The notes under the pieces are model-generated. The model saw only the letters and a program-made list of their open reading frames with translations. It was not told where the DNA came from and ran no database searches. This document shows, piece by piece, positions 1 through 64,000 of a stretch of DNA of 64,000 nucleotides. The translations under genes and the position numbers were made by a program. This DNA comes from an uncultured bacterium (GTDB lineage Bacteria; Verrucomicrobiota; Verrucomicrobiia; Verrucomicrobiales; DEV007): NCBI GenBank assembly GCA_963977015.1, contig CAXBMO010000012.1, positions 102,602 through 166,601 on the forward strand, in the 5' to 3' direction. Within the stretch, counting starts at the first letter, position 1. Each line of letters opens with the position of its first letter.

Positions 1-1
1 C

Positions 2-3000
2 GACGGTTCGCTCTCCGCGCCGACGATCCAGATTTCAGGCAATACCGATGACGACACCTTCAACTTCTCGCCGAGCACTTTGAGCGGCGATGTCACGATT
101 CTGGGTGGGGACGGTGTCGATCAGTTCCTGCTTCACGATCTGCCGAACCTGGACGTGGTGAACCGCAACGAGACTGACCGTCAGACCATCTCTCTGGACG
201 GTCAGGAAGGTTCCGATCAATACACCGTCAACCTGGTGGGTGAGGATGTTGATTATGTCATCAACGTCTCGGATTCCGGATCGGTCACGGATATCGATTC
301 GATGATCATCAATGCCACCGACGAGGCGGACACGATCCTGCTGCGCAAGAACTTCGTCGCCTCGCTGAATGGGAATGCTGCGGATGGCTTCACCGACGAC
401 GTGGAGCGAATCAACTATGATTCCACGATCAACGCGCGTCTCCGGATCAATCTGGCGGGCGGGGATGACAACTTTGTCAGCGACGACAACAGCACGCTCA
501 CGACGGTCGATGGCGGCAGCGGCGCGGACACGTTCCAGATCGGTCAGGTGTTCGCCAACGACCGGGTTGCGCCGAACGTGGCGGCTGGCGATGAAATCGA
601 GACGATCGAAGTGACGCGCGGATTCCTCACCAAAGGCATCTCGGTGCCGATGACAATTTACGGCGGCGACGGGGACGATGTTTTCTCGGTCTACAGCAAC
701 CAGGCTCCGCTGCGGATGGAAGGGGAAGACGGGAACGACGAATTCATTATCCGCGCCTTTGTTCGGGCCGATGACGACAGCAGCACGTCCACGGAAGAGG
801 CACTGGTCGAAGGTGGCGGCGGGGACGACCTGATCCACTACAACATCAACGCCAACGTCAGCATCAACGGTGGCACCGGCTTCGACAAGGTCGTCGCGAT
901 TGGCACCGAACTTGCGGACCACTTCGTCATCACCGAGAACGGGATTTTCGGCGCGGGGCTGAACATCACGGTTTCCAACGTGGAGGAGGCGATTGAGGTC
1001 GACGGCCTGGAAGGCGACGATACGTTCTTCGTCCAGAGCACCGCGGCCGGCGTGGTCACCACCCTGATCGGCGGACTGGGTAGCGACACCTTCAACGTGA
1101 CCGGCGACGTCAATGCGACGATCCACGCAGCCGAAGCCGAGGGGCGCTCCGGCGTGATCAACCACGTGGCGGACAGTGACGATCCGTCTTACGAAGGGAT
1201 CGCCGCTCCCGGCATCCAGCTCAATGTGGCGGATTCCGCGACGACCAAGGTCGTGATCGAGAAATCCGGGTCTTCCACCACCGTTTCCGAGGACGTCGAT
1301 GGTTCGGTCGACACTTACGAGATTTACCTGAACGAGGCGCTCCCTGATGCCGGTGCTGAAGCTTCCATCACGGTTTCCGCAGCGCAGTCCGCGTCCAAGG
1401 AATTGGCCGAGGGCGGGCAGACCGTGGAGATTTCCACCGATGGCGTGAACTTTGCCGCCGCGCTGGTTCTCACCTTCAATGCGGGCAACTGGACGACTCA
1501 CCGCACCATCCATGTGCGGGCCGGGTCCGATACGGTGAAGGAGGGCGAGAAAAACGTCATCGTGAGTCACAGTATCGAGAGTAATCGCGATGTCTTGGAC
1601 GGAATTTCCATCGCCAACATGGAGGTTGCGGTGTTCGACGACGACAAGGACGAGCTCATCATCACGGAAAGCGGTCCATCGACCAGCGTGACCGAAAATG
1701 GGGCGACCGACACCTACACCGTGGCCCTGACCCACGAACCTGCGCCGGGCGAAACCGTCACGGTGACGTTGAATCACGACGACACCCAACTGACGCTTTC
1801 GGACGATACCCTGACTTTCGGCGACGAGGATTCCGCGAACCCGTGGAACGTGCCGCAGACTGTGACGGTGACGGCGTTCAACGACGACGTGGTTGAGAAT
1901 ACAATCCGGGAACTGATCACCCATGATGTGACCAGCACCGGAACGTTCAGCGTGAGCGAAGCGCCGACGATCAATGTGAGTGTGACCGATGACGACATTG
2001 GCGGAGTCATCGTGGAAGAGTCGGGCGGCTCGACCGTGGTGGTCGACGGCGGTGCGGGCGATAGCTACACGCTCCGCTTGAGCAAAGAACCGGAGAATCC
2101 GGTCACGGTCAATGTTCTGGCCGATGACCAGACCCTGGTTTCGAGCGCTGATGTCCGTTTCACGGCTGCCGTGGGCGACAACCCGCCGATGATCACCTTT
2201 GACCATACGAATTGGAATTTGGCGGTGACCGTCGATGTCGAGGCCAACCCGGATTTCGAAGGCGGCGATGCCCAGACGATCAAGTTCGCGGTTCAGCCGC
2301 ACCTGACCAACCGGATTCAAGGACCGTTGGTGATCGAGGGAGGAACCGGCTCCGGACCGGACCGCACTCTGGCCATACCGGTGACGTTGCCGACCGAGGA
2401 CAACGCGCCGCCGGCTGATCTCGACCTGACCGAGGACGAATCGCTGAACCGCGATACCGTCAACGTCTTCAACGATGACAGCGTGGCCGACGACACTGGC
2501 GTCCTGACCGAAGACAACCTTTCCGGGCTCGGCATGGGGTCGGATTCGATCGTTGTTCCGGGGACTGGCGGGGGACCGGATGTAACCATCCAGGATGGGA
2601 TCACGTATCGCGATGTGGAGCAGCTCAATGTGAATCTGGGCAGCGGCAGCGACACCTTCACCATCAATTCGGTGGGCGCGGATCTGCTGCTCGATCTCGG
2701 CGACGGGGACGACCAGGTCGACATCCTCAACGACAGCGGCGCGATCACCGATTCAATCACGATTCTCGGCCAGGACGGCGACGACGACGTGATTGGCGAT
2801 ACCGCGACGATGGTCGATACCTTCACCTTCGACGGCGGAGAGGGGATCGATGATCTGGAGCTGACCAACTTCACGATCACCGGAGCGGCCGGCGATGTGG
2901 ACGAAGCGAGCGGCGACGGGATCTACGGATTGAATCTTCAAAACGTCACCATCACGGAAAGTTCCTTCAGCGAAAGCACGGTCGCCGGGATTCGGCTCGA

Positions 3001-5248
3001 AACGATCGGCGGCGACGTCGAGATCACCGATACCACGGTCGAGTTGAACGGCGAGCAGGGAATTTCGATGGAGGACGTTACCGGTGACGTGACCCTCACC
3101 ACGGTCCAGGCGCTGGAGAATGGCACGGCTCTGGAAGAGATGCGGAAGGACGGAGTTTACATCCTGAATCTGGACGGCACGTTGACGGTCGACGATAGCG
3201 AATTTTCGGACAACGAGGGCCACGGTCTCTACGTCGAGAATGGCACGTCCATCATCGTCTCAGGCACGCTTGCCTCTGGAAACGCCGAAGACGGGTTCAA
3301 CTTCCTGAACGTGGGGTCGGTTGAATTCGATACGGTCGAAACGCAGGGCAACCAGAACGGAGTTTACATCGAGAACGCCTCGTCGTTCCGCGATTCCAGC
3401 GGGCGCCACGATTCCAACCGGGAAGACGGCATCTCGCTGATGTCGGTCAGCGGTTCGGTTGCGTTCAACAACACCACCGCGTCCGGCAATTTGTCGAACG
3501 GCGTTTACGCGACGAACGTGGGCGGCGTTAATCTTCAAGGCGTCACGTTGAGTGGGAACGGCAGCCGGGGCCTCCTCGTGGAAGGCGGCGGAAACGTGGA
3601 CATTTCCAAGAGCAGCGCCAGCGGCAATGGCGAAGTCGGGTTCGAACTGCAGGATGTCAGCGACATTACCCTCAAGAACGTGGAAGCGACGAAGAACGGC
3701 ACCGGACTTCTCGTCGAGAGCGCGCGCTCGCTCGAGGACGTCGGAGGGAGCTATGAGGCGAACCGGAAAGACGGGATGAACCTGCGGAAGCTGCGGTCCG
3801 TGGAGCTGACCCAGACCACTGCGAGTGGCAATGGCGGCAACGGGATTCAGATCTCCAACCTCAGCGGTGATCTGACCGTGTTGCAGGGCACCTTTATCGG
3901 GAACAGCCTCACCGGCCTTGCCGTCAGTGGGGTTCGCGGGATTCGTATCTCCAATACCCAATCGACCGGCAACGGTTCGAAAGGCTACGATTTGGGGAAC
4001 GCAAGCAGCGTCAATCTGGTTAGTGTCGTCGGCAGTCAGAACGGTTATATCGGTCTCGTTGTTGAGAACGCGGGCAGCTTCTCCGACCTCAACGGTGACT
4101 ATAATTTCAACGGAGTCGGGGGCGTGTTCCTCATGAACATCCCGGTCGCGGATCTGACCGGAACGTCGTTCGTCGGCAATGGAGTCTTCCCGATTCAGAT
4201 GATTAACGTGGGGCTTGCCACCTTCCTCGACGTGGAGTGGGACGACGAACTGGAAGGCGCCAGGGTCGGCACCATCGTCCTGGGGCCGGGCGATTACCGG
4301 ATCGAAGATTTTGAGAACGTCGGTGTCGATGAAATCGAGCTGCTGGATGGAGCGACGTTGCTCGGCAATGGTGAGACCAGCGCCACGATCACCACTCACG
4401 AAGGTTCTCGTCTGGCGCCAGGAATTTACGAGCCGGGGATTATTCGTTCGCACGGCGTCACCTTTGAGAAAGGCTCCACCTTTGAAGTCCAGATTGGTGG
4501 GCTTACCGCCGGAGTTGGGGCAGGATTCCACGATCAACTTCAAGTGGTAGGTTCGGTCGTGATCGAGAACGCAACCCTCGAGCTGTTGGCCTTTGGTGGA
4601 TTCCAACCTTCGTTCGGACAGGATTACGTGATCATCGACAACGATGGCTCTGACGCTGTGAAGGGGAATTTCGAGGGACTTGAAGAAGGAGCCTCGATTT
4701 CGCAGTTCCTCGGATCGAGGATCAGTGCCCGAATCAGCTACGAAGGTGGCGACGGAAACGATGTCGTTGTTTCAACGCTCGTCCCCGGAGAGCTGATGCG
4801 TTATCTGGAGGAAGAAGGGTTTGATCGTTTCGATCTGTTGGGGAGAAATGATTTGCTGAGCGACCGCTGGATGTCCGGTAACATTTTTGCTGGATTTGCC
4901 GCTTACGGATCGCTTGGGATTCAATCTCCGCTCTTGGCTGGAGCGGTCGCTCCCGGCACCTCGGTATATATTACCCTTTACGGCGAAAATGGGATGATCG
5001 TGGGACAGCAGTTGGCGACGGCCGACGCTTCTGGAAACTGGGTTGCCGTGATGCATGGAGCAAACGTCTCCGGGCAGGTTACGAGAGCCTCGATTCAGAC
5101 GACTTCAGCCGATGGCGCCTTGGTCTACTTCGATTCTTACTTCGTGAATTTCGGGACGAACTCAAATGGATCGGCCTTCTCCGTGGGGGATCTGGATATT
5201 ACCGGAAGACTGGTGAGTCCAGTTGACCAGGCCCTCGATAACGGGTGA
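2..5248 (+). CDS. Giant secreted repeat protein, 5' end outside window (Ca-binding GGxGxD-type repeats, three Calx-beta-like modules, parallel beta-helix repeats)
   Basis: Frame 2 is open from nt 2, so the TTG at 80 used by the ORF track is not a real start. Motifs GGDGVDQF, GGSGADTF, GGDGDDVF, GEDGNDEF, GGGGDDLI, GGLGSDTF are present. Three tandem ~110-130 aa modules each begin [VI][VI]xESGxST and end in ..DDD. These are followed by many NGxxG[ILV] beta-helix turns and a C-terminal ISYEGGDGNDVVVSTL module. The 761-aa antisense ORF is a shadow. Confidence 0.8.
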   Translation, partial: DGSLSAPTIQISGNTDDDTFNFSPSTLSGDVTILGGDGVDQFLLHDLPNLDVVNRNETDRQTISLDGQEGSDQYTVNLVGEDVDYVINVSDSGSVTDIDSMIINATDEADTILLRKNFVASLNGNAADGFTDDVERINYDSTINARLRINLAGGDDNFVSDDNSTLTTVDGGSGADTFQIGQVFANDRVAPNVAAGDEIETIEVTRGFLTKGISVPMTIYGGDGDDVFSVYSNQAPLRMEGEDGNDEFIIRAFVRADDDSSTSTEEALVEGGGGDDLIHYNINANVSINGGTGFDKVVAIGTELADHFVITENGIFGAGLNITVSNVEEAIEVDGLEGDDTFFVQSTAAGVVTTLIGGLGSDTFNVTGDVNATIHAAEAEGRSGVINHVADSDDPSYEGIAAPGIQLNVADSATTKVVIEKSGSSTTVSEDVDGSVDTYEIYLNEALPDAGAEASITVSAAQSASKELAEGGQTVEISTDGVNFAAALVLTFNAGNWTTHRTIHVRAGSDTVKEGEKNVIVSHSIESNRDVLDGISIANMEVAVFDDDKDELIITESGPSTSVTENGATDTYTVALTHEPAPGETVTVTLNHDDTQLTLSDDTLTFGDEDSANPWNVPQTVTVTAFNDDVVENTIRELITHDVTSTGTFSVSEAPTINVSVTDDDIGGVIVEESGGSTVVVDGGAGDSYTLRLSKEPENPVTVNVLADDQTLVSSADVRFTAAVGDNPPMITFDHTNWNLAVTVDVEANPDFEGGDAQTIKFAVQPHLTNRIQGPLVIEGGTGSGPDRTLAIPVTLPTEDNAPPADLDLTEDESLNRDTVNVFNDDSVADDTGVLTEDNLSGLGMGSDSIVVPGTGGGPDVTIQDGITYRDVEQLNVNLGSGSDTFTINSVGADLLLDLGDGDDQVDILNDSGAITDSITILGQDGDDDVIGDTATMVDTFTFDGGEGIDDLELTNFTITGAAGDVDEASGDGIYGLNLQNVTITESSFSESTVAGIRLETIGGDVEITDTTVELNGEQGISMEDVTGDVTLTTVQALENGTALEEMRKDGVYILNLDGTLTVDDSEFSDNEGHGLYVENGTSIIVSGTLASGNAEDGFNFLNVGSVEFDTVETQGNQNGVYIENASSFRDSSGRHDSNREDGISLMSVSGSVAFNNTTASGNLSNGVYATNVGGVNLQGVTLSGNGSRGLLVEGGGNVDISKSSASGNGEVGFELQDVSDITLKNVEATKNGTGLLVESARSLEDVGGSYEANRKDGMNLRKLRSVELTQTTASGNGGNGIQISNLSGDLTVLQGTFIGNSLTGLAVSGVRGIRISNTQSTGNGSKGYDLGNASSVNLVSVVGSQNGYIGLVVENAGSFSDLNGDYNFNGVGGVFLMNIPVADLTGTSFVGNGVFPIQMINVGLATFLDVEWDDELEGARVGTIVLGPGDYRIEDFENVGVDEIELLDGATLLGNGETSATITTHEGSRLAPGIYEPGIIRSHGVTFEKGSTFEVQIGGLTAGVGAGFHDQLQVVGSVVIENATLELLAFGGFQPSFGQDYVIIDNDGSDAVKGNFEGLEEGASISQFLGSRISARISYEGGDGNDVVVSTLVPGELMRYLEEEGFDRFDLLGRNDLLSDRWMSGNIFAGFAAYGSLGIQSPLLAGAVAPGTSVYITLYGENGMIVGQQLATADASGNWVAVMHGANVSGQVTRASIQTTSADGALVYFDSYFVNFGTNSNGSAFSVGDLDITGRLVSPVDQALDNG
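2880..4210 (+). repeat. Intragenic array of ~22-25 aa parallel beta-helix (PbH1-like) coding repeats inside the giant protein
   Basis: The translation shows reiterated units such as NGEQGISMEDVTGDVTLTTVQALE, NEGHGLYVENGTSIIVSGTLAS, NAEDGFNFLNVGSVEFDTVETQG, NQNGVYIENASSFRDSSGRHDS and NGGNGIQISNLSGDLTVLQGTFIG. Boundaries are approximate. Confidence 0.6.
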
Positions 5249-5260
5249 TAGGTGATCCTG

Positions 5261-6289
5261 ATGGAACACCCGTATCTCTGCGTTGATGAGTTTTTGACCG
5301 GTGTGGTCGAGACCAGAGCCCTCGTAACTGCATTTGAGGAGGGAGTGGTGGATGCGTTGGTGGCGAGCTCGCAACCCGTTCCTGTTGACGAACTGCGCCC
5401 CAGGAAACTGCGGGATCCGAAAGGGCTGGGTCTCTTGCTCGATATTTTGCGGGCAAATCGAGTGGTGACGATTGATTCCGATGGCGTAAGCCTGACGGCG
5501 TCGTTTCGCAACGCGTTGAAGTTTCGGGATCTCCTTGAGGTGAAAGCCGAATTTGCCCTCTTTTTTGCGTCGGACTGGGTCGACCGGTTTGATCTGCTTC
5601 TTGGCGATCCCGCAAAATTGATGGAGCAGTCTCAAGTGATGAAGCTTTTCGATTACGCAAAAGCCTTCAACGATACCCCGCAAAACTACGAGCACACCCG
5701 CCGCTGGATGCGGTTGACGACGACCCTGACACGCTACGAAGCTGAGGTGATCGCCCCAACCCTGGCCTTGGATTCCTTCCGTGAAATGCTCGATGTCGGG
5801 GGGAATAGCGGTGAATTTGCTCTTCGCTGCTGTAAGCGGGCCCCAACGCTGCGCGCCACGGTGTTTGACCTTCCCTTGGTCTGTCAGATCGGGAGGGAAC
5901 ACGTTGCCCGCCATGAGGAGGCCGACCGGATCCAATTCCTCAACGCAAAGAGCCTGAGCGATTTGCGGCCGAAGCAATACGATCTGGTCACGTTCAAATC
6001 GATGTTGCATGATTGGCCCAATGCGGAGGCAAAAGATTGGCTGCAAAGCGCGGTCGAATGCCTTCAGCCGGGTGGAACACTCCTCATCTTTGAGCGGGTT
6101 GCCTGGAATCTGGAGGCGCGGCACCTGGGGTTTTCCATGATCCCCATCCTGCTGTTTCATCGCTTTTATCGGGAGGCCACGTTTTACGAGGAATTTCTCG
6201 TCCAGCAAGGCTTGACGGACTTGGAATGCCGCATCGTGAATCTGGATACGCCTTTTCTGTGTCTTACGGCGAAAAAACAGGAAAACTAA
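5261..6289 (+). CDS. SAM-dependent O-methyltransferase (family-2, small-molecule type)
   Basis: SAM motif I LDVGGNSGEF, MLHDW catalytic-type motif and PGGTLLIFE are present, with an N-terminal winged-helix-like dimerisation region. The first ATG is at 5261 (GTG at 5252 is possible), 12 nt after the adhesin stop. The 381-aa antisense ORF has no motifs. Confidence 0.75.
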   Translation: MEHPYLCVDEFLTGVVETRALVTAFEEGVVDALVASSQPVPVDELRPRKLRDPKGLGLLLDILRANRVVTIDSDGVSLTASFRNALKFRDLLEVKAEFALFFASDWVDRFDLLLGDPAKLMEQSQVMKLFDYAKAFNDTPQNYEHTRRWMRLTTTLTRYEAEVIAPTLALDSFREMLDVGGNSGEFALRCCKRAPTLRATVFDLPLVCQIGREHVARHEEADRIQFLNAKSLSDLRPKQYDLVTFKSMLHDWPNAEAKDWLQSAVECLQPGGTLLIFERVAWNLEARHLGFSMIPILLFHRFYREATFYEEFLVQQGLTDLECRIVNLDTPFLCLTAKKQEN

Positions 6290-6401
6290 AATCGTCATAA
6301 GTTTCATTTTTCCAATTTGGAGATTTGTTAGAAAGTCTCAGTTTCCCTGACTTGGTAAATGTTAGGGAATTCTTACGAATGCGATTGCATTTTGTGAAAA
6401 C

Positions 6402-8408
6402 ATGTTAGGGTGGCCCCAAAGCATGACAGCACGACAAAGGGTTCAACTTTGGAAGGCGGGCGATTTTTTCGTTGCCCTCCTGATTTTCCTAACACTATCA
6501 GTATCAACGCTGATGGCCGAGGAAGCGTCTACAAAGGCCGCTGCTTCTGAGGATCGGGGGCTTTCGGCGTGGATGGCAAAGCGATTTCAGCGAAAGGGCG
6601 GAGAATCTGCCCCAGCGACAGGGGAAACGGAAACACTCAAGGCGTCGGCAGAAGTTGAAGCCGTAGAACCGCCGCTTACCACCGAACTTTATCCGGCAAA
6701 ACCATCGAGCACCAACTACAAGGGCACGCGATTCGAAAGGGACGTTGAAGAGGTTTTGGAAGGCCTGTATGAGGGGCTGGAAACCCGAGCGGAACAGATC
6801 GATGATCCTGAGTTGCTGACTGGAAATTTGTCCGGCGTGTTGGATGAATCCGGCAAGTTTGACGCGGTTTGGAATGATCTTATCCGGCAGGGTTTTTGGC
6901 CGGCCCAGAAGCAGGTCACCCGAAGCGTTGACGAGACCTATGCCTTGTCTCTGCTTCACTCGAACCAGGTTCGATCCGCCACCAAGACTCCCTTGATCCG
7001 GGAAACCGCGTTGGTTGAGGCCGGGGAAACGTATGCCTTGGAGGCGTTCGCGGAAGGGGATATCCAACATTCCGACGAGCCAACGGGATCCTTGCTGTCG
7101 ACTGGAAGCACCGGGCGGTTTGTTCAGGACGACAAGAATGGCGAAGTTGGCGTTCGAAAGCGGTTTTTGACGGGAACGGAACTTCGCCTCTCGAATCAAT
7201 TGGGCACGCTCGACAACAATTCTGACTTCTTGGATCCCAATCCCCAAACCAGCTCGGAAGTCGGGATTTCACTGATTCAGCCTATTTTTCGTGGGGGAGG
7301 CTACCAGTATCACCAGTCGATTTTCCGGCTCGCCGAGTTGGATAGTGAGGTTGCATCGGTCGGTTTTCTGCGTGGATTGGAAGGGCATTTACTGACGGTG
7401 AACCAAGCCTATTGGGGAGTCTATCTGGCTCGGGCCGCCTATCTCCAGCGAAAGGAGATGGTGAAGGAGACCCGGGACATTCTCGCGAAAATGGATGATC
7501 GAGCGAGATTGGATGCCGACGCCACGGCTTCGGAACGGCTTCGTGCTCAAGCCACGTTGAAGAAGCGGGAAGCGGATTTGGCCCGCACCAAGATGCAGAT
7601 CAAGATTGCGGAGGAAAGGCTTCGTGCCCTCGTCAATGATCCTGACATGCCCATGGGATCCACCGGTGAAATGATTCCGGTGACTCGTCCTCAGCTGTCG
7701 CTTCCGCATGAAGACGTCCGTTTGGCGGTGGTCATGGCTCTCAACAATCGAGGAGAAGTCGTCCAAAGTGCGTTGGCGGTTCGCGCGGCCGTGATCCGAT
7801 GGAATCAAGCCGTCAAGGATCTCAAGCCTCAGCTGGATATCGTTGCTGAAGTCGGAGTCTCGGCATTGGATCGGGATCGAGATCTGGGAGGTGCCTATAG
7901 TGACCTCTCCGGACAGGATCCAGCCTGGAGGGCGGGGATTCGTTTCAGCCAGCCTCTGGAACGTCGATTTGTTCGCGCCAAGGTTCAACGCAGGGAGTTG
8001 GAATATCAGCAGGCGGTGGATAATTTCATGATTCGGGCCGACCAGATCATGTTGGAATCGTTGGTCAGCTATCGGGAAATGTTGGCCTCCTATCGTGATA
8101 TGACAGGAAAATACGAGGCGGTAACGGCGTCTCGCGAAGACCTGCATCAACTGAGGGATCGTCTCAATATTGATGCCGATGGCAATCGCAACACGGTCTC
8201 CTATCAACTGCAATTGATCTTGGATGCAATGGACCGGAACAAGCAGGCTGAGGAAGAGTTCCTCGTCAGCGTCGTTACCTACAATACGGCTCTGGCTGCG
8301 TTGGAGCAGTCCAAAGGAACCTTTCTCCAATATAACAACGTCGAGATTTTGAGGGAAGAGACCGATGACGTGCTCGAGTCCGACTCCCTGAAGGTTCAGA
8401 TGCGTTAA
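6402..8408 (+). CDS. TolC-family outer membrane efflux protein (long N-terminal extension)
   Basis: Hydrophobic N-terminus FFVALLIFLTLSVSTLMA. Two coiled-coil/barrel halves are typical of OEP proteins (LAELDSEVASVGFLRGLEGHLLTVNQAYWGVYLARAAYLQRKE; LESLVSYREMLASYRDMTGKYEAVTASRED). At 668 aa it is longer than typical TolC. Confidence 0.7.
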   Translation: MLGWPQSMTARQRVQLWKAGDFFVALLIFLTLSVSTLMAEEASTKAAASEDRGLSAWMAKRFQRKGGESAPATGETETLKASAEVEAVEPPLTTELYPAKPSSTNYKGTRFERDVEEVLEGLYEGLETRAEQIDDPELLTGNLSGVLDESGKFDAVWNDLIRQGFWPAQKQVTRSVDETYALSLLHSNQVRSATKTPLIRETALVEAGETYALEAFAEGDIQHSDEPTGSLLSTGSTGRFVQDDKNGEVGVRKRFLTGTELRLSNQLGTLDNNSDFLDPNPQTSSEVGISLIQPIFRGGGYQYHQSIFRLAELDSEVASVGFLRGLEGHLLTVNQAYWGVYLARAAYLQRKEMVKETRDILAKMDDRARLDADATASERLRAQATLKKREADLARTKMQIKIAEERLRALVNDPDMPMGSTGEMIPVTRPQLSLPHEDVRLAVVMALNNRGEVVQSALAVRAAVIRWNQAVKDLKPQLDIVAEVGVSALDRDRDLGGAYSDLSGQDPAWRAGIRFSQPLERRFVRAKVQRRELEYQQAVDNFMIRADQIMLESLVSYREMLASYRDMTGKYEAVTASREDLHQLRDRLNIDADGNRNTVSYQLQLILDAMDRNKQAEEEFLVSVVTYNTALAALEQSKGTFLQYNNVEILREETDDVLESDSLKVQMR

Positions 8409-8452
8409 TTGTTTTTAGCTGCGAAAGGTTTTTTTGAAGGTATGCTGGGCTG

Positions 8453-9373
8453 ATGGGATACTTCCGGCATGATGAGTATGTTGAACTGACAATGCACTTC
8501 AAATGCAATCTGAAGTGTGAGCATTGCATGATTGAAGGGACCATGAATTGGCTCAAACCGGAGTCGATTCAGCAGTTCCACTCGGTGTTGGAATTGAACG
8601 CGCGCGAGAAGCGTTGGAAGGGAGTCATCTTTACCGGGGCAGAGGTCACGTTGTGCAAGGATCTGACGCAATGGGCTCGTCAGGCTCATCAAAACGGTTT
8701 TGAGAACGTCCGCATTCAAACGCATGGGATGAAATTGGCGGACCCGGACTACTGCGAGTCATTGGTCGATGCGGGGATCAATGAATATTTCATCAGCGTC
8801 ACGGCTGCCGATGGTGAGACGCATGACGAAATCACCGGAGTTCCAGGTTCATGGGAAAAGACCATGGCAGGGATGGAGAATCTGAATCGATTCTCCGATA
8901 TTGTGATGCACACCAACACGGTCATTACGCAACGCAGCTATCGTCAGCTTTCCCAGGTCATTCAGAGACTGCATCAATTGGAAAAGTTGGTTCAATTTGA
9001 GTTTTGGAACTATTGGCCCATGAGCGAATCGGATGGGAAGGATTTGATCGTGCCGCACGCGGAGGCGCTTCCCGAGATACGAAAAGCAATCCAACTGGCT
9101 GACCAATTAGGTAAAGAGATTGAAATTAAAAACTTTCCCGAATGCCTCTTGGGAAGGGACTCTGCGGCACTCAATAATTCGCAGCCCAAGCTGATCATCG
9201 ATCCCGCCTTCTGGACGGAATTCAATCGCAATGGATTTCATCAATGCCGGCACCGCAGCTCCTGTCAAAGCACGCAGTGCCTCGGTCTCAATACGGCTTA
9301 TATAAATCGATATGGCTGGGAGGCTGATATGCTAACGCCAATCGCAGCGAAGGACGATGGAATCCCGTCTTGA
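8453..9373 (+). CDS. Radical SAM enzyme
   Basis: CNLKCEHC (CxxxCxxC) at nt 8504-8527 and GAEVTL (GGEPLL-like) are present. A C-terminal Cys cluster CRHRSSCQSTQC could hold an auxiliary Fe-S site. The stop overlaps the next gene by 17 nt. Confidence 0.8.
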   Translation: MGYFRHDEYVELTMHFKCNLKCEHCMIEGTMNWLKPESIQQFHSVLELNAREKRWKGVIFTGAEVTLCKDLTQWARQAHQNGFENVRIQTHGMKLADPDYCESLVDAGINEYFISVTAADGETHDEITGVPGSWEKTMAGMENLNRFSDIVMHTNTVITQRSYRQLSQVIQRLHQLEKLVQFEFWNYWPMSESDGKDLIVPHAEALPEIRKAIQLADQLGKEIEIKNFPECLLGRDSAALNNSQPKLIIDPAFWTEFNRNGFHQCRHRSSCQSTQCLGLNTAYINRYGWEADMLTPIAAKDDGIPS

Positions 9374-10160
9374 GATTGAAGCTCCAAGCGGCACTCGGCG
9401 GTTATTCCAACGGATTGAATCGTTAGGAGTTCCGTTCATCCATGAGCGGTCGATTCGGTTTTCCCGAGGCTATATGGGGACCAAACGTTGCCTTTTGAGT
9501 ATTGATCCGCAAAAGTTGGGGTCGCATTCCGGCGAAGTCATCCCGGCGGTTTGTCAGGAGCTGGGGATGCCGCATTCGCTTTCTGAAACGGTTCTTCACT
9601 GGCTCCCGGAGGCAACGTTTGTCCATTTTGGGTTCGAAGATGACAGGAATCAATCCCGCTATAAAGTCTACTTTGAACAGCAGCGAAAACCGAATCAAGC
9701 CGGTGAACCGATCCTGCTTCATGTTGCTTTCAAGTGGAAGGTCCCATCATCCGAGCAATGGGTTGAATCCCGTTATTTTTGGTATCCGGACCAAACGCCG
9801 TCAGATCTCTGCCACAAGATCGGAGGCTACCATCGTGACCCTGAGAGCCCTTTGCTTGAGAGCATCAGAAGCATGATCAAACACGCTGGTTCGGCCGAAC
9901 TTCTGGAAGTCAGGGAGGAGAGGGGAGGGCGTTTTTCCTATGATCTCAATTTTTACGACAGCAATGTGGGAGTCCAATCCATTCGCGACGAGTTGGGAAT
10001 GGTGGGAGATTACTTCGGGATCCCGGAAGACGTAATCGAGACGTTGCTATCACGGATAGGGAGCGAAGATCTTGGGCATATTGCTAGCGGCCTGCATCGT
10101 GATGGAGAAGAGTTCCTTACTCTTTATTTTGGAGCGAGAATTCACCATGGACATTGTTGA
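9357..10160 (+). CDS. Hypothetical protein, gene A of an unknown tandem pair (possible ABBA/PT-barrel-like strand pattern)
   Basis: ATG 9357 overlaps the radical SAM stop, suggesting translational coupling. There is no catalytic motif I recognise. Strand-end patterns recur: FVHFGFEDDRNQSRYKVYFE, FSYDLNFYD, EEFLTLYFG. Confidence 0.6.
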   Translation: MESRLEIEAPSGTRRLFQRIESLGVPFIHERSIRFSRGYMGTKRCLLSIDPQKLGSHSGEVIPAVCQELGMPHSLSETVLHWLPEATFVHFGFEDDRNQSRYKVYFEQQRKPNQAGEPILLHVAFKWKVPSSEQWVESRYFWYPDQTPSDLCHKIGGYHRDPESPLLESIRSMIKHAGSAELLEVREERGGRFSYDLNFYDSNVGVQSIRDELGMVGDYFGIPEDVIETLLSRIGSEDLGHIASGLHRDGEEFLTLYFGARIHHGHC

Positions 10161-11007
10161 ACAAGCCACCCCGCAGGACTATTACTACAACTACTGTTGG
10201 TGGCCGTATCAACCGCAGGCTCCGACTGATGGAAAGATTCGGGCATCAAGCCTGCTGTTTCATTCGTTTGCATTGACAGGCGTTTTTGCGCCAGCCCGGC
10301 AGATTTGCGAAACGATGCGCACCGAGATCGGCTGTTTTCGAACCGTGTATGGAGTAAAATGGGCCGAAGGAAAACTCTCCTGGGAATACTATCTCTATGA
10401 TTACAAACGGGAGAATCGTAACGTTTCGATGTCGCGAGTCTTTCAGGCCCTACAGCCTCATCTTGAATGTTCTGTTCCGTTCCCGGAAGATCGACCCTAT
10501 TTCATGTTCTCATTTGATCTTGATCCGGATCTCATGAAAACCACTCCGAGGGTCGACAAGGTCAATATGTACATCGGAAATCCGGGGAGTACGGTTTCAT
10601 CAGGAATCTCCTATGGATTAACGCCCGAAAAGACGGAGATGGAGAATCTCTACTTCTTTTTTGACGCGAGATCCCAGATGTCTGAGGTGCTTGAGAAGCT
10701 CAGGTGCTCCGCCTTTCATCGTGGCGATGATTTTGTGATCGAAAATGTACTACACAAGGAGCTTCGGAACTGCCACACCATTTGTCTCGCGAACAAGCGC
10801 AATCGCGATACGGTCTACTATTCAGGAGTGGGTGTACAGCAACTGCGCTGGTTTCTGGAAGCGTTCAACTATCCTGCCGAAATCACGGATTTCGTGGCGG
10901 CGCATCAACATCAGTTGGATCACCTTCTCTTTGACGTCGGCTTTGACTATCAGGTGGTTGATGGGCGGGCGAAGGCGGTCAAAAGTGGTTTCTACGCCGT
11001 TTTTTAA
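10147..11007 (+). CDS. Hypothetical protein, gene B of the unknown tandem pair
   Basis: I prefer ATG 10147, because the 10072 start in the ORF track overlaps gene A by ~90 nt. This start gives a 14-nt overlap with the gene A stop. Strand-end patterns: KLSWEYYLYDY, KVNMYIG, ENLYFFFD, DTVYYSG, LFDVGFDYQVVDGRAKAVKSGFYAVF. Confidence 0.6.
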   Translation: MDIVEQATPQDYYYNYCWWPYQPQAPTDGKIRASSLLFHSFALTGVFAPARQICETMRTEIGCFRTVYGVKWAEGKLSWEYYLYDYKRENRNVSMSRVFQALQPHLECSVPFPEDRPYFMFSFDLDPDLMKTTPRVDKVNMYIGNPGSTVSSGISYGLTPEKTEMENLYFFFDARSQMSEVLEKLRCSAFHRGDDFVIENVLHKELRNCHTICLANKRNRDTVYYSGVGVQQLRWFLEAFNYPAEITDFVAAHQHQLDHLLFDVGFDYQVVDGRAKAVKSGFYAVF

Positions 11008-12527
11008 AGAGGAGGGCGGTGGATCGTTTCCAGCAGTTCCCGGTGAGTGGGGAGCGAATCGGCCAACGATTGATGACGCTGCCGAATTTGATCGAAGATC
11101 GGCAGGACTTTCTCGAAGTTGGAAACATCAGCGCGAGTCGCGTGACGACGGGGAAGCTGGTCTGCGGCGGCGAAGAGAGAATACCACGTTGCGTCAGGAG
11201 CGAAGTCGCTCAAATGAGGTTCAATCCTTCCGTTCTCCAGATAGGTTTGCAGGCCCTGGTCCAGCGTGCTGGAAAGGGGCGCCTTTCGGCACTGTTCCCA
11301 GACGGCGCCTGGTCGGCGGCTCAAGCGATAGTGTGCCTGGGCAAAGTCGCGTGCCGCCTGGTAGGACTTTCCAACCATCTCATTGTATTGGGAAGAGAGC
11401 GTGGGATTGAATTCGCGGTCCGGAAAATAATCCAGCAGGAGGCCAAGACTTCGTTGTAACAACGAAACAGGAGGGCTGAGCAAGGGATCGATAAAACCGG
11501 CAGCGCTTCCGAGTGACACGCAATTGGCAGACCAAAACCGGGTTCGCCGACCGTTCTTATATTGGAAATGGATCGGCTCAGCACTTCGCCCCTTGATGGA
11601 GAAGTCCTGACTGACGTTCTCATGAAGAGCGGCAAACGTCTGGTCCGGCAGAGTGTGCTGGCTGGAGGTAAGGGATCCCCATTGAAGGCGATGACTGAGC
11701 GGCAACTTCCAGTCCCAACCCTCGTTGGTGGCCATGACGGTGGTAAAAGGAGGTGACTGCTCGTCGCGAGGCAACCGCAGAAAGACGGCCTGATCCAGAG
11801 GAAGGGCGTCGGACCAACTTTGCCAGGGATCTCCCAACGCTTTCTCAATCAAGGTGCCGGATGAACCTGTGCAATCGAGATACAGATCGGCGGTGAAGGT
11901 CCGGCCTTGAGAGGTTTGGACGCTTTCGATTGAGCCATTAGCTCGCAGAGTCGGCTCGACAACACTGTCAAAGACTTGCTCAACGCCTTCTCCAATGGCG
12001 AGGGTGGTGAGGAAGTTTTTGAAGGCGGTGACGTCGACGTGATAGGAGATGGCTCCGGATTGGATGACCGGTGACTCTCCTTGAAAGGGCCGCGGTGCCT
12101 TGGATTGTTCACAAAGCAGCGCGTGGAGCGAGTAGTCGGTATAGTTGCCTTTCGATTGGCCGCAATGCAGGGCTTTGAGCCAAAATTGAAAGAGGTCGAG
12201 CCCATCGATGGAACTATTGAGTCCTCCGATAGGCTCCCAGAATCGGGAACCGTCCTGGACCCAGTTTTGGAACTGGGTTGCGACCTTGTAGGTGGCGTTG
12301 GATTGGCGCATGAAATGCGCCTCATCCAATCGCATGGCGAAAAGATACTGAAGGAGCGGCGCGGAAGAGCAGACTTCATCCGGATCAGGCTCGACGGAGT
12401 CAAGCAGGGTGATCTGGCAGCCTGTTTTCCCCAGCGTACGATTCAAGTACGCCGCCGACATCCAGCCGGTCAGGCCGCCACCGGCGATCAGGATCTTTTC
12501 TATCCGGCCTGAAGTTTGCGTGGGCAA
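11004..12527 (-). CDS. Flavin-dependent (tryptophan-type) halogenase
   Basis: N-terminal GxGxxG (ILIAGGGLTGW), halogenase WxWxIP motif (GWDWKLPL) and a PrnA/RebH-like length. A TTG start lies 12 nt after the upstream stop. Its stop overlaps the stop of convergent gene B (TTAA at 11004-11007). Confidence 0.8.
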   Translation of the reverse strand: MPTQTSGRIEKILIAGGGLTGWMSAAYLNRTLGKTGCQITLLDSVEPDPDEVCSSAPLLQYLFAMRLDEAHFMRQSNATYKVATQFQNWVQDGSRFWEPIGGLNSSIDGLDLFQFWLKALHCGQSKGNYTDYSLHALLCEQSKAPRPFQGESPVIQSGAISYHVDVTAFKNFLTTLAIGEGVEQVFDSVVEPTLRANGSIESVQTSQGRTFTADLYLDCTGSSGTLIEKALGDPWQSWSDALPLDQAVFLRLPRDEQSPPFTTVMATNEGWDWKLPLSHRLQWGSLTSSQHTLPDQTFAALHENVSQDFSIKGRSAEPIHFQYKNGRRTRFWSANCVSLGSAAGFIDPLLSPPVSLLQRSLGLLLDYFPDREFNPTLSSQYNEMVGKSYQAARDFAQAHYRLSRRPGAVWEQCRKAPLSSTLDQGLQTYLENGRIEPHLSDFAPDATWYSLFAAADQLPRRHATRADVSNFEKVLPIFDQIRQRHQSLADSLPTHRELLETIHRPPL

Positions 12528-12538
12528 AGGCAGCGGTC

Positions 12539-12865
12539 CTATTCAGTCGCGGCGGGTTCCGCACTTTCCGAGCCACCAGCTCCTTTGCTGATCTGGCGCA
12601 GTACTCCGGCAAGGGTGTTTACCAGATTGGCGGCGCTACTCGGAGTCATCGCAATTCGTGATTGGATGGGCAGAACGTGATTGTTGCTGGACTGATCTGA
12701 AATGATTCCCGTCGAAAAATCGAGGATGATTTGGTCGCGTCCACTGTTGACGATGACCTGATTGGCAAAAACGGCAGAGGTTTCCTCATAAAGAATACGG
12801 ACATTTGGTTTTCCGTGTTGTTCGAGTTGAACTGGATCAGTAGCAGGCGTGGTTGAATCACTCAT
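12539..12865 (-). CDS. DUF3467-like small protein (paralog 2)
   Basis: ATG start. The core VRILYEETSAVFANQVIVNSGRDQIILDFSTG...VLPIQSRIAMTPSSAANLVNTL matches my memory of the DUF3467 pattern (YAN..v....EfiLDF ... R+imsP..ak.L...L). It is a clear paralog of the upstream gene. Confidence 0.65.
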   Translation of the reverse strand: MSDSTTPATDPVQLEQHGKPNVRILYEETSAVFANQVIVNSGRDQIILDFSTGIISDQSSNNHVLPIQSRIAMTPSSAANLVNTLAGVLRQISKGAGGSESAEPAATE

Positions 12866-12912
12866 AATTGAATATAATAGAGAATATAATAAGGGAGTGT
12901 GATGGTAGATTG

Positions 12913-13293
12913 TTATTCCGTTTCAGAAGACGGTGGAGACAGAATTTGATGAAGGGTAGTAATAAGATTTTGAGCCGTCTGTGGAGTCATGGCTACGCGT
13001 TCCTGGATCGGAAGAATATGACTACCGGAACCATGATCGGAAATTAACCCGGTTGAAAAATCCAGGATGATCTGTCCCCCTCCGGCGTTGGCGATAAAAC
13101 GATTGGCAAAGAGCGCGGATGTCTTCTCATAGAGAATGCGGACATCCGGTTTGCTGTGTTGCTCCAGAACCGGTGGCTCGGCGATGGTTTCTGAAACGAC
13201 TTCACTGGTTGCTTCGGGCAACTCTGGAGTGGCTTCGATGGCGACTTCTGGTTCCTTCTTCGGCTTAGGGGCCGTCTTTTTCCTTCCAAACAT
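12913..13293 (-). CDS. DUF3467-like small protein (paralog 1)
   Basis: Core VRILYEKTSALFANRFIANAGGGQIILDFSTG...ILPIQERVAMTPQTAQNLITTL. The first ATG is at 13293 (MFGRKKTAPKPKK...). The ORF track extends to a GTG at 13404, so the start is uncertain. Confidence 0.6.
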   Translation of the reverse strand: MFGRKKTAPKPKKEPEVAIEATPELPEATSEVVSETIAEPPVLEQHSKPDVRILYEKTSALFANRFIANAGGGQIILDFSTGLISDHGSGSHILPIQERVAMTPQTAQNLITTLHQILSPPSSETE

Positions 13294-13515
13294 GGGTCCA
13301 AGGTCAATGGCTGAGTAACATGGGCCAACAGCTTTGGCGAAGCGCAAGCTACTTTGTCGTTTTGTTAGGATTGTAGCTTTGGCGCACTGGTCGTCAAGCT
13401 TCACAATGGGATCTTTGTGGGCTTATTTGGCATCAATCCTTTGTTGCTTGTTTAAATATTATGAATATTATGCAAAAATTAACTAATTGGATGAAGTCCG
13501 CTTCATTCTGTTTTC

Positions 13516-15384
13516 ATGAGTACCACTTCCCTTCCCGCCGAATCCCATCTTCAGGCGTTGGGTGCATCCAATGCCCAACCGCAGGATTGGTCTGCTGAAA
13601 TTCAGTCGATCCTGGGACTTGGAAGTGATGATGAGTTTCTTGCCGCCGTCGTGTCGCTGGTGGCAAGTGTGACGAAAGCCGGTGGGAGTTTTCTGTTTGT
13701 TCCCAACGGTCCGGAGGGGCGGCCCCAGTGTGCCGTGAGCCGGATGTTGACCGGCGTAAGCCTTGAGTTGTTGAACTCCGAGCGGGTTCAGGGCGGGATT
13801 TCTCAAACGATTCGAGATGGAAAGATTACGCAGATCGAAGTCGTCAATCACGGGAAGCCTTCGGTGTGGATCAATGTTCCGAGCCCAAGTCTCTCTACCG
13901 GCCGGTGGAGTTTGTCGGCATTGGTGGAGAATACCGATCGATCCCGGTTGGAGGACGCCACTTCGCTTTTGCAGATGGTGACGCTTTTGCTGGATCAACG
14001 AAGGCGCTTGGGAAATACAGGAAAGCTGAAGGCCGGATTCAGCCAGGCCACTCTGTTTCTGGAGCTTTTGTGCCGGACCGGAACGGATGTGGAGTTGGAG
14101 CGCTCGGTGGCGACCCTCGCCAATGACCTGAAGGGGTTTGTCGACTGCCATCAGGTTGCCATTGGAATTGGGAACCGCCGAAGCTGCCGCGCCAGCGCAA
14201 TTTCAGGAGCGGGTCGATTCGATCGCCGTGCGCAACCGGCCATCCATCTTCGCGCCTTCATGGAGGAGGCGATCGGAGTGGATTCGGCAATCTGTTGGCC
14301 CTATACCAAAGATCTGCCCCGAGAGGTGATGGTGAGTGGAAATCACGATCGGTTGCTGGAGGTTCTGGACATCAAGTTTGCGATGGCGATTCCCCTCAAG
14401 ACGGAAGAGGGCGATACCGTCGGGGCCGTGGTGTTTCTCGATCAGGCAGGGAGTTCATCACTGGTTCGACGTTGGGAACTTCTTCAGGCAATGTCGCCTC
14501 ACGTCGCCGCCGTGACGCGGTTGATGGCGTCCAGTAAACCGCGCGGAAAATGGGCCGTGATCCGGCGGAAACTGAAAGAGAAATCCGGCGCGAAACGGTT
14601 GGTGATCGGGTTGTTGGTTGCCGCCTCGATGGCAGCCATGTGGATACCCGTTCCCTATTCCATTTCAGCAAGATGCCAGTTGGAACCTGTGGTGACCCGG
14701 CAGATTGCGGCTCCCTTTGACGGGGTGCTGGCTCGTCCCGAAGTGAAGCCTGGCGCGATGGTGGTGGAAGGCCAGTTGCTCGCAACGTTGGACGGAAAAG
14801 AGATTGGCTGGAGGCTGGCCGAAGCGGTGTCGAAACATGACATTGCCTTGAAACGCCGGGCCCAGGGAATTGCCAACGATGATATTCAATCCGCTCAATT
14901 GGCGGATCTGGAGGTGAAGGCCAAGGCTCTTGAAGTCAAGATCTTGCGGCATCATCAGCTGAACCTTGAGGTCCTTGCCCCGATTGACGGCATGGTCCTC
15001 AGTGGCGATCTCAAGCAATCAGAGGGGGTGCCCGTTTCGAAGGGTCAACAGCTGTTCGAAATCGCAAAAATTGACCAGTTGCGGGTGGAGATCGGGGTCC
15101 CCGATTCCGAGGTCAGTCACATCCGTACCGGGATGAAGGTAAATCTCCGACTGGACTCCCAAGTGCAAAGTCATCTGGAGACGGAGGTGGACTCCATCAG
15201 CCCCGCCTCGACCGCAAAAGACAATCGCAATGTGTTCGTCTGTCATGCCTCAATCGGGAATGAAGCGGGATTGTTGCGACCTGGAATGCAGGGAAAGGCG
15301 AGGATCTGGTCCGATCATCGGAAGTTGGGCTGGATAGTCTTCCATAAACCCTGGGAAACGATTCGGCGCTACCTTTGGTTCTAA
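13516..15384 (+). CDS. HlyD-family membrane fusion protein with ~330-aa cytoplasmic GAF-like N-domain
   Basis: The N-domain ends in a GAF-like pattern (AMAIPLKTEEGDTVGAVVFLDQ). A single TM segment (LVIGLLVAASMAAMWIPV) follows, then a biotin-lipoyl-like hairpin (GAMVVEGQLLATLD), a coiled coil, and a beta-barrel (LAPIDGMVLSGDL..GVPVSKGQQLFEIA). Confidence 0.7.
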   Translation: MSTTSLPAESHLQALGASNAQPQDWSAEIQSILGLGSDDEFLAAVVSLVASVTKAGGSFLFVPNGPEGRPQCAVSRMLTGVSLELLNSERVQGGISQTIRDGKITQIEVVNHGKPSVWINVPSPSLSTGRWSLSALVENTDRSRLEDATSLLQMVTLLLDQRRRLGNTGKLKAGFSQATLFLELLCRTGTDVELERSVATLANDLKGFVDCHQVAIGIGNRRSCRASAISGAGRFDRRAQPAIHLRAFMEEAIGVDSAICWPYTKDLPREVMVSGNHDRLLEVLDIKFAMAIPLKTEEGDTVGAVVFLDQAGSSSLVRRWELLQAMSPHVAAVTRLMASSKPRGKWAVIRRKLKEKSGAKRLVIGLLVAASMAAMWIPVPYSISARCQLEPVVTRQIAAPFDGVLARPEVKPGAMVVEGQLLATLDGKEIGWRLAEAVSKHDIALKRRAQGIANDDIQSAQLADLEVKAKALEVKILRHHQLNLEVLAPIDGMVLSGDLKQSEGVPVSKGQQLFEIAKIDQLRVEIGVPDSEVSHIRTGMKVNLRLDSQVQSHLETEVDSISPASTAKDNRNVFVCHASIGNEAGLLRPGMQGKARIWSDHRKLGWIVFHKPWETIRRYLWF

Positions 15385-15392
15385 GCAAAGCA

Positions 15393-17633
15393 ATGACCAC
15401 GGGAAAACCAGATTATGCCGTTCGAGATTGGATCGCGTCGAAACCCAGAATTCGGGACCAGGTTCGGTTTCATTATCAGGACGACAACGGAACGGCCATT
15501 TACGTTTTAGAGGATCTCGTCAATCGCAGTTATATCCAGATTGGAGTTCCGGAATACCGATTTCTCCGTGGGCTTGATGGCAGCCGAACGGTGGCGCAAC
15601 TGCTTTCCAGCAGCGCCGGGAAACAGGGTGAGGAGGGATTGAGCGAGGACGATGTTTCCAGTTTGTTGCGGTGGCTTCTTGATCAACAGCTCCTCGAACC
15701 TGAAGACGGTGAGCAGGGCGAACGCAGGTTTCTTCATCACGAAAGCCAGTCCTCTCCGCAACGAGGGAGCCCTCTCATGAAGCTGTTGTTTTGGAGGATC
15801 TCGCTGGGGAGTCCTGATCGATTTTTCCATGCGTTAAACCGACTTTTTGGCTGGTTCTTTTCGCTTCCTGCCATGCTGGTCTGGTTGGGGACGATTGGCT
15901 ACGCAGCGTACCTGGCGTCGACCCATTGGCGGGCGTTGGTGGATGCCGGGTCCAGGGCAGTCTTGCCGGGCAACTGGCTTTCTCTCATTTTGGTCTACGT
16001 GGTCCTGAAGGTGTTTCATGAGTTTGGTCATGGCATCGCGACGAAGCGGTTTCGCGGGGTTGTTCCGGAATGGGGAGTTCAACTGATCGCGTTTGTGACT
16101 CCGTTGACGTATGTGGATGCAACCGCCAGTTGGGCGTTTCGCTCACGTCGGAAACGTCTGATCGTCGCGTTCGCGGGAATCTACGTGGAACTGTTTCTCG
16201 CTGCGATTGCGCTCTTTGTCTGGAGTCGAACGGATCCCGGAACCGTGCAAACCATGGCGGCCAATATCGCGATAGCGGCGTCGTCGATTACCCTCTTGTT
16301 TAATGCGAATCCGTTGATGCGTTTTGACGGATATTATATGCTCAGTGATCTGTTGGGTCTTCGCAATCTGGCTCCGCGGGGACAACAGTTGATGCAGTGG
16401 TTGGGGCGCAAAGTGTTTTTCGGGGCGAAAGGGCCGATGCCTCGTGGTACCCGCCGCCAGACCGGGATTCTCTTTTTCTACGGTTCCCTTGCCGCAATGT
16501 GGCGGGTTCTCATCTTTGTCGGGATCATGGCGTTGGTTAGTCAGATGTTCCAGGGCGCCGGTCTGCTGTTGGTGGGAATTGGAATCCTCATCGGCGTTGC
16601 GACGCTTCTTTATTCGTTGATCAAGCTCCTGATTGAGGATCATGCCACGTTCCTGAGAGCGGCGGTGAGGATGGTTGTGATTTTGGGGCTGGCCGGATGC
16701 GCCCTTTGGGTGGTTCAGGTTAGCCCTGCGCCGACCGCTCTGGCGTTGGTTGAATTTCCAGACAAGGCGATTCTTCGTGCCGAGGCACCCGGATTCGTTT
16801 CTCAGGTGCTCTGTCAAGATGGAGATCGCGTGGCCAAGGGAGACCTGCTGGCCATTCTGGAAAACGAGGAAGAAAAAGGATTGCTGGAGCAGTTGGAGTT
16901 GGATCTGAAACGCTCTCGACAGCAAGCGCTCCAGTATTTGGATCAGGAACAGGTATCCTCTTATCAAGCTGAATTGGACGTGCAAATGGGGTTGGAGGAG
17001 CGGTTGTCCACGCAGCGGCAGAGAGTTGCGTCCCTCGAGTTTCGTTCGCCCATAGCGGGAATTGTTCGCGAGGCGAAACTGGATTCAAAACCCGGGCGAT
17101 ATTTGCGGACCGGCGAACGCTTTCTGTCGGTATATCCGGACGTGGCACCTCAGTTGCTGATCTCAGCCCGGCAAGATGATGCCGAGGCGTTGGGAGAGAC
17201 CGCGCCGCGGATTCGTTGCAGACTTCGAGGCCGCCCCAATGAGATGGTCGCCGTCATTCATCGAATCGAAAAGCGGGCAACGGTCGCGGTTCCACACTGG
17301 GCCCTGGCCGCGAGTTCGGGAGGTCCCCTTCCGGTTCGAGAGGTTTCTCAAGGGAATGAGAAGGAACAGGGGCTTGCGGCGAAGGCGTCAGGCAGTGAGG
17401 CCCTCAATCACTTTCGTGGAGTGCGCCCGGAAATGGAAGGGATGTCTCAAGAACTTTCTCGTCCCCGGATGGTCGCTTATGCAACGCTGGAATCCGTTCA
17501 GGAAGCCATGGCGCTTCGAGAAGGTGAGTGGGGCCACGCGAAGCTCACGCACGGAAATCGCGAGCGTCTGGGGAGTTGGATCTATCGGAAGACGTTCAAC
17601 TATCTGCGAAGCCGATTCGAACAGCGTATCTGA
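15393..17633 (+). CDS. Fusion protein: PqqD/RRE-like N-domain, M50 (site-2 protease family) zinc metalloprotease, and HlyD-type adaptor
   Basis: PqqD-like segment VRFHYQDDNGTAIYVLEDLVNRSYIQIGVPEYRFLRGLDGSRTVAQLL. HEFGH at nt 16017-16031 and NANPLMRFDGYY (M50 NxxPxxxxDG motif) lie within a polytopic region. The C-terminal part is HlyD-like (VLCQDGDRVAKGDLLAILEN, coiled coil, FRSPIAGIVREAKL). ATG 15393 is 8 nt after the upstream stop. Confidence 0.8.
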   Translation: MTTGKPDYAVRDWIASKPRIRDQVRFHYQDDNGTAIYVLEDLVNRSYIQIGVPEYRFLRGLDGSRTVAQLLSSSAGKQGEEGLSEDDVSSLLRWLLDQQLLEPEDGEQGERRFLHHESQSSPQRGSPLMKLLFWRISLGSPDRFFHALNRLFGWFFSLPAMLVWLGTIGYAAYLASTHWRALVDAGSRAVLPGNWLSLILVYVVLKVFHEFGHGIATKRFRGVVPEWGVQLIAFVTPLTYVDATASWAFRSRRKRLIVAFAGIYVELFLAAIALFVWSRTDPGTVQTMAANIAIAASSITLLFNANPLMRFDGYYMLSDLLGLRNLAPRGQQLMQWLGRKVFFGAKGPMPRGTRRQTGILFFYGSLAAMWRVLIFVGIMALVSQMFQGAGLLLVGIGILIGVATLLYSLIKLLIEDHATFLRAAVRMVVILGLAGCALWVVQVSPAPTALALVEFPDKAILRAEAPGFVSQVLCQDGDRVAKGDLLAILENEEEKGLLEQLELDLKRSRQQALQYLDQEQVSSYQAELDVQMGLEERLSTQRQRVASLEFRSPIAGIVREAKLDSKPGRYLRTGERFLSVYPDVAPQLLISARQDDAEALGETAPRIRCRLRGRPNEMVAVIHRIEKRATVAVPHWALAASSGGPLPVREVSQGNEKEQGLAAKASGSEALNHFRGVRPEMEGMSQELSRPRMVAYATLESVQEAMALREGEWGHAKLTHGNRERLGSWIYRKTFNYLRSRFEQRI

Positions 17634-17646
17634 TCCCTTTTTGCCG

Positions 17647-19548
17647 ATGACGATGCTCACCAAATCTCCAGCCACCTCTCCACCGCTGCGCAGTCCTCGC
17701 CCCTACAAAAAGTGGCTTCTGGAGATCGACCGCCAAGGCCAGTGGATGGCGGATCAGTCGACCGAGGCATTGCGGGAAAAGGTGGCGGACTGGCAGGAAC
17801 AACTGCGCTTTCGGCGCATCTCGCGGGAACAAATCCGGATTCCCGCCTTCGCCCTGGCCCGGGAAGTTGCGTTTCGCACGACTGGTCTTCGAGCCTACCC
17901 GGAACAACTCTTCGGAGCACTGGCCTTGACGAAAGGGGCGGTTGCCGAATTGGCCACGGGAGAAGGAAAGACGTTGGTGGCGATGTTGGCGGCATTCCTG
18001 TTTGCGCTGGAGGGAAGGGGCGTTCATGTGGTGACGGTCAATTCCTATCTTGCCGAGCGCGACGAAGCCTTTGCCCGCTCTTTCTTCGATTCTCTGGGGT
18101 TGACGGTCGGGCTTTTACCGGAGCGGGGAAATCCCGCCGCGAAGCGGGAAGCCTATGGCAAGGATGTTACCTATGGGGTGGGTTATGAGTTTGGGTTCGA
18201 CTATCTACGGGATCAGTTGGCCTTGATCCGTCAGCCGAAATTGCGTCCCACAAAGAAGCTCGAGCGTCTGTTTCTGAATCAATCTGTCGTACAAGAGGTA
18301 ACGGTGCAGCGTCGTCTTGCGTTTGCCATTATTGATGAGATTGACAGTGTGTTGATTGATGAGGCAGGGTCGCCACTTGTCGTGGCAGAGGCATCCCGGA
18401 ACACAGGTGCATTGGCCCGGCCCTACGAATTGGCCCATCAGGTTGCCGGCCAATTGGAGAAGGGGATTCACTATCAGAATGGCAGTTCCGGCAGGACTCC
18501 AGCCTTCACCCGGGAAGGGAAACGACGCATTGACGAGGTTCCGGATGTTCCCTGGGATCTTCTGAAACGGCCCTGGCCTTACTATGTAGCGAATTCACTG
18601 GTTGCAAGGGAGGGATATCACAAGGAGGAGCATTATATTATTCAGGATGGCAAAATCGTGATCGTGGATGAATTCACCGGCCGGGCCCACGAAGAGCGTT
18701 CCTGGCAACGAGGCCTTCACCAAGCCGTCGAGGTCAAGGAGTCAGTCACCGTGCAACCGGAGATGGAGTCTGCCGCAAGCATTACCCGGCAACGGTGCTT
18801 TGGGCTCTATCAACAGATCTGCGGCTTGACCGGAACCGCGTCCGAATCGGCACATGAATTTCGCTATTTTTTCAAGCTCCCTGTTCTCCGGGTTCCCCTT
18901 CATCGCCCTAACCAACGTGAAAGCCTGAAGGATCGTGTCTTTGTGAACCAGGAAGCGATGTTGAATGCGGTCGTTGAGGAAATTGCGCAGCGTCACGCCA
19001 CCGGTCAACCGGTTCTTCTCGGAACACGGACGATCCAGGTGAGTCAGGAAATTTCGAAACGATTGACCGAACGACAGATCTCGCACCAGATTTTGACGGC
19101 GAAGCAGGACGAAGAGGAAAGTGCCATCGTTGAAAGTGCGGGGAGTCCGGGAAAGGTTTTGGTCGCGACAAATATGGCAGGGCGGGGCACCCACATTCCG
19201 GTTCCGCAGGAATCCCTGGAGCTGGGCGGCCTTCATGTCATCGGGGTTGAGCGAAATGAGTCCGTCCGGATCGATCGCCAATTGATCGGCCGGACGGCGC
19301 GTCAGGGGCAACCGGGTAGTTCGCAGTTTTTCATCAGTGCCGACGATGCCCTATTGACGGTCTTTGCGCCGCGCGTATCGGCGGAATGGAAGAACATGCC
19401 TTGCAAAGCAAACGGACAACTACCCGGCCATCTGGCGCGCATCTACCGCCAGGTTCAGCGCAAAGCGGAAAAGCAACGCTATCAGCAACGGATCCTGACC
19501 GCGAAACGCGATGAATGGATCGATCAAACTCGCCGCATCCTGGGCTAA
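17647..19548 (+). CDS. SecA-like ATPase, C-terminally truncated paralog (about 630 aa)
   Basis: Walker A ELATGEGKTLVAML, VHVVTVNSYLAERD, Walker B IIDEIDSVLIDEAGSPLVV. PPXD-like YIIQDGKIVIVDEFTGRAHEERSWQRGLHQAVEVKE, NBD2 GQPVLLGT...ATNMAGRGTHI...GGLHVIGVERNESVRIDRQLIGRTARQG. The protein ends ~60 aa after NBD2. ATG 17647 is chosen because the 17176 start overlaps the previous gene. Confidence 0.8.
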   Translation: MTMLTKSPATSPPLRSPRPYKKWLLEIDRQGQWMADQSTEALREKVADWQEQLRFRRISREQIRIPAFALAREVAFRTTGLRAYPEQLFGALALTKGAVAELATGEGKTLVAMLAAFLFALEGRGVHVVTVNSYLAERDEAFARSFFDSLGLTVGLLPERGNPAAKREAYGKDVTYGVGYEFGFDYLRDQLALIRQPKLRPTKKLERLFLNQSVVQEVTVQRRLAFAIIDEIDSVLIDEAGSPLVVAEASRNTGALARPYELAHQVAGQLEKGIHYQNGSSGRTPAFTREGKRRIDEVPDVPWDLLKRPWPYYVANSLVAREGYHKEEHYIIQDGKIVIVDEFTGRAHEERSWQRGLHQAVEVKESVTVQPEMESAASITRQRCFGLYQQICGLTGTASESAHEFRYFFKLPVLRVPLHRPNQRESLKDRVFVNQEAMLNAVVEEIAQRHATGQPVLLGTRTIQVSQEISKRLTERQISHQILTAKQDEEESAIVESAGSPGKVLVATNMAGRGTHIPVPQESLELGGLHVIGVERNESVRIDRQLIGRTARQGQPGSSQFFISADDALLTVFAPRVSAEWKNMPCKANGQLPGHLARIYRQVQRKAEKQRYQQRILTAKRDEWIDQTRRILG

Positions 19549-19563
19549 AACCACAACCATCCT

Positions 19564-20382
19564 ATGACTCGACTCCTTGTTGCCCTTTTCCTGTTCACCA
19601 GCCCCTTGATCGCTCAAGACGGCCATTTCGAAGTTCTCACGACCCTGCGACCTTACCAGAGTATTGAACTTTCGACGACCGAACGCGGCGTGATTCGTGA
19701 AATCCTGGCTCAACCGGGTGACGAGGTCGTGGCTGGCCAGGTTCTCATCAAGTTGAATGCGGAAACCATCGCTGCGCGATTGGCTCAAGCCAAGATTCAA
19801 GCCAAGCACAGCGGTCTCGTTGTCGCTGCAGAAGCCGGATACAATCTCTCCAAAGACCGGTTCGAAATTGTTTCTCAACTCAAGAAGCGAGGAACCGCGA
19901 ATGCCGCTGAACTGGATCGGGAGTTGGCGACGTTCAAGGCGCGCGAAGGCGAGTTGATGGCGGCCCGTGAACAGCAGGAGCTTTTCGGGTATCAAGTTCA
20001 ACAGATTGAGGCGGAGCTGGAACAGCGATTTTTGCGAAGCCCGATCGATGGTGTGGTCACCGATGTCGCGAAGGATGTTGCTGAAGCCGTCGGGCAGAAC
20101 CTGGCGTCTGAGTCGCCCTATCTGATTCGTGTTGTGAATCTCGACCAGCTCTCGTCCAAAGCTCACATCCCCTATGTTCACGCTCAAAATCTCCAACTCG
20201 GTCAGGTCCTCAAAATCCGCCTGGAAGACGGGAGGCAGACCGAGGCCGAGGCGGAAATTGAATTCATTTCCCCAATTGTTGAGCCGGCCACCGGAACCGT
20301 TGAGGTTCGGCTGGTGGTGCAGAATCTGGAGCGCAGGTATGTCAGTGGACTTCCGTCCAGGTTGCTCGTTCCCATCAAGTAA
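19564..20382 (+). CDS. HlyD/RND-adaptor-type periplasmic membrane fusion protein (signal peptide)
   Basis: Signal peptide MTRLLVALFLFTSPLIAQ, lipoyl-like hairpin GDEVVAGQVLIKLN, coiled coil, LRSPIDGVVTDV, beta-barrel. The start is 15 nt after the SecA-like stop. Confidence 0.7.
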   Translation: MTRLLVALFLFTSPLIAQDGHFEVLTTLRPYQSIELSTTERGVIREILAQPGDEVVAGQVLIKLNAETIAARLAQAKIQAKHSGLVVAAEAGYNLSKDRFEIVSQLKKRGTANAAELDRELATFKAREGELMAAREQQELFGYQVQQIEAELEQRFLRSPIDGVVTDVAKDVAEAVGQNLASESPYLIRVVNLDQLSSKAHIPYVHAQNLQLGQVLKIRLEDGRQTEAEAEIEFISPIVEPATGTVEVRLVVQNLERRYVSGLPSRLLVPIK

Positions 20383-20476
20383 ACCTGGTTGCGGCGAATC
20401 TGGAACATCGGGAGGAACTTTTGGGGGTGATGAGAATGTTCATTGGAAGGATTGAGGTTTTGGTGCGTGTTCAAAA

Positions 20477-21208
20477 GTGGTGACCCCATTCCGGCAATTC
20501 CCAATTTCAGATGCAGCTTCAGCGACCCTTTTTGTGTTGGGCCTCGCTGTGTTCGGGATGGGGTCCGCTTTTGCGGAAGAACGTGCCGATGGGCTGGCTT
20601 CCGGACTGGCGGCGTCTGCGTTTGCTCCGGAGCCGGTCACAGAGGAGGATTTTGCGGAGTTGAAAGAGCATTCGCCCTTTCTCCGTCCCCTCGATCTCTC
20701 GCAATCATTGGTCCTCACGGGATTGGCTGAGGTTGATGGGAAGCTGATCGCGACCCTCCGCCACCGCAAAACCAAGGAAACCCACGTCGTTTCAGGTTCG
20801 AGCAGTGCCAACGCACTTGGCTGGCAACTGGTCGGCGTTGAAGGGGATCAGAACGATCTCCAGACCCTGAGTGCCCGGATTTCGGTTGGGAGAGGGGAGG
20901 TCGTTTCGATCGGTTTCGATGATCAGCAGCTTCGTCCCCGCACCGTCCTGATCGGGCCGAAGGTCCCTGCTTCCGAAGCCAAGAGGATCGCGAAAGAGGC
21001 GCAGAATTATCGAAGGGGGATCTCGGCAGACGGCTTTTCGGGGGCGCCCCCACGGGAGTTGGCGGACAAGCTGTCGAGGTTGAGCGAAGAACAGCGTGGT
21101 CGTCTTATCTACCAAGTTAGTGAGATGCGAAAGAAGGGGGTGAGCAGCGAGGAACGCCGCAAGGTTTTTGTTCGCATGGTGGATCAGGCGCTACCCAAAG
21201 GACGGTAG
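20477..21208 (+). CDS. Hypothetical exported protein
   Basis: Hydrophobic N-terminus LFVLGLAVFGMGSAFA and a basic helical C-terminus. No recognisable domain. The start codon (GTG) is uncertain. Confidence 0.45.
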   Translation: MVTPFRQFPISDAASATLFVLGLAVFGMGSAFAEERADGLASGLAASAFAPEPVTEEDFAELKEHSPFLRPLDLSQSLVLTGLAEVDGKLIATLRHRKTKETHVVSGSSSANALGWQLVGVEGDQNDLQTLSARISVGRGEVVSIGFDDQQLRPRTVLIGPKVPASEAKRIAKEAQNYRRGISADGFSGAPPRELADKLSRLSEEQRGRLIYQVSEMRKKGVSSEERRKVFVRMVDQALPKGR

Positions 21209-21227
21209 CCACTTTTTACCGGGCCGC

Positions 21228-21725
21228 CTACTCCCGTTCGAACTTCACAAAACCCTTCAACGTGGTTTGGCCGAGGGCGCTCACGAACTCGAAGTTGACC
21301 TCGTAGATGTCACCACGAATCGCCTTTTGCAATCGGATGAGGGTTCCGCCGGGGAACGGTTCGAGCGTGGCTGTGAGAGCGGCTTGATCGATGCTGACTT
21401 GAAACTCGGACACGTTTTCGGGCGAAGATGCCGTGACGTATTCTCCCCGATACAGTCCCTCCAGCTCGTGGGCAGTGTAGGTCCAGGAATACTCGACGGG
21501 ATTGTCATTCGCCACGAGGTTTCCCTGGATCGTGAAAACATCTCCTTCGCTGGAAAAGGACGCCACGATCCGGTTGGTGAGCTGGGCGGTTTCGAAGTTG
21601 GCGTCGGTCATTTCTCCGGCGCCAGTCCAGGTTCCCTCCAGCGCTTTAAAAAACGCGTTCTCCCGCAGATCCTCCGCGAAGGTTGGCAGGAGTAAGGCAA
21701 GCCAGATCAGTAGAACCCGATTCAT
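21228..21725 (-). CDS. Hypothetical secreted protein
   Basis: Signal peptide MNRVLLIWLALLLPTFA and a small beta-rich body. No motif recognised. Confidence 0.5.
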   Translation of the reverse strand: MNRVLLIWLALLLPTFAEDLRENAFFKALEGTWTGAGEMTDANFETAQLTNRIVASFSSEGDVFTIQGNLVANDNPVEYSWTYTAHELEGLYRGEYVTASSPENVSEFQVSIDQAALTATLEPFPGGTLIRLQKAIRGDIYEVNFEFVSALGQTTLKGFVKFERE

Positions 21726-21858
21726 TGCTTCATCCTATCATTTCGAAGGCTCTGACCAAGCTTAAGTTGCTCGCAACGCAATTCCGCAGCGCAAGTGATG
21801 ACGCCGCGATTGACAAGCCAAGCCATGGTTCCTAAGCTGCGCCTCGTTGAAAACCCCC

Positions 21859-22791
21859 ATGAAAAAGACCCTCATCCTGGCCTTCATTTTTGCCAATAGC
21901 ATCAGTTGGCTCACCGCCCAGCAGGAAGAAACTGCGCCGGCTCCCGAGCCGCCCACTCACGCCGATGTCGCCTACGGTCCACACACGCCCAACGTGCTCG
22001 ACATCTGGATCGCCGAAGGCGAAGGACCGCGGCCGCTTCACGTTTACATTCATGGCGGCGGCTGGACTAGCGGCGACAAGTTCAAGAAAGGAAATCCTCA
22101 GAACGCGTGGCTCGCCAAGGGCATTTCCTATGCGGCCATCAACTATCGTCACACGCCTGGGGCTCCACTCCCGGCCCCGGTTCACGACGCGGCCCGCGCC
22201 ATCCAGTTTCTTCGCTCCAACGCAGAAGCGTGGAACATCGACAAGGAGAAAATCTGTCTCAGCGGGGGAAGCGCCGGGGCCTGCACCTCCATGTGGTTGC
22301 TCACCCATGACGATCTCGCCGACTCCGACGCCGAAGATCCGGTGATGCGCGAATCGACCCGGGTTTCGGGCGCCGCCGTCTCCTCGGGACAGACCTCCAT
22401 CGATCCCAAGCAGATCGAGCCTTGGCTGGGGCCCATGGTGCTCCAGCATCGAATGATCAATATGGCCGTTGGTGAGGAGACGATCGAGGGTGCGTTGAAG
22501 AACTACGAAACCCACAAGGCCCTGTATCAGGAATTTTCGGCCTACAATCACGTTAGCAAAGACGATCCGCCGCTCTTCATGACCTACGGCAGAGACATGA
22601 CGCTCCCTTCCAAGAGTGCCGGTCACGGGATTCATCACCCGGTCTACGGCGTGAAAATGAAAGAGAAAGCCGACCGTGTGGGGATGGAATGCCATCTCCT
22701 CATCGGCGGTGGCACCGTCTCCAAGTCTGAAACATACAAGAACGCGGACGCGTTTATCACCGCGATCCTGTTGGGGACTGACGAATCCTAG
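21859..22791 (+). CDS. Alpha/beta hydrolase (esterase/lipase, HGGG type)
   Basis: Signal peptide MKKTLILAFIFANSISW, oxyanion motif HGGGW, nucleophile elbow GGSAGA. Confidence 0.75.
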   Translation: MKKTLILAFIFANSISWLTAQQEETAPAPEPPTHADVAYGPHTPNVLDIWIAEGEGPRPLHVYIHGGGWTSGDKFKKGNPQNAWLAKGISYAAINYRHTPGAPLPAPVHDAARAIQFLRSNAEAWNIDKEKICLSGGSAGACTSMWLLTHDDLADSDAEDPVMRESTRVSGAAVSSGQTSIDPKQIEPWLGPMVLQHRMINMAVGEETIEGALKNYETHKALYQEFSAYNHVSKDDPPLFMTYGRDMTLPSKSAGHGIHHPVYGVKMKEKADRVGMECHLLIGGGTVSKSETYKNADAFITAILLGTDES

Positions 22792-22857
22792 CCGGGCATC
22801 GAATTTTCCGCCCCATACGCGGGGTTGCGTTTCCACCGTCCTGCGGGTTAGTCGGCC

Positions 22858-24612
22858 ATGCTCCTCCGATTAACCCCCGCTCTTCTCTGCGCACTCTTCG
22901 GAGCGTCGCACCTCGCGAACGCCGACGTTCTTGAAGTCCTCGGCACGCCGTGCCAGGTGCTGCCATCCTCTCAACAAGTCTCGATCCAGCCCGAATCGGA
23001 TTCCGTCGTCGGGGTCACCACAGCGCCGGGCAAGGACGGCTATCCCGGTGTTCGCATTGGTCCCGGCAACGGCAAAACTCTCGATGCGTCCGCCTTCAGC
23101 CACCTGGCGGCGACGGTTCGCAACACCGGCGCTGAGCCGTTCACCATTCACCTGCGCATCGACAATCCGGGTGATTGGAGAAAGTCGCCGTGGAATGTCG
23201 AAAAACTGCGCGTTGAGCCCGGCGAAGCTGCCGTCGTGCGAACCTTTTTCGGGTATCAGCACGGGTTCAAGAAAGGCTATGCCCTCGACCCCGCCCGCAT
23301 TTCGGAGATCCAACTCTTCACCGGCAAAGCCGACGAAACCCCCATCAGCTTTCGCCTCGAATCCCTCTCCGCCGCCGGAACTCCGGGAGAGTCGCCGCGT
23401 CTCGCCGAGGCGATCCTCAACACGATTGAACCGCAGGACGGAATTCTCTATCAAGCCGGCGTCACCGATCCAAACCAAGTCAACATCACCCGATCTGGTG
23501 AGCAATTTCAGGTCCGACCCGTCGAGGGACAATGGAACCTGCGCAACTACAACCAGATCACCGTCACCCTGCGCGATGGAACGCAGGTGAACGTCCGCGC
23601 CATCGACCACGGAAATCGCGGCACCGCCTTGATGCCATCCCCCGTGCTCTTTCGTCGCGACGAAGTCTGGCACGGACACATCGGCAAGGGGGCTTCCGAA
23701 TCGCATCCCGTCTTCGACAGCCGCCGTGTCAAAGCGATCGAAATCAGTGGCGGCCCGAACGGAGCCGAAATCGAATCCATCATCGCCGGTGTCCACGTTT
23801 TTCAACGTCCCGACTGGTTCGGCAAACGACCCCCCATTCCCGGCGAATGGAAACTCACCCTCGAAGACGAATTCGACCAACCTGCGATCGACGCCCGAAC
23901 CTGGAACGTCGCCGGTCCCAACTACTGGGGCGCCAAAGAACTCACCCATTGGAGCCGCGAAAACGTCATCCTCAAAGACGGCACCGCTTCGCTCTGCATG
24001 GAAAAGAAATTCGGCCATCACAACGACGACACCAGCCAACACACCAGTCCCTACACCGGCGGCTACCTCGATACCTACGACAACTGGCGCCAACGCTACG
24101 GCTACTTCGAGGCCCGTATGAAACTTCCCACCGCCGACGGACTCTGGCCCGCCTTCTGGCTCATGCCCGACGCCGGTCGCGAACTCGGCCCCATGTGGAA
24201 ACGCCAGAAGACCGAACCGCACGGCATGGAATTCGACATCCTCGAGCATCTCACCGGCTGGGGCCCCTACCGCTACCACATCGCCATGCACTGGGATGGC
24301 TACGGCAAAAACCATCAATCCACCGGCGCCTCCAGCATCTACTTCTCGCCGGATGAAGACGGCTTCGTCACCTCCGGCCTTTTGTGGGAACCCGGCCGCG
24401 CCGTCTACTACGTCAACGGTCGCGAAATTGGCCGTGTTGAAAGCGATCGCATCTCCGACATCCCCGGCATGATCATCTTCACCCTCCCCATTGGTGGCTG
24501 GGACAATCGCCCCCTCAACGACGCCCAACTCCCCGCCCACTTCACCATCGACTACGTCAGAGTCTGGCAACGAAACGACCTCGCCTCCGAGGCCGATGGC
24601 CACTACGAGTGA
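22858..24612 (+). CDS. Glycoside hydrolase family 16 protein with N-terminal accessory domains
   Basis: Signal peptide. The C-terminal GH16 region has GYFEARMKLP, WPAFWLMP and the catalytic ExDxxE motif (EFDILE). Confidence 0.75.
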   Translation: MLLRLTPALLCALFGASHLANADVLEVLGTPCQVLPSSQQVSIQPESDSVVGVTTAPGKDGYPGVRIGPGNGKTLDASAFSHLAATVRNTGAEPFTIHLRIDNPGDWRKSPWNVEKLRVEPGEAAVVRTFFGYQHGFKKGYALDPARISEIQLFTGKADETPISFRLESLSAAGTPGESPRLAEAILNTIEPQDGILYQAGVTDPNQVNITRSGEQFQVRPVEGQWNLRNYNQITVTLRDGTQVNVRAIDHGNRGTALMPSPVLFRRDEVWHGHIGKGASESHPVFDSRRVKAIEISGGPNGAEIESIIAGVHVFQRPDWFGKRPPIPGEWKLTLEDEFDQPAIDARTWNVAGPNYWGAKELTHWSRENVILKDGTASLCMEKKFGHHNDDTSQHTSPYTGGYLDTYDNWRQRYGYFEARMKLPTADGLWPAFWLMPDAGRELGPMWKRQKTEPHGMEFDILEHLTGWGPYRYHIAMHWDGYGKNHQSTGASSIYFSPDEDGFVTSGLLWEPGRAVYYVNGREIGRVESDRISDIPGMIIFTLPIGGWDNRPLNDAQLPAHFTIDYVRVWQRNDLASEADGHYE

Positions 24613-24640
24613 CCGGTTGGGGAACCGCAGATGGGAATCT

Positions 24641-25408
24641 TTGGACTGCGGAAGCCTGCTGCCGCTATTTCAGAAAGCAGCCCTGCTGCTGGACCAATTC
24701 CAAATACGGATTCAACTTCTGACAACGTAAAACGGCCCCTTATCCCGATGATTAACCAGCCTGCTTCACTTCCAACGAATGAACAATCAGGCACGGGTTC
24801 CCGCGATTGGCCTCACGCCCCACCACATCGATTGGGTGGAGCCGGCGTTTACTTTGTGACGGCTCGCGCCCGCGATCAGCGTCATATCCTCGCTGATGAC
24901 ACGATGAAATCCTGGTTTCAGAAACTCCTGTTTGTCGTGGTTGATGAGTTTGGTTGGAAACTTGAGGTATGGGCCATTCTATCCAATCACTATCACTTCG
25001 TTGCGCATAGTCCCGAGAATGGAGAGGATGGTAAAACGCTGAGCCCGTGCCTGCGAAAGCTTCATAGCCTGACGACGAAGGAGTTGAACCGTCGAGAGAA
25101 CCAGTCAGGCCGAACTCGCCTTTGGCAGAACTACCGCGAAACTCACCTGACGTATCAACGAAGTTATCTGGCGCGGTTGAATTATGTCCACCAAAACGCG
25201 GTTCATCACGGTTTGGTGACGGACGGGATTGACTATCCGTGGTGCAGTGCCGCGAAGTTTATGGATTCAGTGACTCCCGCCTGGAGCAAAACCGTTGCGA
25301 GTTTTAGGTATGATGAAATTGCGAAGGAGGACGGCGAGTAAGGCTTGCCCTGATGGGGCGGCAGCAGGGCTGCCTGCTTGAAGGCGGCAGCAGGCTGCAG
25401 CAGTCCAA
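24641..25408 (+). mobile_element. RAYT/IS200-like HUH gene flanked by ~52-bp imperfect inverted repeats (REP-RAYT-like unit)
   Basis: The left arm 24641-24692 is the reverse complement of the right arm 25357-25408, by hand alignment. Two perfectly conserved 13-nt cores are shared: gcagcagggctgc and gcggcagcaggct. Confidence 0.5.
24748..25341 (+). CDS. IS200-like / REP-associated tyrosine transposase (RAYT)-like HUH protein
   Basis: HUH motif SNHYHFVAH and Tyr motif LARLNYVHQNAVHHGLV. ATG 24748 is preferred because the 24631 start would run through the left inverted repeat. The paralog at 47192-47767 starts at the equivalent WPHAP position. Confidence 0.65.
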   Translation: MINQPASLPTNEQSGTGSRDWPHAPPHRLGGAGVYFVTARARDQRHILADDTMKSWFQKLLFVVVDEFGWKLEVWAILSNHYHFVAHSPENGEDGKTLSPCLRKLHSLTTKELNRRENQSGRTRLWQNYRETHLTYQRSYLARLNYVHQNAVHHGLVTDGIDYPWCSAAKFMDSVTPAWSKTVASFRYDEIAKEDGE

Positions 25409-25419
25409 AAGCAGACAGG

Positions 25420-26331
25420 CTAACCCAAATGAGCCGTGAAAAACTCCACCGTCCGCTTCCAAGCCAGCTCCGCCTGTTCCTCATCGTAGCGGCTCGTTGA
25501 ATCATTGTGGAAGCCGTGGTTCGCGGCTGGATACATGTGCATCGTGTAAGGCACATCGTTCGCCTTCAAATCCGCCTCATACTCCGGCCACGTCCCATTC
25601 ACCCGCTTGTCCAGCTCCGCCAACTGAATCATCAACGGCCCCTTGATGTTCTTGCGCAGCTCCTTCGCCGCTGGAGTCCCGTAAAACGGCACTCCCGCAT
25701 CCAGCACATCCGGAATCGCCGCCGCCAGCATGTTCACCACATACCCGCCATAACAAAAGCCCACCGCACCCAATTTTTCCGTCGTCGACTCCAGCGCGTT
25801 CACATATTTCGCCGCTGCGATGAAGTCCTGCTCCAGCTTCGCCGCATCCATCGACTTCTGCATCGCGCGTCCCTCGTCATCATTCCCCGGATATCCGCCT
25901 AACGGATGCAACGCATCCGGAGCAAACGCCACAAAGCCCGCCTTCGCCGCCCGCCGCGCCACATCCTTCACATACGGATTCAGCCCGCGATTCTCATGCA
26001 CCACCAGCACCGCCGGCAACTTGCCTTCCACCGCCGTTGGTGTCACCAGGTAACCACGACCCTCGCCATGGCCATTGGGCGAATCAAACAACGCATACTG
26101 CGCCTTGATGTCGGGATCATTGAAACTCACCTGCTCGGCTTGCGCATAATTCGGCATCAGCGCACCCATCAACGTCCCCATCGTCAGTCCCCCAACCGTC
26201 AGCGTCGAAAGGCGATTTAGAAACGTGCGCCGGTCAATGATGCCGTGGGCATACTCATCATACCAATCGAAAGCTTCTTGTGGGATTGGCTGGGTGGCGG
26301 GTGATTCGGGAGAGAAAGTTGGAGTCATCAT
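25420..26331 (-). CDS. Dienelactone hydrolase family protein (Tat signal)
   Basis: Twin-arginine region IDRRTFLNRLSTLTVGG. DLH-like VVHENRGLNPYVKDVARRAAKAGFVAFAPD and GAVGFCYGG. ATG at 26331. Confidence 0.8.
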   Translation of the reverse strand: MMTPTFSPESPATQPIPQEAFDWYDEYAHGIIDRRTFLNRLSTLTVGGLTMGTLMGALMPNYAQAEQVSFNDPDIKAQYALFDSPNGHGEGRGYLVTPTAVEGKLPAVLVVHENRGLNPYVKDVARRAAKAGFVAFAPDALHPLGGYPGNDDEGRAMQKSMDAAKLEQDFIAAAKYVNALESTTEKLGAVGFCYGGYVVNMLAAAIPDVLDAGVPFYGTPAAKELRKNIKGPLMIQLAELDKRVNGTWPEYEADLKANDVPYTMHMYPAANHGFHNDSTSRYDEEQAELAWKRTVEFFTAHLG

Positions 26332-26587
26332 GAAAGGGGTTGAGATTCGGCATTCACCTTCCAACTCCTTTGCCGAACCTCAAGCAAAACCTGACGAACC
26401 AACCTTCGCTGGAAGGAGACCGCCGATGACGCACCTTGGACGGCTCGAAAGGTGCCCCGTTGGAACCTTGGGCAACTCATTCTCGATGACAAAGCGAGTC
26501 TATCCGTCGGAGTTTCTACACCGATTGATGATGCCAACCGTGGTGAAGAACTTCATCAAATAGGGCCACCCGTGACCATGAAATCGG

Positions 26588-28888
26588 TTACTTCGCGGCC
26601 AGGCCGGGATCCTTGCCTGCGGCGGCTTTTTTGAAGGCGGCGATGACCTGGCCGGGAGTGATGACCTCGTCGAGGAAGAGGATCGGTCCTTCCGGTGGGA
26701 TCACCATGTAATAGGGAATGGTGGGGTGATCGAAGTGATGGAGAATCTCATCGACGACTTTGTTCGGCTTGGTGATATCGGCGAGCATCGGAACGATGTT
26801 GCGCGCTTCAATTTCGGTGCGGACTTGGCTGGAATTTACGAAGACAACTGTCTCGTTTTGTTTGCAGGTCAGTCACCAATCTGCGGTGAAGTCGATGAAG
26901 ACGGTTCGTTTCTTACTTCGATGTTGAACGATTTGGACCGGGTTGATTTCGTCCCAGAGAATCCCGTACTTCACGATCTTGTCGGCGACGGCTTTCGGTT
27001 TGGAGGCGAGGAGCGCTTCGGCTTCCTGACCCTTTTTGAAGCCGGTTTGGGTCAGGAAGATGAAGAGGCCGGCAAGGGCGATGGCGGCGATGCGACCCAT
27101 CCACTGGGTTTTGACGGATTTGTAGGGCAGGACGTAGCGCCCATAAATCCAGACGGCCATGGCGAGAATGACGAGGCCGTAGAGAAAGTAGCTGAGGGCG
27201 TCGCGACCCGCGAGCTTGGCATAGACGCTGGTGAGCCAGACGACGGTCGCGAACATGGGGAAAGACATGAACTGTTTGAACGTCTCCATCCACGCGCCCG
27301 GTTTGGGGAGCTTCTTGATGAGGGCGGGGATGTAACTGAGCAGGACGTAGGGAAAGGCGAGGCCGAGGCCGAGCGCGGTGAAGATGGCGAACGAGGCAAT
27401 GGCGGGAGCGCTGAGCGCATAGCTGAGGGCCGAAGCCATGAACGGGCCGGTGCAGGGCGTGGCGATAATGACGGCGAGGACACCGGAGAAAAAGGAGCCG
27501 GAGTAGCCTTCCTTGCTCTGCAGTCCCTGACCCGCACCCGTGAGGGAGGTGCCGAATTCGAAAACACCGGCGAGATTGAGGCCGAAGACGAAGAGAATGA
27601 CGACCATCGAGACGACGAAGAGGGGATTCTGCAATTGGAAGCCCCAGAGGATGTTGTTCCCGGCCAGTTTAATGGCGACGACAATCGCGGCGAGAATCCA
27701 GAGCGATACAAGCACGCCCAAGCCGAAGACGAGTCCGTGTTTGCGCACTTTCGCTTGGTCTTCCCCACTTTGCTGGACGAAGCCCATGATTTTGATGCCG
27801 AGGACGGGAAAGACGCAGGGCATGAGGTTGAGGATCATGCCGCCGAGGAAGGCGAAGACGAAGAGTGCGGGGAAGGGCAGGGGACCCGCCTTGGTGTCGG
27901 AGGTAGAGCCGGCTTCGACGGCGCCCCAGCTGAGCATGGTTTGGACCGCTTCCTGTTGAGCGGCGAAGTCGGGCTTGGGAGCGGCGGCTTCCGGAGTTTC
28001 GGATGGGGTTTCCGTTTCGGCGATGGAAGCGGGTTTGGGTTCGGTTTCGGCTGACGAATCGGTGGAGACGAGGAAAACCTGACCGGAGGCGGATTTGAAG
28101 AGGGCGTTGAACCCGGCCGGAACTGCATCGACACCGCTGGCGATGGGCTGCGTGAAGGTGATAGTTGAACCGGAGACGGCAACGGTTTGGGGCTGATCCG
28201 CATCAACGATCCCCGATTCGGTGGGCCAGAGGAGAAGATCTTTGGGGCTTGAAGCGGCGGAGGCGAGATCGAGCGAAGCGACGAGGTTGCCGTTTTCGAT
28301 CGCGGCGCTGAACTGGTAGGAATCGGGAACTGCGGGAAGTTTGGCGATCGCAGCCTGAATCGCGGGAGACGCAGGCGACGGCGCGGCGGGTTCCGCCTTG
28401 ATCGGCAAGTCGAGCGTTGCGGCCTGGTTCTTCGGACTGAGACAGGACTTGTCGTCGCAACTGAGCCAGCTTGCGGTGGCCGAAAGGTTGGCGGTGCCGC
28501 CGGGAGCGAGATCCGGTGAAACCTGGATTTCCGTAAGGATCCAGGCCTCGGACTCGTAGCCGTAACCGATCTGGCCGGCCGTCGTGAACTGCTTGGGCGT
28601 GGAATATCGGCTTTGCCCGGCGGTGAATCCTTCGGGGAGATCCAGATTCACCGTGGTTGGCAATCCGCTGACGCCGGGGTTGGTCCAATAAATGTGCCAG
28701 GGCTCGTCGATGGTGATGTGGACGGCGAGTTGAAAGCTGCTGCCAGGCTGGACCGAGGCGACGTCCGCTTTGAGGAATGGGGTGGCGGGCTCCATTCCTC
28801 CGAGAAACTGGGCCTGCAGATGGGCGGGCTGGAGCAGGGCGAAAGCGGCCAGGAGCGTGAAAGGAAGAAAGCGGAGGTTCATCATCAA
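26588..28888 (-). CDS. dsbD: DsbD-family thiol:disulfide interchange protein, predicted selenoprotein (in-frame UGA read as Sec)
   Basis: ORFs 26873-28888 and 26588-26788 are in the same frame, separated by a single TGA. The upstream part has a DsbD N-domain (WLSCDDKSC) and a TM core with LMPCVFPVL and ATPCTGPF. The thioredoxin domain reads FIDFTADW-[TGA]-LTCKQNETVVF...MLADITKPN...HPTIPYYMV, matching E. coli DsbD gamma ([13 protein letters not shown]...). Confidence 0.65.
26838..26856 (-). promoter_or_regulatory. Candidate bacterial SECIS hairpin
   Basis: The minus-strand RNA ACGAGACAGUUGUCUUCGU starts 17 nt after the UGA. I hand-folded it as 5 bp (A-U, C-G, G-C, A-U, G.U), a bulged C, 2 bp (A-U, C-G), and apical loop AGUU containing a G-U. 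Confidence 0.4.
26873..26875 (-). other. In-frame UGA at the first Cys position of the thioredoxin CxxC motif (candidate Sec codon)
   Basis: The minus-strand reading is gat tgg TGA ctg acc tgc aaa, which translates as D W U L T C K. Confidence 0.6.
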
Positions 28889-28998
28889 ATCAGATCGGCA
28901 AACGTGGGAAAGTGAGCTTCGACAAGAATGCTTTCCGGGTTGGTCTAACTGCTGGACGGATCCTTACGATTCGCAAGAAAAATGCTGCGGATGGGGAT

Positions 28999-29400
28999 TC
29001 AAGGCTTGGCCACGTTGGCGCTCGATTCGTCGTCGTCCGTCCCCAGTTTTCCGTCTTTGCCCGCTCCGATTACGGAAATCGTTCCATTTTCATTCGCGTT
29101 GAACTCCAGGGGGTGGCCGTAGCTGTCGACGAACTTGCCGCCGCCCCGGGTGATCACCATTTTGACCAAGGCGGGGTTGGGGATTCCCGAACCGTCTGAT
29201 GTCAGGGCCTTGGCCCAGGCTTCGTTGCTGGTTTCGACCTGTTCATCCGGGTTGTTTTTCTGGTAAATGGCGACCCACGTCTCAACCTGCTTGATGAGGG
29301 GGGCATTTCCGACACGGTGCTGCCAGATATAGCCGCCGATCCCGCAAAGCACGATCAGCACAGCAATAACAGTAGAGGCGACGATGCAACCTTTCTTCAT
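28999..29400 (-). CDS. Membrane-anchored protein with GspG (type II secretion pseudopilin)-like C-terminal domain
   Basis: TM anchor IVASTVIAVLIVLCGIGGYIW. The C-terminal DSYGHPLEFNANENGTISVIGAGKDGKLGTDDD resembles the GspG C-terminal pattern. No canonical prepilin GFTLIE motif is present. Confidence 0.4.
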   Translation of the reverse strand: MKKGCIVASTVIAVLIVLCGIGGYIWQHRVGNAPLIKQVETWVAIYQKNNPDEQVETSNEAWAKALTSDGSGIPNPALVKMVITRGGGKFVDSYGHPLEFNANENGTISVIGAGKDGKLGTDDDESSANVAKP

Positions 29401-29582
29401 GGCAAGGTCGATCAAAGGGAAGAGGTAGGGTTAGGGCAAGCCAAAAACTTGCAAACTCCGCCCGGCAATGAATGGTCCGTCATTCGAATTCGCGGGGACG
29501 GCTTCACCATGGTGAATACGATCCCCAAACAACCGCTGAATCTTCATTGTTCGCCCGCGTCAAACGCCCTAAAATCGCCCGG

Positions 29583-30326
29583 ATGTCACGCATGCTCAAA
29601 TTGCCCGGTTTCGTGCTGCTTCTTCACGTCGCGCTGCTGCTCAGCGTTGACGCGAAGCCCACCGAGTGGCCGTTGAAGGACGGAAACAGCTATTTTGGCG
29701 AGGCGGTGAGCTACAGTTTCACCACGAAGCAGGTCGGCCTGCGCAAGGCGGATGGCAAGGAGCACCTGTTTCCCGCAAAGGAACTCGCGATTTCCGGCAA
29801 GTTGCAGTTGATGGGTTCCCCGGCGTTCGGCGAGGCGCTCAAGGGATACAAGCCGCCCTTTATTCCCACGCTCGTCTGGATTTTCGGGAGTCTGCTTGCC
29901 CTGTGTTTCCCGGTCATTGTCGGGCTGTGGGGCAGTGCTCATGTCTTGGGAGCGGTCAGCACCATGCCTCGTCATCTGATTGGAGTGGGCAAACTCGTGT
30001 TGCTCGTGGTGATTCAGGTCGTGGGATGGCTGGTTCTTTCGATCGTGCTCGACTCCGAGCGTCCGATTATTCCCGACAAAAACGCGGATATCGTCCTGTT
30101 GATCACGGTGGGGATTTTGGGCCTGATTGTGACCTCGGTGGTGCTTTCCCTGCATTATCACCTGCGATTCATGAAGGGAATGGCGATTGCGCTGCTTTCC
30201 GGCGTTTTCGGCGGGATTGTGGCGACGGCGATGCTTCTCGGCGGCCTGTTTTTGGTCACGCGGATGGAGACGCCGATGGAGACATTGGCAACAAAACTTG
30301 TTTTTGAGCCGTTTGGATGGTTTTAA
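29583..30326 (+). CDS. Membrane protein with N-terminal SHD1-like domain
   Basis: Signal peptide MSRMLKLPGFVLLLHVALLLSVDA. SHD1-like WPLKDGNSYFGEAVSYSFTTKQVGLRKADGKEHLFPAKEL, followed by about 5 TM helices. Confidence 0.5.
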   Translation: MSRMLKLPGFVLLLHVALLLSVDAKPTEWPLKDGNSYFGEAVSYSFTTKQVGLRKADGKEHLFPAKELAISGKLQLMGSPAFGEALKGYKPPFIPTLVWIFGSLLALCFPVIVGLWGSAHVLGAVSTMPRHLIGVGKLVLLVVIQVVGWLVLSIVLDSERPIIPDKNADIVLLITVGILGLIVTSVVLSLHYHLRFMKGMAIALLSGVFGGIVATAMLLGGLFLVTRMETPMETLATKLVFEPFGWF

Positions 30327-30335
30327 TCAGGCGCC

Positions 30336-30656
30336 ATGGACGCGCTGCTCACCGATGTTTGGGATCTCTTCCTGTTTTTGTTTAAGAACAACGGCTCACT
30401 GCTGCTGACCTTGGTCGGACTATCGGGCCTCTACCTTTGTCGCAAACATCATGACCGGATGCCGCGGGTTTCGCGTCGTGTCAGCGTGGCCAGCTTCATC
30501 CTGCTGCTGCGGAGCGTCTTCATCCCGTTCATCATTTTCTATATTCCGGTGACGATGCAGTTCACCGGCTTTGAGCAGCTCTACAAGCTGATCTATCTCA
30601 TTCTCGAGGCGATCGCCTTCTGGCTCATCATGTCGGTCGCCTTTCGCGATCAATAA
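30336..30656 (+). CDS. Small integral membrane protein, hypothetical
   Basis: 106 aa with three hydrophobic segments. The start is 10 nt after the upstream stop. Confidence 0.4.
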   Translation: MDALLTDVWDLFLFLFKNNGSLLLTLVGLSGLYLCRKHHDRMPRVSRRVSVASFILLLRSVFIPFIIFYIPVTMQFTGFEQLYKLIYLILEAIAFWLIMSVAFRDQ

Positions 30657-30674
30657 CCGGCGCAAACATCGTTC

Positions 30675-31100
30675 TTACTCGTTCGCTCTGAGGGCTTTGA
30701 GGAACTGCTGATCTTCCCGCGACAGGTCGTTGATTTCGTAGCGATATTCGTTTCCGCCCGCCTCCAGGCGAACCTGGGTTTCCGACATTCCGCGGAGAAT
30801 CGCCGTAATCTTCTGGCCCTTCCGATTGGTGAAAACGCGCTCAATGTTGTAGGCGGAATAGCCTTCGGTCATGCCTTTGTGCCCCTCCTTTTCCGGCATG
30901 GTTCCCGGTTTCCAGAAGCCGACTTCATCGCGGTTCCTATCGGCGGCGATCGCGCGCTCCAACTCGACGTCCCGCGTTTTGTTCGCTTCGTGCGCGGCAA
31001 GTTGAGTGTCGACTCCCTCGGAGAAAAACACCGAGAACGCGTAAAAAGCTCCCAAAACGAGAAGCCCGAGGATGACAGCGCCTCCGATGATCTCTTTCAT
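30675..31100 (-). CDS. Membrane-anchored SHD1-like domain protein
   Basis: TM segment MKEIIGGAVILGLLVLGAFYAF. The C-terminal FTNRKGQKITAILRGMSETQVRLEAGGNEYRYEINDLSREDQQFLKAL is SHD1-like. Confidence 0.5.
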   Translation of the reverse strand: MKEIIGGAVILGLLVLGAFYAFSVFFSEGVDTQLAAHEANKTRDVELERAIAADRNRDEVGFWKPGTMPEKEGHKGMTEGYSAYNIERVFTNRKGQKITAILRGMSETQVRLEAGGNEYRYEINDLSREDQQFLKALRANE

Positions 31101-31352
31101 GGCGATAGTCTGCCTGTCATTGACCTGCGTTGGCAACCCTGAATCAGCTCTGCCCTATCAAGTTGCCGGGTTTCCTGATGCTCGTCGATTTCATCCAGGG
31201 TTGCGGCCAGAAGTCGCTACTTGCGGCGAAGGAAGCGGCTGATGGTCCCGTCCAAGCCTGGGAGAACACCCCAAAGTTCAACTTGGTACTTGCAAGGTTC
31301 TTCGAAAAGTAGCAATCTCCGGCGTACTTTCGTTAATCTCTCCTAAATTTCC

Positions 31353-32486
31353 ATGTCGGAAACGTCAAAATCTCTCAAACAGAAGAGTCGCGAGAAAGTG
31401 GCTCAGTGGAAAAAACTGGTCGCCGAATTCCAAAAGTCCTGTCCGAAAAAGGCTTCCTGGCAACTGGTCAATACCCTGGGTTCCTACGTCGCGCTTTGGA
31501 CGCTGATGTATTTCGCGCTCAAGGTTTCCTGGTGGCTCGCCATTCCCCTCGCGATTGTCGCAGGCGGCATCGTGATTCGCGCCTTCATCATTTTGCACGA
31601 CTGCGGGCACGGCTCCTTCTTCAAATCCAAACAGGCGAACGACTTCTGGGGCGCGGTCTGTGGGTTCATCACCTTCACTCCCTACCATCACTGGCGCTGG
31701 GAACACAGTATCCATCATGCCACTTCGGGCGATCTCGATCGCCGGGGCGTCGGCGATATCTGGACCATGACGGTGGAAGAGTACAAGGAATCCTCCAAAT
31801 TGCTTCAGTTCGGTTATCGGCTGGTCCGCAACCCCATCGTTCTCTTTGTGATCGGGCCGATCTATCTCTTTGTCCTGCGGGAACGCTTTCCTCAGTCGAG
31901 AGCGGGTATTCAGCAGCGGAATTCCGTGTATTTCACCAATATCGCCCTGCTCTGCATCGCGATTGCCTTGAGTTTGACCTTCGGGCTCTGGACGTATCTC
32001 ATTCTTCAATTCATCATCATCGCGGTTGCGAGTGCCTCCGGTGTTTGGCTCTTTTATGTTCAGCACCAGTTTGAGGATGCCTATTGGGAGAACTCCGAAA
32101 ATTGGGACTACACCGAAGCGGCGATCAAAGGCAGTTCGTTCTACAAGCTTCCCAGGGTTCTCCAGTGGTTCTCCGGAAACATCGGTTTTCACCACATTCA
32201 TCACCTCAGCCCGGGAATTCCCAATTACAATCTGGAGCGGTGTCACCATTCCGACCCAATGTTCAAGAACGTCAAGCCGCTCACGTTCTTCAAGAGTTTC
32301 AAGTCGATGACCTATCGTCTCTGGGACGAGGCTGGGAAGAAGCTCATCACCTTCCAGGAATTCCGGAATCTTCGGAAAGAGGAGATCAAGACTCAAAAGG
32401 AAGAGGCGGAAAAAGCTGCCCGCCTTCGCAAAGAGCGCGCGGAAGAGGATGTTGCGGTGGGAAGAGCCCATCGCGACCTCATGTAG
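31353..32486 (+). CDS. Membrane fatty acid desaturase
   Basis: Three His boxes (HDCGH, HWRWEHSIHH, HHIHH) with intervening TM helices. Confidence 0.85.
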   Translation: MSETSKSLKQKSREKVAQWKKLVAEFQKSCPKKASWQLVNTLGSYVALWTLMYFALKVSWWLAIPLAIVAGGIVIRAFIILHDCGHGSFFKSKQANDFWGAVCGFITFTPYHHWRWEHSIHHATSGDLDRRGVGDIWTMTVEEYKESSKLLQFGYRLVRNPIVLFVIGPIYLFVLRERFPQSRAGIQQRNSVYFTNIALLCIAIALSLTFGLWTYLILQFIIIAVASASGVWLFYVQHQFEDAYWENSENWDYTEAAIKGSSFYKLPRVLQWFSGNIGFHHIHHLSPGIPNYNLERCHHSDPMFKNVKPLTFFKSFKSMTYRLWDEAGKKLITFQEFRNLRKEEIKTQKEEAEKAARLRKERAEEDVAVGRAHRDLM

Positions 32487-32513
32487 AATTATTTCTTCTG
32501 CAGCAGCCTGCCA

Positions 32514-34232
32514 ATGCCCAAGAAGCCCGAAGAGCTCCGCAGCTATCGCTGGTTCGGTCCCGATGACCTTCGGTCCTTCGGTCACCGTTCCCGAGCCAAG
32601 CAAATGGGGTATTCCCGCGAGGATTACCAAGGCAAGCCGGTCATCGGCATTCTCAACACCTGGAGCGATCTTCAGACCTGTCACACCCATTTTCGCGACC
32701 GGGCGGAAGAGGTAAAACGCGGCGTTTGGCAATCCGGCGGGTTTCCGCTCGAGGTGCCGATCATGACGTTGAGTGAAACCTACATGAAGCCGACGTCGAT
32801 GTATTTTCGCAATCTGGTGGCGATGGAAGTGGAGGAGACGCTGCGGTGTTATCCGCTCGACGGTGCGATTTTGATGGGCGGCTGCGACAAAACCGTGCCC
32901 GCCCTGCTCATGGGAGCGTTGAGCGCGGATTTGCCGAGCATCTTTCTGCCCTGCGGCCCGATGCTGAAAGGTGGCTGGAAGGGCAACACGCTCGGAAGCG
33001 GCAGTGACGTTTGGAAATATTGGGCCGAGCGCTGTGCCGGGAATCTTTGCGAAGACGCCTGGCGCGAGCTGGAAGACGGCATCGCGCGGTCGCCGGGCCA
33101 TTGCATGACGATGGGAACCGCTTCGACCATGGGCGCGGTGGCCGAGACGCTGGGATTTTGCCTTCCGGGATCGACATCCATTCCCGCCGTTCATTCGGAA
33201 CACGCAGCGATGGCAACGCGTTGTGGTCGTCGCATCGTGGAAATGGTCTGGGAAGACCTGAAGCCGTCGCAAATTGCCACGAAGGAAGCATTTGATAACG
33301 CGATTCGCGCGGACATGGCAATTGGCGGTTCCACCAACGCCATTGTTCACCTCATCGCGATGGCCGGTCGCGCCAACGTCAAACTGACGATTGATCGGTT
33401 CGACGAGATTTCACATCAAATCCAGGTGTTGGCCAATCTCCGTCCCAATGGCGAATTTTTGATGGAGGATTTCTACGACGCGGGCGGTCTTCGCGCCCTG
33501 CTCGACCGGATTCGCAATCACCTCGATCTCGATTGCCTCACCATCACCGGAAAAACGCTCGGCGAGAATCTGGAAGGCGCCGAAGTTTACAACGAAGACG
33601 TGATTCGTCCGACGGATCGTCCCATTTCCAAGGCCGGCGCCACCTTCGTCCTGCGCGGCAACCTCGCGCCGGATGGTTGCGTCATCAAGCCCACTGCCGC
33701 TGAACCACATCTCCTCAAGCACCGCGGTCCCGCCGTCGTCTTCGCCAATTACGCCGATCTCAAGGCTCGGATTGACGAGCCCGATCTCGAAGTGACCAAG
33801 GATTCCGTCATCGTCCTACAAAGCGCCGGGCCGCTCGGCGCGGGAATGCCCGAATGGGGCATGCTCCCGATTCCGAAGAAGCTGCTCGAGCAAGGCGTTC
33901 GCGACATGGTCCGCATCTCCGACAGTCGGATGAGCGGGACGAGTTACGGCACCTGCGTTCTTCACGTTTCGCCGGAAAGCCACATCGGCGGCCCGCTCGC
34001 GTTTGTCCAGACCGGCGATTTCATCGAGCTCGACGTCGAAGCCCGCAAGATCCACCTCGACGTCAGCGACGAAGAGTTGGAGAAGCGCAAAGCCGCCTGG
34101 ACCGCCCCCGAACGCAAGTTCAACCGAGGCTACGGCAAACTCTTCGCCGAAGAGATCACCCAAGCTCACGAAGGCTGCGACTTCCGCTTCCTCCACGGGC
34201 AGACTCCGGATGCGGAGCCGGATATTTATTGA
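32514..34232 (+). CDS. IlvD/Edd-family dehydratase (dihydroxy-acid / sugar-acid dehydratase)
   Basis: N-terminal RSYRWFG...GKPVIGILNTWSDLQTCHTHF, GGCDKTVPALLMGA, CMTMGTASTM and a C-terminal SDSRMSGTSYG pattern. Confidence 0.85.
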   Translation: MPKKPEELRSYRWFGPDDLRSFGHRSRAKQMGYSREDYQGKPVIGILNTWSDLQTCHTHFRDRAEEVKRGVWQSGGFPLEVPIMTLSETYMKPTSMYFRNLVAMEVEETLRCYPLDGAILMGGCDKTVPALLMGALSADLPSIFLPCGPMLKGGWKGNTLGSGSDVWKYWAERCAGNLCEDAWRELEDGIARSPGHCMTMGTASTMGAVAETLGFCLPGSTSIPAVHSEHAAMATRCGRRIVEMVWEDLKPSQIATKEAFDNAIRADMAIGGSTNAIVHLIAMAGRANVKLTIDRFDEISHQIQVLANLRPNGEFLMEDFYDAGGLRALLDRIRNHLDLDCLTITGKTLGENLEGAEVYNEDVIRPTDRPISKAGATFVLRGNLAPDGCVIKPTAAEPHLLKHRGPAVVFANYADLKARIDEPDLEVTKDSVIVLQSAGPLGAGMPEWGMLPIPKKLLEQGVRDMVRISDSRMSGTSYGTCVLHVSPESHIGGPLAFVQTGDFIELDVEARKIHLDVSDEELEKRKAAWTAPERKFNRGYGKLFAEEITQAHEGCDFRFLHGQTPDAEPDIY

Positions 34233-34339
34233 TCAATTTGCGTCGGGATACGCGTTATCCTGAGCCATTTCAAATAGGGGCTACCGTTGGTCGTAATTTC
34301 CCAGTCCTGTAAGGACGCTCGAAGGTTTCTGGCATCCTT

Positions 34340-37300
34340 CTACTGATCAACCGTCTCCTTCTTGCCATCATCATCCACACTCGTCTCGACATTCCAAAGC
34401 CGGATAGTGTTGTCGTCTGAAGCACTCGCGAGTCGCGTCCCGTCCGGGCTCCAGGCCACGCTCATGACTGAATTGGAGTGGCCTGTGAGGGGGGCGCCGA
34501 TGGCATCCCCACTAACTGCGTCCCAGAGCCGGATCGTCTCATCGTCCGAAGCGCTGGCGAGCCGGGTTCCGTCCGGGCTCCATGCCACGCTGTTGACCGA
34601 ATCGGAGTGACCGGTGAGAGGGTCGCCGATCGCGGCCCCGCTGGCCGCGTCCCAGAGCCGGATCGTGTTATCTACTGAACCGCTCACGAACCGGGTTCCG
34701 TCCGGACTCCAAGCCACGCTCATGACCCAAAAGGAGTGGCCGGTGAAGGGCTCGCCGATGGCGGCCCCGCTAGCTGCGTCCCAAAGCCGGATCGTGTTAT
34801 CACGTGAAGCGCTCACGAGTCGGTTCCCGTTCGGGCTCCAAGCCACGCTCATGACTGAATCGGAGTGGCCGGTGAGGGGTTCGCCGATCGGGTCGCCGCT
34901 CGCTGTGTCCCAGAGCCGGATCGTGTTATCACGTGAAGCGCTGGCGAGCTGTCTCCCATCTGGGCTCCAAGCCACGCTCATGACCCAAAAGTGGCCGGTG
35001 AGGGGCTCGCCAATCGCAGTCCCGCTCGCTGCGTTCCACAGCCGGATCGTGTCATCAACTGAACCACTCACGAGCCGGGTCCCATCCGGGCTCCAGGCCA
35101 CGCTTTTGACCCAGAAGGAGTGGCCGGTGAGGGGCTCGCCAATCGCGGCCCCGCTCGCTGCGTCCCAGAGCCGGATCGTCCCATCGTCTGAGGTGCTGGC
35201 AAGGCGGGTCCCGTCCGGGCTCCAAGCCACGCTGTTGACCGAACTGACGTGGCCGCTGAGGTGCAATGAGAAGCTTCGAAAATTTATCCCTGAATTCGTA
35301 GAGAGGAATTGGGCGAAATTCCCGCGTATGACCAGTTCCGAACCGTTCGGCGAAAATTGCATGTCGTCGCCCCTCCCATAGACCTCTGATTGCACCAAGT
35401 GATCTCCCGCCGGCGTCCAGAAACTCAAACTGCCGACCGCTTGCTCATTCTTGGCTTGTTTTGCATAGACTGCAAATACCGTCGGCGAACGGCTTGTAAA
35501 GGCCAGATTAACTGCCTTCCTGGTAGGGTCTTGATTCAGTTCTTCGAGAAAAGAAGGCAGTTCCCGTTCCCGAAGCTGCCCTCCTGGTTCCTTCTCAGGG
35601 TTCGGGGTGTGGAAAAACTGAACATCTCCGCCTTCGTCCAGGCTCGCTAGGAAATCTTCCTCAGGATAATGCGGTATCGGCCGATCTCCTGCAAAAGAAC
35701 GAGCTCTCGCTCGGAAATCGTCCTCAGGATAAAAAGCGATCTTCTTCACCGGTTTGCGGTGCGCCCGGGAAATCGCAACCGGCTTCCGGATATCGGTATT
35801 CCATACCTGGATGACCCGATTCTCCAGTCCCACTGCAACGAGAGGAAGCCGAGGATGGAATGCCAGGCAGCGTACCGGTTGGCGGCTGAGGCGGAACTTT
35901 TGCAGTTGGCTTCCGGTCTCGATGTTCCAGAGGACGAAGAAACCGTTCATGGTCCCTCCCGCCAACTGGGTTGCGTTGCTATTGATGGCGACCGCGGAAA
36001 GTTCGCCGGCCGGACTTTTCAGAACTTGGCGCAGGCGCAACTGACCTTCCGGCGTTTCTAGATCGAAAACGGAAATGATCTGGTAATCGCGAACCGCCGC
36101 CAGTATCGCCTGCCTTGGAGGCCCCGCAGCAACGAAATTCCAGGTCTTGTCTGGAGCGGTCAATTCGCTGAGAAATTCGAACGATTCCAAATCCCAGAGC
36201 TTGATCCTCCCATTGTCAACGGCCACGAACTGCGAGTTGCCTTGTCCATCCGGTTTTGGAACCACGAAGGCCGTGTTCTCGGCGACATTGGCCTTCGGAA
36301 TTCTGATGAATTCCTGGTAAATAAAGAGAGTCAGCAAAAAGACGACACCTCCGAGGAATGCAAAGGAAAGCGCGTCGAGGTTGAGGCGGGCCAGCCTGCC
36401 CCGCCGTGCACCACGGCTGGCCCTTAAGACAGGACGAAAAGCGAGGAAAGTAGCGACGAGCGTTGCGATAAAGCCCCCCAAGATAACCAGGTCCGAGGAC
36501 CCGGAGAATCCCCAAACGATACTACCGATTCCGCCACTAAATAGAAGCGGAGTGACGAATGCGAGCCGATTTCCTTCGCCAAGCTTTGGTAGACTCAGCG
36601 TCGCGATCCGGGAACTCTTCCGAGCCTGCGCTTCGACATTTTTGCGGTGGTCCTCCAACCAGGATGCTCCCGCCTGCGATGAATCGAGGAATTCTACTTC
36701 TTCAACTTTTTTGGTCCGGTTGGGTTGAATCCGGGTAAGGACATCGTGGGCTTCTTGCAGAGGCGAGAACGCCTTGTAAAAGCCAAAGAGGACTCCCAAC
36801 AGAGTGAAAAACAACAATGTGAAGAATGGTGTGTCTTCGCTTGGCAGGAGGAAGTCGGAAGCCCAGGTCAAGCCAATCAGCAGTGCCAATCCCGCCCATC
36901 CTAGGGTGCTCGCTCCGAGCGGATGTTCGGTGGCGCGGGTCAGGCTGAGGGCAAAAAAAATGGCCGTGGCGCTGAGGAAGACGGCGAAAACCAGGGCCGG
37001 ATGGGCGAACGGCGAATCCCCCGCCCAAATGTCCTCTAGCAGCGGGATGGCCCGGGACTGATGCGAAAAGAAGCCGTAAAACCCGGCCAGAACAATGACG
37101 GAAAGGCCGAGCAACTCGGTGCCCCAGAGGTTTTTTCGGCTTCGGGCCGGGTCCCGAAAGCGCAGCGGCCCCAACATCATCGCCAGGCCGGTGAGCGCCA
37201 ACGCCGGAGAGAGGACATAGGTGGGATTTTCTTCCACTTCCACCCTAAACATTGCCAATCCACTGAAGAGCAATCCAGTGATGAACCACCCAGCCCGCTT

Positions 37301-39022
37301 CAAACCGCTGAGGAGGTTTCGCTTCCACGGAACGTTTGCGGCATCGCGCTCTGCACCTTCATCCTCCGCCAGGCGCTTCGCGGAAGTGGTGACGTGGAGG
37401 CTGAGCAGCTCGCGAACCGGTTCCTTCTCGAAATAAGAGGTGTGGATCAGCTCGTCGCCCCGCAGCTCGTCCTGGACGCTGTGGACGACGGCGGACAACT
37501 CCGAGGCGCCCCAGGCCAGTTGGGAGAGCTCGGCCCGGGTTTTGGCGAGGATTTCGGTGGAGCGGCGCCCGATCGCTTCGTTGGCCGAGTCGATCATTTC
37601 CTGGTTCACTTCTTTGGGCAGCGGTGGGTAGCGGTAGCCTTCGACCACGACGGGTCCTTCGGTTACGTCGACCAAGTCGCATCCCAGCCGATTGTGCCCC
37701 TGGGCGCCTTTGGCGACGCGGGAGAGGAGATAGCCGTCGAGCCGCGGGCTGAGAAAACGATTTACCAACGGGGCGAGGAGCATCCGGACGAAGAAGCGGT
37801 AAAACCGGATGAAGCGGTCTGATTCGAAGACTGTTTCCGTGGGAATGGTGAGCCGGGGGACGATTTGTGCTTTGGTGATTTTGGTGGTGCCGCGTAGACC
37901 GCTGATGGCTTCGTCCTGTGTGCACCAGAGCCCGAGCCAGCGGTCGCCAAACTCAAGCATGGCCTGGTTTTTGGCCCGGATTTCGCGATAGACGTTCCGG
38001 GCCTCGGTGCGGACGGCTCGGGTGAAGAGGTAAACGGCGACAAATGGCACCAAAAGAAGCAACACAGCGAAAAATAATTGTGCAATAGCCCAGAATTTAT
38101 CCAGCGGTGTCGCCGGATCGATGGTTCCCGGCTTAGTGCTGCCGAGGGCGGCTCGGGCCATTTCCCCGACCGATATTCGGAGGTTATCCAATGGGTTTGT
38201 TCCAGTCTGGAGCTTTCCAGCTGGCCCCGGTAGCTTGGTGTCCCTTGCTGATCGGGAACGGAGAATTTCGGATTCGGGATCTCGTTCGAAGGCGGATGGA
38301 GTGGAGTAGTTCGTGGATTCGGAAGGGACCCCGATGGTCTGGACCCATTTGAAGACGGGATTGCTTTCGTCGGTCCACCGCTGGAGTTGCCACCAACCGA
38401 TGAGAACGCTGACGAGGAGGCTGACGATGAGCGCCAGGATGGTGGCGGATTTGCCATACCAACTCCCGATTTTTGCGCCTTCGAAGTGGAGGAAAGGCGT
38501 GCCAACCGTGGACCAGGATTTGAGGTGCTTCAGCTTGAGCTGATCCGCGTTTTTGGCCGATTTCCAGCGGCGAAGAACGGATTGTTGCAAGGCATGCCAT
38601 ATGGCGGACCCGCCGTGGCTATGGCCGATGAGGTGGTATTCCCGCCCTTCCTTTTCCAGTTCGATGAGCCGGTCAAGGAGGTCGATGCCAGCCTTGTAGC
38701 GCTCGCGTTCGGTGTTCTCGCTGGACCACTTGAAAGTGCGGAGATGCGGCTTTATCTGGCCATTTTCGTCGAGAGCGTCAGGTTCGTTGGCGAACGCTTT
38801 CTCGTCCCCACCCATGACGTAGCCTTCGGGCTCCAGCCTTTGTTTGAGATCACTCCAAACCGGACTCTTGACCTGCCACCAATCGTTTCCCTCGTCATTG
38901 GTTTCCGGAGCACGAACTCCTTGTTCCTGCCCGTTATTGTCATCCAGGTTCGAAAACGTTCCGTGGATGAGGAGGACGATCGGCTTCTTCGAGTTCGGGA
39001 TTGGTTCCTGTTGCGCTGCCAC
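34340..39022 (-). CDS. Multidomain protein: alpha/beta-hydrolase (lipase-like), polytopic membrane region, divergent WD40 region, and 7-blade near-identical WD40 propeller
   Basis: GTG start. VLLIHGTFSN and nucleophile elbow LIGHSHGG are present. About 10 or more hydrophobic helices lie between aa ~190 and ~950. No P-loop was seen. The C-terminal repeats are GHSxxVxSVAWSPDGTRLASASDDxTIRLWDAASGAAIGEPLT. Confidence 0.8.
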   Translation of the reverse strand: MAAQQEPIPNSKKPIVLLIHGTFSNLDDNNGQEQGVRAPETNDEGNDWWQVKSPVWSDLKQRLEPEGYVMGGDEKAFANEPDALDENGQIKPHLRTFKWSSENTERERYKAGIDLLDRLIELEKEGREYHLIGHSHGGSAIWHALQQSVLRRWKSAKNADQLKLKHLKSWSTVGTPFLHFEGAKIGSWYGKSATILALIVSLLVSVLIGWWQLQRWTDESNPVFKWVQTIGVPSESTNYSTPSAFERDPESEILRSRSARDTKLPGPAGKLQTGTNPLDNLRISVGEMARAALGSTKPGTIDPATPLDKFWAIAQLFFAVLLLLVPFVAVYLFTRAVRTEARNVYREIRAKNQAMLEFGDRWLGLWCTQDEAISGLRGTTKITKAQIVPRLTIPTETVFESDRFIRFYRFFVRMLLAPLVNRFLSPRLDGYLLSRVAKGAQGHNRLGCDLVDVTEGPVVVEGYRYPPLPKEVNQEMIDSANEAIGRRSTEILAKTRAELSQLAWGASELSAVVHSVQDELRGDELIHTSYFEKEPVRELLSLHVTTSAKRLAEDEGAERDAANVPWKRNLLSGLKRAGWFITGLLFSGLAMFRVEVEENPTYVLSPALALTGLAMMLGPLRFRDPARSRKNLWGTELLGLSVIVLAGFYGFFSHQSRAIPLLEDIWAGDSPFAHPALVFAVFLSATAIFFALSLTRATEHPLGASTLGWAGLALLIGLTWASDFLLPSEDTPFFTLLFFTLLGVLFGFYKAFSPLQEAHDVLTRIQPNRTKKVEEVEFLDSSQAGASWLEDHRKNVEAQARKSSRIATLSLPKLGEGNRLAFVTPLLFSGGIGSIVWGFSGSSDLVILGGFIATLVATFLAFRPVLRASRGARRGRLARLNLDALSFAFLGGVVFLLTLFIYQEFIRIPKANVAENTAFVVPKPDGQGNSQFVAVDNGRIKLWDLESFEFLSELTAPDKTWNFVAAGPPRQAILAAVRDYQIISVFDLETPEGQLRLRQVLKSPAGELSAVAINSNATQLAGGTMNGFFVLWNIETGSQLQKFRLSRQPVRCLAFHPRLPLVAVGLENRVIQVWNTDIRKPVAISRAHRKPVKKIAFYPEDDFRARARSFAGDRPIPHYPEEDFLASLDEGGDVQFFHTPNPEKEPGGQLRERELPSFLEELNQDPTRKAVNLAFTSRSPTVFAVYAKQAKNEQAVGSLSFWTPAGDHLVQSEVYGRGDDMQFSPNGSELVIRGNFAQFLSTNSGINFRSFSLHLSGHVSSVNSVAWSPDGTRLASTSDDGTIRLWDAASGAAIGEPLTGHSFWVKSVAWSPDGTRLVSGSVDDTIRLWNAASGTAIGEPLTGHFWVMSVAWSPDGRQLASASRDNTIRLWDTASGDPIGEPLTGHSDSVMSVAWSPNGNRLVSASRDNTIRLWDAASGAAIGEPFTGHSFWVMSVAWSPDGTRFVSGSVDNTIRLWDAASGAAIGDPLTGHSDSVNSVAWSPDGTRLASASDDETIRLWDAVSGDAIGAPLTGHSNSVMSVAWSPDGTRLASASDDNTIRLWNVETSVDDDGKKETVDQ
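34391..35254 (-). repeat. Seven tandem near-identical WD40-coding units (129 bp; unit 3 is 126 bp)
   Basis: I counted the units directly in the translation. DNA strings such as gtcccagagccggatcgt and ccgtccgggctcca recur with 129-nt spacing. Confidence 0.85.
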
Positions 39023-39223
39023 GAAAGCATCCCAATCGAATCAACCGGCCCTTGCAAGTGTAAAAGATGGTTCGGGGAGAGTCAAGGGACTCCTTGGAAT
39101 CTAGTAGCACGAGAGGAATATGGGTAGCGAAGGATTGGCATCAATTTCATTCAGACCCTTCAGCCATGGTAGTCCACTGAGCCTGTCACTTGCAGAGCTC
39201 TGTGCGTCCATCTACGGTCGTTC

Positions 39224-41704
39224 ATGCATGCTGTGAAATCCCTTTCCCTGTCGATCTTCCTCATTGCGTTTTCCCTTTCGGCGTCCGCTCAGGAAGACCT
39301 GGCGAAACGGATGGAGGATGCGATCGCGCTGATGCGTTCCAGCGGTCAGGCCCAACCGCAAATTCTGGTGCCGATGCTGACTTCGTGCGCGGAGGGTTAC
39401 ATCCAGAAGAAGGAATTCAAGACGGCGCTGGCGCGAGTCGAGGAGGCGTTGGGGCTCGCGCTCAAACACGATATCGATCCGACATCGACGTTCTTCACGG
39501 CATCCAAGATTCTCAATACCGTCGATGATGAGCTTGCGACGCAGTTCCTCCAGAAGCAACTCGAAGCCCCGAACGCATCGAACCAATATAAGAAGGGTGT
39601 GCTGAAGGCGCTGGACCTGCATTTGGCGATCAACGGGGATCAAAAGCTGGCGATCCAGGCCGGCTACCAGTTGTGGCGCATCACCGCGGAGGAGAATCCG
39701 GGTAGCGAGGAAGAATTCTGGGCCAGGTTCAAATTTGGGAACCATTGTCTGACGGGAAAGCTTTTTGATGTGGCGATGCCGACGTTGAAGGAGGTGCGAA
39801 CGATGGCGCTGGAGATGAAGCGGCCGGATCTGGCGGCGCACTGTTCTCGCGCCTTTGGTTTTGCGCTCGCGGCGGAAGGCGAATACGAACAGGCGCTGGA
39901 TTTATTTCAGGAGGTTGTGACGTTCACCCAGGGTTCTCAGAATGAGCAGGCGATGATGGGCTTCGAGTTGGGAAACGTCGCCACGGTCCAGCTTCAGCTC
40001 AATCAGCTCGATGCGGCCGAAGAAACGATCAAGAAGATCCAGTCGCTGGCCCGGAATGAGATCGAAGAAGGCATCTCTGCTTCCATGGTGGCGGCGCTGG
40101 AACTGAAACGCGCATTGGCGCAGGCGGGGAGAAGGGGGCCCGATCTCAAGGCCGCGATCGCAGCTCAGGAGAAAGCGGTAGCCGCGAAACTCAAGAACAA
40201 CGCTGCGGGCGAAGCCTTCGCGCTGCTTGGCGCCACCCAGGATCATGTGGCGCTGGCGGCGATGCGGCTCTTGGCGAACGACCTGGACGGAGCGGAAGCC
40301 GCTCTCAAGATGGCTGCGAAAGGGGCCGACGCGTGGGAAGAAAATTCGCGCGATGCGCAAAAGGCCGCTGTTTTCAGCGCGGACCGGGTCAACCTGTCGA
40401 TGGGGGATCTCCGCGCCGCGATCTATGAGTTTCAGCAGCAGATCGAGATTCGCCGCAAGGATGTGGTGCAGGCGTTGGTGACCGCGGAGAACGGTCGTGG
40501 AGCTGCCCAGGCGGAATTGCTCAAGGAGAAGCTGGGGCTCGCGCCGTCTGAGCGCGTCGTCAAGCAATACACGACGAAGGACATCGGTCAGGTTGCCAAA
40601 GATCACCGCACCACGCTTGTGGTTTATTCGTTGGCCCACGTTCTGGCGCCCGACACCCGGCGCTTCTTCACTCCGCAAGACCGGGTTCAACATCCGCAGA
40701 ATTTGCTGACTTGGATCATTCAACCGGACGGAAAGCTGACGTTTCATTCGACCGAATTAACCGGTCCGATCTCCACGCTTGTCGAATTGGCTCGGGCCCA
40801 AATCACCGCGCCAGACGACAAGAAACCGGAGGGCGATCCCTTGCGCGATCTCGCCAAACTGCTCATCGATCCCATCCGAAAGCAGTTGCCCAAGCAAGAA
40901 AACTCCCTCGTGACCTTCATTCCGCAGGGCGAACTGTTCCTTGTGCCGTTCGCTGCGTTGCCCGACAAGAATGGCGAATCACTCATCGACCGCTATGTGA
41001 TTGGCATGTCGCCTTCGATCGAGCTGCTCAACCTCGCCGCGATCCAGAAACAGGCCGTTGCCAAAGTCGGGAATCAGGAGATTCTCATCGTCGGCAATCC
41101 CAAAATGCCGGGCTACAAGAGTCGTCCGGATCGCGAGGCTCACGAGCTCAGCCCTTTGCCGGGCGCGGAGCGCGAAGCCAAATTTCTAGCCAACGGGTTG
41201 GGTGTCGAGCCGCTCATTGGCGATGCTGCCACTGAAGTCGCGGTTGCCGCCCGCATGGGATCGGCGCGCTTTCTCCATTTCGCCACTCACGGGCTGCTCG
41301 AAGCTGGTAACGCCTACAATCAGCCCTTTCTCTCCGCGCTCGCCTTCGCCGCTGGTGAGGGTGAAGACGGTTTCCTCACGGTCAAAGAAACTTCGCGCAT
41401 GAAACTCCACGCGGAACTCGCCGTTCTCAGCGCCTGCGACACCGGTCGGGGCCGAATCAGCGGCGACGGGGTGATTGGCCTTTCACGCGGCTACATTACC
41501 GCCGGTGTTCCCTCGGTGGTTGTTTCCCTCTGGCCAGTCAACGACCAGGCGACTGCCATTCTCATGGCCAACTACTACAAATCGATGATGGCCGACAATC
41601 TTCCCAAAGCCGCTGCCCTTCGCCAAGCCATCCTCCAAGTGAAAGAGCAGTATCCGGACCCCAAGCTTTGGGCTCCGTTCGTTCACTACGGGTTGGCGTA
41701 TTAG
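39224..41704 (+). CDS. TPR-repeat / CHAT-domain (caspase-like) protease with signal peptide
   Basis: Signal peptide SLSIFLIAFSLSASA and a TPR-like helical N-half. The C-terminal CHAT domain has the His/Cys dyad context FLHFATHG and AVLSACDTGRG. Confidence 0.8.
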   Translation: MHAVKSLSLSIFLIAFSLSASAQEDLAKRMEDAIALMRSSGQAQPQILVPMLTSCAEGYIQKKEFKTALARVEEALGLALKHDIDPTSTFFTASKILNTVDDELATQFLQKQLEAPNASNQYKKGVLKALDLHLAINGDQKLAIQAGYQLWRITAEENPGSEEEFWARFKFGNHCLTGKLFDVAMPTLKEVRTMALEMKRPDLAAHCSRAFGFALAAEGEYEQALDLFQEVVTFTQGSQNEQAMMGFELGNVATVQLQLNQLDAAEETIKKIQSLARNEIEEGISASMVAALELKRALAQAGRRGPDLKAAIAAQEKAVAAKLKNNAAGEAFALLGATQDHVALAAMRLLANDLDGAEAALKMAAKGADAWEENSRDAQKAAVFSADRVNLSMGDLRAAIYEFQQQIEIRRKDVVQALVTAENGRGAAQAELLKEKLGLAPSERVVKQYTTKDIGQVAKDHRTTLVVYSLAHVLAPDTRRFFTPQDRVQHPQNLLTWIIQPDGKLTFHSTELTGPISTLVELARAQITAPDDKKPEGDPLRDLAKLLIDPIRKQLPKQENSLVTFIPQGELFLVPFAALPDKNGESLIDRYVIGMSPSIELLNLAAIQKQAVAKVGNQEILIVGNPKMPGYKSRPDREAHELSPLPGAEREAKFLANGLGVEPLIGDAATEVAVAARMGSARFLHFATHGLLEAGNAYNQPFLSALAFAAGEGEDGFLTVKETSRMKLHAELAVLSACDTGRGRISGDGVIGLSRGYITAGVPSVVVSLWPVNDQATAILMANYYKSMMADNLPKAAALRQAILQVKEQYPDPKLWAPFVHYGLAY

Positions 41705-41710
41705 CCTCAA

Positions 41711-42055
41711 TCAGTCCTTCACAATCTTCCCACCAATTCCGAGCACCGTCGCATTCTGCTTCGCGGCTTCGGCTTCCGCGATTTGGCCGTCCTGCACGTA
41801 CATCTGGGAAAGCGCGGTCCACGCCAACTGATCGTTGGGGCAGAGGGTCGTTGCCTGGAGGGCGGCGCCGATTGCGGGCTTGATCTGGTCGGCCTTCATC
41901 AAGGCCATGCCGAGGGCGTGCCAGCCGTCGAAAAACTCGGGATCAAGCTCGACGCATTTCCGATACTTCTCGATCGCGGCTTCGAGATCGCCGACCGCGA
42001 GATCACCGTTCGCATCGTCGAACAGATCGTCACGCTCTGAGGTATCGTTGCTCAT
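41711..42055 (-). CDS. Small TPR-repeat protein
   Basis: GDLEAAIEKYRKCVELDPEFFDGWHALGMALMKADQ and further TPR-like helices. Confidence 0.6.
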   Translation of the reverse strand: MSNDTSERDDLFDDANGDLAVGDLEAAIEKYRKCVELDPEFFDGWHALGMALMKADQIKPAIGAALQATTLCPNDQLAWTALSQMYVQDGQIAEAEAAKQNATVLGIGGKIVKD

Positions 42056-42060
42056 GAACT

Positions 42061-43650
42061 TCAGCCTCGGGCGAACTCTTCCAAGCTCATCGCTTCAAGC
42101 TCGCCGTCTGGTCCCTTCATCATGGGAGGGGTTGGGTTTGCGGCCTCAACCCGCGCCTGGAACCAAGCGCGGAAGGCCTGCTCCGAGGAAAAGGCGTCCA
42201 TGCTGTCGGCGATGCGCTGACGATCTTCCGGCTCGGTTTCGCGCGCTGGCAGGCTCCGGTCGGCGAGGTAGGCGAGCAACACTCCGTCGACCAGTGATTC
42301 CGGCTCGGAAAGCTCACCCGCTTCGAGATCGAAGGCGACGCGCGCCAGGGTCGAGGCAAAATCCGTGCCTTCCGGCGATTCGGTCCGGCTGAACGGCTTG
42401 GGGCTGACCACTTCGTAACCGGCGGCCTTGGCTGCGGTTGGGAAATCGGTGCCTTCCTTGAGGTTTGCGAGAATTTTTTTACGCGCTTCCGCCGCTGCAT
42501 TGTCGAGGCGGGAGTTGATTTCCTGCTCGGTCAGCGTTTGAACGATTTCGTCCTTCGCGTCTTCGAGCGTCTTCTGCGCGCGATCGACAACATCGACGAT
42601 CCAGAACATGTAGATCGCCTTTTCTTCGTCAGCCGCCAACAACTTGTCGGCTCCGTCGGCTTCGGGATCCGCGGAAAACGCAGCCCGAACCAACTCCGGA
42701 TGTTCGATCAACTCTTCCGGAGGATCAAGCTGGGCAAAGGCCGCGACCGTCTTCACCTTGTCGCCCTGGGTTGCGACCGCCTCTTCAAAGGTCTTTCCTT
42801 CATCGTCCATTTCCGCGACCAACATCTTGTAGGTCTCGTTGAACTCCTTGGCTTTCTCGTTGCGGCGCGCCTCAAACTCTTCGTCGGTTTCCTCTTCCTT
42901 CTTCTCTTCCTTGGCGAACTTGATGTAGGCGATCGAGCGCTTGGGATCGGAGAACAGGCTGTCCCGATTCTCGTCGTAGTAGGCCTGGATCGCTTCATCG
43001 GTGATTTCGATTCCGTCGGTGTAATCGTCCCGCTTCAGAACGACCTGATGAGCGGTGAACGTCTCGTATTGAGCCTCGTAAATCTGATCGATCTCCCACT
43101 TCGTCGGGCGATGACCAGAGGCGACCAGCTCGCGCAACTTGTTGTATTTGATGGAATCACCAACAATGGCGTAGAGATCCGATTCGGTCTTGGAATAGCG
43201 GCCCAGCTCGTTGGTGAGGTAATTCTGGTAGAATGTGGGGTCGAACTGATTGGTGGCCGGGTTCTGGAATTTGGGCAGTGACCGAATCACGTCCTGAATT
43301 TCCTTGGCCGAGGGTTCGATGCCCAATCGCTTGGCCTCGTTGCGAAGAACGATCAAGTTGGCCACAAACTGGGTGCGATCGGACGTATTGCCCGAAAGCG
43401 CTGCGGCAAATTCACCGAGCGGACTGGGCTGATACATGGAGGCGCCCATGCCGAGGTCGTAACGGGCAATGTTGAAATTGGTCGCGATGCGGAGCGCATC
43501 GGGGATGCGGTAGGTGACGCCATCGACGGTCATCTTTGCGGCGCTCGTTGCCGGCTCATAACGGTTGTAGAGCCAGGCGAAGGCAACACAGATGATTGCC
43601 GTAACGATGACAAGAACGACTTTTTGGACTTTGCGGATGGACGTGAGCAT
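42061..43650 (-). CDS. PpiD-like periplasmic chaperone (SurA N-terminal domain protein)
   Basis: N-terminal anchor VVLVIVTAIICVAFAWL. ITDEAIQAYYDENRDSLFSDPKRSIAYIKF parallels E. coli PpiD (EIASYYEQNKNNF...RVSYIKL). No clear parvulin domain is present. Confidence 0.6.
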   Translation of the reverse strand: MLTSIRKVQKVVLVIVTAIICVAFAWLYNRYEPATSAAKMTVDGVTYRIPDALRIATNFNIARYDLGMGASMYQPSPLGEFAAALSGNTSDRTQFVANLIVLRNEAKRLGIEPSAKEIQDVIRSLPKFQNPATNQFDPTFYQNYLTNELGRYSKTESDLYAIVGDSIKYNKLRELVASGHRPTKWEIDQIYEAQYETFTAHQVVLKRDDYTDGIEITDEAIQAYYDENRDSLFSDPKRSIAYIKFAKEEKKEEETDEEFEARRNEKAKEFNETYKMLVAEMDDEGKTFEEAVATQGDKVKTVAAFAQLDPPEELIEHPELVRAAFSADPEADGADKLLAADEEKAIYMFWIVDVVDRAQKTLEDAKDEIVQTLTEQEINSRLDNAAAEARKKILANLKEGTDFPTAAKAAGYEVVSPKPFSRTESPEGTDFASTLARVAFDLEAGELSEPESLVDGVLLAYLADRSLPARETEPEDRQRIADSMDAFSSEQAFRAWFQARVEAANPTPPMMKGPDGELEAMSLEEFARG

Positions 43651-43740
43651 GTTCGCGAATGCGGGGTAAGGGCTGAGCCGTTTACTGACGGAAGAAAACG
43701 ACGGAACTCAACCGGAAATTGGTGTTGTTCTGGCGAAATC

Positions 43741-43757
43741 GCCCCCTCGTAGGGGGC
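43741..43757 (-). terminator. GC-rich hairpin just downstream of the sulfatase stop
   Basis: gccccct-cgt-agggggc, a 7-bp stem located 4 nt after the stop at 43762. The following U-tract is poor. Confidence 0.3.
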
Positions 43758-43761
43758 TGGA

Positions 43762-45213
43762 CTAGGCCTTGGGCTTCTTTGGGCTCCGCTTCCCGACTAC
43801 TGTGGCGCGTTTGGGATCAAAGTTGGGGTTTTCGGTCGGCATTTGGGCAGCGACGTCGATTCGCCACTGCTTGAGTTTCTGGTGAAGCTCGCTCGCGACT
43901 TCGGGGCGTTGCGCCGCGAGATTGGTGGATTCGCCGGGATCGGTGGCCAGATCGTAGAGCTCCAGATCGCCGGTTTCGTGAAACTCAACGAGGCGATAGT
44001 TCTTCGAGCGAACCGTGCTGTAAGGACTGTCGCCACCGGCGTGGTAATGCGGAAAATGCCAATAGAGCTCGCGATTGAACTTCGTATCCGGCTTGCGGAA
44101 GAGGGGCGTGAGACTGACGCCGTCGATGGACGCATTGTGGTTGGCGTCTCCCTCAATCCCGGCGATTTCGAGCAGGGTGGGGTAGAAGTCGATCCCCATG
44201 ACGGGTTCGTCGCAAACGCTGCCGGCTGGTGTGACGCCCGGCCACTTGACGATGAGTGGCACCCGGACGCCGCCTTCGTAAGCCGAGCCTTTTCCGCGCC
44301 GGAGCGGCAGGTTCTCGGTGAAGTTGTCGTGAACGCCATAGCGTTGGGTGAGACCGCCGTTGTCCGAGGTGAAGATGACGATGGTTTCGTCGGCGATTCC
44401 TTGTGCTTCCAACGCGTCGAGAACGCGGCCCACCGCCAGATCCATGCTCTTGACCATCGCGGCGTAAACCGGATTGCGATGCACCGCGTCGGGATCGACT
44501 TTCCTCTCGAAGTCGGCGACGAGGTCGTCCCGGCCCTGGATCGGTGTGTGGGGAACGTGAAACGCGAAGTAGAGGAAGAACGGATCGTCGCTCGGCTTCG
44601 AGATCTGCTCGACGGCGAGATCCGCGAGGTGATCGGTCAGGTAATTCGTTTTCTTGCCGAGCTTCTTCACCACATCCTCGGCAAGGTAGTAACCCTTGGT
44701 CCTGGGAGGTTTGTCTTCGCTGGAATCAAAGCCGTGCCGCGTGGGATCGGCAGGTTTCCCAGGATAATTGAGGTGCCATTTGCCGACGTGAAGCGTGCGA
44801 TAGCCGCCTTGCTTCAGCGCCTCGGCCACGGTGGTGAGATTCGGATCGAGCCCCTTGTTCCAATCAGGGATGTTCATCCGGGCGAACGGTCGATCCTGAC
44901 CCGGAATGAAGCTGGTGAGGTGAAGTCTGGCCGGATACATCCCGGTCATGAGAGCGGCCCGAGAAGGAGAGCAAACGGTGCAGGCGGCATACGCATCGGT
45001 GAACTTCATGCCGTCTTCGGCGAGCCGATCGAGGTTCGGGGTTTCGTAAAAATCGCTACCGAAACAGCGTAAGCCGGTCCAGCCGAGGTCATCGGCGAGA
45101 AAGAGCACGACGTTCGGGCGATCGCCGGCCGTCGCGGTAACGATGGGCAGGGTTGCCAGCGCCCAGACTGCGACCGCCAGGGCGAAAAGGGGTTGGGGTT
45201 TCATGGTTCCCAT
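43762..45213 (-). CDS. Sulfatase (S1, formylglycine-dependent)
   Basis: Signal peptide, DRPNVVLFLADDLGW, FGly motif CSPSR (CTVCSPSRAALMTG). The remainder of the 1155-aa ORF (45214-47229) is antisense to the next sulfatase and is rejected. Confidence 0.85.
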   Translation of the reverse strand: MGTMKPQPLFALAVAVWALATLPIVTATAGDRPNVVLFLADDLGWTGLRCFGSDFYETPNLDRLAEDGMKFTDAYAACTVCSPSRAALMTGMYPARLHLTSFIPGQDRPFARMNIPDWNKGLDPNLTTVAEALKQGGYRTLHVGKWHLNYPGKPADPTRHGFDSSEDKPPRTKGYYLAEDVVKKLGKKTNYLTDHLADLAVEQISKPSDDPFFLYFAFHVPHTPIQGRDDLVADFERKVDPDAVHRNPVYAAMVKSMDLAVGRVLDALEAQGIADETIVIFTSDNGGLTQRYGVHDNFTENLPLRRGKGSAYEGGVRVPLIVKWPGVTPAGSVCDEPVMGIDFYPTLLEIAGIEGDANHNASIDGVSLTPLFRKPDTKFNRELYWHFPHYHAGGDSPYSTVRSKNYRLVEFHETGDLELYDLATDPGESTNLAAQRPEVASELHQKLKQWRIDVAAQMPTENPNFDPKRATVVGKRSPKKPKA

Positions 45214-45330
45214 GGTTGGGGCAGCCGAAAGATTGGGCAAGTGTTTTGCGCCGGCGGGAACGGGCGCGACCGCAAGAAAGTGCAAAAAGAGTTGGCCAGA
45301 GCGGCCGCATTCTGGCGTAACAAGGGGACC

Positions 45331-46878
45331 ATGTTCAAAAACCTCCCAAACGCCGTGGTCCTCCTCGGTTGTCTGTCTGCGATTCTGGCTCAGGCAACGC
45401 TCGGAGCGCAGGACCGCCCCAACGTCATCCTCATTTTTGCCGACGATTTGGGATCGGGGATGCTGGGAAGCCAGGGGCAGAAAATCGTTACGACCCCTCA
45501 CCTCGACCAACTCGCGGCCGAAGGGATTACCTTCACCAACTACTACGGCGGCGTGTTTTGCGCGCCCTCGCGCTGGACCTTGCACACCGGGATGCACGAT
45601 GGTCGAATCGGCGGTTGGAGCCACAACCAATCCGGTCTGCTGATCCGCAATGACAAGGCAGGCGTGTCCGCTGAAGAATCCCTGAAGCTGCTCAACGAGT
45701 TCGTTCCCAAATCTTCCGCGCCAATTCCGGACCATGAGGTTTTTCTGGCTCAGGTGGCTCGGAACGCCGGCTACCGCACCGCTCAATTCGGAAAGCTCGA
45801 CGTCGGGTTTCTCACCAATCACGACCGAATCAAACGGTTCGGTTGGGATCACTACGAGGGCTACTACAGCCACTCGCGTTGTCACGGATTCTACCCACCT
45901 TACCTGTGGCGCAACGGAGAGAAATTTTTCCTCGAAGGCAACACCCGGCCCGACTGCGGAAAAATGTCGGAAAAGGGCGACGAACCGGTCGGCGAAGGCG
46001 GCCAAACCTACTCGCAAAACGTCTTCATCGCGGGAATCCTGGACTACCTTCGCGAGAACAAGGACGAGCCCTTTTTTCTCGCGCACCCGACCCAGTTGCC
46101 ACACGGGCCGGTCGCCATTCCTGAACTGCATCCCGACTTTGCCGAGGATCCGGGTTTGTCCCTCGCCGAGAAAAAATACGCCTCCATGGTCAAAATGCTG
46201 GATGACCACGTGGGTTTGATCATGAACGAGTTGAAAACCCTGGGGATCGATGACCAGACCCTCGTCGTGTTCACTTCCGACAACGGGCACGAACTCTACT
46301 ACGGCCCCAAGGGAACCTTCGCAAAACGCTTCCCGGACGGCACCCCCGCCAATCTCACCGACAAGAAATGGCGCACCTCGGAATGCGGCGACGTTTTTGA
46401 TGGGGCGGGAGGAAGAGCCGGGCTCAAGCGCTCCGGTTATCAGGGCGGGATGCAGTGTCCGCTGATTGCGCGTTGGCCGGGCAAGATTGCGCCGGGCGGG
46501 AAGACCGATCATCTCAGCGCCCACTACGACTTCATGGCGACGCTTGCCGAGGTGGTTGGTGGCGAAATTCCTTCCGGCAAAGACAGCATCTCCTACCTGC
46601 CGGTCTTGTTGGGCAAGGAACAGGCGGAGGTGCATGATCACGTCGTCGTGAACAACAACTTCTCGAGAATGGGACGCAGCGCATTGATCACGAACGAGGG
46701 TTGGAAGTTGATCGAGATTGATCGCGGGAAAAATCACTATCAATTGTACAACCTCCGTGAAGACAATGAGGAACGGTTCGATCTTGCATCCACCCATCCC
46801 GAACGGGTTGCGAGTTTGAAGAAGGTGCTTCTCGGTGAACTGGGCTCGCCTCGGCCTGACTTGGATGTGAGTCGCTGA
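45331..46878 (+). CDS. Sulfatase (S1)
   Basis: ATG 45331, signal peptide, DRPNVILIFADDLGSG, FGly motif CAPSR. Confidence 0.85.
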   Translation: MFKNLPNAVVLLGCLSAILAQATLGAQDRPNVILIFADDLGSGMLGSQGQKIVTTPHLDQLAAEGITFTNYYGGVFCAPSRWTLHTGMHDGRIGGWSHNQSGLLIRNDKAGVSAEESLKLLNEFVPKSSAPIPDHEVFLAQVARNAGYRTAQFGKLDVGFLTNHDRIKRFGWDHYEGYYSHSRCHGFYPPYLWRNGEKFFLEGNTRPDCGKMSEKGDEPVGEGGQTYSQNVFIAGILDYLRENKDEPFFLAHPTQLPHGPVAIPELHPDFAEDPGLSLAEKKYASMVKMLDDHVGLIMNELKTLGIDDQTLVVFTSDNGHELYYGPKGTFAKRFPDGTPANLTDKKWRTSECGDVFDGAGGRAGLKRSGYQGGMQCPLIARWPGKIAPGGKTDHLSAHYDFMATLAEVVGGEIPSGKDSISYLPVLLGKEQAEVHDHVVVNNNFSRMGRSALITNEGWKLIEIDRGKNHYQLYNLREDNEERFDLASTHPERVASLKKVLLGELGSPRPDLDVSR

Positions 46879-46907
46879 GCCGTCGAATCGGTTGCCGCGA
46901 TCCACCT

Positions 46908-46956
46908 GCGCGTCAGCGTCCGGGAGTGCGGAGGCAAGCGCTAGCGCCGACTCCGC
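46908..46956. repeat. Left arm of a long inverted repeat
   Basis: gcgcgtcagcgtccgggagtgcggaggcaagcgctagcgccgactccgc. By hand alignment it shares perfect 26-nt and 13-nt blocks with the reverse complement of 47125-47171. Confidence 0.8.
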
Positions 46957-47124
46957 TTTCGAACGGCTCCCAAAACGTGGAACGCCAAACCCCTCCTCTG
47001 GTCCTGGAATCTTGCGCCACCATCCCGAAGCGGCGCCCCCGAGAAACGCTGCCGCTCTGAAGTCTGGCCAGGGTGCCATCGGAGGAGCGATGAGAATATT
47101 CGCAACTTCTTCCTCGCCACGTAA

Positions 47125-47171
47125 GCGGAGTCGGCGCGTTGCTTGCCTCCGCACTCCCGGACGCTGGCGCG
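47125..47171. repeat. Right arm of the long inverted repeat
   Basis: gcggagtcggcgcgttgcttgcctccgcactcccggacgctggcgcg. It lies 20 nt from the stop of the RAYT-like gene. Confidence 0.8.
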
Positions 47172-47191
47172 AATCATGAGGCGCTTTATCG

Positions 47192-47767
47192 TCATCCGCG
47201 ATAGACGTCGAAGTCGTCTTCGGCCTCAAGCCGGTCGGTCTTGAAACGGTAGATCGAGGTGACCATGGCGGGGGAGGCGGTTCGCTCGAACCACGATGCC
47301 GAGCACCAGGGGTATTGATTCGCGACCGGAACGAGTTCGTGTTTCACGGCGTTGTGATGCACGTAGTTGAGCCGGGCGAGGTAGGAGCGCTGCCGGGTGA
47401 GCCGCAACTCCCAGTAGTTGTGCCAGACCTGGCGACCCGGGGTGTCATCCAGCAGGTTCATCGCTTCCGCGGTGCCCGAATGGAGTTGCCCGAGGAACGT
47501 TGGGAGCGATTCAGCGCCGGATTCCGCCTTCGGCGAGTGCGCCACAAAGTGGTAGTGGTTGGAAAAGACAGCCCACGCTTCCAGTTGCCAGCCAAAGTGG
47601 CTCGCCTTCTCCAGCAAGGCATGGTGGAGGATGCGCAGGCGCTTCCGGCTGCGAAAAACATGGGTATGGTTGAGGGTCGCGGCCGTGATGTAGTAGGTGC
47701 CCGCTTCCTGAAGCACATGAAGCGGCGCATGAGGCCAGGGCAGCGTTTCTGATTCCTCCTCCGGCAT
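47192..47767 (-). CDS. IS200-like / RAYT-like HUH protein (paralog of 24748-25341)
   Basis: WPHAPLH, HUH motif SNHYHFVAH, Tyr motif LARLNYVHHNAVKHELV. Confidence 0.7.
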   Translation of the reverse strand: MPEEESETLPWPHAPLHVLQEAGTYYITAATLNHTHVFRSRKRLRILHHALLEKASHFGWQLEAWAVFSNHYHFVAHSPKAESGAESLPTFLGQLHSGTAEAMNLLDDTPGRQVWHNYWELRLTRQRSYLARLNYVHHNAVKHELVPVANQYPWCSASWFERTASPAMVTSIYRFKTDRLEAEDDFDVYRG

Positions 47768-47852
47768 GGGGAAGGGTGGGGAGGTGATTCAGGGTTGTCA
47801 ATCCGCGCATTGACAGGCCTCATCCAAAACGCTCAGATAGGTCACCCCACCG

Positions 47853-49286
47853 ATGATCAAAACCCTCTCCTTCTTTCTGCTGCTCTGTGGCTGCAGTCTT
47901 GTCTCTGCCAATGACGAACGCCTGAATGTTGTCTGGATCATTTCCGATGATCTGGGGCCTGAGTTGGGCTGTTACGGGTATCCGGAGGTTGCGACTCCCA
48001 ATCTGGATCGGCTTGCCGCGGAGGGAACTCGCTTCACCCGTGCGTTTTCGACGGCGCCGGTGTGTTCCTCTTCGCGAACCGCGTTTCAGACGGGGCAGTA
48101 TCAAACGACGGTGGGTGGGCATCATCACAATACCCGCGACAAGCGGGAACTCCCTGACGCGTATTCGACGATCACGGAGGTGATGCAGGACGGCGGATAT
48201 TTTGTGAGCAATGGGAGAGGGCTGGCGACGCCGGACAAGAAGCTCGCCAAATCCCACTTCAATTTCGTGTATGATGCGCGGGAGTTTTTTGATGGCGCGG
48301 ATTGGACGCAGCGAGCCGAGGGACAGCCGTTTTTCGCCCAGGTTCAGATCAAGGAACCGCATCGGCCGTTTGTGAAAGACAGTCGACCTCGCCCGGATGC
48401 GCCGATTCCTCCGTATTACCCGGAACATCCGGTGACCCGCGCGGATTGGGCGAATTATCTGGCCAGCATCGAGGTGCTGGATCGAAAGGTCGGGGCGGTG
48501 TTGGACCGGCTCGATGCCGAAGGATTGGCGGAGAACACGTTGGTGATCTTTTTTGGCGATCACGGCCGTCCGCATGTTCGCGGGAAACAGTGGCTTTACG
48601 ATGGCGGGCTCCACACGCCGTTGATCATGCGTTGGCCGGGAACAATTAAGGCGGGCCAGGTGGATGACCGCTTGGTTTCGTTGATCGATCTGATGCCGAC
48701 GACGATAGCGGCGACCGGTGTCGAGGCGATGGAGTTACCCGGAGGTGATCTGCTCGATCCGGAATGGGGCGGTCACGAAATGCTGTTCGCGGCGCGCGAT
48801 CGTTGTGGTGACGCTGCGGACCGGATTCGTTCGGTCAGGACGAGCGAGTTCAAATACATTCGCAACTTCCATCCCGAGCTTCCCTATCTTCAGCACAGCG
48901 GTTACAAAAAGCTCTCGTATCCGACGGAGACGGTGATGAAGCAGTTGCATGCCGAAGGCAAATGGGACTCGCCGTTCATGGCGCAAACGCGCCCGAAAGA
49001 GGAACTCTACGATCTGACGCGCGATCCGCATGAAATGACGAATTTGGCTGAGGATCCGAAGTATGCGGAGCAGTTGGCGGCGTTGCGCGATGCGGTGAAT
49101 CAGTGGATCGAAGCTTCCGGTGACATGGGGCGAATCGATGAGCGCGAGACGGTGAATCTGGAAGGCGTCATGGCCGAGAAATGGCAGTGGTATGAAAAAT
49201 CGATGCGGAAACGGGGGCTGGATCCCGATGCGTCCGATGCCGAATATTTGAAATGGTGGGAACGCGAATTGGGTGTCGCTCCGTGA
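47853..49286 (+). CDS. Sulfatase (S1, SGSH-like) with non-canonical C-S-S-S-R motif
   Basis: Signal peptide, NVVWIISDDLGPE, APVCSSSRTAFQTGQY. Confidence 0.85.
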   Translation: MIKTLSFFLLLCGCSLVSANDERLNVVWIISDDLGPELGCYGYPEVATPNLDRLAAEGTRFTRAFSTAPVCSSSRTAFQTGQYQTTVGGHHHNTRDKRELPDAYSTITEVMQDGGYFVSNGRGLATPDKKLAKSHFNFVYDAREFFDGADWTQRAEGQPFFAQVQIKEPHRPFVKDSRPRPDAPIPPYYPEHPVTRADWANYLASIEVLDRKVGAVLDRLDAEGLAENTLVIFFGDHGRPHVRGKQWLYDGGLHTPLIMRWPGTIKAGQVDDRLVSLIDLMPTTIAATGVEAMELPGGDLLDPEWGGHEMLFAARDRCGDAADRIRSVRTSEFKYIRNFHPELPYLQHSGYKKLSYPTETVMKQLHAEGKWDSPFMAQTRPKEELYDLTRDPHEMTNLAEDPKYAEQLAALRDAVNQWIEASGDMGRIDERETVNLEGVMAEKWQWYEKSMRKRGLDPDASDAEYLKWWERELGVAP

Positions 49287-49354
49287 GCGGCTCCCCAGGA
49301 CAACTCGAACGAAATTTCTCGCGCAAACCCCATCGCTCTAGCAAACTCCCTTTT

Positions 49355-50914
49355 ATGAAAAACCTCCTCCTGTTTCTTCTCCTCGCAACATTGGCCAATT
49401 GGGCCGTTGCCGGTGACGCCAAGGGTTCTCGCCCCAACATCGTCTTCATTCTGTCCGATGACATGGGCTGGGGGCAACCCGGGTTTCATGGGGGAAACCC
49501 GGAGCTGACTCCGAACCTGGATGCGCTGGCGGGTGAGGGGATGCGGCTGAACGAGTATTATACCCACAGCGTGTGCGCGCCAACGCGAGCCGCGTTCTTG
49601 ACGGGGCGCTACGCGTTTCGAACCTGGAGTGATTGGCGGTCCGAGGATTTTGGGAAGCCGAGTTATTTGGCGAAGCTGGGGCTCGAGTTGGCGCATAACG
49701 AGCGCGGAGAGCCGACCCGCCGGATTCACGCGCTGGATACGGAGGAACGCACCGTCGCGGAGGCGCTCCAGGATGCCGGGTATTTCACCTCGCTCATCGG
49801 CAAGTGGCACCTGGGCGAGTGGCTTCCCGAGCACCTCCCGATGGGGCAGGGGTTTGAGCATCAATACGGGCACTACGCGTGGGGAATCGATTACTACAAC
49901 AAGACGATTGTCCACAATGCGCCGGCCCGATTTGCGGTTTACGACTGGCATCGCAACCAGAAACCGATTCAGGAGGACGGGTATGCGACGGACCTGATCG
50001 CGGCGGAAACCGAGCGCGTGATTACGGCGCGGAAGGACGACGATCGTCCGTTCTTCATCTACGTTGCGTTTAACGCGGTTCATGGGCCGCTGAATCCGCC
50101 GCCGGGATTTGCGGGTGACGCGGATGATCCGCTCGCGATTCGCGATGCGATGCTGGCGAGCCTCGATCAGGCGGTTGGCCGGATCAAACGTGCGGTGGAT
50201 GACAACGGGTTTCGCGACAACACGCTCTTCATCTTTTCCAATGACAACGGGCCCGTGCTTGAGGAGATGAGCAAGCCGTTCCGGGGAACGAAGAACACCA
50301 CGTTCGAAGGCGGGGTTCGGCAGCCGGCGATACTTCGGTGGCCGGGATACGTCGAGGCCGGAAGCGCCAAGGATGGGCTCGTGTTCATCACGGATTTTTT
50401 CCCGACGTTCATCACCCTGGCCGAAGGATCACACGAGCAGGAACGGGCGATTGACGGAATCGACATGACCGAAATGCTGTTCGGTGGCGCCAAGAGCGAG
50501 CGGACCGAGATCGTTTATGACGTTGCCGGTAGTGTGCGGCTTCCCACGATTCGGCAGGGCGATTTCAAACTGATGGGCGACGTGCTCTACAATGTCGCGG
50601 CTGATCCCGGTGAGCAGACCGACGTGGCCAAGCAACACCCGGAGTTGGTCCAGAAACTCAAGGCGCGAATCGATGCGGTTGGGAACGAGCGTCCGCCGCT
50701 TGGAGATAAGCCGCTCTTGATGGATCCGCCCTTGCCTTATGTCTATGGGCTGGAAGAACAGGCGGACGTTCCAGCCTGGTTGGTCGAAGCCGTGGACGCC
50801 ATCCGCGCAACTCAGCCGCAGGAATGGGCACCCGGAGAGACCCCCTGGCCCAAGGCACCACAGGGAGCGAGTGCGAGCAAGATGGATGGATTGCGCGACG
50901 AGGTGACCAAGTAG
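49355..50914 (+). CDS. Sulfatase (S1)
   Basis: ATG 49355, signal peptide MKNLLLFLLLATLANWAVA, PNIVFILSDDMGWG, FGly motif CAPTR. Confidence 0.85.
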   Translation: MKNLLLFLLLATLANWAVAGDAKGSRPNIVFILSDDMGWGQPGFHGGNPELTPNLDALAGEGMRLNEYYTHSVCAPTRAAFLTGRYAFRTWSDWRSEDFGKPSYLAKLGLELAHNERGEPTRRIHALDTEERTVAEALQDAGYFTSLIGKWHLGEWLPEHLPMGQGFEHQYGHYAWGIDYYNKTIVHNAPARFAVYDWHRNQKPIQEDGYATDLIAAETERVITARKDDDRPFFIYVAFNAVHGPLNPPPGFAGDADDPLAIRDAMLASLDQAVGRIKRAVDDNGFRDNTLFIFSNDNGPVLEEMSKPFRGTKNTTFEGGVRQPAILRWPGYVEAGSAKDGLVFITDFFPTFITLAEGSHEQERAIDGIDMTEMLFGGAKSERTEIVYDVAGSVRLPTIRQGDFKLMGDVLYNVAADPGEQTDVAKQHPELVQKLKARIDAVGNERPPLGDKPLLMDPPLPYVYGLEEQADVPAWLVEAVDAIRATQPQEWAPGETPWPKAPQGASASKMDGLRDEVTK

Positions 50915-50925
50915 GCAACGAAGCC

Positions 50926-51786
50926 TCAGCGGTTCATGACCTCGATCTGTTGAATACCGGTCCAGGTTTCGCCGGGCGCCAGCGTGCGTCGGGATTCCAC
51001 TTGAGCGGGCTCGATGCAGACGAAGCGTCGCCAGTCATCCGTCGGCATGTCGCCGATTCCATGTTCCGGGCCGGGATTCCAGACGACGAGGTCGGGGAAG
51101 TGCTCCGACGTGATGCGGAGGTTCACGGCTTCGTCCGCGAGAATTACTTCTTGGGAGCCGGCACCGAAATACCCCCGGTCGATTTCCTCGCCGAACGTGA
51201 TTTCGGCCTTGGGATCCGTTTCACGTTGCTTCGTTACCTCGTTGACGAATTCCCGTCCAGCCAAGCCGCGAACGACGGAGGTTTCCACGTTGCTGACTTG
51301 AAGGTAGGTATGTAGCGCGGCGTGAAACTCGAACGATTTCGAACCGAGATTCTGCACGGTCATCTGAATCTGAAGGTCGGAATTCCCCAGCACGACACCG
51401 ATCTCAAGCGCAGTTTCGTAGGGCCACTCCGGTTGGCTGGAGGTCGTCGTCTGCAACTTCAGGGTTCCGCTCTCCAAATTGGCTTCCCACTCCGCCTTGC
51501 GGGCAAAACCGTGACGCCCGAGCGGGCCGTGATCGCTGAATTGGGGGAAAATCACCGGGACTCCGCCTCGGATCGCTTTTCCGGTTCCGTAGTCGGCCGT
51601 TTCGCTGAGATAAAGGCGTTCCTGACCGTCCGCCGTTTTCCACGAAATCAGATGCCCGCCGTGTTGCGCAAAGGTCGCCTCAGCGCCGGATTCGTGCGTC
51701 AACTGATAGCACGCGATTCCTTGAGGACCGGACGTCGGGGAAAGCTGATGAGCAGGCGGGTTTTCGGGAGAGAGATTCGTGTCCAT
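50926..51786 (-). CDS. Aldose 1-epimerase family protein (D-hexose-6-phosphate mutarotase-like)
   Basis: GGVPVIFPQFSDHGPLGRHGFARKAEW and the C-terminal FVCIEP pattern typical of the YeaD-like group. Confidence 0.7.
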   Translation of the reverse strand: MDTNLSPENPPAHQLSPTSGPQGIACYQLTHESGAEATFAQHGGHLISWKTADGQERLYLSETADYGTGKAIRGGVPVIFPQFSDHGPLGRHGFARKAEWEANLESGTLKLQTTTSSQPEWPYETALEIGVVLGNSDLQIQMTVQNLGSKSFEFHAALHTYLQVSNVETSVVRGLAGREFVNEVTKQRETDPKAEITFGEEIDRGYFGAGSQEVILADEAVNLRITSEHFPDLVVWNPGPEHGIGDMPTDDWRRFVCIEPAQVESRRTLAPGETWTGIQQIEVMNR

Positions 51787-51870
51787 GGCCAGATAATCAT
51801 AAAAATGGACTAGCTGACCCTAGAATCCAGACTTTTTCTCGGGTCAAGTTGGGCTCAAGATTGCTCTGCC

Positions 51871-53010
51871 ATGACAACCCCACTTGCAAAACCCCGCATC
51901 GCCATCATCGGCCTCGGCTTCGGAGCCGAATTCATCCCGATCTACCAACGCCATCCGAATGCCGAAATTACCGCCGTTTGTCAGCGCAACCCGGATTCCC
52001 TCAAGGAGATCGCCGACAAGTTTGGCGTCGAAAGGCGCTTCACGGATTACGATGAGCTTCTCGCCGATCCCGAGATCGACGCCGTTCATATCAACACGCC
52101 GATTCCGGATCATGCGGAACACACGCTCAAGGCAATGCGGGCGGGCAAGCACGTCGCCTGCACCGTTCCGATGGCGACGAGCGAGGCAGACTGCAAGGCG
52201 ATCGTCGAGTTGAGCGCCGAAACGGGGCTGCGCTACATGATGATGGAGACGGTCGTTTACGCGCGCGAATTCCTCTACATGAAGGAGCTTTTCGATACCG
52301 GTGAACTCGGGAAGCTGCAGTTTCTCAAGGCGAGTCATCAGCAGGACATGGATGGTTGGCCCGGATATTGGCCCGGCCTTCCTCCGATGCATTACGCGAC
52401 CCATTGCGTTGGTCCAGTGTTGGGTCTCGCCCGCAACGAGGCGGAATACGTGAGTTGTTTTCCGAGCGGCACGATTCGGGAGGAGATGCATGGATGCTAC
52501 GGTTCGCCGTTCGCGGTGGAGACGACCCATATCAAATTTGCGGACAGCGACCTCAGCGCGCAGGTTTATCGTTCGCTCTTTGATGTCGCTCGCCAGTATC
52601 GCGAGAGCTTCGAGGTCTACGGTTCAAAGAAGGCGGTTGAATGGCCGTTGATCGAGGGAGAGCCGCTGGTGGTTCATACCGCGAAAAAGCCTGAGCCTGA
52701 GATTCCCGAGAAGCAGGAGTGTCCGGACTACGGCCATCTTCTGCCGGACGAAATTGCGCCGTTTACCCAGGGCGGCGTTTATGGTGGTGAGGAAGGGGAA
52801 GAGCACCTCAGCTTTACCCAGGGGGCCGGGCATGGCGGATCTCACCCGCATCTCGTTCATCAATTCGTCGAGCTTTTGCGGGGAACTGGTGAAGGGTATC
52901 CGAATGCGGTGCAATCCGCGAACATCACCCTCACCGGCATTCTTTCCCATGAAAGCGCGCTCGAGGGTGGTGCGCTGAAGCGACTCCCGAAGTGGAGCCT
53001 TTCCTCCTGA
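51871..53010 (+). CDS. Gfo/Idh/MocA-family NAD(P)-dependent oxidoreductase
   Basis: Rossmann N-terminus PRIAIIGLGFGAEF, and EHTLKAMRAGKHVACTVPMA. Confidence 0.8.
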   Translation: MTTPLAKPRIAIIGLGFGAEFIPIYQRHPNAEITAVCQRNPDSLKEIADKFGVERRFTDYDELLADPEIDAVHINTPIPDHAEHTLKAMRAGKHVACTVPMATSEADCKAIVELSAETGLRYMMMETVVYAREFLYMKELFDTGELGKLQFLKASHQQDMDGWPGYWPGLPPMHYATHCVGPVLGLARNEAEYVSCFPSGTIREEMHGCYGSPFAVETTHIKFADSDLSAQVYRSLFDVARQYRESFEVYGSKKAVEWPLIEGEPLVVHTAKKPEPEIPEKQECPDYGHLLPDEIAPFTQGGVYGGEEGEEHLSFTQGAGHGGSHPHLVHQFVELLRGTGEGYPNAVQSANITLTGILSHESALEGGALKRLPKWSLSS

Positions 53011-53038
53011 GTTTCCCCATTCTGACCCCTGTAGAGAA

Positions 53039-56000
53039 ATGAAAACCCCCTTCATTGTCCTCCTGGCGATCCCTTCGCTCCTGGTTGCCGAAAGTTCGTG
53101 GAAAACCACGCCCTTGATCGGCGACTTCCATGCGGAAGGTGCGGGAGTCGGTGACATCAACGGGGATGGCAACCCTGACATCGCCTACGGTCCGTTCTGG
53201 TTCGCTGGCCCGGATTTCTCGAAACAGAATCGCTTTGCGGATGGAGATCCTTTCGATGGCGGAACCGGGTATTCCGACAATTTTTTCAGCTTTGTCAGGG
53301 ATTTCAACGGCGATGGGAAGAACGACATTCTCGTGTTCGGATTTCCCGGAAAGTCAGCGCGGCTTTATCTGAACAGCGCTGCGGAACGTTGGGAAATGAT
53401 CGAAGTCGCCGATCAGGTTGCGAATGAATCTCCCCATCTCATCGATCTGATTCCGGGAGGGGTTCCCGAAATCGTGTGTGCCCGCAGCAAGACCTACGGC
53501 TATTACGAGGCGGGTGAGGATGCGACGAAACCCTGGACCTGGCACACGGTCTCCGGTCCCAACGAAGCGGCGACGCCGTTTGGTCATGGACTTGGGGTTG
53601 GCGATATCAACGGGGACGGGCGGGCGGACGTCGTCGAACGGATGCACTGGTATGAGCAACCGGCCAATCCCGGCGATGGCCCGTGGAAGAAACACAACTG
53701 GGCCATGGTTCCCTACGGCGGCGGTGGCGCGCAAATGCTGGTTGATGATGTTGATGGCGATGGCGACAACGACATCATCACCTCCCTGAATGCGCACGCC
53801 TATGGAATTGCCTGGTTCGAGCAGGTGTCGCCGGGCAAGTTTGCGCGTCACAACATCGTTGGGCAAACCTCGACCGAGAATCGGCATGGTGTTGCGTTTT
53901 CCCAACCCCATGCGCTCGCCCTGGCCGACATGGACGGCGATGGCCGGAACGATTTTGTGACCGGGAAACGCTACTTTGCGCACAAGGGCCGGGATCCGGG
54001 AGGATTGCAGGATGCGGTGCTTTACTGGTTTCGGAACACCGTTCGTGGCGGCGAGATTGAGTTTGTGCCTCACCTGGTCGATGATGACTCCGGCGTTGGA
54101 GTCGAGGTGAAGGTGGTGGATCTGAATGGGGACGAGAGGCCTGACATTGTCACCAGCAGCAAGAAGGGGCTGATCGTTCATACGCAGACCGGGGCGGGGC
54201 ATGCGGCGATGGAGTCCTGGAAGGAGGAGTCGCGCAGAACCCAGGATACCTACGGAACGAAACTTTCGCCCGAAGCGGCTCGGGATCAGACGGATGTTCC
54301 CGATGGCTTCTCGCTCGATCTGATTGCGGCGGAACCGAACGTCACCCAGCCGATTGCGATGACGTTCGACGCCCGTGGCCGCATCTGGGTGATTGAAGGT
54401 CACACGTATCCGCAACGGGCTCCCGAAGGGGAGGGGCGGGACCGCATCATCATTCTGGAAGACCGCAATGCGGACGGCAGCTTTGAAACGAGGAAGGTTT
54501 TTGCCGAGAACCTCAACCTTGCGAGCGGGATTGAGATTGGGTTCGGGGGCGTCTATGTCGGCGCGGCGCCCTATTTGCTTTTCTTTCCCGACAAGAATCA
54601 GGACGATGTGCCTGACGGAGAACCTGAGATCCTCCTCGACGGCTGGGGATATCAGGATACCCACGAAACGCTCAATGCCTTCACCTGGGGGCCGGATGGT
54701 TGGCTTTATGGATGTCACGGCGTTTTCACCCATTCCAAAGTCGGCAAGCCGGGAACTCCCAATGATGAACGGACGCGGATCAATGCCGGAGTCTGGCGGT
54801 TTCATCCCGTCAGCAGGCAGTTCGAAGTTTACGCGCATGGCACGAGCAATCCCTGGGGCGTCGACTTCAATGAATACGGCGACTGGTTTGTCAGCGCCTG
54901 TGTCATCCCGCATTTCTATCATCTCAGTCACGGAGGGCGTTACCAGAGACAGGCGGGACAGCATTTTGATCCGTTCACGTTTGATGACATCAAGACGATC
55001 GCAGACCACGTGCACTACCTCGGAAATATTCGGGCGCTCAAGGATGTCCGCGGGGGCCGCCTTTCGGAAGAGCAGGCCGATACGGCCGCGTTGGGTGGTG
55101 GCCATGCCCACTGTGGGCTGGCGATCTACGATGCGCCCGAGTTTCCCGCAGCGTTCCGTGGTGAAGCGTTTTTTCACAATCTTCACGGGCATCGCCTGGT
55201 CCGGGAACAACTGGGTCACGACGGTTCGGGGTATCTCGCCAGGCATCGTCCGGATTTTGTGCTGACCAACAATCATGACTTTGTCGGCGTGGGCGTGATG
55301 CAGGGGCCGGACGGCGCGCTGTATTATTCGGACTGGGTCGATCCACAAACCTGTCATCACCGGGATGTCGAAGTTTGGGATCGGGCGAATGGGCGCATTT
55401 TTCGGGTTCGATACGGCGAGGCGAAAACGACGGTCACCAACCTGCTGGTCCAGTCCGACGTGGAATTGGTGGCGACATTGGGGCATGCGAACTCGTTTTT
55501 CGCGCGCCAGGCCCAGCGTCTGCTTCAAGAGCGGGCGGCCGCCGGGACTTTGGATGGGGAAGCGGTCGATTTGGCCCTGACACAGTTCGAAAGCCGTCAC
55601 TCGGGCGATGTCCCGATGCGCCTGCGGGCGTTGTGGGCCCGCCACGTCACCGGCCTGCTCAGCGGGGAGCTCCTGATGGCGGCGCTTGCCGACCCGAGCG
55701 AACATGTTCGCGGCTGGGCCGTGCAGTTGGCTCAGCCCAACACAGCGATTCTCACTCAACTCGCCACCCTGGCGAAGCATGATGATTCATTGATCGTGCG
55801 CCGTTATCTTGCATCCAAACTGCAGTTCCTGCCGCTCGATGATCGTTGGGACATCGCCCGGGGCCTCATCGCGCATTCCCGCAGTCAATTTGATCGCAAT
55901 ATTCCGTTTCTCGCCTGGTACGGAATTGCGCCGCTGGTCGAGGCGGACCCTGCCAGCGCGCTTCAACTGGTTGGTCAGACCCCGTGGCCGCAGCTCAAGG

Positions 56001-57649
56001 ATTTCATCACCCGGCGTGCTGCCGTTTTCCCGGAAGGTCGAACGGCGATCACGGTTTCGCTCTCGAGGGCTCCCAATGCCAAAGCCTTCAGTGCCCAGTC
56101 CAATCAGCTTCTGCTCGCGCTTTCCAACTTGCCTCCGGTCGAAACTCCGGATGCCTGGGACAAGGCCAAAGCGAAGGGAAAATCGTTTGGGAAGAATGCG
56201 CAGGTTGAGGCGGTTCTCAGCCGTATGGGGGCTCGGTTTGGAGATGAGGAATTCTTTCCCCAGTGGCGTCGCGTGGCGAGAAATAGTAAGCAGAAGATGG
56301 AGGCGCGGATTGAGGCCTTGAAGTTGCTGACCGTGGGCAAGGATCCCGAGATCGGAACACTCGCCCGCGAAGTTCTGAGTGTGCCAGCTCTTCGGCCCGT
56401 CGCCATCGCCGCACTTCGTCAGGATCCCGGCAAAGAGACGGCGGACGCATTGGTGAGACTGGTTCCGAATCTCTCATTAAAGATGCGCAACGAGGCGATC
56501 AATCTTCTCGGGACGAGACCGGAGATGGCGTTGGTTCTCCTGCGGGCGGTTGATGAAAAGCGCCTGGAGGCGTCCTTGATTTCTCCGGTGATGTTGGATC
56601 AATTCGACCGATTCGAGAACGAGGAAATTGATGCGATTCTGGATCGGAACTGGGTGCGAGGAGGTGGGGGGATTGATTTGGCCCAACTCACCGTGGCGAT
56701 TGGCCAATGGAGGAAAAAGCTCAATCCGAGAGTCATGGCAAGGGCGAACGCGCAACGTGGTCGGCAGACCTACGTCATGACCTGTGGCACCTGTCATCAG
56801 CTCTTTGGCGAAGGAATCGCGTTGGGGCCGGACCTGACCGGATCGAATCGTGCGGACCTGGGCTACATTCTCGAGAACGTTCTCGCGCCAAGCGCCGTGG
56901 TGGGGAAAGACTACCTTCTGAACATCTTTACGTTGAAGGATGGATCAACCGTCAGTGGAATGATCGAGAAGGAGACTCCGGAGTTCATTCAAGTCTCGAT
57001 GGCGGGAGGCACGAAAACCGATGTTCAGGTTACCGAAATCAAGGAACGCCAGGAAGTCGCGCAGTCGCTCATGCCTGCCGGTCTCTTTGATGCGCTGCCG
57101 CTGGGGCAGGTTGCGGATTTGGTGGCTTATCTGGCTAGTCCGACTCAGGTTTCCCCAACGGGGAGAGGGAACGTCGCGGCTTCTCCCCAGAGCGCAGTTC
57201 CTGCTCCAGGCAACGGTGTCATGCGAATCGAGGCGGAGGATCTTGCCGCGAAATATCAGCCTCAGGGTGGAAACGGGAAGCCGCAGAATATGGAACACTT
57301 TCAGGATGCGTGGTCCGAAAATCGGCAGTTGTGGTGGGTCGGCGGAAAGCCCGGTGAGGTCTATACGTTGAAGCTGGATGGCGTGGGACCGGGGATGAAG
57401 AATCTTACCCTGTTTCCCACCACCGCGCGAGACTACGCCCAAGTGAAGATCGCCATCAATGGCCAACTCCAGGAAGCGGACTTTTACTCAGCAGATGTTC
57501 GCCAGGGCACGCCGCTTCGATTCGAAGGTGTGAACATCAGCCCGAGCGAACCCTTGCAAATCGACATTCACATCACCGGCAAAAACGAAGCGGCGGTTCC
57601 CCGTTACATGGTTGGGATCGATCGGATCGAGATTGAAGGCGCAGACTAG
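53039..57649 (+). CDS. Giant fusion protein: FG-GAP/VCBS repeats, PVC-type 'membrane-bound dehydrogenase' domain, HEAT repeats, c-type heme-binding domain, and a C-terminal beta-rich domain
   Basis: Signal peptide. GDINGDGNPDI, DFNGDGKNDI, GDINGDGRADV, DVDGDGDNDI. FSLDLIAAEPNVTQPIAMTFDARGRIWVIE. CGTCH at nt 56783-56797, followed by LGPDLTGSNRADLGYILENVLAPS. Confidence 0.8.
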   Translation: MKTPFIVLLAIPSLLVAESSWKTTPLIGDFHAEGAGVGDINGDGNPDIAYGPFWFAGPDFSKQNRFADGDPFDGGTGYSDNFFSFVRDFNGDGKNDILVFGFPGKSARLYLNSAAERWEMIEVADQVANESPHLIDLIPGGVPEIVCARSKTYGYYEAGEDATKPWTWHTVSGPNEAATPFGHGLGVGDINGDGRADVVERMHWYEQPANPGDGPWKKHNWAMVPYGGGGAQMLVDDVDGDGDNDIITSLNAHAYGIAWFEQVSPGKFARHNIVGQTSTENRHGVAFSQPHALALADMDGDGRNDFVTGKRYFAHKGRDPGGLQDAVLYWFRNTVRGGEIEFVPHLVDDDSGVGVEVKVVDLNGDERPDIVTSSKKGLIVHTQTGAGHAAMESWKEESRRTQDTYGTKLSPEAARDQTDVPDGFSLDLIAAEPNVTQPIAMTFDARGRIWVIEGHTYPQRAPEGEGRDRIIILEDRNADGSFETRKVFAENLNLASGIEIGFGGVYVGAAPYLLFFPDKNQDDVPDGEPEILLDGWGYQDTHETLNAFTWGPDGWLYGCHGVFTHSKVGKPGTPNDERTRINAGVWRFHPVSRQFEVYAHGTSNPWGVDFNEYGDWFVSACVIPHFYHLSHGGRYQRQAGQHFDPFTFDDIKTIADHVHYLGNIRALKDVRGGRLSEEQADTAALGGGHAHCGLAIYDAPEFPAAFRGEAFFHNLHGHRLVREQLGHDGSGYLARHRPDFVLTNNHDFVGVGVMQGPDGALYYSDWVDPQTCHHRDVEVWDRANGRIFRVRYGEAKTTVTNLLVQSDVELVATLGHANSFFARQAQRLLQERAAAGTLDGEAVDLALTQFESRHSGDVPMRLRALWARHVTGLLSGELLMAALADPSEHVRGWAVQLAQPNTAILTQLATLAKHDDSLIVRRYLASKLQFLPLDDRWDIARGLIAHSRSQFDRNIPFLAWYGIAPLVEADPASALQLVGQTPWPQLKDFITRRAAVFPEGRTAITVSLSRAPNAKAFSAQSNQLLLALSNLPPVETPDAWDKAKAKGKSFGKNAQVEAVLSRMGARFGDEEFFPQWRRVARNSKQKMEARIEALKLLTVGKDPEIGTLAREVLSVPALRPVAIAALRQDPGKETADALVRLVPNLSLKMRNEAINLLGTRPEMALVLLRAVDEKRLEASLISPVMLDQFDRFENEEIDAILDRNWVRGGGGIDLAQLTVAIGQWRKKLNPRVMARANAQRGRQTYVMTCGTCHQLFGEGIALGPDLTGSNRADLGYILENVLAPSAVVGKDYLLNIFTLKDGSTVSGMIEKETPEFIQVSMAGGTKTDVQVTEIKERQEVAQSLMPAGLFDALPLGQVADLVAYLASPTQVSPTGRGNVAASPQSAVPAPGNGVMRIEAEDLAAKYQPQGGNGKPQNMEHFQDAWSENRQLWWVGGKPGEVYTLKLDGVGPGMKNLTLFPTTARDYAQVKIAINGQLQEADFYSADVRQGTPLRFEGVNISPSEPLQIDIHITGKNEAAVPRYMVGIDRIEIEGAD

Positions 57650-57659
57650 AATTGAACGT

Positions 57660-58907
57660 ATGAATTATCGAAAACCCCTATTTACATCACTCGCCATGTT
57701 TGGCCTCCTGCCCATTCCGCTGGAGGTGAGCGCGGAGGACGTCAAGCTGATCGATTTGAACCAAGCGCGTCTCGAAAACATCGTTGAGATGGATCGCGAC
57801 GAGGCGCTGGAGATGTTGGTAAGCAAGATTGGGAAGAGTGACGACCCTGCGATTCAAGCGGCGCTGCTGAACGGCATTCTACTGGGCCTGGAAGGACGAC
57901 GTGACGTTGCCGCTCCTTCGGGGTGGGGAGAACTCAAAGCGAATTTGCAGGCCAACCCGGATTCACGGGTGCCGGGGCACGTTCAGAAGTTGAGTCAGGT
58001 GTTTGGCGATGAGCAGGCAACCCAACGAGCCATCGCGACGTTGAAGGATTCCACTGCGGATCCGAGCGCTCGCAAAAGCGCCCTTGCTTCGCTGTTGGCG
58101 CAACGCCGGATGGAACTGTTGCCGATCCTGGAGAAGTTGATCGATGAGGAGGCGTTGCGGACGGAAGCGATCCGTGGATTCACCACGATCGAATCTCCAA
58201 CGGCTCCCGCGTTGCTGTTGAAGCGCTTTCCCAAATACGACGTGGAGACGCAACGCACTGTGATCGAAACGTTGGCGACTCGAAAGCCGTATGCAGAAGC
58301 CTTGTTGGCAGCGCTCGATGCCAAGACCGTGCCTCGGGATGCGATTCCCGCCTATGTCGCACGCACCATGAGCACACTTCTCGGCGAGAAGTTCTCCTCC
58401 AAGTATGGCGTGCAGCCGTTGTCGGAAGACAAGGAGGCGATGATTGCCAAGTACAAGTCCATGGCGACAACGGAAACCTTGGCCAAAGCCGATGCCTCGG
58501 CTGGGCGCGTGGTGTATCAGAAAGTCTGCATGGCCTGTCATGTAATGTATGGTGAGGGTGGTTTGGTAGGGCCGGAATTGACGGGCTCAAACCGGGCGGA
58601 CCTGAACTATCTGCTCCTGAATATTCTCTATCCCAGCGATGACATTGCCGATGCCTACAAGATGGTCCTGGTGACGACGAAAGACGGACAGACGCTCGCG
58701 GGCAGCATTGCGGAAGAAGACGGTCAAAAGGTGGTTCTCAATATGGTGGGACAGAAAACGACCGTCTCGAAAAGCGACATCCAAAGTCGTGAAACTTCGC
58801 CGTTCTCGATGATGCCCGCCGGGCTTCTTCAAACTCTGAAACCGGAGGAGGTCGTGAACCTCTTCAAATACATGCAAACCAAAGCTCAGGTCAATCTTCC
58901 CAAATGA
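57660..58907 (+). CDS. HEAT-repeat / c-type cytochrome (PVC-type heme-binding domain) protein
   Basis: ATG 57660 and a signal peptide. CMACH at nt 58527-58541, followed by VGPELTGSNRADLNYLLLNILYPS. The stop overlaps the next start (ATGA at 58904-58907). Confidence 0.75.
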   Translation: MNYRKPLFTSLAMFGLLPIPLEVSAEDVKLIDLNQARLENIVEMDRDEALEMLVSKIGKSDDPAIQAALLNGILLGLEGRRDVAAPSGWGELKANLQANPDSRVPGHVQKLSQVFGDEQATQRAIATLKDSTADPSARKSALASLLAQRRMELLPILEKLIDEEALRTEAIRGFTTIESPTAPALLLKRFPKYDVETQRTVIETLATRKPYAEALLAALDAKTVPRDAIPAYVARTMSTLLGEKFSSKYGVQPLSEDKEAMIAKYKSMATTETLAKADASAGRVVYQKVCMACHVMYGEGGLVGPELTGSNRADLNYLLLNILYPSDDIADAYKMVLVTTKDGQTLAGSIAEEDGQKVVLNMVGQKTTVSKSDIQSRETSPFSMMPAGLLQTLKPEEVVNLFKYMQTKAQVNLPK

Positions 58908-61216
58908 ACTTGGACTTTTCTTCAATCCAGATGACTTCTCCTTCCCATTTTCGATTTCTGGCATGCGCAGTTTGTGCGCTTGTGAGTGTTCCGTTCGCCC
59001 ATTCCCAGGATCGAGGGAAGCAACATCGCATCAGTGATGCGCCGTTTCTGACGCCGGAACAGGCGGTTGCCAAGATGAGCGTTCCGGACGGGTTCGAGGT
59101 GTCGGTGTTCGCCTCAGAACCGGACATCGGCGAGCCCATCGCTTTCACGTTCGATGCGCGCGGTCGCGTTTGGGTCGTCGAAAACTACAACTACGTGAAC
59201 CGGCGTTCTCACAAGATGGAGCAGCTCAGCCGAATCCAGATTTTCGAGGACACGGACAGCGATGGTCGTTTCGACACGAAGAAGCTCTTTCATGATCAAT
59301 TGACCTTTGCCTCGGGAATCGCGGTTGGATTTGGCGGTGTCTATCTGGGGGCGCCGCCCAACTTTGTCTTCATTCCGGATGCGGACGGCGACGATGTTCC
59401 CGATGGCGAACCGGAGGTATTGCTCAACGGTTGGGGAATCCAGGATCGGCATGAAACGTTGAACAGTTTTATCTGGGGGCCGGACGGCTGGTTGTATGGA
59501 TGTCAGGGCGTGTTCACCCATTCGTTGATCGGGAAACCAGGCGCCTCGAAAGAGGAGCGCACGTTCCTGGATGCCGGAATCTGGCGCTTTCATCCGGAGA
59601 AAAAGGAGTTCGAGATTTTTGCGCGCGGGCTCTCGAATCCGTGGGGCTTCGACTTCAATGACGTTGGTCACGGCTTTGCAACCTGTTGCGTCATTCCGCA
59701 TTTGTTCCACGTGGTTCAGGGGGGCGTCTATCACAAGCAATCCCGCCCGAACCTGAATCCCTACGTTTATGACAACATCAAGACGATTCGGGATCACACG
59801 CACCTTTCGGCGCACGGCGGGGCGCGCTTTTACCTCGCGGACGCGTTTCCCTCGGAATACCGCGATCAGCTTTTTATGTGTAATATCCACGAGCACGCGG
59901 TTCTCGTGGATCGGATGGAACCCAACGGGTCCAGTTATATTGGAAGACATGGAAGCGATTTCATGCCGACGAATGACCTCGCCTGGGTGGGGTTCAGCAT
60001 GGAGATCGGGCCTGACGGGGGCGTTTACATTCTCGATTGGCACGACACCGACATTTGTGGCAACGCGATCAACTTTCCCGACAGCGGCCGCATCTATCGC
60101 ATCTTGCCGAAGGACGCGAAGAAGATTGAGCGTCCCAACCTTCCTGCGATGAGTGATCTCGAACTCACGAAGCTTCAGAATCACGTCAACGATTGGTATG
60201 TCCGTCAGGCGCGAGTCGAACTTCATCATCGCACCGTGGCTGGGAAACTCGATCAGGCCGCCGTTCACGCCGAACTGGATCGCTACCTGGTTGCGTCAAC
60301 CACTTCGCCCATACGCCTACGCGCGCTTTGGGCCATGCACGTCACCGGTCGATTTGCCGGAGCCGGTCAGGAAAAGCTTACCAGCTTGTTGTCCCATGAT
60401 GATCCTCATGTCCGGGCGTGGGCGGTTCAGTTATTGTGCGAAAACGGGAACCCCAGCGAGCACTCGAGGCGGCAGCTTGTGGAGATGGCCAAACGAGATG
60501 CATCGCCTACCGTGCGGCTGTATTTGGCTTCCGCGTTGCAACGCCTGTCCTTTGATCAACGTTGGGAGATACTCAGTGAACTGGCCAAACGTGAGGAAGA
60601 TCTTCAGGACCCCAACATACCGCGCGTGCTTTGGCTGGCGCTCGAGCCGATGGTTCCGGAACATCCTGAGATGGCGCTGACGACCGCGATTCACGGTGCA
60701 ATGCCCTTTCTTCAGGAGAGTGTTGCGCGACGCATGGTCAGTGGAACCCCAGGCTCGTTCAAAAAGCCGAGTCAAGCCATGATCGAGAAGTGGAACAACG
60801 CGCTTCAATCCGTCGCGCCGGGGTTTCGCGTCCTTTCGGTGGGAGAAGGCGGAGTTGTTGCTCTGGAGAGCTTCCGGAACGAGAAGGCGATTCAAACCCA
60901 TCCCCTCGACCGGAAGAAAGCCTGCACGTTGTTGCGCAATCTCCGGATTCCGGATGGCAAGGAGACGAGGCTCAAGGCGCGCGTTAGCTATCATCCCCAC
61001 GGCGATTGGCAACTGCGGGTGATCGCGGCGAGAGAGGTTCTGCTCGACCAGATCGTGAGTTTCAAAACCGTCCAACAAGAGTGGCTCGAAATTGATGTCG
61101 ACCTGTCAAAGTATGCCGGTCAGAACATCGAGATCGCGCTGGAGAATCGGGCGAACGGCTGGAGCAACGAGTTCGGATTCTGGGGGAAGGTCGAAATCGT
61201 GAGCGAGGAGAATTGA
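58904..61216 (+). CDS. PVC-type 'membrane-bound dehydrogenase' domain + HEAT-repeat protein (no CxxCH)
   Basis: FEVSVFASEPDIGEPIAFTFDARGRVWVVE, and GWGIQDRHETLNSFIWGPDGWLYGCQGVFTHS parallels the 53039 protein. Confidence 0.75.
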   Translation: MNLDFSSIQMTSPSHFRFLACAVCALVSVPFAHSQDRGKQHRISDAPFLTPEQAVAKMSVPDGFEVSVFASEPDIGEPIAFTFDARGRVWVVENYNYVNRRSHKMEQLSRIQIFEDTDSDGRFDTKKLFHDQLTFASGIAVGFGGVYLGAPPNFVFIPDADGDDVPDGEPEVLLNGWGIQDRHETLNSFIWGPDGWLYGCQGVFTHSLIGKPGASKEERTFLDAGIWRFHPEKKEFEIFARGLSNPWGFDFNDVGHGFATCCVIPHLFHVVQGGVYHKQSRPNLNPYVYDNIKTIRDHTHLSAHGGARFYLADAFPSEYRDQLFMCNIHEHAVLVDRMEPNGSSYIGRHGSDFMPTNDLAWVGFSMEIGPDGGVYILDWHDTDICGNAINFPDSGRIYRILPKDAKKIERPNLPAMSDLELTKLQNHVNDWYVRQARVELHHRTVAGKLDQAAVHAELDRYLVASTTSPIRLRALWAMHVTGRFAGAGQEKLTSLLSHDDPHVRAWAVQLLCENGNPSEHSRRQLVEMAKRDASPTVRLYLASALQRLSFDQRWEILSELAKREEDLQDPNIPRVLWLALEPMVPEHPEMALTTAIHGAMPFLQESVARRMVSGTPGSFKKPSQAMIEKWNNALQSVAPGFRVLSVGEGGVVALESFRNEKAIQTHPLDRKKACTLLRNLRIPDGKETRLKARVSYHPHGDWQLRVIAAREVLLDQIVSFKTVQQEWLEIDVDLSKYAGQNIEIALENRANGWSNEFGFWGKVEIVSEEN

Positions 61217-61219
61217 ACG

Positions 61220-61588
61220 TCAGATGCTCTTGTAACGGACTTTTTTTCCGTCTTTCCCGATTGGGCGATCGTCCCGGCGGGGTGCATCTGGCGACGTCAA
61301 ATCGTCGGTCAAGGTGGAATGGTTATTGCGGGGTGGGAGCGTGTTTCCGCGATCTTCAGCCTCGTTAATGCGGAGCGTGCGGCCTTCCCAATCCTTCCCG
61401 TCTAGGGCGGCGATGGCTTTTTCTGCGGTTTCCCGGTCGGCCAGGGTCACAAAGGCAAACGCCCTCGGGGCACCCGTGTCCCGATTCATGGGGCGGTGAA
61501 AATCGAGGATGGGCTCGAACTCGGCGAACAATTCGCGGATTTGAGCGGTGGAGGCGTCCTGGGAGATGTTTCCGACAAATAACTTCAT
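61220..61588 (-). CDS. RRM-type RNA-binding protein
   Basis: RNP2 KLFVGNI, RNP1 RAFAFVTL, and a basic/disordered C-tail. Confidence 0.8.
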   Translation of the reverse strand: MKLFVGNISQDASTAQIRELFAEFEPILDFHRPMNRDTGAPRAFAFVTLADRETAEKAIAALDGKDWEGRTLRINEAEDRGNTLPPRNNHSTLTDDLTSPDAPRRDDRPIGKDGKKVRYKSI

Positions 61589-61683
61589 GGATCTTTTTCT
61601 GGTTGATTGATGGTTGTGGCCAATTCACCCCGCATTGCGCTTAAGCCAGCTATCCAGAAGACAAGATCCAACAAACGACCAAC

Positions 61684-61706
61684 GCCCGGTCTCGGGCCTG
61701 TTTTTT
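61684..61706 (+). terminator. Orphan intrinsic-terminator-like hairpin plus T6 run
   Basis: GCCCG-GTCT-CGGGC, then ctg, then tttttt. No plus-strand gene ends nearby. Confidence 0.35.
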
Positions 61707-61924
61707 GTATTGTGAGGCGGGGAAGGTAAGCGCTGAAAGCATTATTCCAAATCATATTCGCGGGAGTGTTTGGACGGAGCGCGATTTCACGTCTGAAATG
61801 AATGAGGAGGTAGGAGCGGCCGGGCTGAGAAGTCCGCGGAACGGCGGCGATTCCCGTCCAATTTCGCGATTGGTGCAATTCCGCGCTCGCATTTTCAGGG
61901 GTTCGTTGCACTCTTTGCGGGGAT

Positions 61925-64000
61925 ATGACTCAGGAATCATCCTTGCGGGACCGAATCGGTTTTTCCCAAAACGGCGCAGCTTCGGCGGACGAGAAGCAAC
62001 GCATGCGGGAATACATCAATCTCAAACTCGCCTCTCGCGGGTTTCCGATTGTCGGAGATCGAAGTGATTATCCGTTTCTGGAGATGGGAAAATCGCTGAT
62101 CGCGAATTTTCAGGAGCGAATGCGGTTGTTGAGCGATTATTTGTGTCCGGCCGATCAATACATCCAGGATTTCTTGGGAAATTATCTGGGCCAGTTCAAC
62201 ACATTCGAGACCGGACAGGCGATGATTCCAACTGGCGCGCTCATCATGGAACGCCACGGAATCGCCCGAACGCTTTCCTTGCCATCGGATAGCGATGTCT
62301 TCAAATCGGACATTGTATCCTCGTTCCGGGTTGCCCAGGGCGTCTGCCACAATCCGGTCAACGATCGTCGAACCACAAAAGGCGTTTTTCATGTCGCGGA
62401 AGGTGGTTACCCAATCCCAGACGATAAAAAGGCGGTTCCCAAAAGCACCTTCGCGCATTTGTTGAAGTCGGCCCTCAATCCTCCGGATGATTTGATGACG
62501 CTGCCGTTCACCGCGAACGAACCAACACCTTCCAAGACGTTTGTGAGTCTATTGCTGCGTCCCGTGGTTTGTCCGGCGGTGGAAGGTTTTACCCAGGAAA
62601 AGTCGATGGAGATTCGCTTTTTCGCGCCGGGTAACCTCGTGAGTAACCTGGATTTTGTGGAGTCGATTTTCGGGAATGCGGGCGATCCGTATTTGCCGGA
62701 GAATGATGCCCGATTGGATGTCGATCACTGGACTGGCCATACCGGGTGCGTGATTTTGGCGCCGCAATTGACGAAACTGCGCAAGAAAGATGTCGGGCTG
62801 CCCCATCTGAATGACGCGACCGAGCGCCAGAAGCGGGATGGAATGTGTTGGGAAAGTGAGGACGAACTCTACAACGATGGCGGCGCGTTCAAGGTGACGT
62901 GTCGCGATCAACGCGGGGTCATGGTCACGCTGATTGCGGACAACTATTTTGGGTATTGCAAAAAGGAGGTGAAAACGCAGATCAGTTTCGCCTCAAACCT
63001 CTTCGGGTTGGTGGAGGAGGAACACGCCGGTGGCGCGATCGCGTTTCCCGGTTTCGATCTCGGTGAAGACTTTGAGTTGAGCGGCTATCGAACCGAGGTG
63101 GACCACACGTTCGAAGGCGTGGTCGAAAAATTCGGGGATCGCATTGATGTGGCGCCGGAAGGTTACGCGATCGACAAAACCTGGGACGACATTGTCTACC
63201 TGCCGGAGAACGTTCACGTCAATCTGCATCATCAGCGCATCACCTGGAAGCAGGGCGATGAGGAGCGGGAATTGAAGCTTCAGCCGGAACGAACCTATGT
63301 CCTGCCGAGTGGCTACAAGATCGAGATGGTGAAGCCGAGCGAAGGCCAGCGCTGGCGCTTGATCGGGACGAATGCGGAAGGAACGCTCTGCCACAAGCCC
63401 TGTACGGTTTCAGGCGGCGGCAAGTCGGAGATTTCGAAGTCGCTGGAGGATGCGATGGAATCCGGATCGGTCTTTCTGCCGGACTTTGCGCGCGACCTGG
63501 AGAAGGCGATCGAAGTGGTCCATTACGACTTCAGCAAGCGTTGGATCAATCCGCACGATCCCAACAAGCATGGCCGGGCGTTGCTCGACCCTTCGCGTTC
63601 GCTTGGTTCAACGATTCGATTGCTGGCGACGAGTCCGGATTACACGGATGAATTCAACAACTGGGTTAGTGAAATTCCGCGTTCGGTTCGCGAGCTGGTC
63701 TTCATCATGAAGCGGTTTTGGAAGCCGGATTGGGGTGATGATTGGAAAAAGCGTTTCCGGGTCGATACCATCAACGGGCAACCGGGCTTTGAGCTGAAAT
63801 ATCGCGACTCCAAGATCGTTGCACGTTATCTGCGAATTGGATATCACACGGATGGAAGCTGGCGGACGTTCGGACTCCGCAAGGACTTTCACCAGGCGGC
63901 AAAATTGCAGCGCGAAGACGACATCACCTCCTCCATTGTCGTTCCCAGCGAGCAACTGACCGGCCTTCATCCGGACACGAAACGTCCCTCGTTCAAGTTC
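61925..64000 (+). CDS. Large conserved protein, 3' end outside window (possibly PPi-type PEP carboxykinase family; very tentative)
   Basis: Frame 2 from ATG 61925 appears open to the window end. I translated about the first 370 codons by hand without a stop (MTQESSLRDRIGF...IADNYFGYCKKEVKTQISFASNLFG...). The remainder is inferred open and was not hand-translated: only short out-of-frame or antisense ORFs are listed here. It is absent from the ORF track because it has no stop. The family call is from memory only. Confidence 0.55.
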   Translation, partial: MTQESSLRDRIGFSQNGAASADEKQRMREYINLKLASRGFPIVGDRSDYPFLEMGKSLIANFQERMRLLSDYLCPADQYIQDFLGNYLGQFNTFETGQAMIPTGALIMERHGIARTLSLPSDSDVFKSDIVSSFRVAQGVCHNPVNDRRTTKGVFHVAEGGYPIPDDKKAVPKSTFAHLLKSALNPPDDLMTLPFTANEPTPSKTFVSLLLRPVVCPAVEGFTQEKSMEIRFFAPGNLVSNLDFVESIFGNAGDPYLPENDARLDVDHWTGHTGCVILAPQLTKLRKKDVGLPHLNDATERQKRDGMCWESEDELYNDGGAFKVTCRDQRGVMVTLIADNYFGYCKKEVKTQISFASNLFGLVEEEHAGGAIAFPGFDLGEDFELSGYRTEVDHTFEGVVEKFGDRIDVAPEGYAIDKTWDDIVYLPENVHVNLHHQRITWKQGDEERELKLQPERTYVLPSGYKIEMVKPSEGQRWRLIGTNAEGTLCHKPCTVSGGGKSEISKSLEDAMESGSVFLPDFARDLEKAIEVVHYDFSKRWINPHDPNKHGRALLDPSRSLGSTIRLLATSPDYTDEFNNWVSEIPRSVRELVFIMKRFWKPDWGDDWKKRFRVDTINGQPGFELKYRDSKIVARYLRIGYHTDGSWRTFGLRKDFHQAAKLQREDDITSSIVVPSEQLTGLHPDTKRPSFKF

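What the first reader, a model, noticed from the sequence alone, without database searches (positions are those of the whole stretch)
13516..20382. Three HlyD adaptors, an RRE-M50 protease fusion and a truncated SecA-like ATPase in one operon, TolC nearby, no conventional pump: candidate undescribed secretion/processing apparatus
Seen in the sequence:
- Four co-directional genes are separated by only 8, 13 and 15 nt.
- Gene (i) encodes a GAF-like cytoplasmic domain, one TM segment and a HlyD adaptor.
- Gene (ii) encodes a PqqD/RRE-like domain, a polytopic M50 metalloprotease (HEFGH at 16017-16031; NANPLMRFDG) and a HlyD adaptor.
- Gene (iii) encodes a SecA-type motor.
- Gene (iv) encodes a signal-peptide HlyD adaptor.
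- A TolC-like gene lies at 6402-8408 in the same AT-richer island.

Established knowledge: HlyD/MFP plus TolC normally work with an inner-membrane ABC, RND or MFS energiser. M50 proteases process peptides in rSAM systems such as B. subtilis yydFGHIJ (YydH). PqqD-like domains are RiPP leader-recognition elements.

No ABC/RND/MFS gene is present anywhere between 5 and 21 kb. The only NTPase is the SecA-like protein.

Inference: a SecA-like motor could feed an unfolded peptide or protein into an M50/MFP/TolC conduit, possibly coupling leader cleavage to export. I do not know of a described system with this composition.
Basis: partly seen in the sequence, partly recalled or inferred. Interest (0 to 1): 0.85.

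Follow-up and report, generated by a model that had tools for sequence, protein, structure and literature searches.

The report
SecA-like export module beside giant gene
The four-gene cassette (three membrane-fusion adaptors, one of them fused to a leader-binding domain and an M50 protease, plus a truncated SecA ATPase) with a nearby TolC-like channel is real and widespread; comparative genomics described it in 2015 but nobody has tested it, and here it turns out to be genomically tied to very large proteins that carry an N-terminal 'LEPR-XLL' leader, which points to a dedicated secretion and processing machine for them.

Summary
Four co-directional genes with gaps of 8, 13 and 15 nt encode: a cytoplasmic-domain/TM/HlyD adaptor; an RRE/M50/HlyD fusion; a 633-aa SecA lacking the wing domain, two-helix finger and C-terminal tail; and a signal-peptide HlyD adaptor. 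A TolC-like gene lies 5 kb upstream. I found no ABC/RND/MFS pump anywhere in the 64-kb window.

The composition is not undescribed. Kamneva, Poudel and Ward (PLoS One 2015, PMC4452313) reported this module, including the same gene order in Methylobacterium extorquens, and proposed the SecA_DEAD protein as the ATPase. I found no functional follow-up.

New here:
- The N-terminus of the M50 fusion folds like lasso-peptide RRE proteins.
- Truncation of the SecA-like protein is uniform across the family, and its ATPase motifs are intact.
- In 21 of 38 fully flanked related loci, a protein with an N-terminal LEPR-XLL motif and no Sec-type hydrophobic core lies within 10 kb.
- In the reverse direction, 14 of 27 LEPR-anchored metagenome loci have module genes upstream, several as GAF-HlyD|M50-HlyD|SecA-like|HlyD|LEPR-giant.

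In this window an 8,880-aa gene ends 8 kb upstream of the cassette, but its N-terminus could not be retrieved.

Best reading: a leader-dependent, SecA-like-driven, T1SS-like exporter of LEPR-XLL proteins. It is a new member of a known, uncharacterised kind.

The parts
1..5248 (+). 3' end (1,748 codons) of an 8,880-aa giant gene; candidate cargo. Its N-terminus lies about 21 kb upstream of the window.
   Evidence: The frame is open from base 2. The gene caller on the source contig gives an 8,880-aa product ending 13 nt before the next gene. Pfam finds Beta_helix and NosD repeats. The C-terminal Ig-like module is shared with giants lying directly upstream of modules in L001, L002, L023, L036 and L064. 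LEPR-XLL status is untested.
6423..8408 (+). TolC-like outer-membrane factor (OEP), 661 aa, with a signal peptide.
   Evidence: Pfam OEP 1e-13; TIGR01844 TolC family 4e-13, below its cut-off. Orthologues sit next to the module in 21 of 38 fully flanked loci. A hydrophobic N-terminal segment is present.
12539..12865 (-). DUF3467 protein (108 aa); recurrent accessory gene of the module outside Planctomycetota; fold and role unknown.
   Evidence: Pfam DUF3467 1.3e-6. It lies immediately upstream of GAF-HlyD on the same strand in L002, L023, L044, L050, L054, L064 and L167. At least 11 homologues sit on contigs of the same length as contigs of M50-HlyD homologues.
13516..15384 (+). Gene i: cytoplasmic (GAF-type by orthology) domain, one TM segment (residues 362-380), periplasmic HlyD-type adaptor.
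   Evidence: It lies immediately upstream of M50-HlyD on the same strand in 61 of 67 loci.
15393..17633 (+). Gene ii: RRE-like domain (residues about 18-100), 7-TM M50 metalloprotease (residues about 150-441), periplasmic HlyD-type adaptor (residues about 450-746).
   Evidence: The family has 3,540 representatives at 50% identity with E<=1e-30.
16017..16031 (+). HExxH zinc-binding/catalytic motif (H209, E210, H213).
   Evidence: Invariant in 16 homologues.
16299..16331 (+). FNANPLMRFDG, the second M50 motif (NxxPxxxxDG type); D312 is the predicted third zinc ligand.
   Evidence: F303, N304, N306, P307, L308, R310, F311, D312 and G313 are invariant. The ligand role follows from general knowledge of site-2 proteases.
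17647..19548 (+). Gene iii: truncated SecA-like ATPase (NBD1, PPXD, NBD2 and the first part of the scaffold helix; no wing domain, two-helix finger or C-terminal tail).
   Evidence: In 30 family members Walker A, DExD and the motif VI arginines are conserved 30/30, and 27 of them could be measured with a tail of 77-99 residues (mostly 77-83) after motif VI.
19564..20382 (+). Gene iv: short HlyD-type adaptor with a signal peptide. In all gene orders tallied where both are present it directly follows the SecA-like gene, except in two loci where no short adaptor was detected next to the SecA-like gene.
20558..21208 (+). 216-aa signal-peptide protein of unknown function; possible accessory.
   Evidence: Gene call. 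No family match. A homologue lies just downstream of the module in L013.

Best explanation
This locus is a member of the conserved 'secondary SecA_DEAD / type-I-secretion-like' module first described in silico by Kamneva et al. 2015. I read it as an envelope-spanning export and processing machine for proteins that carry an N-terminal LEPR-XLL leader instead of a Sec signal peptide. Here the cargo is most likely the neighbouring 8,880-aa protein.

Proposed sequence of events (all steps inferred):
1. The cytoplasmic RRE domain of the M50-HlyD fusion binds the leader.
2. The truncated SecA-like ATPase, which keeps its preprotein-binding domain and ATPase motifs, threads the unfolded chain from N to C.
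3. The membrane-embedded M50 site removes the leader.
4. The three different HlyD-type adaptors (two anchored through the GAF and M50 proteins, one free in the periplasm) form the periplasmic sleeve that docks on the TolC-like trimer.

Shown: domain content, active-site conservation, RRE fold, conserved synteny, absence of a pump, and two-way genomic linkage to LEPR-XLL proteins. Inferred: cargo identity, leader binding and cleavage, the driving role of the SecA-like protein, and what forms the inner-membrane passage.
For: Module identity.
- Same five proteins as the published module, and the same gene order as in M. extorquens.
- All five genes are adjacent in L002 and L003 and in 14 of 38 fully flanked loci from GTDB species-representative genomes.
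- There are two fixed gene pairs, GAF-HlyD then M50-HlyD and SecA-like then short HlyD, and the pairs are permuted between lineages.

Leader-peptidase logic.
- The N-terminal domain matches TbiB1/B1 RRE structures.
- Residues 18-413 align end to end with the daptide RiPP protease model.
- The HExxH and NxxPxxxxDG motifs are invariant.

Motor.
- ATPase motifs are conserved in 30 of 30 family members, with uniform truncation.
- The PPXD is retained.

Cargo.
- Neighbouring large proteins carry the NCBIfam NF012209 LEPR-8K motif above its cut-off in L017, L021, L022 and L059.
- The motif occurs in 29 of 80 loci overall and 21 of 38 fully flanked loci.
- It sits 18-69 residues from the predicted start of the ORF, preceded by polar or basic residues and with no hydrophobic core.
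- Reverse search from LEPR N-termini: 14 of 27 loci with at least 7 kb upstream carry module genes and 10 of 27 carry M50-HlyD. L089, L097, L103, L105 and L109 read GAF-HlyD|M50-HlyD|SecA-like|HlyD followed by the giant gene, and in L095 (cut at the contig end) M50-HlyD|SecA-like|HlyD precede it.
- Giant genes abut the module or its OEP in L001, L002, L023, L036, L064, L167 and this window, and they share a C-terminal domain with the window's giant.

No pump.
Against: - The N-terminus of the window's own giant protein could not be retrieved, and no LEPR motif occurs in any frame of the window. The local cargo assignment therefore rests on analogy.
- The SecA-like gene lies within 10 kb of M50-HlyD in only 16 of 38 fully flanked loci, so it is either shared in trans or dispensable.
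- No component is an obvious inner-membrane protein channel. In L078 a complete ABC exporter occupies the SecA-like position, which may mean the SecA-like protein needs a separate channel such as SecYEG.
- Genomic linkage could reflect co-regulation or another functional tie rather than substrate status.
- The Pfam M50 and NCBIfam protease scores are below the curated cut-offs.
- There are no experimental data for any member. In M. extorquens, only the GAF gene was detectably expressed in exponential phase.
Confidence: 0.55

Rival explanations
1. Two-step route. The SecA-like ATPase is an accessory SecA2-type motor that delivers the cargo through the housekeeping SecYEG channel into the periplasm. 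M50 acts as the equivalent of a signal peptidase, and the three adaptors plus the TolC-like protein then expel the protein from the periplasm.
For: - The module encodes no channel-forming inner-membrane transporter.
- In L078 an ABC exporter with its own TM domain replaces the SecA-like gene. This is what one would expect if the SecA-like protein supplies only the motor.
- Gram-positive and mycobacterial SecA2 proteins work with SecY (general knowledge), and the protein scores highly, though below cut-off, on SecA2 models.
Against: - The family uniformly lacks the wing domain, the two-helix finger and most of the scaffold domain. These are the parts canonical SecA uses when engaging SecY (general knowledge).
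- LEPR-XLL leaders lack the hydrophobic core that opens the SecY lateral gate.
- The tight SecA-like then short-HlyD gene pair points to direct coupling with the adaptor assembly.
Confidence: 0.2
2. Exporter and maturase for small ribosomal peptides (RiPP-like), as the first reader leaned towards. The RRE-M50 protein trims a short precursor modified by neighbouring enzymes (rSAM, halogenase, methyltransferase), and the adaptors plus TolC export it.
For: - The RRE fold and the end-to-end similarity to the daptide RiPP protease.
- rSAM, Trp-halogenase-like and O-methyltransferase genes lie between the TolC-like gene and the cassette in this window.
- Some LEPR-motif neighbours are only 200-600 aa long.
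Against: - None of the tailoring genes recurs next to the module in the 80 genome loci or the 80 metagenome loci.
- No conserved small precursor gene was seen.
- A SecA-type motor with a preprotein-binding domain is not known from RiPP export (my knowledge).
- The conserved neighbours are very large proteins.
Confidence: 0.1
3. A signalling or quality-control device rather than a secretion system. The M50 protease performs regulated intramembrane proteolysis under control of the GAF sensor, regulating expression or turnover of envelope proteins, and the adaptors merely tether it to the outer membrane.
For: M50 proteases are classically site-2 proteases in signalling (general knowledge). GAF domains are sensory. 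In M. extorquens the GAF gene is expressed separately from the others.
Against: Three membrane-fusion adaptors, a TolC-like channel and a SecA-type translocation motor with conserved ATPase motifs are hard to explain without transport. The RRE points to recognition of a leader peptide.
Confidence: 0.07

Closest known systems
Secondary SecA_DEAD / T1SS-like conserved locus (Kamneva, Poudel, Ward 2015, PLoS One, PMC4452313)
   Same: Identical protein set: a GAF-HlyD protein, a Peptidase_M50-HlyD protein, a SecA_DEAD protein without wing/scaffold, a HlyD/biotin-lipoyl protein and sometimes an adjacent OEP. No ABC transporter is present. The gene order matches M. extorquens AM1 META1p2402-2399, and the phyla match.
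   Different: As a locus, nothing essential differs. The paper named no cargo, did not recognise the RRE domain and did not mention giant or LEPR-XLL proteins. In this window the OEP and a giant gene are separated from the cassette by about 5 kb of non-conserved genes.
Type I secretion systems (HlyB-HlyD-TolC; giant RTX adhesin exporters such as LapBCE)
   Same: A membrane-fusion adaptor plus a TolC-family outer-membrane factor, association with very large repetitive surface proteins, and no Sec signal peptide on the cargo. Homologues of the window giant's C-terminal part are annotated as RTX-like calcium-binding proteins.
   Different: There is no ABC transporter. There are three different adaptors instead of one. 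The motor is SecA-type. The putative signal is N-terminal (LEPR-XLL) rather than C-terminal. An M50 protease and an RRE are fused to an adaptor. No RTX repeats (PF00353) were found in the window's part of the giant.
Peptidase-containing ABC transporters for bacteriocins and RiPPs (C39-ABC with a HlyD-type accessory protein, e.g. CvaAB-TolC)
   Same: The logic of coupling leader recognition and cleavage to export through an adaptor/TolC conduit.
   Different: The protease is an intramembrane M50 enzyme with an RRE rather than a cytoplasmic C39 domain. The energiser is SecA-like rather than ABC. The cargo is apparently proteins of hundreds to thousands of residues.
RiPP M50 leader peptidases (daptide intramembrane metalloprotease, NF041824; YydH/LiaK epipeptide protease, NF058609)
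   Same: Residues 18-413 align with positions 1-372 of the 379-position daptide protease model (5e-44). The core at residues 196-323 matches YydH/LiaK. The HExxH and NxxPxxxxDG motifs are present.
   Different: Scores are far below both equivalog cut-offs (150.9 against 300; 37.5 against 225). The protein is fused to a TM segment and a HlyD-type adaptor, and it is embedded in a SecA-like/OEP module rather than a RiPP biosynthetic cluster.
Accessory SecA2 systems of Gram-positive bacteria and mycobacteria
   Same: A second, divergent SecA dedicated to special cargo, often very large adhesins. The protein scores highly on SecA2 models. Kamneva et al. place the clade next to actinobacterial SecA2.
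   Different: The protein is below every SecA2 cut-off. It lacks the wing domain, two-helix finger and tail. There are no SecY2 or Asp partners. It occurs in diderm bacteria together with adaptors and an outer-membrane factor.
SecA_DEAD/PPXD domains embedded in Omnitrophota and actinobacterial giant proteins (West-Roberts et al., bioRxiv 10.1101/2023.11.21.568195)
   Same: A truncated SecA (DEAD plus preprotein-binding domains, no scaffold/wing) associated with giant proteins and suggested to help export them.
   Different: There the SecA-like region is part of the giant polypeptide and sits next to T2SS-like loci. Here it is a separate 633-aa protein in an adaptor/M50/OEP module.

Membership tests
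Kamneva 2015 secondary SecA_DEAD / T1SS-like module | SecA_DEAD protein that has lost the wing/scaffold domain | tested here: met
   SecA_DEAD, PP_bind and P-loop_SecA are the only SecA domains found. The alignment stops at B. subtilis SecA residue 609 of 841. Tail length is uniform across the family.
Kamneva 2015 secondary SecA_DEAD / T1SS-like module | Co-encoded Peptidase_M50-HlyD, GAF-HlyD and HlyD/biotin-lipoyl proteins | tested here: met
   with synteny. GAF is seen only in orthologues, not in the window protein itself.
Kamneva 2015 secondary SecA_DEAD / T1SS-like module | OEP protein sometimes adjacent; no ABC transporter in the locus | tested here: met
   The OEP gene is at 6423-8408. 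No ABC signature was found in the window. A true ABC exporter is adjacent in only 1 of 80 related loci.
Type I secretion system | Inner-membrane ABC transporter as energiser and channel | tested here: not met
Type I secretion system | HlyD-family membrane-fusion protein and TolC-family outer-membrane factor | tested here: met
   TIGR01843 and TIGR01844 score below their cut-offs.
Type I secretion system | Cargo with an uncleaved C-terminal secretion signal, usually with RTX repeats | tested here: inconclusive
   No PF00353 match in the last 1,722 residues of the giant, although homologues carry it. The C-terminal signal itself cannot be recognised by sequence.
Canonical SecA (TIGR00963 / PRK12904 equivalogs) | Full-length score above the curated cut-off; scaffold, wing and two-helix-finger domains present | tested here: not met
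   559.6 bits against a cut-off of 800, and 550.8 against 814. The C-terminal third is missing.
Accessory SecA2 (TIGR03714, TIGR04221, TIGR04397, NF012136) | Score above the curated cut-off; partner SecY2/Asp proteins or mycobacterial context | tested here: not met
   All scores are below cut-off. No SecY-like gene is present in the window or in related loci.
Peptidase family M50 (site-2 protease type) | HExxH in a TM helix plus a downstream NxxPxxxxDG motif supplying the third zinc ligand; polytopic membrane domain | tested here: met
   The motifs are invariant. Seven TM segments are predicted. The Pfam score of 22.2 is below the gathering score of 27.2, so membership rests on the motifs plus the NCBIfam hits.
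Daptide intramembrane metalloprotease (NF041824 equivalog) | Score of at least 300 bits; located in a daptide biosynthetic cluster | tested here: not met
   150.9 bits. No daptide biosynthetic genes are nearby.
RiPP recognition element (PqqD-like winged helix-turn-helix) | Three-stranded sheet followed by three helices; structural match to known RREs; binds a leader peptide | tested here: inconclusive
   Topology and fold match are met (TbiB1, 6jx3, CteB, LynD). Pfam PqqD is not hit. Leader binding cannot be tested here.
LEPR-XLL (NF012209 'LEPR-8K') proteins, as the proposed cargo class | N-terminal LEPR-XLL motif on the neighbouring giant protein | not testable with these tools
   The N-terminus of the 8,880-aa protein lies about 21 kb outside the window and the protein is absent from the searchable collection. 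The feature is met for neighbours in related loci.

The most novel reading that the evidence does not exclude
The module is a distinct, still unnamed protein secretion system of diderm bacteria. An N-terminal LEPR-XLL leader on proteins of up to about 9,000 residues is read by an RRE borrowed from RiPP biosynthesis and cleaved by an intramembrane M50 protease. The chain is driven by a SecY-independent, truncated SecA motor through a heteromeric three-adaptor/TolC conduit. That would be SecA-type energisation of a T1SS-like channel, and it would explain how the signal-peptide-less giant proteins of Planctomycetota and Verrucomicrobiota reach the surface.
Probability: 0.4. Interest if true: 0.88.

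Novelty: new member of a known kind. Interest (0 to 1): 0.62.

Why it matters
It has stood since 2015 as an in-silico curiosity with no cargo and no experiment.

Linking it to LEPR-XLL proteins provides three things:
- a concrete, testable substrate class;
- a predicted recognition element (the RRE) and a predicted cleavage enzyme;
- cultured organisms in which to test the idea.

If the reading is right, it would add a secretion route in which a SecA-type motor, not an ABC transporter, energises a TolC-linked conduit. It would extend RiPP-style leader recognition to giant proteins. It would also account for export of some of the largest bacterial proteins, which are abundant in marine PVC bacteria and probably shape their surfaces and interactions.

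Tried and rejected
1. DUF3467 as a SecB-like chaperone. No PDB relative was found by sequence. The AlphaFold2 model was too poor to search (pLDDT 48.5). The idea is neither supported nor excluded, so I dropped it.
2. Detecting the RRE by sequence. Pfam at E<=5 on ten N-terminal domains found no PqqD match. Only the structural route worked.
3. Retrieving the giant's N-terminus. Exact-protein look-ups with ORF-derived starts failed. After correcting the starts, the locus obtained still ended inside the gene. A homology search with the window fragment did not return the protein itself; the longest hit listed was about 3,000 aa.
4. Conservation of the tailoring genes (rSAM, halogenase, OMT, two unknown ORFs). 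There were no hits in other loci, so I rejected them as parts of the module.
5. A regular ABC/RND partner. Rejected.
6. Promoter and terminator scan of 12.8-21.4 kb. Counts were not above shuffled controls, so it was uninformative.
It was repeated with five sequences.
8. Literature searches for any functional follow-up or any LEPR-XLL link found nothing in the held library.

Full report
**Observation**

An independent gene caller on the source contig, a 272-kb Tara Oceans scaffold, gives the same four genes.

HMM scans support the domain calls:
- Gene i: HlyD_3 and HlyD_D23 at residues 394-591.
- Gene ii: M50, plus HlyD-type matches at residues 453-626.
- Gene iii: SecA_DEAD 5e-88, SecA_PP_bind 1e-21 and P-loop_SecA 3e-51.
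- Gene iv: HlyD_D23 and HlyD_3.

Three assignments need qualification.
- GAF is not detectable in the window's gene i. It scores above Pfam's cut-off at the same position in orthologues L003, L019 and L051.
- Pfam Peptidase_M50 is below its gathering score (22.2 against 27.2). However, HExxH (H209, E210, H213) and FNANPLMRFDG (residues 303-313) are invariant in 16 homologues. NCBIfam's daptide protease model also aligns over residues 18-413 at 5e-44.
- PqqD is not found by sequence. An AlphaFold2 model of residues 1-128 (pLDDT 83.7; three strands then three helices) has as its six best PDB matches the lasso-peptide leader-binding proteins TbiB1 and 6jx3 (probability 1.00, target-normalised TM-score 0.69-0.75). 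The RRE regions of CteB and LynD follow.

The TolC-like gene (OEP, 1e-13) is real; the gene caller starts it at 6423. Pfam and NCBIfam on every gene between 5 and 21 kb show no ABC, RND or MFS transporter. A motif and TM scan of the whole window, plus Pfam on its large or polytopic ORFs, also found none.

**It is already described**

A full-text search turned up Kamneva, Poudel and Ward, PLoS One 2015 (PMC4452313). [quoted passage not shown] These proteins have lost the wing/scaffold domain. They sit in a conserved locus with a Peptidase_M50/HlyD protein, a GAF/HlyD protein, a HlyD/biotin-lipoyl protein and sometimes an OEP protein, with no ABC transporter.

The authors proposed the SecA_DEAD protein as the ATPase and the M50 protein as a possible membrane pore. 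In Methylobacterium extorquens AM1 the operon order is GAF, M50, SecA_DEAD, HlyD, the same as here.

The paper named no cargo, never mentions giant proteins and reported no experiments beyond re-analysed microarray data. I found no follow-up in the held library.

**Synteny survey**

The M50-HlyD protein has more than 1,000 relatives in the indexed collection. It has 3,540 representatives at 50% identity with E<=1e-30.

- GAF-HlyD lies immediately upstream on the same strand in 61 of 67 loci that have enough sequence.
- Among the 38 loci with at least 7 kb on both sides, GAF-HlyD is present in 36, the short adaptor in 27, an OEP in 21 and the SecA-like gene in 16. All five genes are present in 14.

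There are two fixed pairs, GAF-HlyD then M50-HlyD and SecA-like then short HlyD. The pairs are permuted between lineages. Some genomes have two GAF/M50 pairs with a single SecA-like/OEP set (L019; also L027 and L075 from one genome). This fits Kamneva's remark that parts can be encoded elsewhere.

Conventional pumps are rare neighbours. One locus (L078) has a genuine ABC exporter, and it sits exactly where the SecA-like gene normally is. L012 has a divergent MacB-like gene, and L066 has a separate adaptor/ABC pair 3 kb away.

**The SecA-like protein**

It aligns with B. subtilis SecA residues 11-609 of 841. That covers NBD1, the preprotein cross-linking domain, NBD2 and the start of the long scaffold helix. 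The wing domain, the two-helix finger and the C-terminal tail are absent.

In 30 family members, Walker A (GEGKT), DExD and the motif VI arginines are conserved in all 30. In the 27 that could be measured, the tail after motif VI is 77-99 residues, mostly 77-83. This is a stable architecture and not a decayed gene. The protein is below the curated cut-offs of every SecA and SecA2 model.

**Topology**

Hydropathy gives the following:
- seven TM segments (residues 151-441) between the RRE and the adaptor part of gene ii;
- one TM segment (residues 362-380) in gene i;
- signal-peptide-like N-termini on gene iv and on the OEP.

The RRE, the GAF-type domain and the SecA-like protein would thus be cytoplasmic, and the three adaptor domains periplasmic. 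This is an inference.

**Candidate cargo**

The ORF at the start of the window is the 3' end of an 8,880-aa gene. Giant ORFs also flank the module in many related loci.

Where their N-termini are visible, they share a motif of the form L-x-(F/L)-E-x-L-E-(D/E/P)-R-(V/I)-L-F-(D/S)-A-x-P. It starts 18-69 residues from the predicted start of the ORF and is preceded by polar or basic residues, with no hydrophobic core. NCBIfam recognises it as NF012209, the 'LEPR-8K' or LEPR-XLL domain, above its cut-off in L017, L021, L022 and L059.

A strict regular expression finds the motif in the first 110 residues of a neighbouring ORF in 29 of 80 loci and in 21 of 38 fully flanked loci. Chance expectation for the pattern itself is about 0.01 per locus, by my own estimate from residue frequencies.

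I then ran the reverse test. Using LEPR-type N-termini as the query against metagenome contigs, 27 loci had at least 7 kb of upstream sequence. Of these, 14 carry module genes upstream and 10 carry M50-HlyD. L089, L097, L103, L105 and L109 read GAF-HlyD | M50-HlyD | SecA-like | short HlyD, followed by the LEPR giant gene. L095 is cut at the contig end and shows M50-HlyD | SecA-like | short HlyD before the giant. In these loci the window's cassette is followed directly by the giant gene, 13 nt after the short adaptor in L103 and L105. The linkage therefore holds in both directions.

For this window the link is indirect.
- The giant's N-terminus is about 21 kb outside the window, and I could not obtain it.
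- No LEPR motif occurs in any frame of the window.
- The giant does share a C-terminal Ig-like module with the giants lying directly upstream of modules in L001, L002, L023, L036 and L064.
- The 'giant then OEP' arrangement recurs in cultured Verrucomicrobium sp. BvORR034.
- No paper in the library connects LEPR-XLL with this module.

**Accessory genes**

DUF3467 (12539-12865, minus strand) recurs immediately upstream of GAF-HlyD in L002, L023, L044, L050, L054, L064 and L167. At least 11 of its close homologues sit on contigs of the same length as contigs carrying M50-HlyD homologues, for example locus tags CMO55_28660 and CMO55_28670. Its fold remains unknown: the comparison with SecB was negative and the model was poor.

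The methyltransferase, rSAM, halogenase-like and two unknown genes between the OEP and the cassette are not conserved with the module. I treat them as local additions.

**Mechanism**

The best-supported reading has four steps.
1. The RRE binds the LEPR-XLL leader in the cytoplasm.
2. The SecA-like ATPase threads the unfolded chain.
3. The M50 site removes the leader.
4. The three adaptors bridge to the TolC-like trimer.

In logic this resembles a peptidase-containing bacteriocin exporter or a T1SS, but with M50 in place of C39 and SecA in place of ABC.

The domains, motifs, RRE fold, synteny, absence of a pump and two-way linkage are shown. Binding, cleavage, the driving role and, above all, the identity of the inner-membrane passage are inferred.

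The main rival is a two-step route through housekeeping SecYEG. The ABC-for-SecA swap in L078 favours it. The loss of the SecY-engaging parts of SecA, and the non-hydrophobic leader, argue against it. A small-peptide (RiPP) exporter and a purely regulatory protease are less likely.

**Verdict**

The locus is a new member of a known, experimentally uncharacterised module. The added value here is the RRE assignment, the uniform SecA truncation and a specific, testable cargo hypothesis.

Noticed in passing
window 1-5248 (gene continues upstream of the window): This is the 3' end of an 8,880-aa gene. The visible part contains right-handed beta-helix/NosD repeats. Its homologues elsewhere are annotated as RTX-like calcium-binding proteins, although no RTX repeat was detected here.
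   Followed up: partly
window 5261-12527: A block of genes sits between the giant gene/OEP and the cassette: an O-methyltransferase, a radical SAM protein (best match HxsC4, below cut-off), two unknown ORFs and a Trp-halogenase-family flavoprotein. None recurs beside the module elsewhere. It could be a local tailoring set or an unrelated insertion, and it is the lowest-GC stretch of the window (0.50-0.53).
   Followed up: partly
window 12539-12865 (-); L002 7149-7736; L023 6151-6477; L044, L050, L054, L064, L167: A DUF3467 protein is a recurrent neighbour of the module outside Planctomycetota, usually immediately upstream of the GAF-HlyD gene. Its fold and role are unknown.
   Followed up: partly
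L078 5157-7046: A complete ABC exporter (ABC_membrane plus ABC_tran, 629 aa) occupies the position normally held by the SecA-like gene, directly upstream of short HlyD | GAF-HlyD | M50-HlyD. It looks like a natural energiser swap.
   Followed up: partly
L034 5186-12847 and L051 13401-20135 (C-termini): Two complete planctomycete LEPR-XLL giants share a C-terminal hydrophobic motif, roughly GYVIWxxRGG...(F/M)DPLPIL. It could be a membrane anchor or a sorting signal.
   Followed up: no
L019 (two GAF/M50 pairs, one SecA-like/OEP); L073 (two SecA-like genes); L027 and L075 (same Mariniblastus genome): Module parts are duplicated unevenly within genomes, which suggests that SecA-like/OEP sets are shared among several GAF/M50 pairs.
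   Followed up: no
window 20558-21208: A 216-aa signal-peptide protein with no family match lies directly downstream of the cassette. A homologue lies just downstream of the module in L013.
   Followed up: no
window 17647-19548, residues about 195-216 of the SecA-like protein: An insertion of about 21 residues in NBD1 relative to B. subtilis SecA, and a D-to-H change in the TNMAGRGT(D/H)I motif. I did not examine conservation of either across the family.
   Followed up: no
L167 (Verrucomicrobium sp. BvORR034, GCA_000739635.1): A cultured strain carries DUF3467 | GAF-HlyD | M50-HlyD convergent with a giant gene (more than 5,851 aa, cut by the contig end) followed by an OEP gene. It is a possible experimental host.
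   Followed up: no
literature: bioRxiv 10.64898/2026.03.19.712371: In Chlorobium chlorochromatii the giant symbiosis proteins Cag_663 and Cag_665 flank a TolC-like gene and 'lack known signals', and one secA (Cag_1676) appears horizontally acquired. Kamneva et al. list one Chlorobi species as carrying the module. This may be the same system, but I did not test it.
   Followed up: no
window 34343-39040 (-) and 52979-57646 (+): Two other very large ORFs: a 1,566-codon WD40-repeat protein with N-terminal hydrophobic segments, and a 1,556-codon FG-GAP/DUF7133/cytochrome c protein. Both appear unrelated to the module.
   Followed up: no

Follow-up and report, generated by a model that had tools for sequence, protein, structure and literature searches.

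A DsbD-type gene with a UGA codon, predicted to encode selenocysteine, at the active site of the gamma domain

The described selenoproteins closest to the gene examined here belong to a family that Kryukov and Gladyshev reportedly listed in 2004 under the name 'Thiol:disulfide interchange protein'. Going by CDD numbering, we take cd02953 to be the model for the gamma domain of DsbD, which would make the domain of this published family DsbD-gamma-type. The family is accepted among selenoproteins and has a UxxC motif; the GOS marine survey assigned it to cd02953 and counted 22 sequences with selenocysteine (Sec) against 2,098 with Cys. Its published selenoprotein members come from Geobacter, Syntrophus and short GOS reads. 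A second described relative is TsoB (NF045694), a rhodanese/DsbD fusion-like selenoprotein with two Sec residues in a UxxxxU motif (Haft & Tolstoy 2025, as cited in PMC13188914). Selenoproteins have also been recorded in Rubritalea marina and in two marine Verrucomicrobia single-cell genomes. The accessible literature on the thiol:disulfide interchange family makes no mention of the Verrucomicrobiota clade described below or of its size, which is at least 140 protein clusters.

We analyzed a 64-kb stretch of marine Verrucomicrobiota DNA (hereafter the window; all positions refer to it) that carries a DsbD-type gene interrupted by an in-frame TGA. The locus is most probably one full-length alpha-beta-gamma DsbD gene in which the UGA at 26873-26875 is decoded as a predicted selenocysteine, a reading to which we assign a probability of roughly 0.9, with comparative sequence data as the decisive evidence.

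Gene architecture on either side of the UGA codon

On the minus strand a single frame runs from ATG 28885 to TAA 26588 and is broken solely by the TGA. A preliminary description of this DNA had placed two ORFs in one frame at an offset of 285 nt, and the sequence bears this out, with only the TGA at 26873-26875 between them. The upstream ORF, which extends from 28888 to 26873, has the C-terminal end ...KRTVFIDFTADW ahead of the TGA; beyond it the same frame reads LTCKQNETVVFVNSS... as far as the TAA at 26588-26590, the offset corresponding to 95 codons. The read-through product comprises 766 aa if translation begins at TTG 28888, or 765 aa from ATG 28885, the latter being the start in public gene calls (P0001, 670 aa). 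It had also been anticipated that standard annotation would yield a truncated DsbD and a 66-aa orphan, and the public gene calls do contain a DsbD of 670 aa and this orphan. The 66-aa ORF is an artifact that begins at an internal Met and covers just the C-terminal end of the gamma domain.

The alpha and beta domains and the residues of interest are listed in Table 1. The gamma domain forms part of the product only upon read-through of the TGA. It matches Thioredoxin_7 (PF13899) over residues 655-732 (E 2.6e-9, 37.5 bits against a 27-bit cutoff), and a PDB profile search with this domain returned DsbD gamma domains for all of the top 8 matches (best E ~3e-12), the first generic thioredoxin appearing at E 3.8e-6. 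The NCBIfam alignment to PRK00293 DsbD spans residues 329-720, crossing the TGA. Residues ~160-340, between the alpha domain and the membrane domain, gave no match in Pfam or NCBIfam. A hydropathy scan of the beta domain resolved 7 clear hydrophobic segments. By eye, a weaker, sub-threshold hydrophobic segment can also be read from the sequence near residues 536-556.

The read-through protein contains exactly six Cys/Sec residues, and these are the six redox-active positions of DsbD. Past the end of the frame there is a terminator-like hairpin (Table 1). The region has 4 terminator-like sites where 3.7 would be expected, and the minus strand of the TGA-to-TAA interval contains no such site.

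Table 1. Positions of the DsbD-type gene and its features in the window
Feature	Position	Strand	Basis and remarks
Predicted recoded CDS of a DsbD-type protein-disulfide reductase, three domains	26588..28885	-	Frame, Pfam, NCBIfam; upstream TTG 28888 also possible as start
Signal-peptide-like N-terminal segment MMNLRFLPFTLLAAFALLQPAHLQAQ	28808..28885	-	Suggested by hydrophobic, AxA-like character of the translation
Alpha domain (DsbD_N), residues 38-159	28412..28777	-	PF11412, E 1.6e-12, 47.9 bits against a 25-bit cutoff
Alpha-domain Cys pair C143 and C148	TGC 28457-28459, TGT 28442-28444	-	Both invariant in 27 TGA-type homologs
Segment of ~180 residues with acidic, Pro-rich linker, from the alpha domain to the first TM helix	27863..28411	-	Translation
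Beta (transmembrane) domain (DsbD_TM), residues 343-554	27035..27862	-	PF02683, E 4.3e-17, 62.6 bits against a 27.1-bit cutoff
Beta-domain Cys: C357 in MPCVFP, C478 in TPCTGPF	TGC 27815-27817, TGC 27452-27454	-	Both invariant in TGA-type homologs
Gamma domain, DsbD-gamma-type thioredoxin fold with cis-Pro motif T-I-P-Y	26591..26926	-	Pfam match 26693-26926
In-frame TGA, predicted Sec codon U671, at the first (nucleophilic) Cys of the gamma WCxxC	26873..26875	-	Comparison with homologs
C674, resolving Cys of the U-L-T-C motif	TGC 26864-26866	-	Identical in every one of the 29 distinct downstream sequences of the TGA type
SECIS-like hairpin ACGAGAC-AGUU-GUCUUCGU	26838..26856	-	Fold; 7 bp, one bulged U, loop AGUU
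66-aa 'orphan' ORF of standard annotation	26588..26788	-	Gene called at L001 12098-12298; same frame as the upstream ORF; without CxxC
Terminator-like hairpin and T-run, 10 nt past the TAA	26564..26577	-	Weak evidence; consistent with a transcript end after the full-length frame

The TGA codon and its hairpin among relatives

The proposal that the TGA stands in place of the first Cys of WCxxC is upheld by alignment, both with the 146 Cys-type sites of related loci (TGC in 126, TGT in 20) and with E. coli DsbD, in which the window TGA falls on the first C of the gamma motif 'ADWCVAC'. At this codon, 34 of the 160 related loci read TGA, as does locus L163; so do 11 of 80 GTDB species representatives. 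TAA or TAG was found at this position in none of the 160 loci. The closed isolate genome CP144259.1 has the TGA form of the gene too, and the window's own product is present in identical form on 3 contigs of differing sources. Among public protein clusters at 90% identity, at least 140 stop exactly at ...TADW, one of them from the closed isolate CP144259.1. An end exactly at ...TA.W was seen in 29 of the best 120 clusters around the window protein and in 113 of the best 120 around an Akkermansiaceae-type relative.

The preliminary description had asked whether the orthologs might be truncated before the thioredoxin domain, and they are not: the conserved frame downstream of the TGA is open for 82-97 codons in 31 of 31 complete TGA-type genes, the window's included, and the median for the Cys type is 85 codons. 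The downstream domain of the TGA type keeps the resolving Cys and the N-E, A-D and cis-Pro motifs, and complete TGA-type genes diverge to ~40% identity. Estimates of dN/dS for this domain are saturated (dS > 1), so that the median ratio of 0.46 lends weak support.

A downstream SECIS-like hairpin of 7 bp with a bulge had also been proposed, and comparison with relatives strengthens that claim: the element is associated with the TGA form, covaries and falls within the published criteria for bacterial SECIS elements (bSECIS). In the window the hairpin begins 16 nt past the A of the UGA, its apical loop begins 23 nt past the UGA, and it overlies the codons for N-E-T-V-V-F-V. Taken alone, the window hairpin folds at -6.3 kcal/mol, which is no more than chance against dinucleotide shuffles (z = -0.25); its significance therefore comes solely from comparison with relatives. 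When hairpins of at least 5 bp with the loop at +26..+33 were tallied, one with a G-containing apical loop 23-24 nt past the TGA was present in 26 of the 29 distinct sequences of the TGA type, compared to 9 of 140 of the Cys type. Excess stability over synonymous-codon shuffles was likewise confined to the TGA type (mean z -1.09 vs. -0.05, p = 4e-4). Compensatory changes were detected in two subgroups, affecting 3 of 6 stem pairs in one and 2 of 7 in the other, the share of paired cells being 100% and 96%, respectively. The register of the hairpin varies among subclades, and one TGA-type locus, L029, has no hairpin at this position.

The bSECIS criteria, as given in PMC13188914, are an apical loop of 3-9 nt, a stem of 4-16 bp, a distance of 16-37 nt from the UGA, a G within the first two positions of the loop and an MFE of <= -7.5 kcal/mol. 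The window element agrees with criteria i-iv in a 60-nt fold (-11.0 kcal/mol, compared to the value above for the hairpin alone), and agreement with the published criteria was found for 22 of 29 TGA-type sequences vs. 18 of 140 of the Cys type. Rfam returned 0 matches at gathering thresholds over the whole window, and none of its models fits the hairpin. A match to SOX2OT (E 1.5) in a permissive Rfam scan of 26560-26960 was set aside as chance.

Decoding of the UGA codon

We also searched for the machinery of Sec insertion and for other selenoprotein genes. The 64-kb window, L162, the 160 related loci (~2.3 Mb) and the 7 kb past the window's right end yielded no selA, selB or selD gene and no tRNA-Sec (selC). 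ARAGORN reported 0 tRNA in the window and 9 tRNAs across all loci, none of which is a tRNA-Sec. With approximate E. coli sequences as queries, tblastn gave no match to SelA or SelD in the window and 161 loci. A tblastn match to SelB in L088 turned out to be CysN, within a cysC-cysD-cysN cluster; a second match to the approximate E. coli SelB query lies in L120, in a gene cut by the contig end. A screen of the window's in-frame TGAs, filtered by codon usage, left DsbD as the sole selenoprotein candidate, and so did a scan of all loci, including the flanks of the TGA-type genes, for read-through ORFs with CxxU or UxxC. The other read-through candidates from these scans were alternate-frame artifacts. 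A GH16 gene at 22858-24612, whose TGA stop is followed by an ORF in the same frame, was checked as a recoding candidate and rejected.

If the TGA were a true stop, the locus would encode a CcdA-like alpha-beta protein without a gamma domain, and the downstream frame would either be decaying as a remnant or be expressed separately as a fragment. All public pipelines annotate the gene in this way, CcdA-type proteins that have no gamma domain are known to exist, and UGA is an ordinary stop in this genome, in which it terminates 9 other genes of the 27 called, the lengths being normal and the extensions short. A remnant, however, would gather stops and frameshifts, yet the frame is open in every complete TGA-type gene, and the catalytic Cys, the cis-Pro and the other fold motifs are intact despite the divergence noted above. 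Nor would a true stop fit an interrupting codon that is invariably TGA and a covarying hairpin tied to the TGA form, and the sole internal Met ORF, the 66-aa one, has neither a CxxC nor an export signal. We consider a true stop strongly disfavored and highly improbable. An error of sequencing or assembly in place of TGC or TGT would take a single base (A for C or T) to produce, and the source is a metagenome scaffold; but with an identical product on three contigs of different sources, and the same TGA in 34 other independent loci and a closed isolate chromosome, the chance of such an error is vanishingly small.

The UGA might instead be recoded as a residue other than Sec, either as Cys, by way of SelB and a tRNA(Cys) that resembles tRNA(Sec), or, by local or genome-wide reassignment, as Trp or Gly. 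Recoding of this kind would accord with the Sec machinery not being observed in the window or the related loci, and tRNA(Sec)-like tRNAs that enable Sec-to-Cys recoding have been described, reportedly by Mukai et al. in 2016. Reassignment of UGA to Trp has been reported for some Verrucomicrobiota (PMC13462651). However, stop-codon usage rules out a genome-wide reassignment, as TGA ends the nine other genes normally and the same data contain TGG for Trp 193 times. Trp or Gly as the CxxC nucleophile would inactivate the relay, and neither residue occurs at this active-site position in any of the homologs compared. A SECIS-type hairpin, moreover, is a requirement of the SelB route, whose commonest cargo by far is Sec. 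Recoding to a residue other than Sec, in all its forms, is in our judgment very unlikely; that the UGA is recoded without selenium, in a genome with no selA or selD, by a tRNA(Sec)-like tRNA and SelB delivering Cys or some other residue has only a slim chance of being correct. In that case the 'UxxC' DsbD would represent a conserved instance of stop-codon recoding that is hairpin-directed and selenium-independent.

The evidence shows that the predicted recoding is site-specific and comes with a SECIS-type hairpin. We return to selenocysteine as the preferred reading, for which we infer the identity of the inserted residue, its dependence on SelB and its catalytic consequence. Following what is established about bacterial Sec insertion, SelB with Sec-tRNA(Sec) would bind the hairpin just 3' of the UGA and deliver Sec to the ribosome. 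With the UGA decoded co-translationally as Sec, the active site of the periplasmic gamma domain would read U-L-T-C, and 94 further codons would then be translated up to the TAA. If the relay works as in its E. coli homolog DsbD, electrons would pass from cytoplasmic thioredoxin to the transmembrane pair C357/C478, on to U671/C674 of the gamma domain, and from there through C143/C148 of the alpha domain to periplasmic substrates. U671 would act in place of the gamma nucleophile, whose target is the alpha-domain disulfide, and the oxidized state would presumably be a selenenylsulfide between U671 and C674.

Significance and comparison with known systems

The gene appears to be less novel than the preliminary description implied, because the UxxC 'thiol:disulfide interchange protein' family is already established and, if that published family is read as DsbD-gamma-like, the gene would be a further case of it. 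It is also unsurprising in kind, since Sec and Cys classically replace one another at thioredoxin-fold CxxC sites in selenoprotein families. Its main value lies in the correction of an annotation and in a natural, predicted Sec variant of the DsbD relay. Public records list the clusters ending at the TGA, at least 140 of them, under 'DsbD domain-containing' or 'CcdA' as truncated proteins, with a short orphan ORF alongside, and no NCBIfam selenoprotein model captures the TGA-type DsbD clusters. Reading through the TGA restores the complete six-residue redox relay.

A natural DsbD variant with a predicted selenolate as the gamma nucleophile may serve as a probe for the gamma-to-alpha and beta-to-gamma electron transfers. 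In E. coli DsbD the counterpart is Cys461, whose pKa is unusually high; Sec at the gamma step should therefore change reactivity markedly. If DsbD feeds periplasmic reduction in the Verrucomicrobiales and Akkermansiaceae, then cytochrome c maturation, disulfide isomerization and the repair of oxidative damage would need selenium in these bacteria. Many of the Verrucomicrobiales and Akkermansiaceae carriers were sampled from marine metagenomes.

The window protein resembles E. coli DsbD (gamma-domain structures 1UC7, 2FWE and 4IP1; alpha-gamma complex 1VRS) in its order of putative signal peptide, alpha, beta and gamma, and in its six redox residues, namely the alpha Cys pair, two beta Cys in P-C motifs and the gamma WCxxC site. 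Unlike E. coli DsbD, it has a predicted Sec at the first gamma Cys and an insert of ~180 residues between alpha and beta. Identity between the two is low, and the score of 126.9 bits against NF001419 (PRK00293) lies below the 330-bit cutoff; judged by its sequence, the window protein is a distant member of the DsbD family, outside the enterobacterial subfamily.

With the published thiol:disulfide interchange family, to which it is likened here by description, the protein shares a predicted UxxC in a thioredoxin fold, Sec/Cys pairing with abundant Cys homologs, marine occurrence and a downstream hairpin of the bacterial SECIS type. That family is assigned to pfam13098/cd02953, whereas the window protein matches PF13899 and not PF13098 (E <= 0.01); its close Cys homologs match both PF13899 and PF13098. 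Like TsoB, it would be a selenoprotein with a membrane DsbD-type beta and gamma module, and it aligns to positions 186-546 of the TsoB profile at E 8e-37. However, its score of 126.5 bits is far below the 805-bit TsoB cutoff, it has a single predicted U in the UxxC of the gamma domain, and Pfam and NCBIfam detect no rhodanese domain, the N-terminus being DsbD_N instead. Sec-thioredoxin and the DsbA-like and DsbG-like selenoproteins likewise carry Sec at the N-terminal position of a thioredoxin-fold CxxC, and several other UxxC selenoproteins are periplasmic thiol-disulfide oxidoreductases. Unlike the small soluble UxxC selenoproteins, the window protein would carry its Sec in the C-terminal domain of a polytopic membrane protein that works as an electron relay.

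The interrupted dsbD reading frame

The preliminary description had placed two minus-strand ORFs in one frame across a TGA codon, and this is confirmed by the sequence and by protein domains that are collinear over the TGA. With Cys put at the TGA, the read-through protein matched the Pfam families DsbD_N (residues 38-159), DsbD_TM (343-554) and Thioredoxin_7 (655-732), and the NCBIfam DsbD model spans the codon (alignment residues 329-720). Exactly six Cys/Sec residues are present, C143 and C148 in the alpha domain, C357 and C478 in the beta domain and U671 and C674 in the gamma domain, and they correspond to DsbD's six redox positions. Standard annotation was expected to yield a truncated DsbD plus an orphan; indeed, the window is part of a 272-kb metagenome scaffold from Tara Oceans (TARA_SAMEA4397295_METAG-scaffold_104), and public gene calls there give a 670-aa DsbD-like protein and a 66-aa orphan. 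The stretch of some 180 residues that separates the alpha domain from the first transmembrane helix lacks a Pfam or NCBIfam match and contains an acidic, Pro-rich linker; E. coli DsbD is not known to have such an insert.

Very large secreted or beta-propeller-type proteins are encoded elsewhere in the window and in L162, a stretch reaching 7 kb past its right end. They include a 1560-aa WD40-like, a 1536-aa FG-GAP/DUF7133 and a 770-aa DUF7133/HEAT protein. Also nearby are two sulfatases and a gene of PPi-type PEPCK-like character running past the window's right end. Such a gene neighbourhood is typical of marine polysaccharide-degrading Verrucomicrobiota.

Positions of features in the window
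Feature	Position	Strand	Remarks
Upstream ORF	26873..28888	-	terminates ...KRTVFIDFTADW, then TGA 26873-26875
Continuation after TGA	to TAA 26588-26590	-	same frame, begins LTCKQNETVVFVNSSQVRTEIEARNIVPMLADITKPNK...
66-aa ORF	26588..26788	-	only the tail of the DsbD frame, from an internal Met
SECIS-like hairpin	26838-26856	-	ACGAGAC-AGUU-GUCUUCGU; fold of -6.3 kcal/mol
Unmatched DsbD segment	27863-28411	-	residues ~160-340
GH16-family glycoside hydrolase gene	22858-24612	+	TGA end; same-frame ORF 24631-25341
Large neighbour	34340-39022	-
Large neighbour	53039-57649	+
Large neighbour	58904-61216	+
Neighbouring gene	61925-64000	+

The TGA codon and the gamma domain in relatives

When the read-through protein was used as query, two classes of homologue appeared among the best clusters listed. 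At least 86 clusters of 700-780 aa carry W-C-x-x-C at the TGA position and a thioredoxin Pfam domain, and at least 29 (leaving out the identical cluster P0001), ~650-685 aa long and sharing 39-78% identity with the window protein, end exactly at ...DFTADW without that domain. When an Akkermansiaceae-type member was the query instead, 113 of the best 120 clusters stopped at the same residue. At the DNA level, the codon following ...TA.W is TGA in 34 of 160 related loci and TAA or TAG in none, and Cys-type sites number 146 (126 TGC, 20 TGT). These sites, together with the profile alignment of 'WC' opposite E. coli 'WCVAC', bear out the proposal that the TGA stands for the first Cys of WCxxC. TGA occurs in 11 of 80 GTDB species representatives; the 11 are Verrucomicrobiales and Akkermansiaceae MAGs and one labelled Kiritimatiellia. 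It is also found in the closed 6.34-Mb (6,344,798-bp) chromosome of the isolate 'Verrucomicrobiaceae bacterium 227' (CP144259.1; locus L163, 10001-12226), as DYTADW-TGA-LICKQNESRVF with the hairpin UGAGAGC-CGUGU-GUUCUCA, and the annotation there divides it into a 651-aa 'cytochrome c biogenesis protein CcdA' and an 80-aa orphan. This cultured isolate would suit experiments.

Some variation surrounds the site. The residue preceding the Sec codon is Thr or Gly in a few variants (L011:4447, L096:3196; clusters ending DYTADT, DYTAET or DYTADG), and four clusters have D-H-T-A-D-W. The homologue P0024 (667 aa) terminates ...GKDVLNRLHRRVVSDLQDQ rather than ...FIDYTAVW, which looks like a frameshift just ahead of the Sec codon, from sequencing error or in a pseudogene. 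The TGA-type locus labelled Kiritimatiellia is L003 (JAPYUI010000071.1), a label that could reflect transfer, binning or naming; the other taxon-named TGA-type loci are Verrucomicrobiales, Akkermansiaceae or Verrucomicrobiia.

The gene calls invite the view that the gene is truncated or decaying, with orthologs that stop before the thioredoxin domain. They do not stop there: 31 of 31 complete TGA-type genes (30 loci and the window) have another 82-97 open codons past the TGA, compared with a median of 85 codons after the site in Cys-type genes. All 29 distinct downstream sequences keep the resolving Cys, the N-E...F segment, the A-D motif and the thioredoxin-fold cis-Pro (I/L-P). A PDB profile search with the downstream domain put DsbD gamma domains alone in the top ranks (4IP1, 2FWE, 1UC7, 7AYE, 1VRS, 6DNL and others; best E ~3e-12), followed by generic thioredoxins from 3.8e-6. 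In CDD numbering we take cd02953 to be the model of the DsbD gamma domain. On a neighbour-joining tree with Fitch parsimony, two state changes from a Cys root suffice, which argues that the Sec form is old and stably inherited and not a set of scattered recent mutations. A truncated or decaying gene is incompatible with the open, conserved frame, the fold motifs, the gamma-domain matches, the six redox residues and this tree. Sequencing error is likewise excluded as the source of the TGA, because the codon recurs at the same place in related loci, in cluster ends and in the closed chromosome. Genome-wide reassignment of UGA is excluded because UGA is a normal stop here: it closes 9 other called genes of 27 at normal lengths, the in-frame extensions past them are short, and TGG serves for Trp 193 times.

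Of the 31 complete TGA-type DsbD genes, 29 have TAA or TAG as their true stop and only two (loci L004 and L087) have TGA, unlike the window's neighbourhood, where about one gene in three closes with TGA. The TGA of the GH16-family gene was rejected as a second recoding site; the GH16 domain finishes normally (…DYVRVWQRNDL…) with no Cys context, and the in-frame ORF is a coincidence.

The downstream hairpin

By itself the window's hairpin does not stand out from dinucleotide shuffles (z = -0.25). In a comparative test requiring at least 5 bp and an apical loop 26-33 nt from the T of TGA, a hairpin was found at the homologous position in 26 of 29 distinct TGA-type versus 9 of 140 Cys-type sequences. 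Stability exceeded that of synonymous-codon shuffles in the TGA type only (mean z -1.09 vs -0.05; Mann-Whitney p = 4e-4). Stems vary by subclade (GAGAC/GUCUUC, GAAGC/GCUUC, GAACG/CGUUC, GAGAAG/CUUCUC, GAGGGC/GUUCUC), and some compensating changes also alter amino acids. In two ungapped subgroup alignments, pairing holds in 100% and 96% of cells, compared with only 28-67% in shifted registers, with both-side changes in 3 of 6 and 2 of 7 stem pairs. A SECIS-like hairpin, first proposed from the window, is associated with the TGA form and covaries in these subgroups.

The published bSECIS criteria, as quoted in PMC13188914, are a loop of 3-9 nt, a stem of 4-16 bp, a G among the first two loop nucleotides, spacing of 16-37 nt and MFE <= -7.5 kcal/mol. 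The window falls within these limits (loop AGUU, 7 bp, 23 nt, -11.0 kcal/mol for a 60-nt fold, the hairpin alone giving -6.3), as do 22 of 29 TGA-type versus 18 of 140 Cys-type sequences. The TGA-type locus L029 (CBDDAB010000017.1, a Verrucomicrobiales MAG, 11833-11900) lacks the usual hairpin at TGA+20, where its codons read N-Y-K-T-I-F, and has a perfect 11-bp hairpin, CACUCUUCCAG-GUU-CUGGAAGAGUG, at TGA+36..+60. Its loop lies 43 nt from the UGA, beyond the 16-37 nt range, and it may be a displaced SECIS.

Probable selenocysteine decoding and known selenoproteins

The analysis shows one gene whose UGA is site-specific and conserved at the position of the catalytic Cys. The domain encoded after it is conserved too, and a hairpin that covaries goes with the UGA. 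The proposed selenocysteine (UxxC) DsbD is supported by the Sec/Cys pairing, the intact downstream domain and the TGA-linked hairpin, and we put the probability that the window gene encodes a Sec-containing DsbD at about 0.9. By analogy with known bacterial Sec insertion, SelB with Sec-tRNA(Sec) would bind the hairpin and decode the UGA. If the protein works as E. coli DsbD does, the U671-x-x-C674 gamma domain would take electrons from transmembrane C357/C478 and hand them on to alpha-domain C143/C148, with U671 as the likely attacking nucleophile and a selenenylsulfide U671-C674 as the predicted oxidised state.

No tRNA was found in the window; searches there, in the adjoining 7 kb on its right and in ~2.3 Mb of DNA from related loci turned up no SelA, SelD or tRNA-Sec. 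With E. coli SelB as query, a SelB-like match in L088 (13078-15966) proved to be CysN, part of the sulfate-activation cluster cysC-cysD-cysN that lies 1-4 kb downstream of a TGA-type DsbD; a second match, in L120, is truncated by the contig end. In-frame TGA and read-through scans of the window and related loci found no second selenoprotein gene nearby. Table S2 of Peng et al. 2016 records selenoproteins in Rubritalea marina and in two single-cell genomes of marine Verrucomicrobia, and therefore the trait exists in the phylum.

The phenomenon itself is a textbook selenoprotein signature; what is gained is the correction of a widespread misannotation and a pointer to a naturally occurring selenium form of a well-studied electron relay, cultured isolate included. 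Since 2004, catalogues of bacterial selenoproteins have included a 'thiol:disulfide interchange protein' with UxxC. It is reported from Geobacter and Syntrophus (PMC1794560) and from 14 organisms in Peng et al. 2016, the GOS marine survey has it under cd02953, and reviews of 2022 and 2026 place it under pfam13098. The predicted UxxC of the window DsbD agrees with these published descriptions, and the two proteins may share lineage and full-length architecture. TsoB (NCBIfam), a rhodanese/DsbD fusion with UxxxxU, is clearly another protein (126 bits for the window DsbD against a cutoff of 805). The window DsbD very probably belongs to an already known kind of selenoprotein and is not a new kind of system, and the TGA-type DsbDs of Verrucomicrobiota are possibly a large, so far unannotated subfamily.
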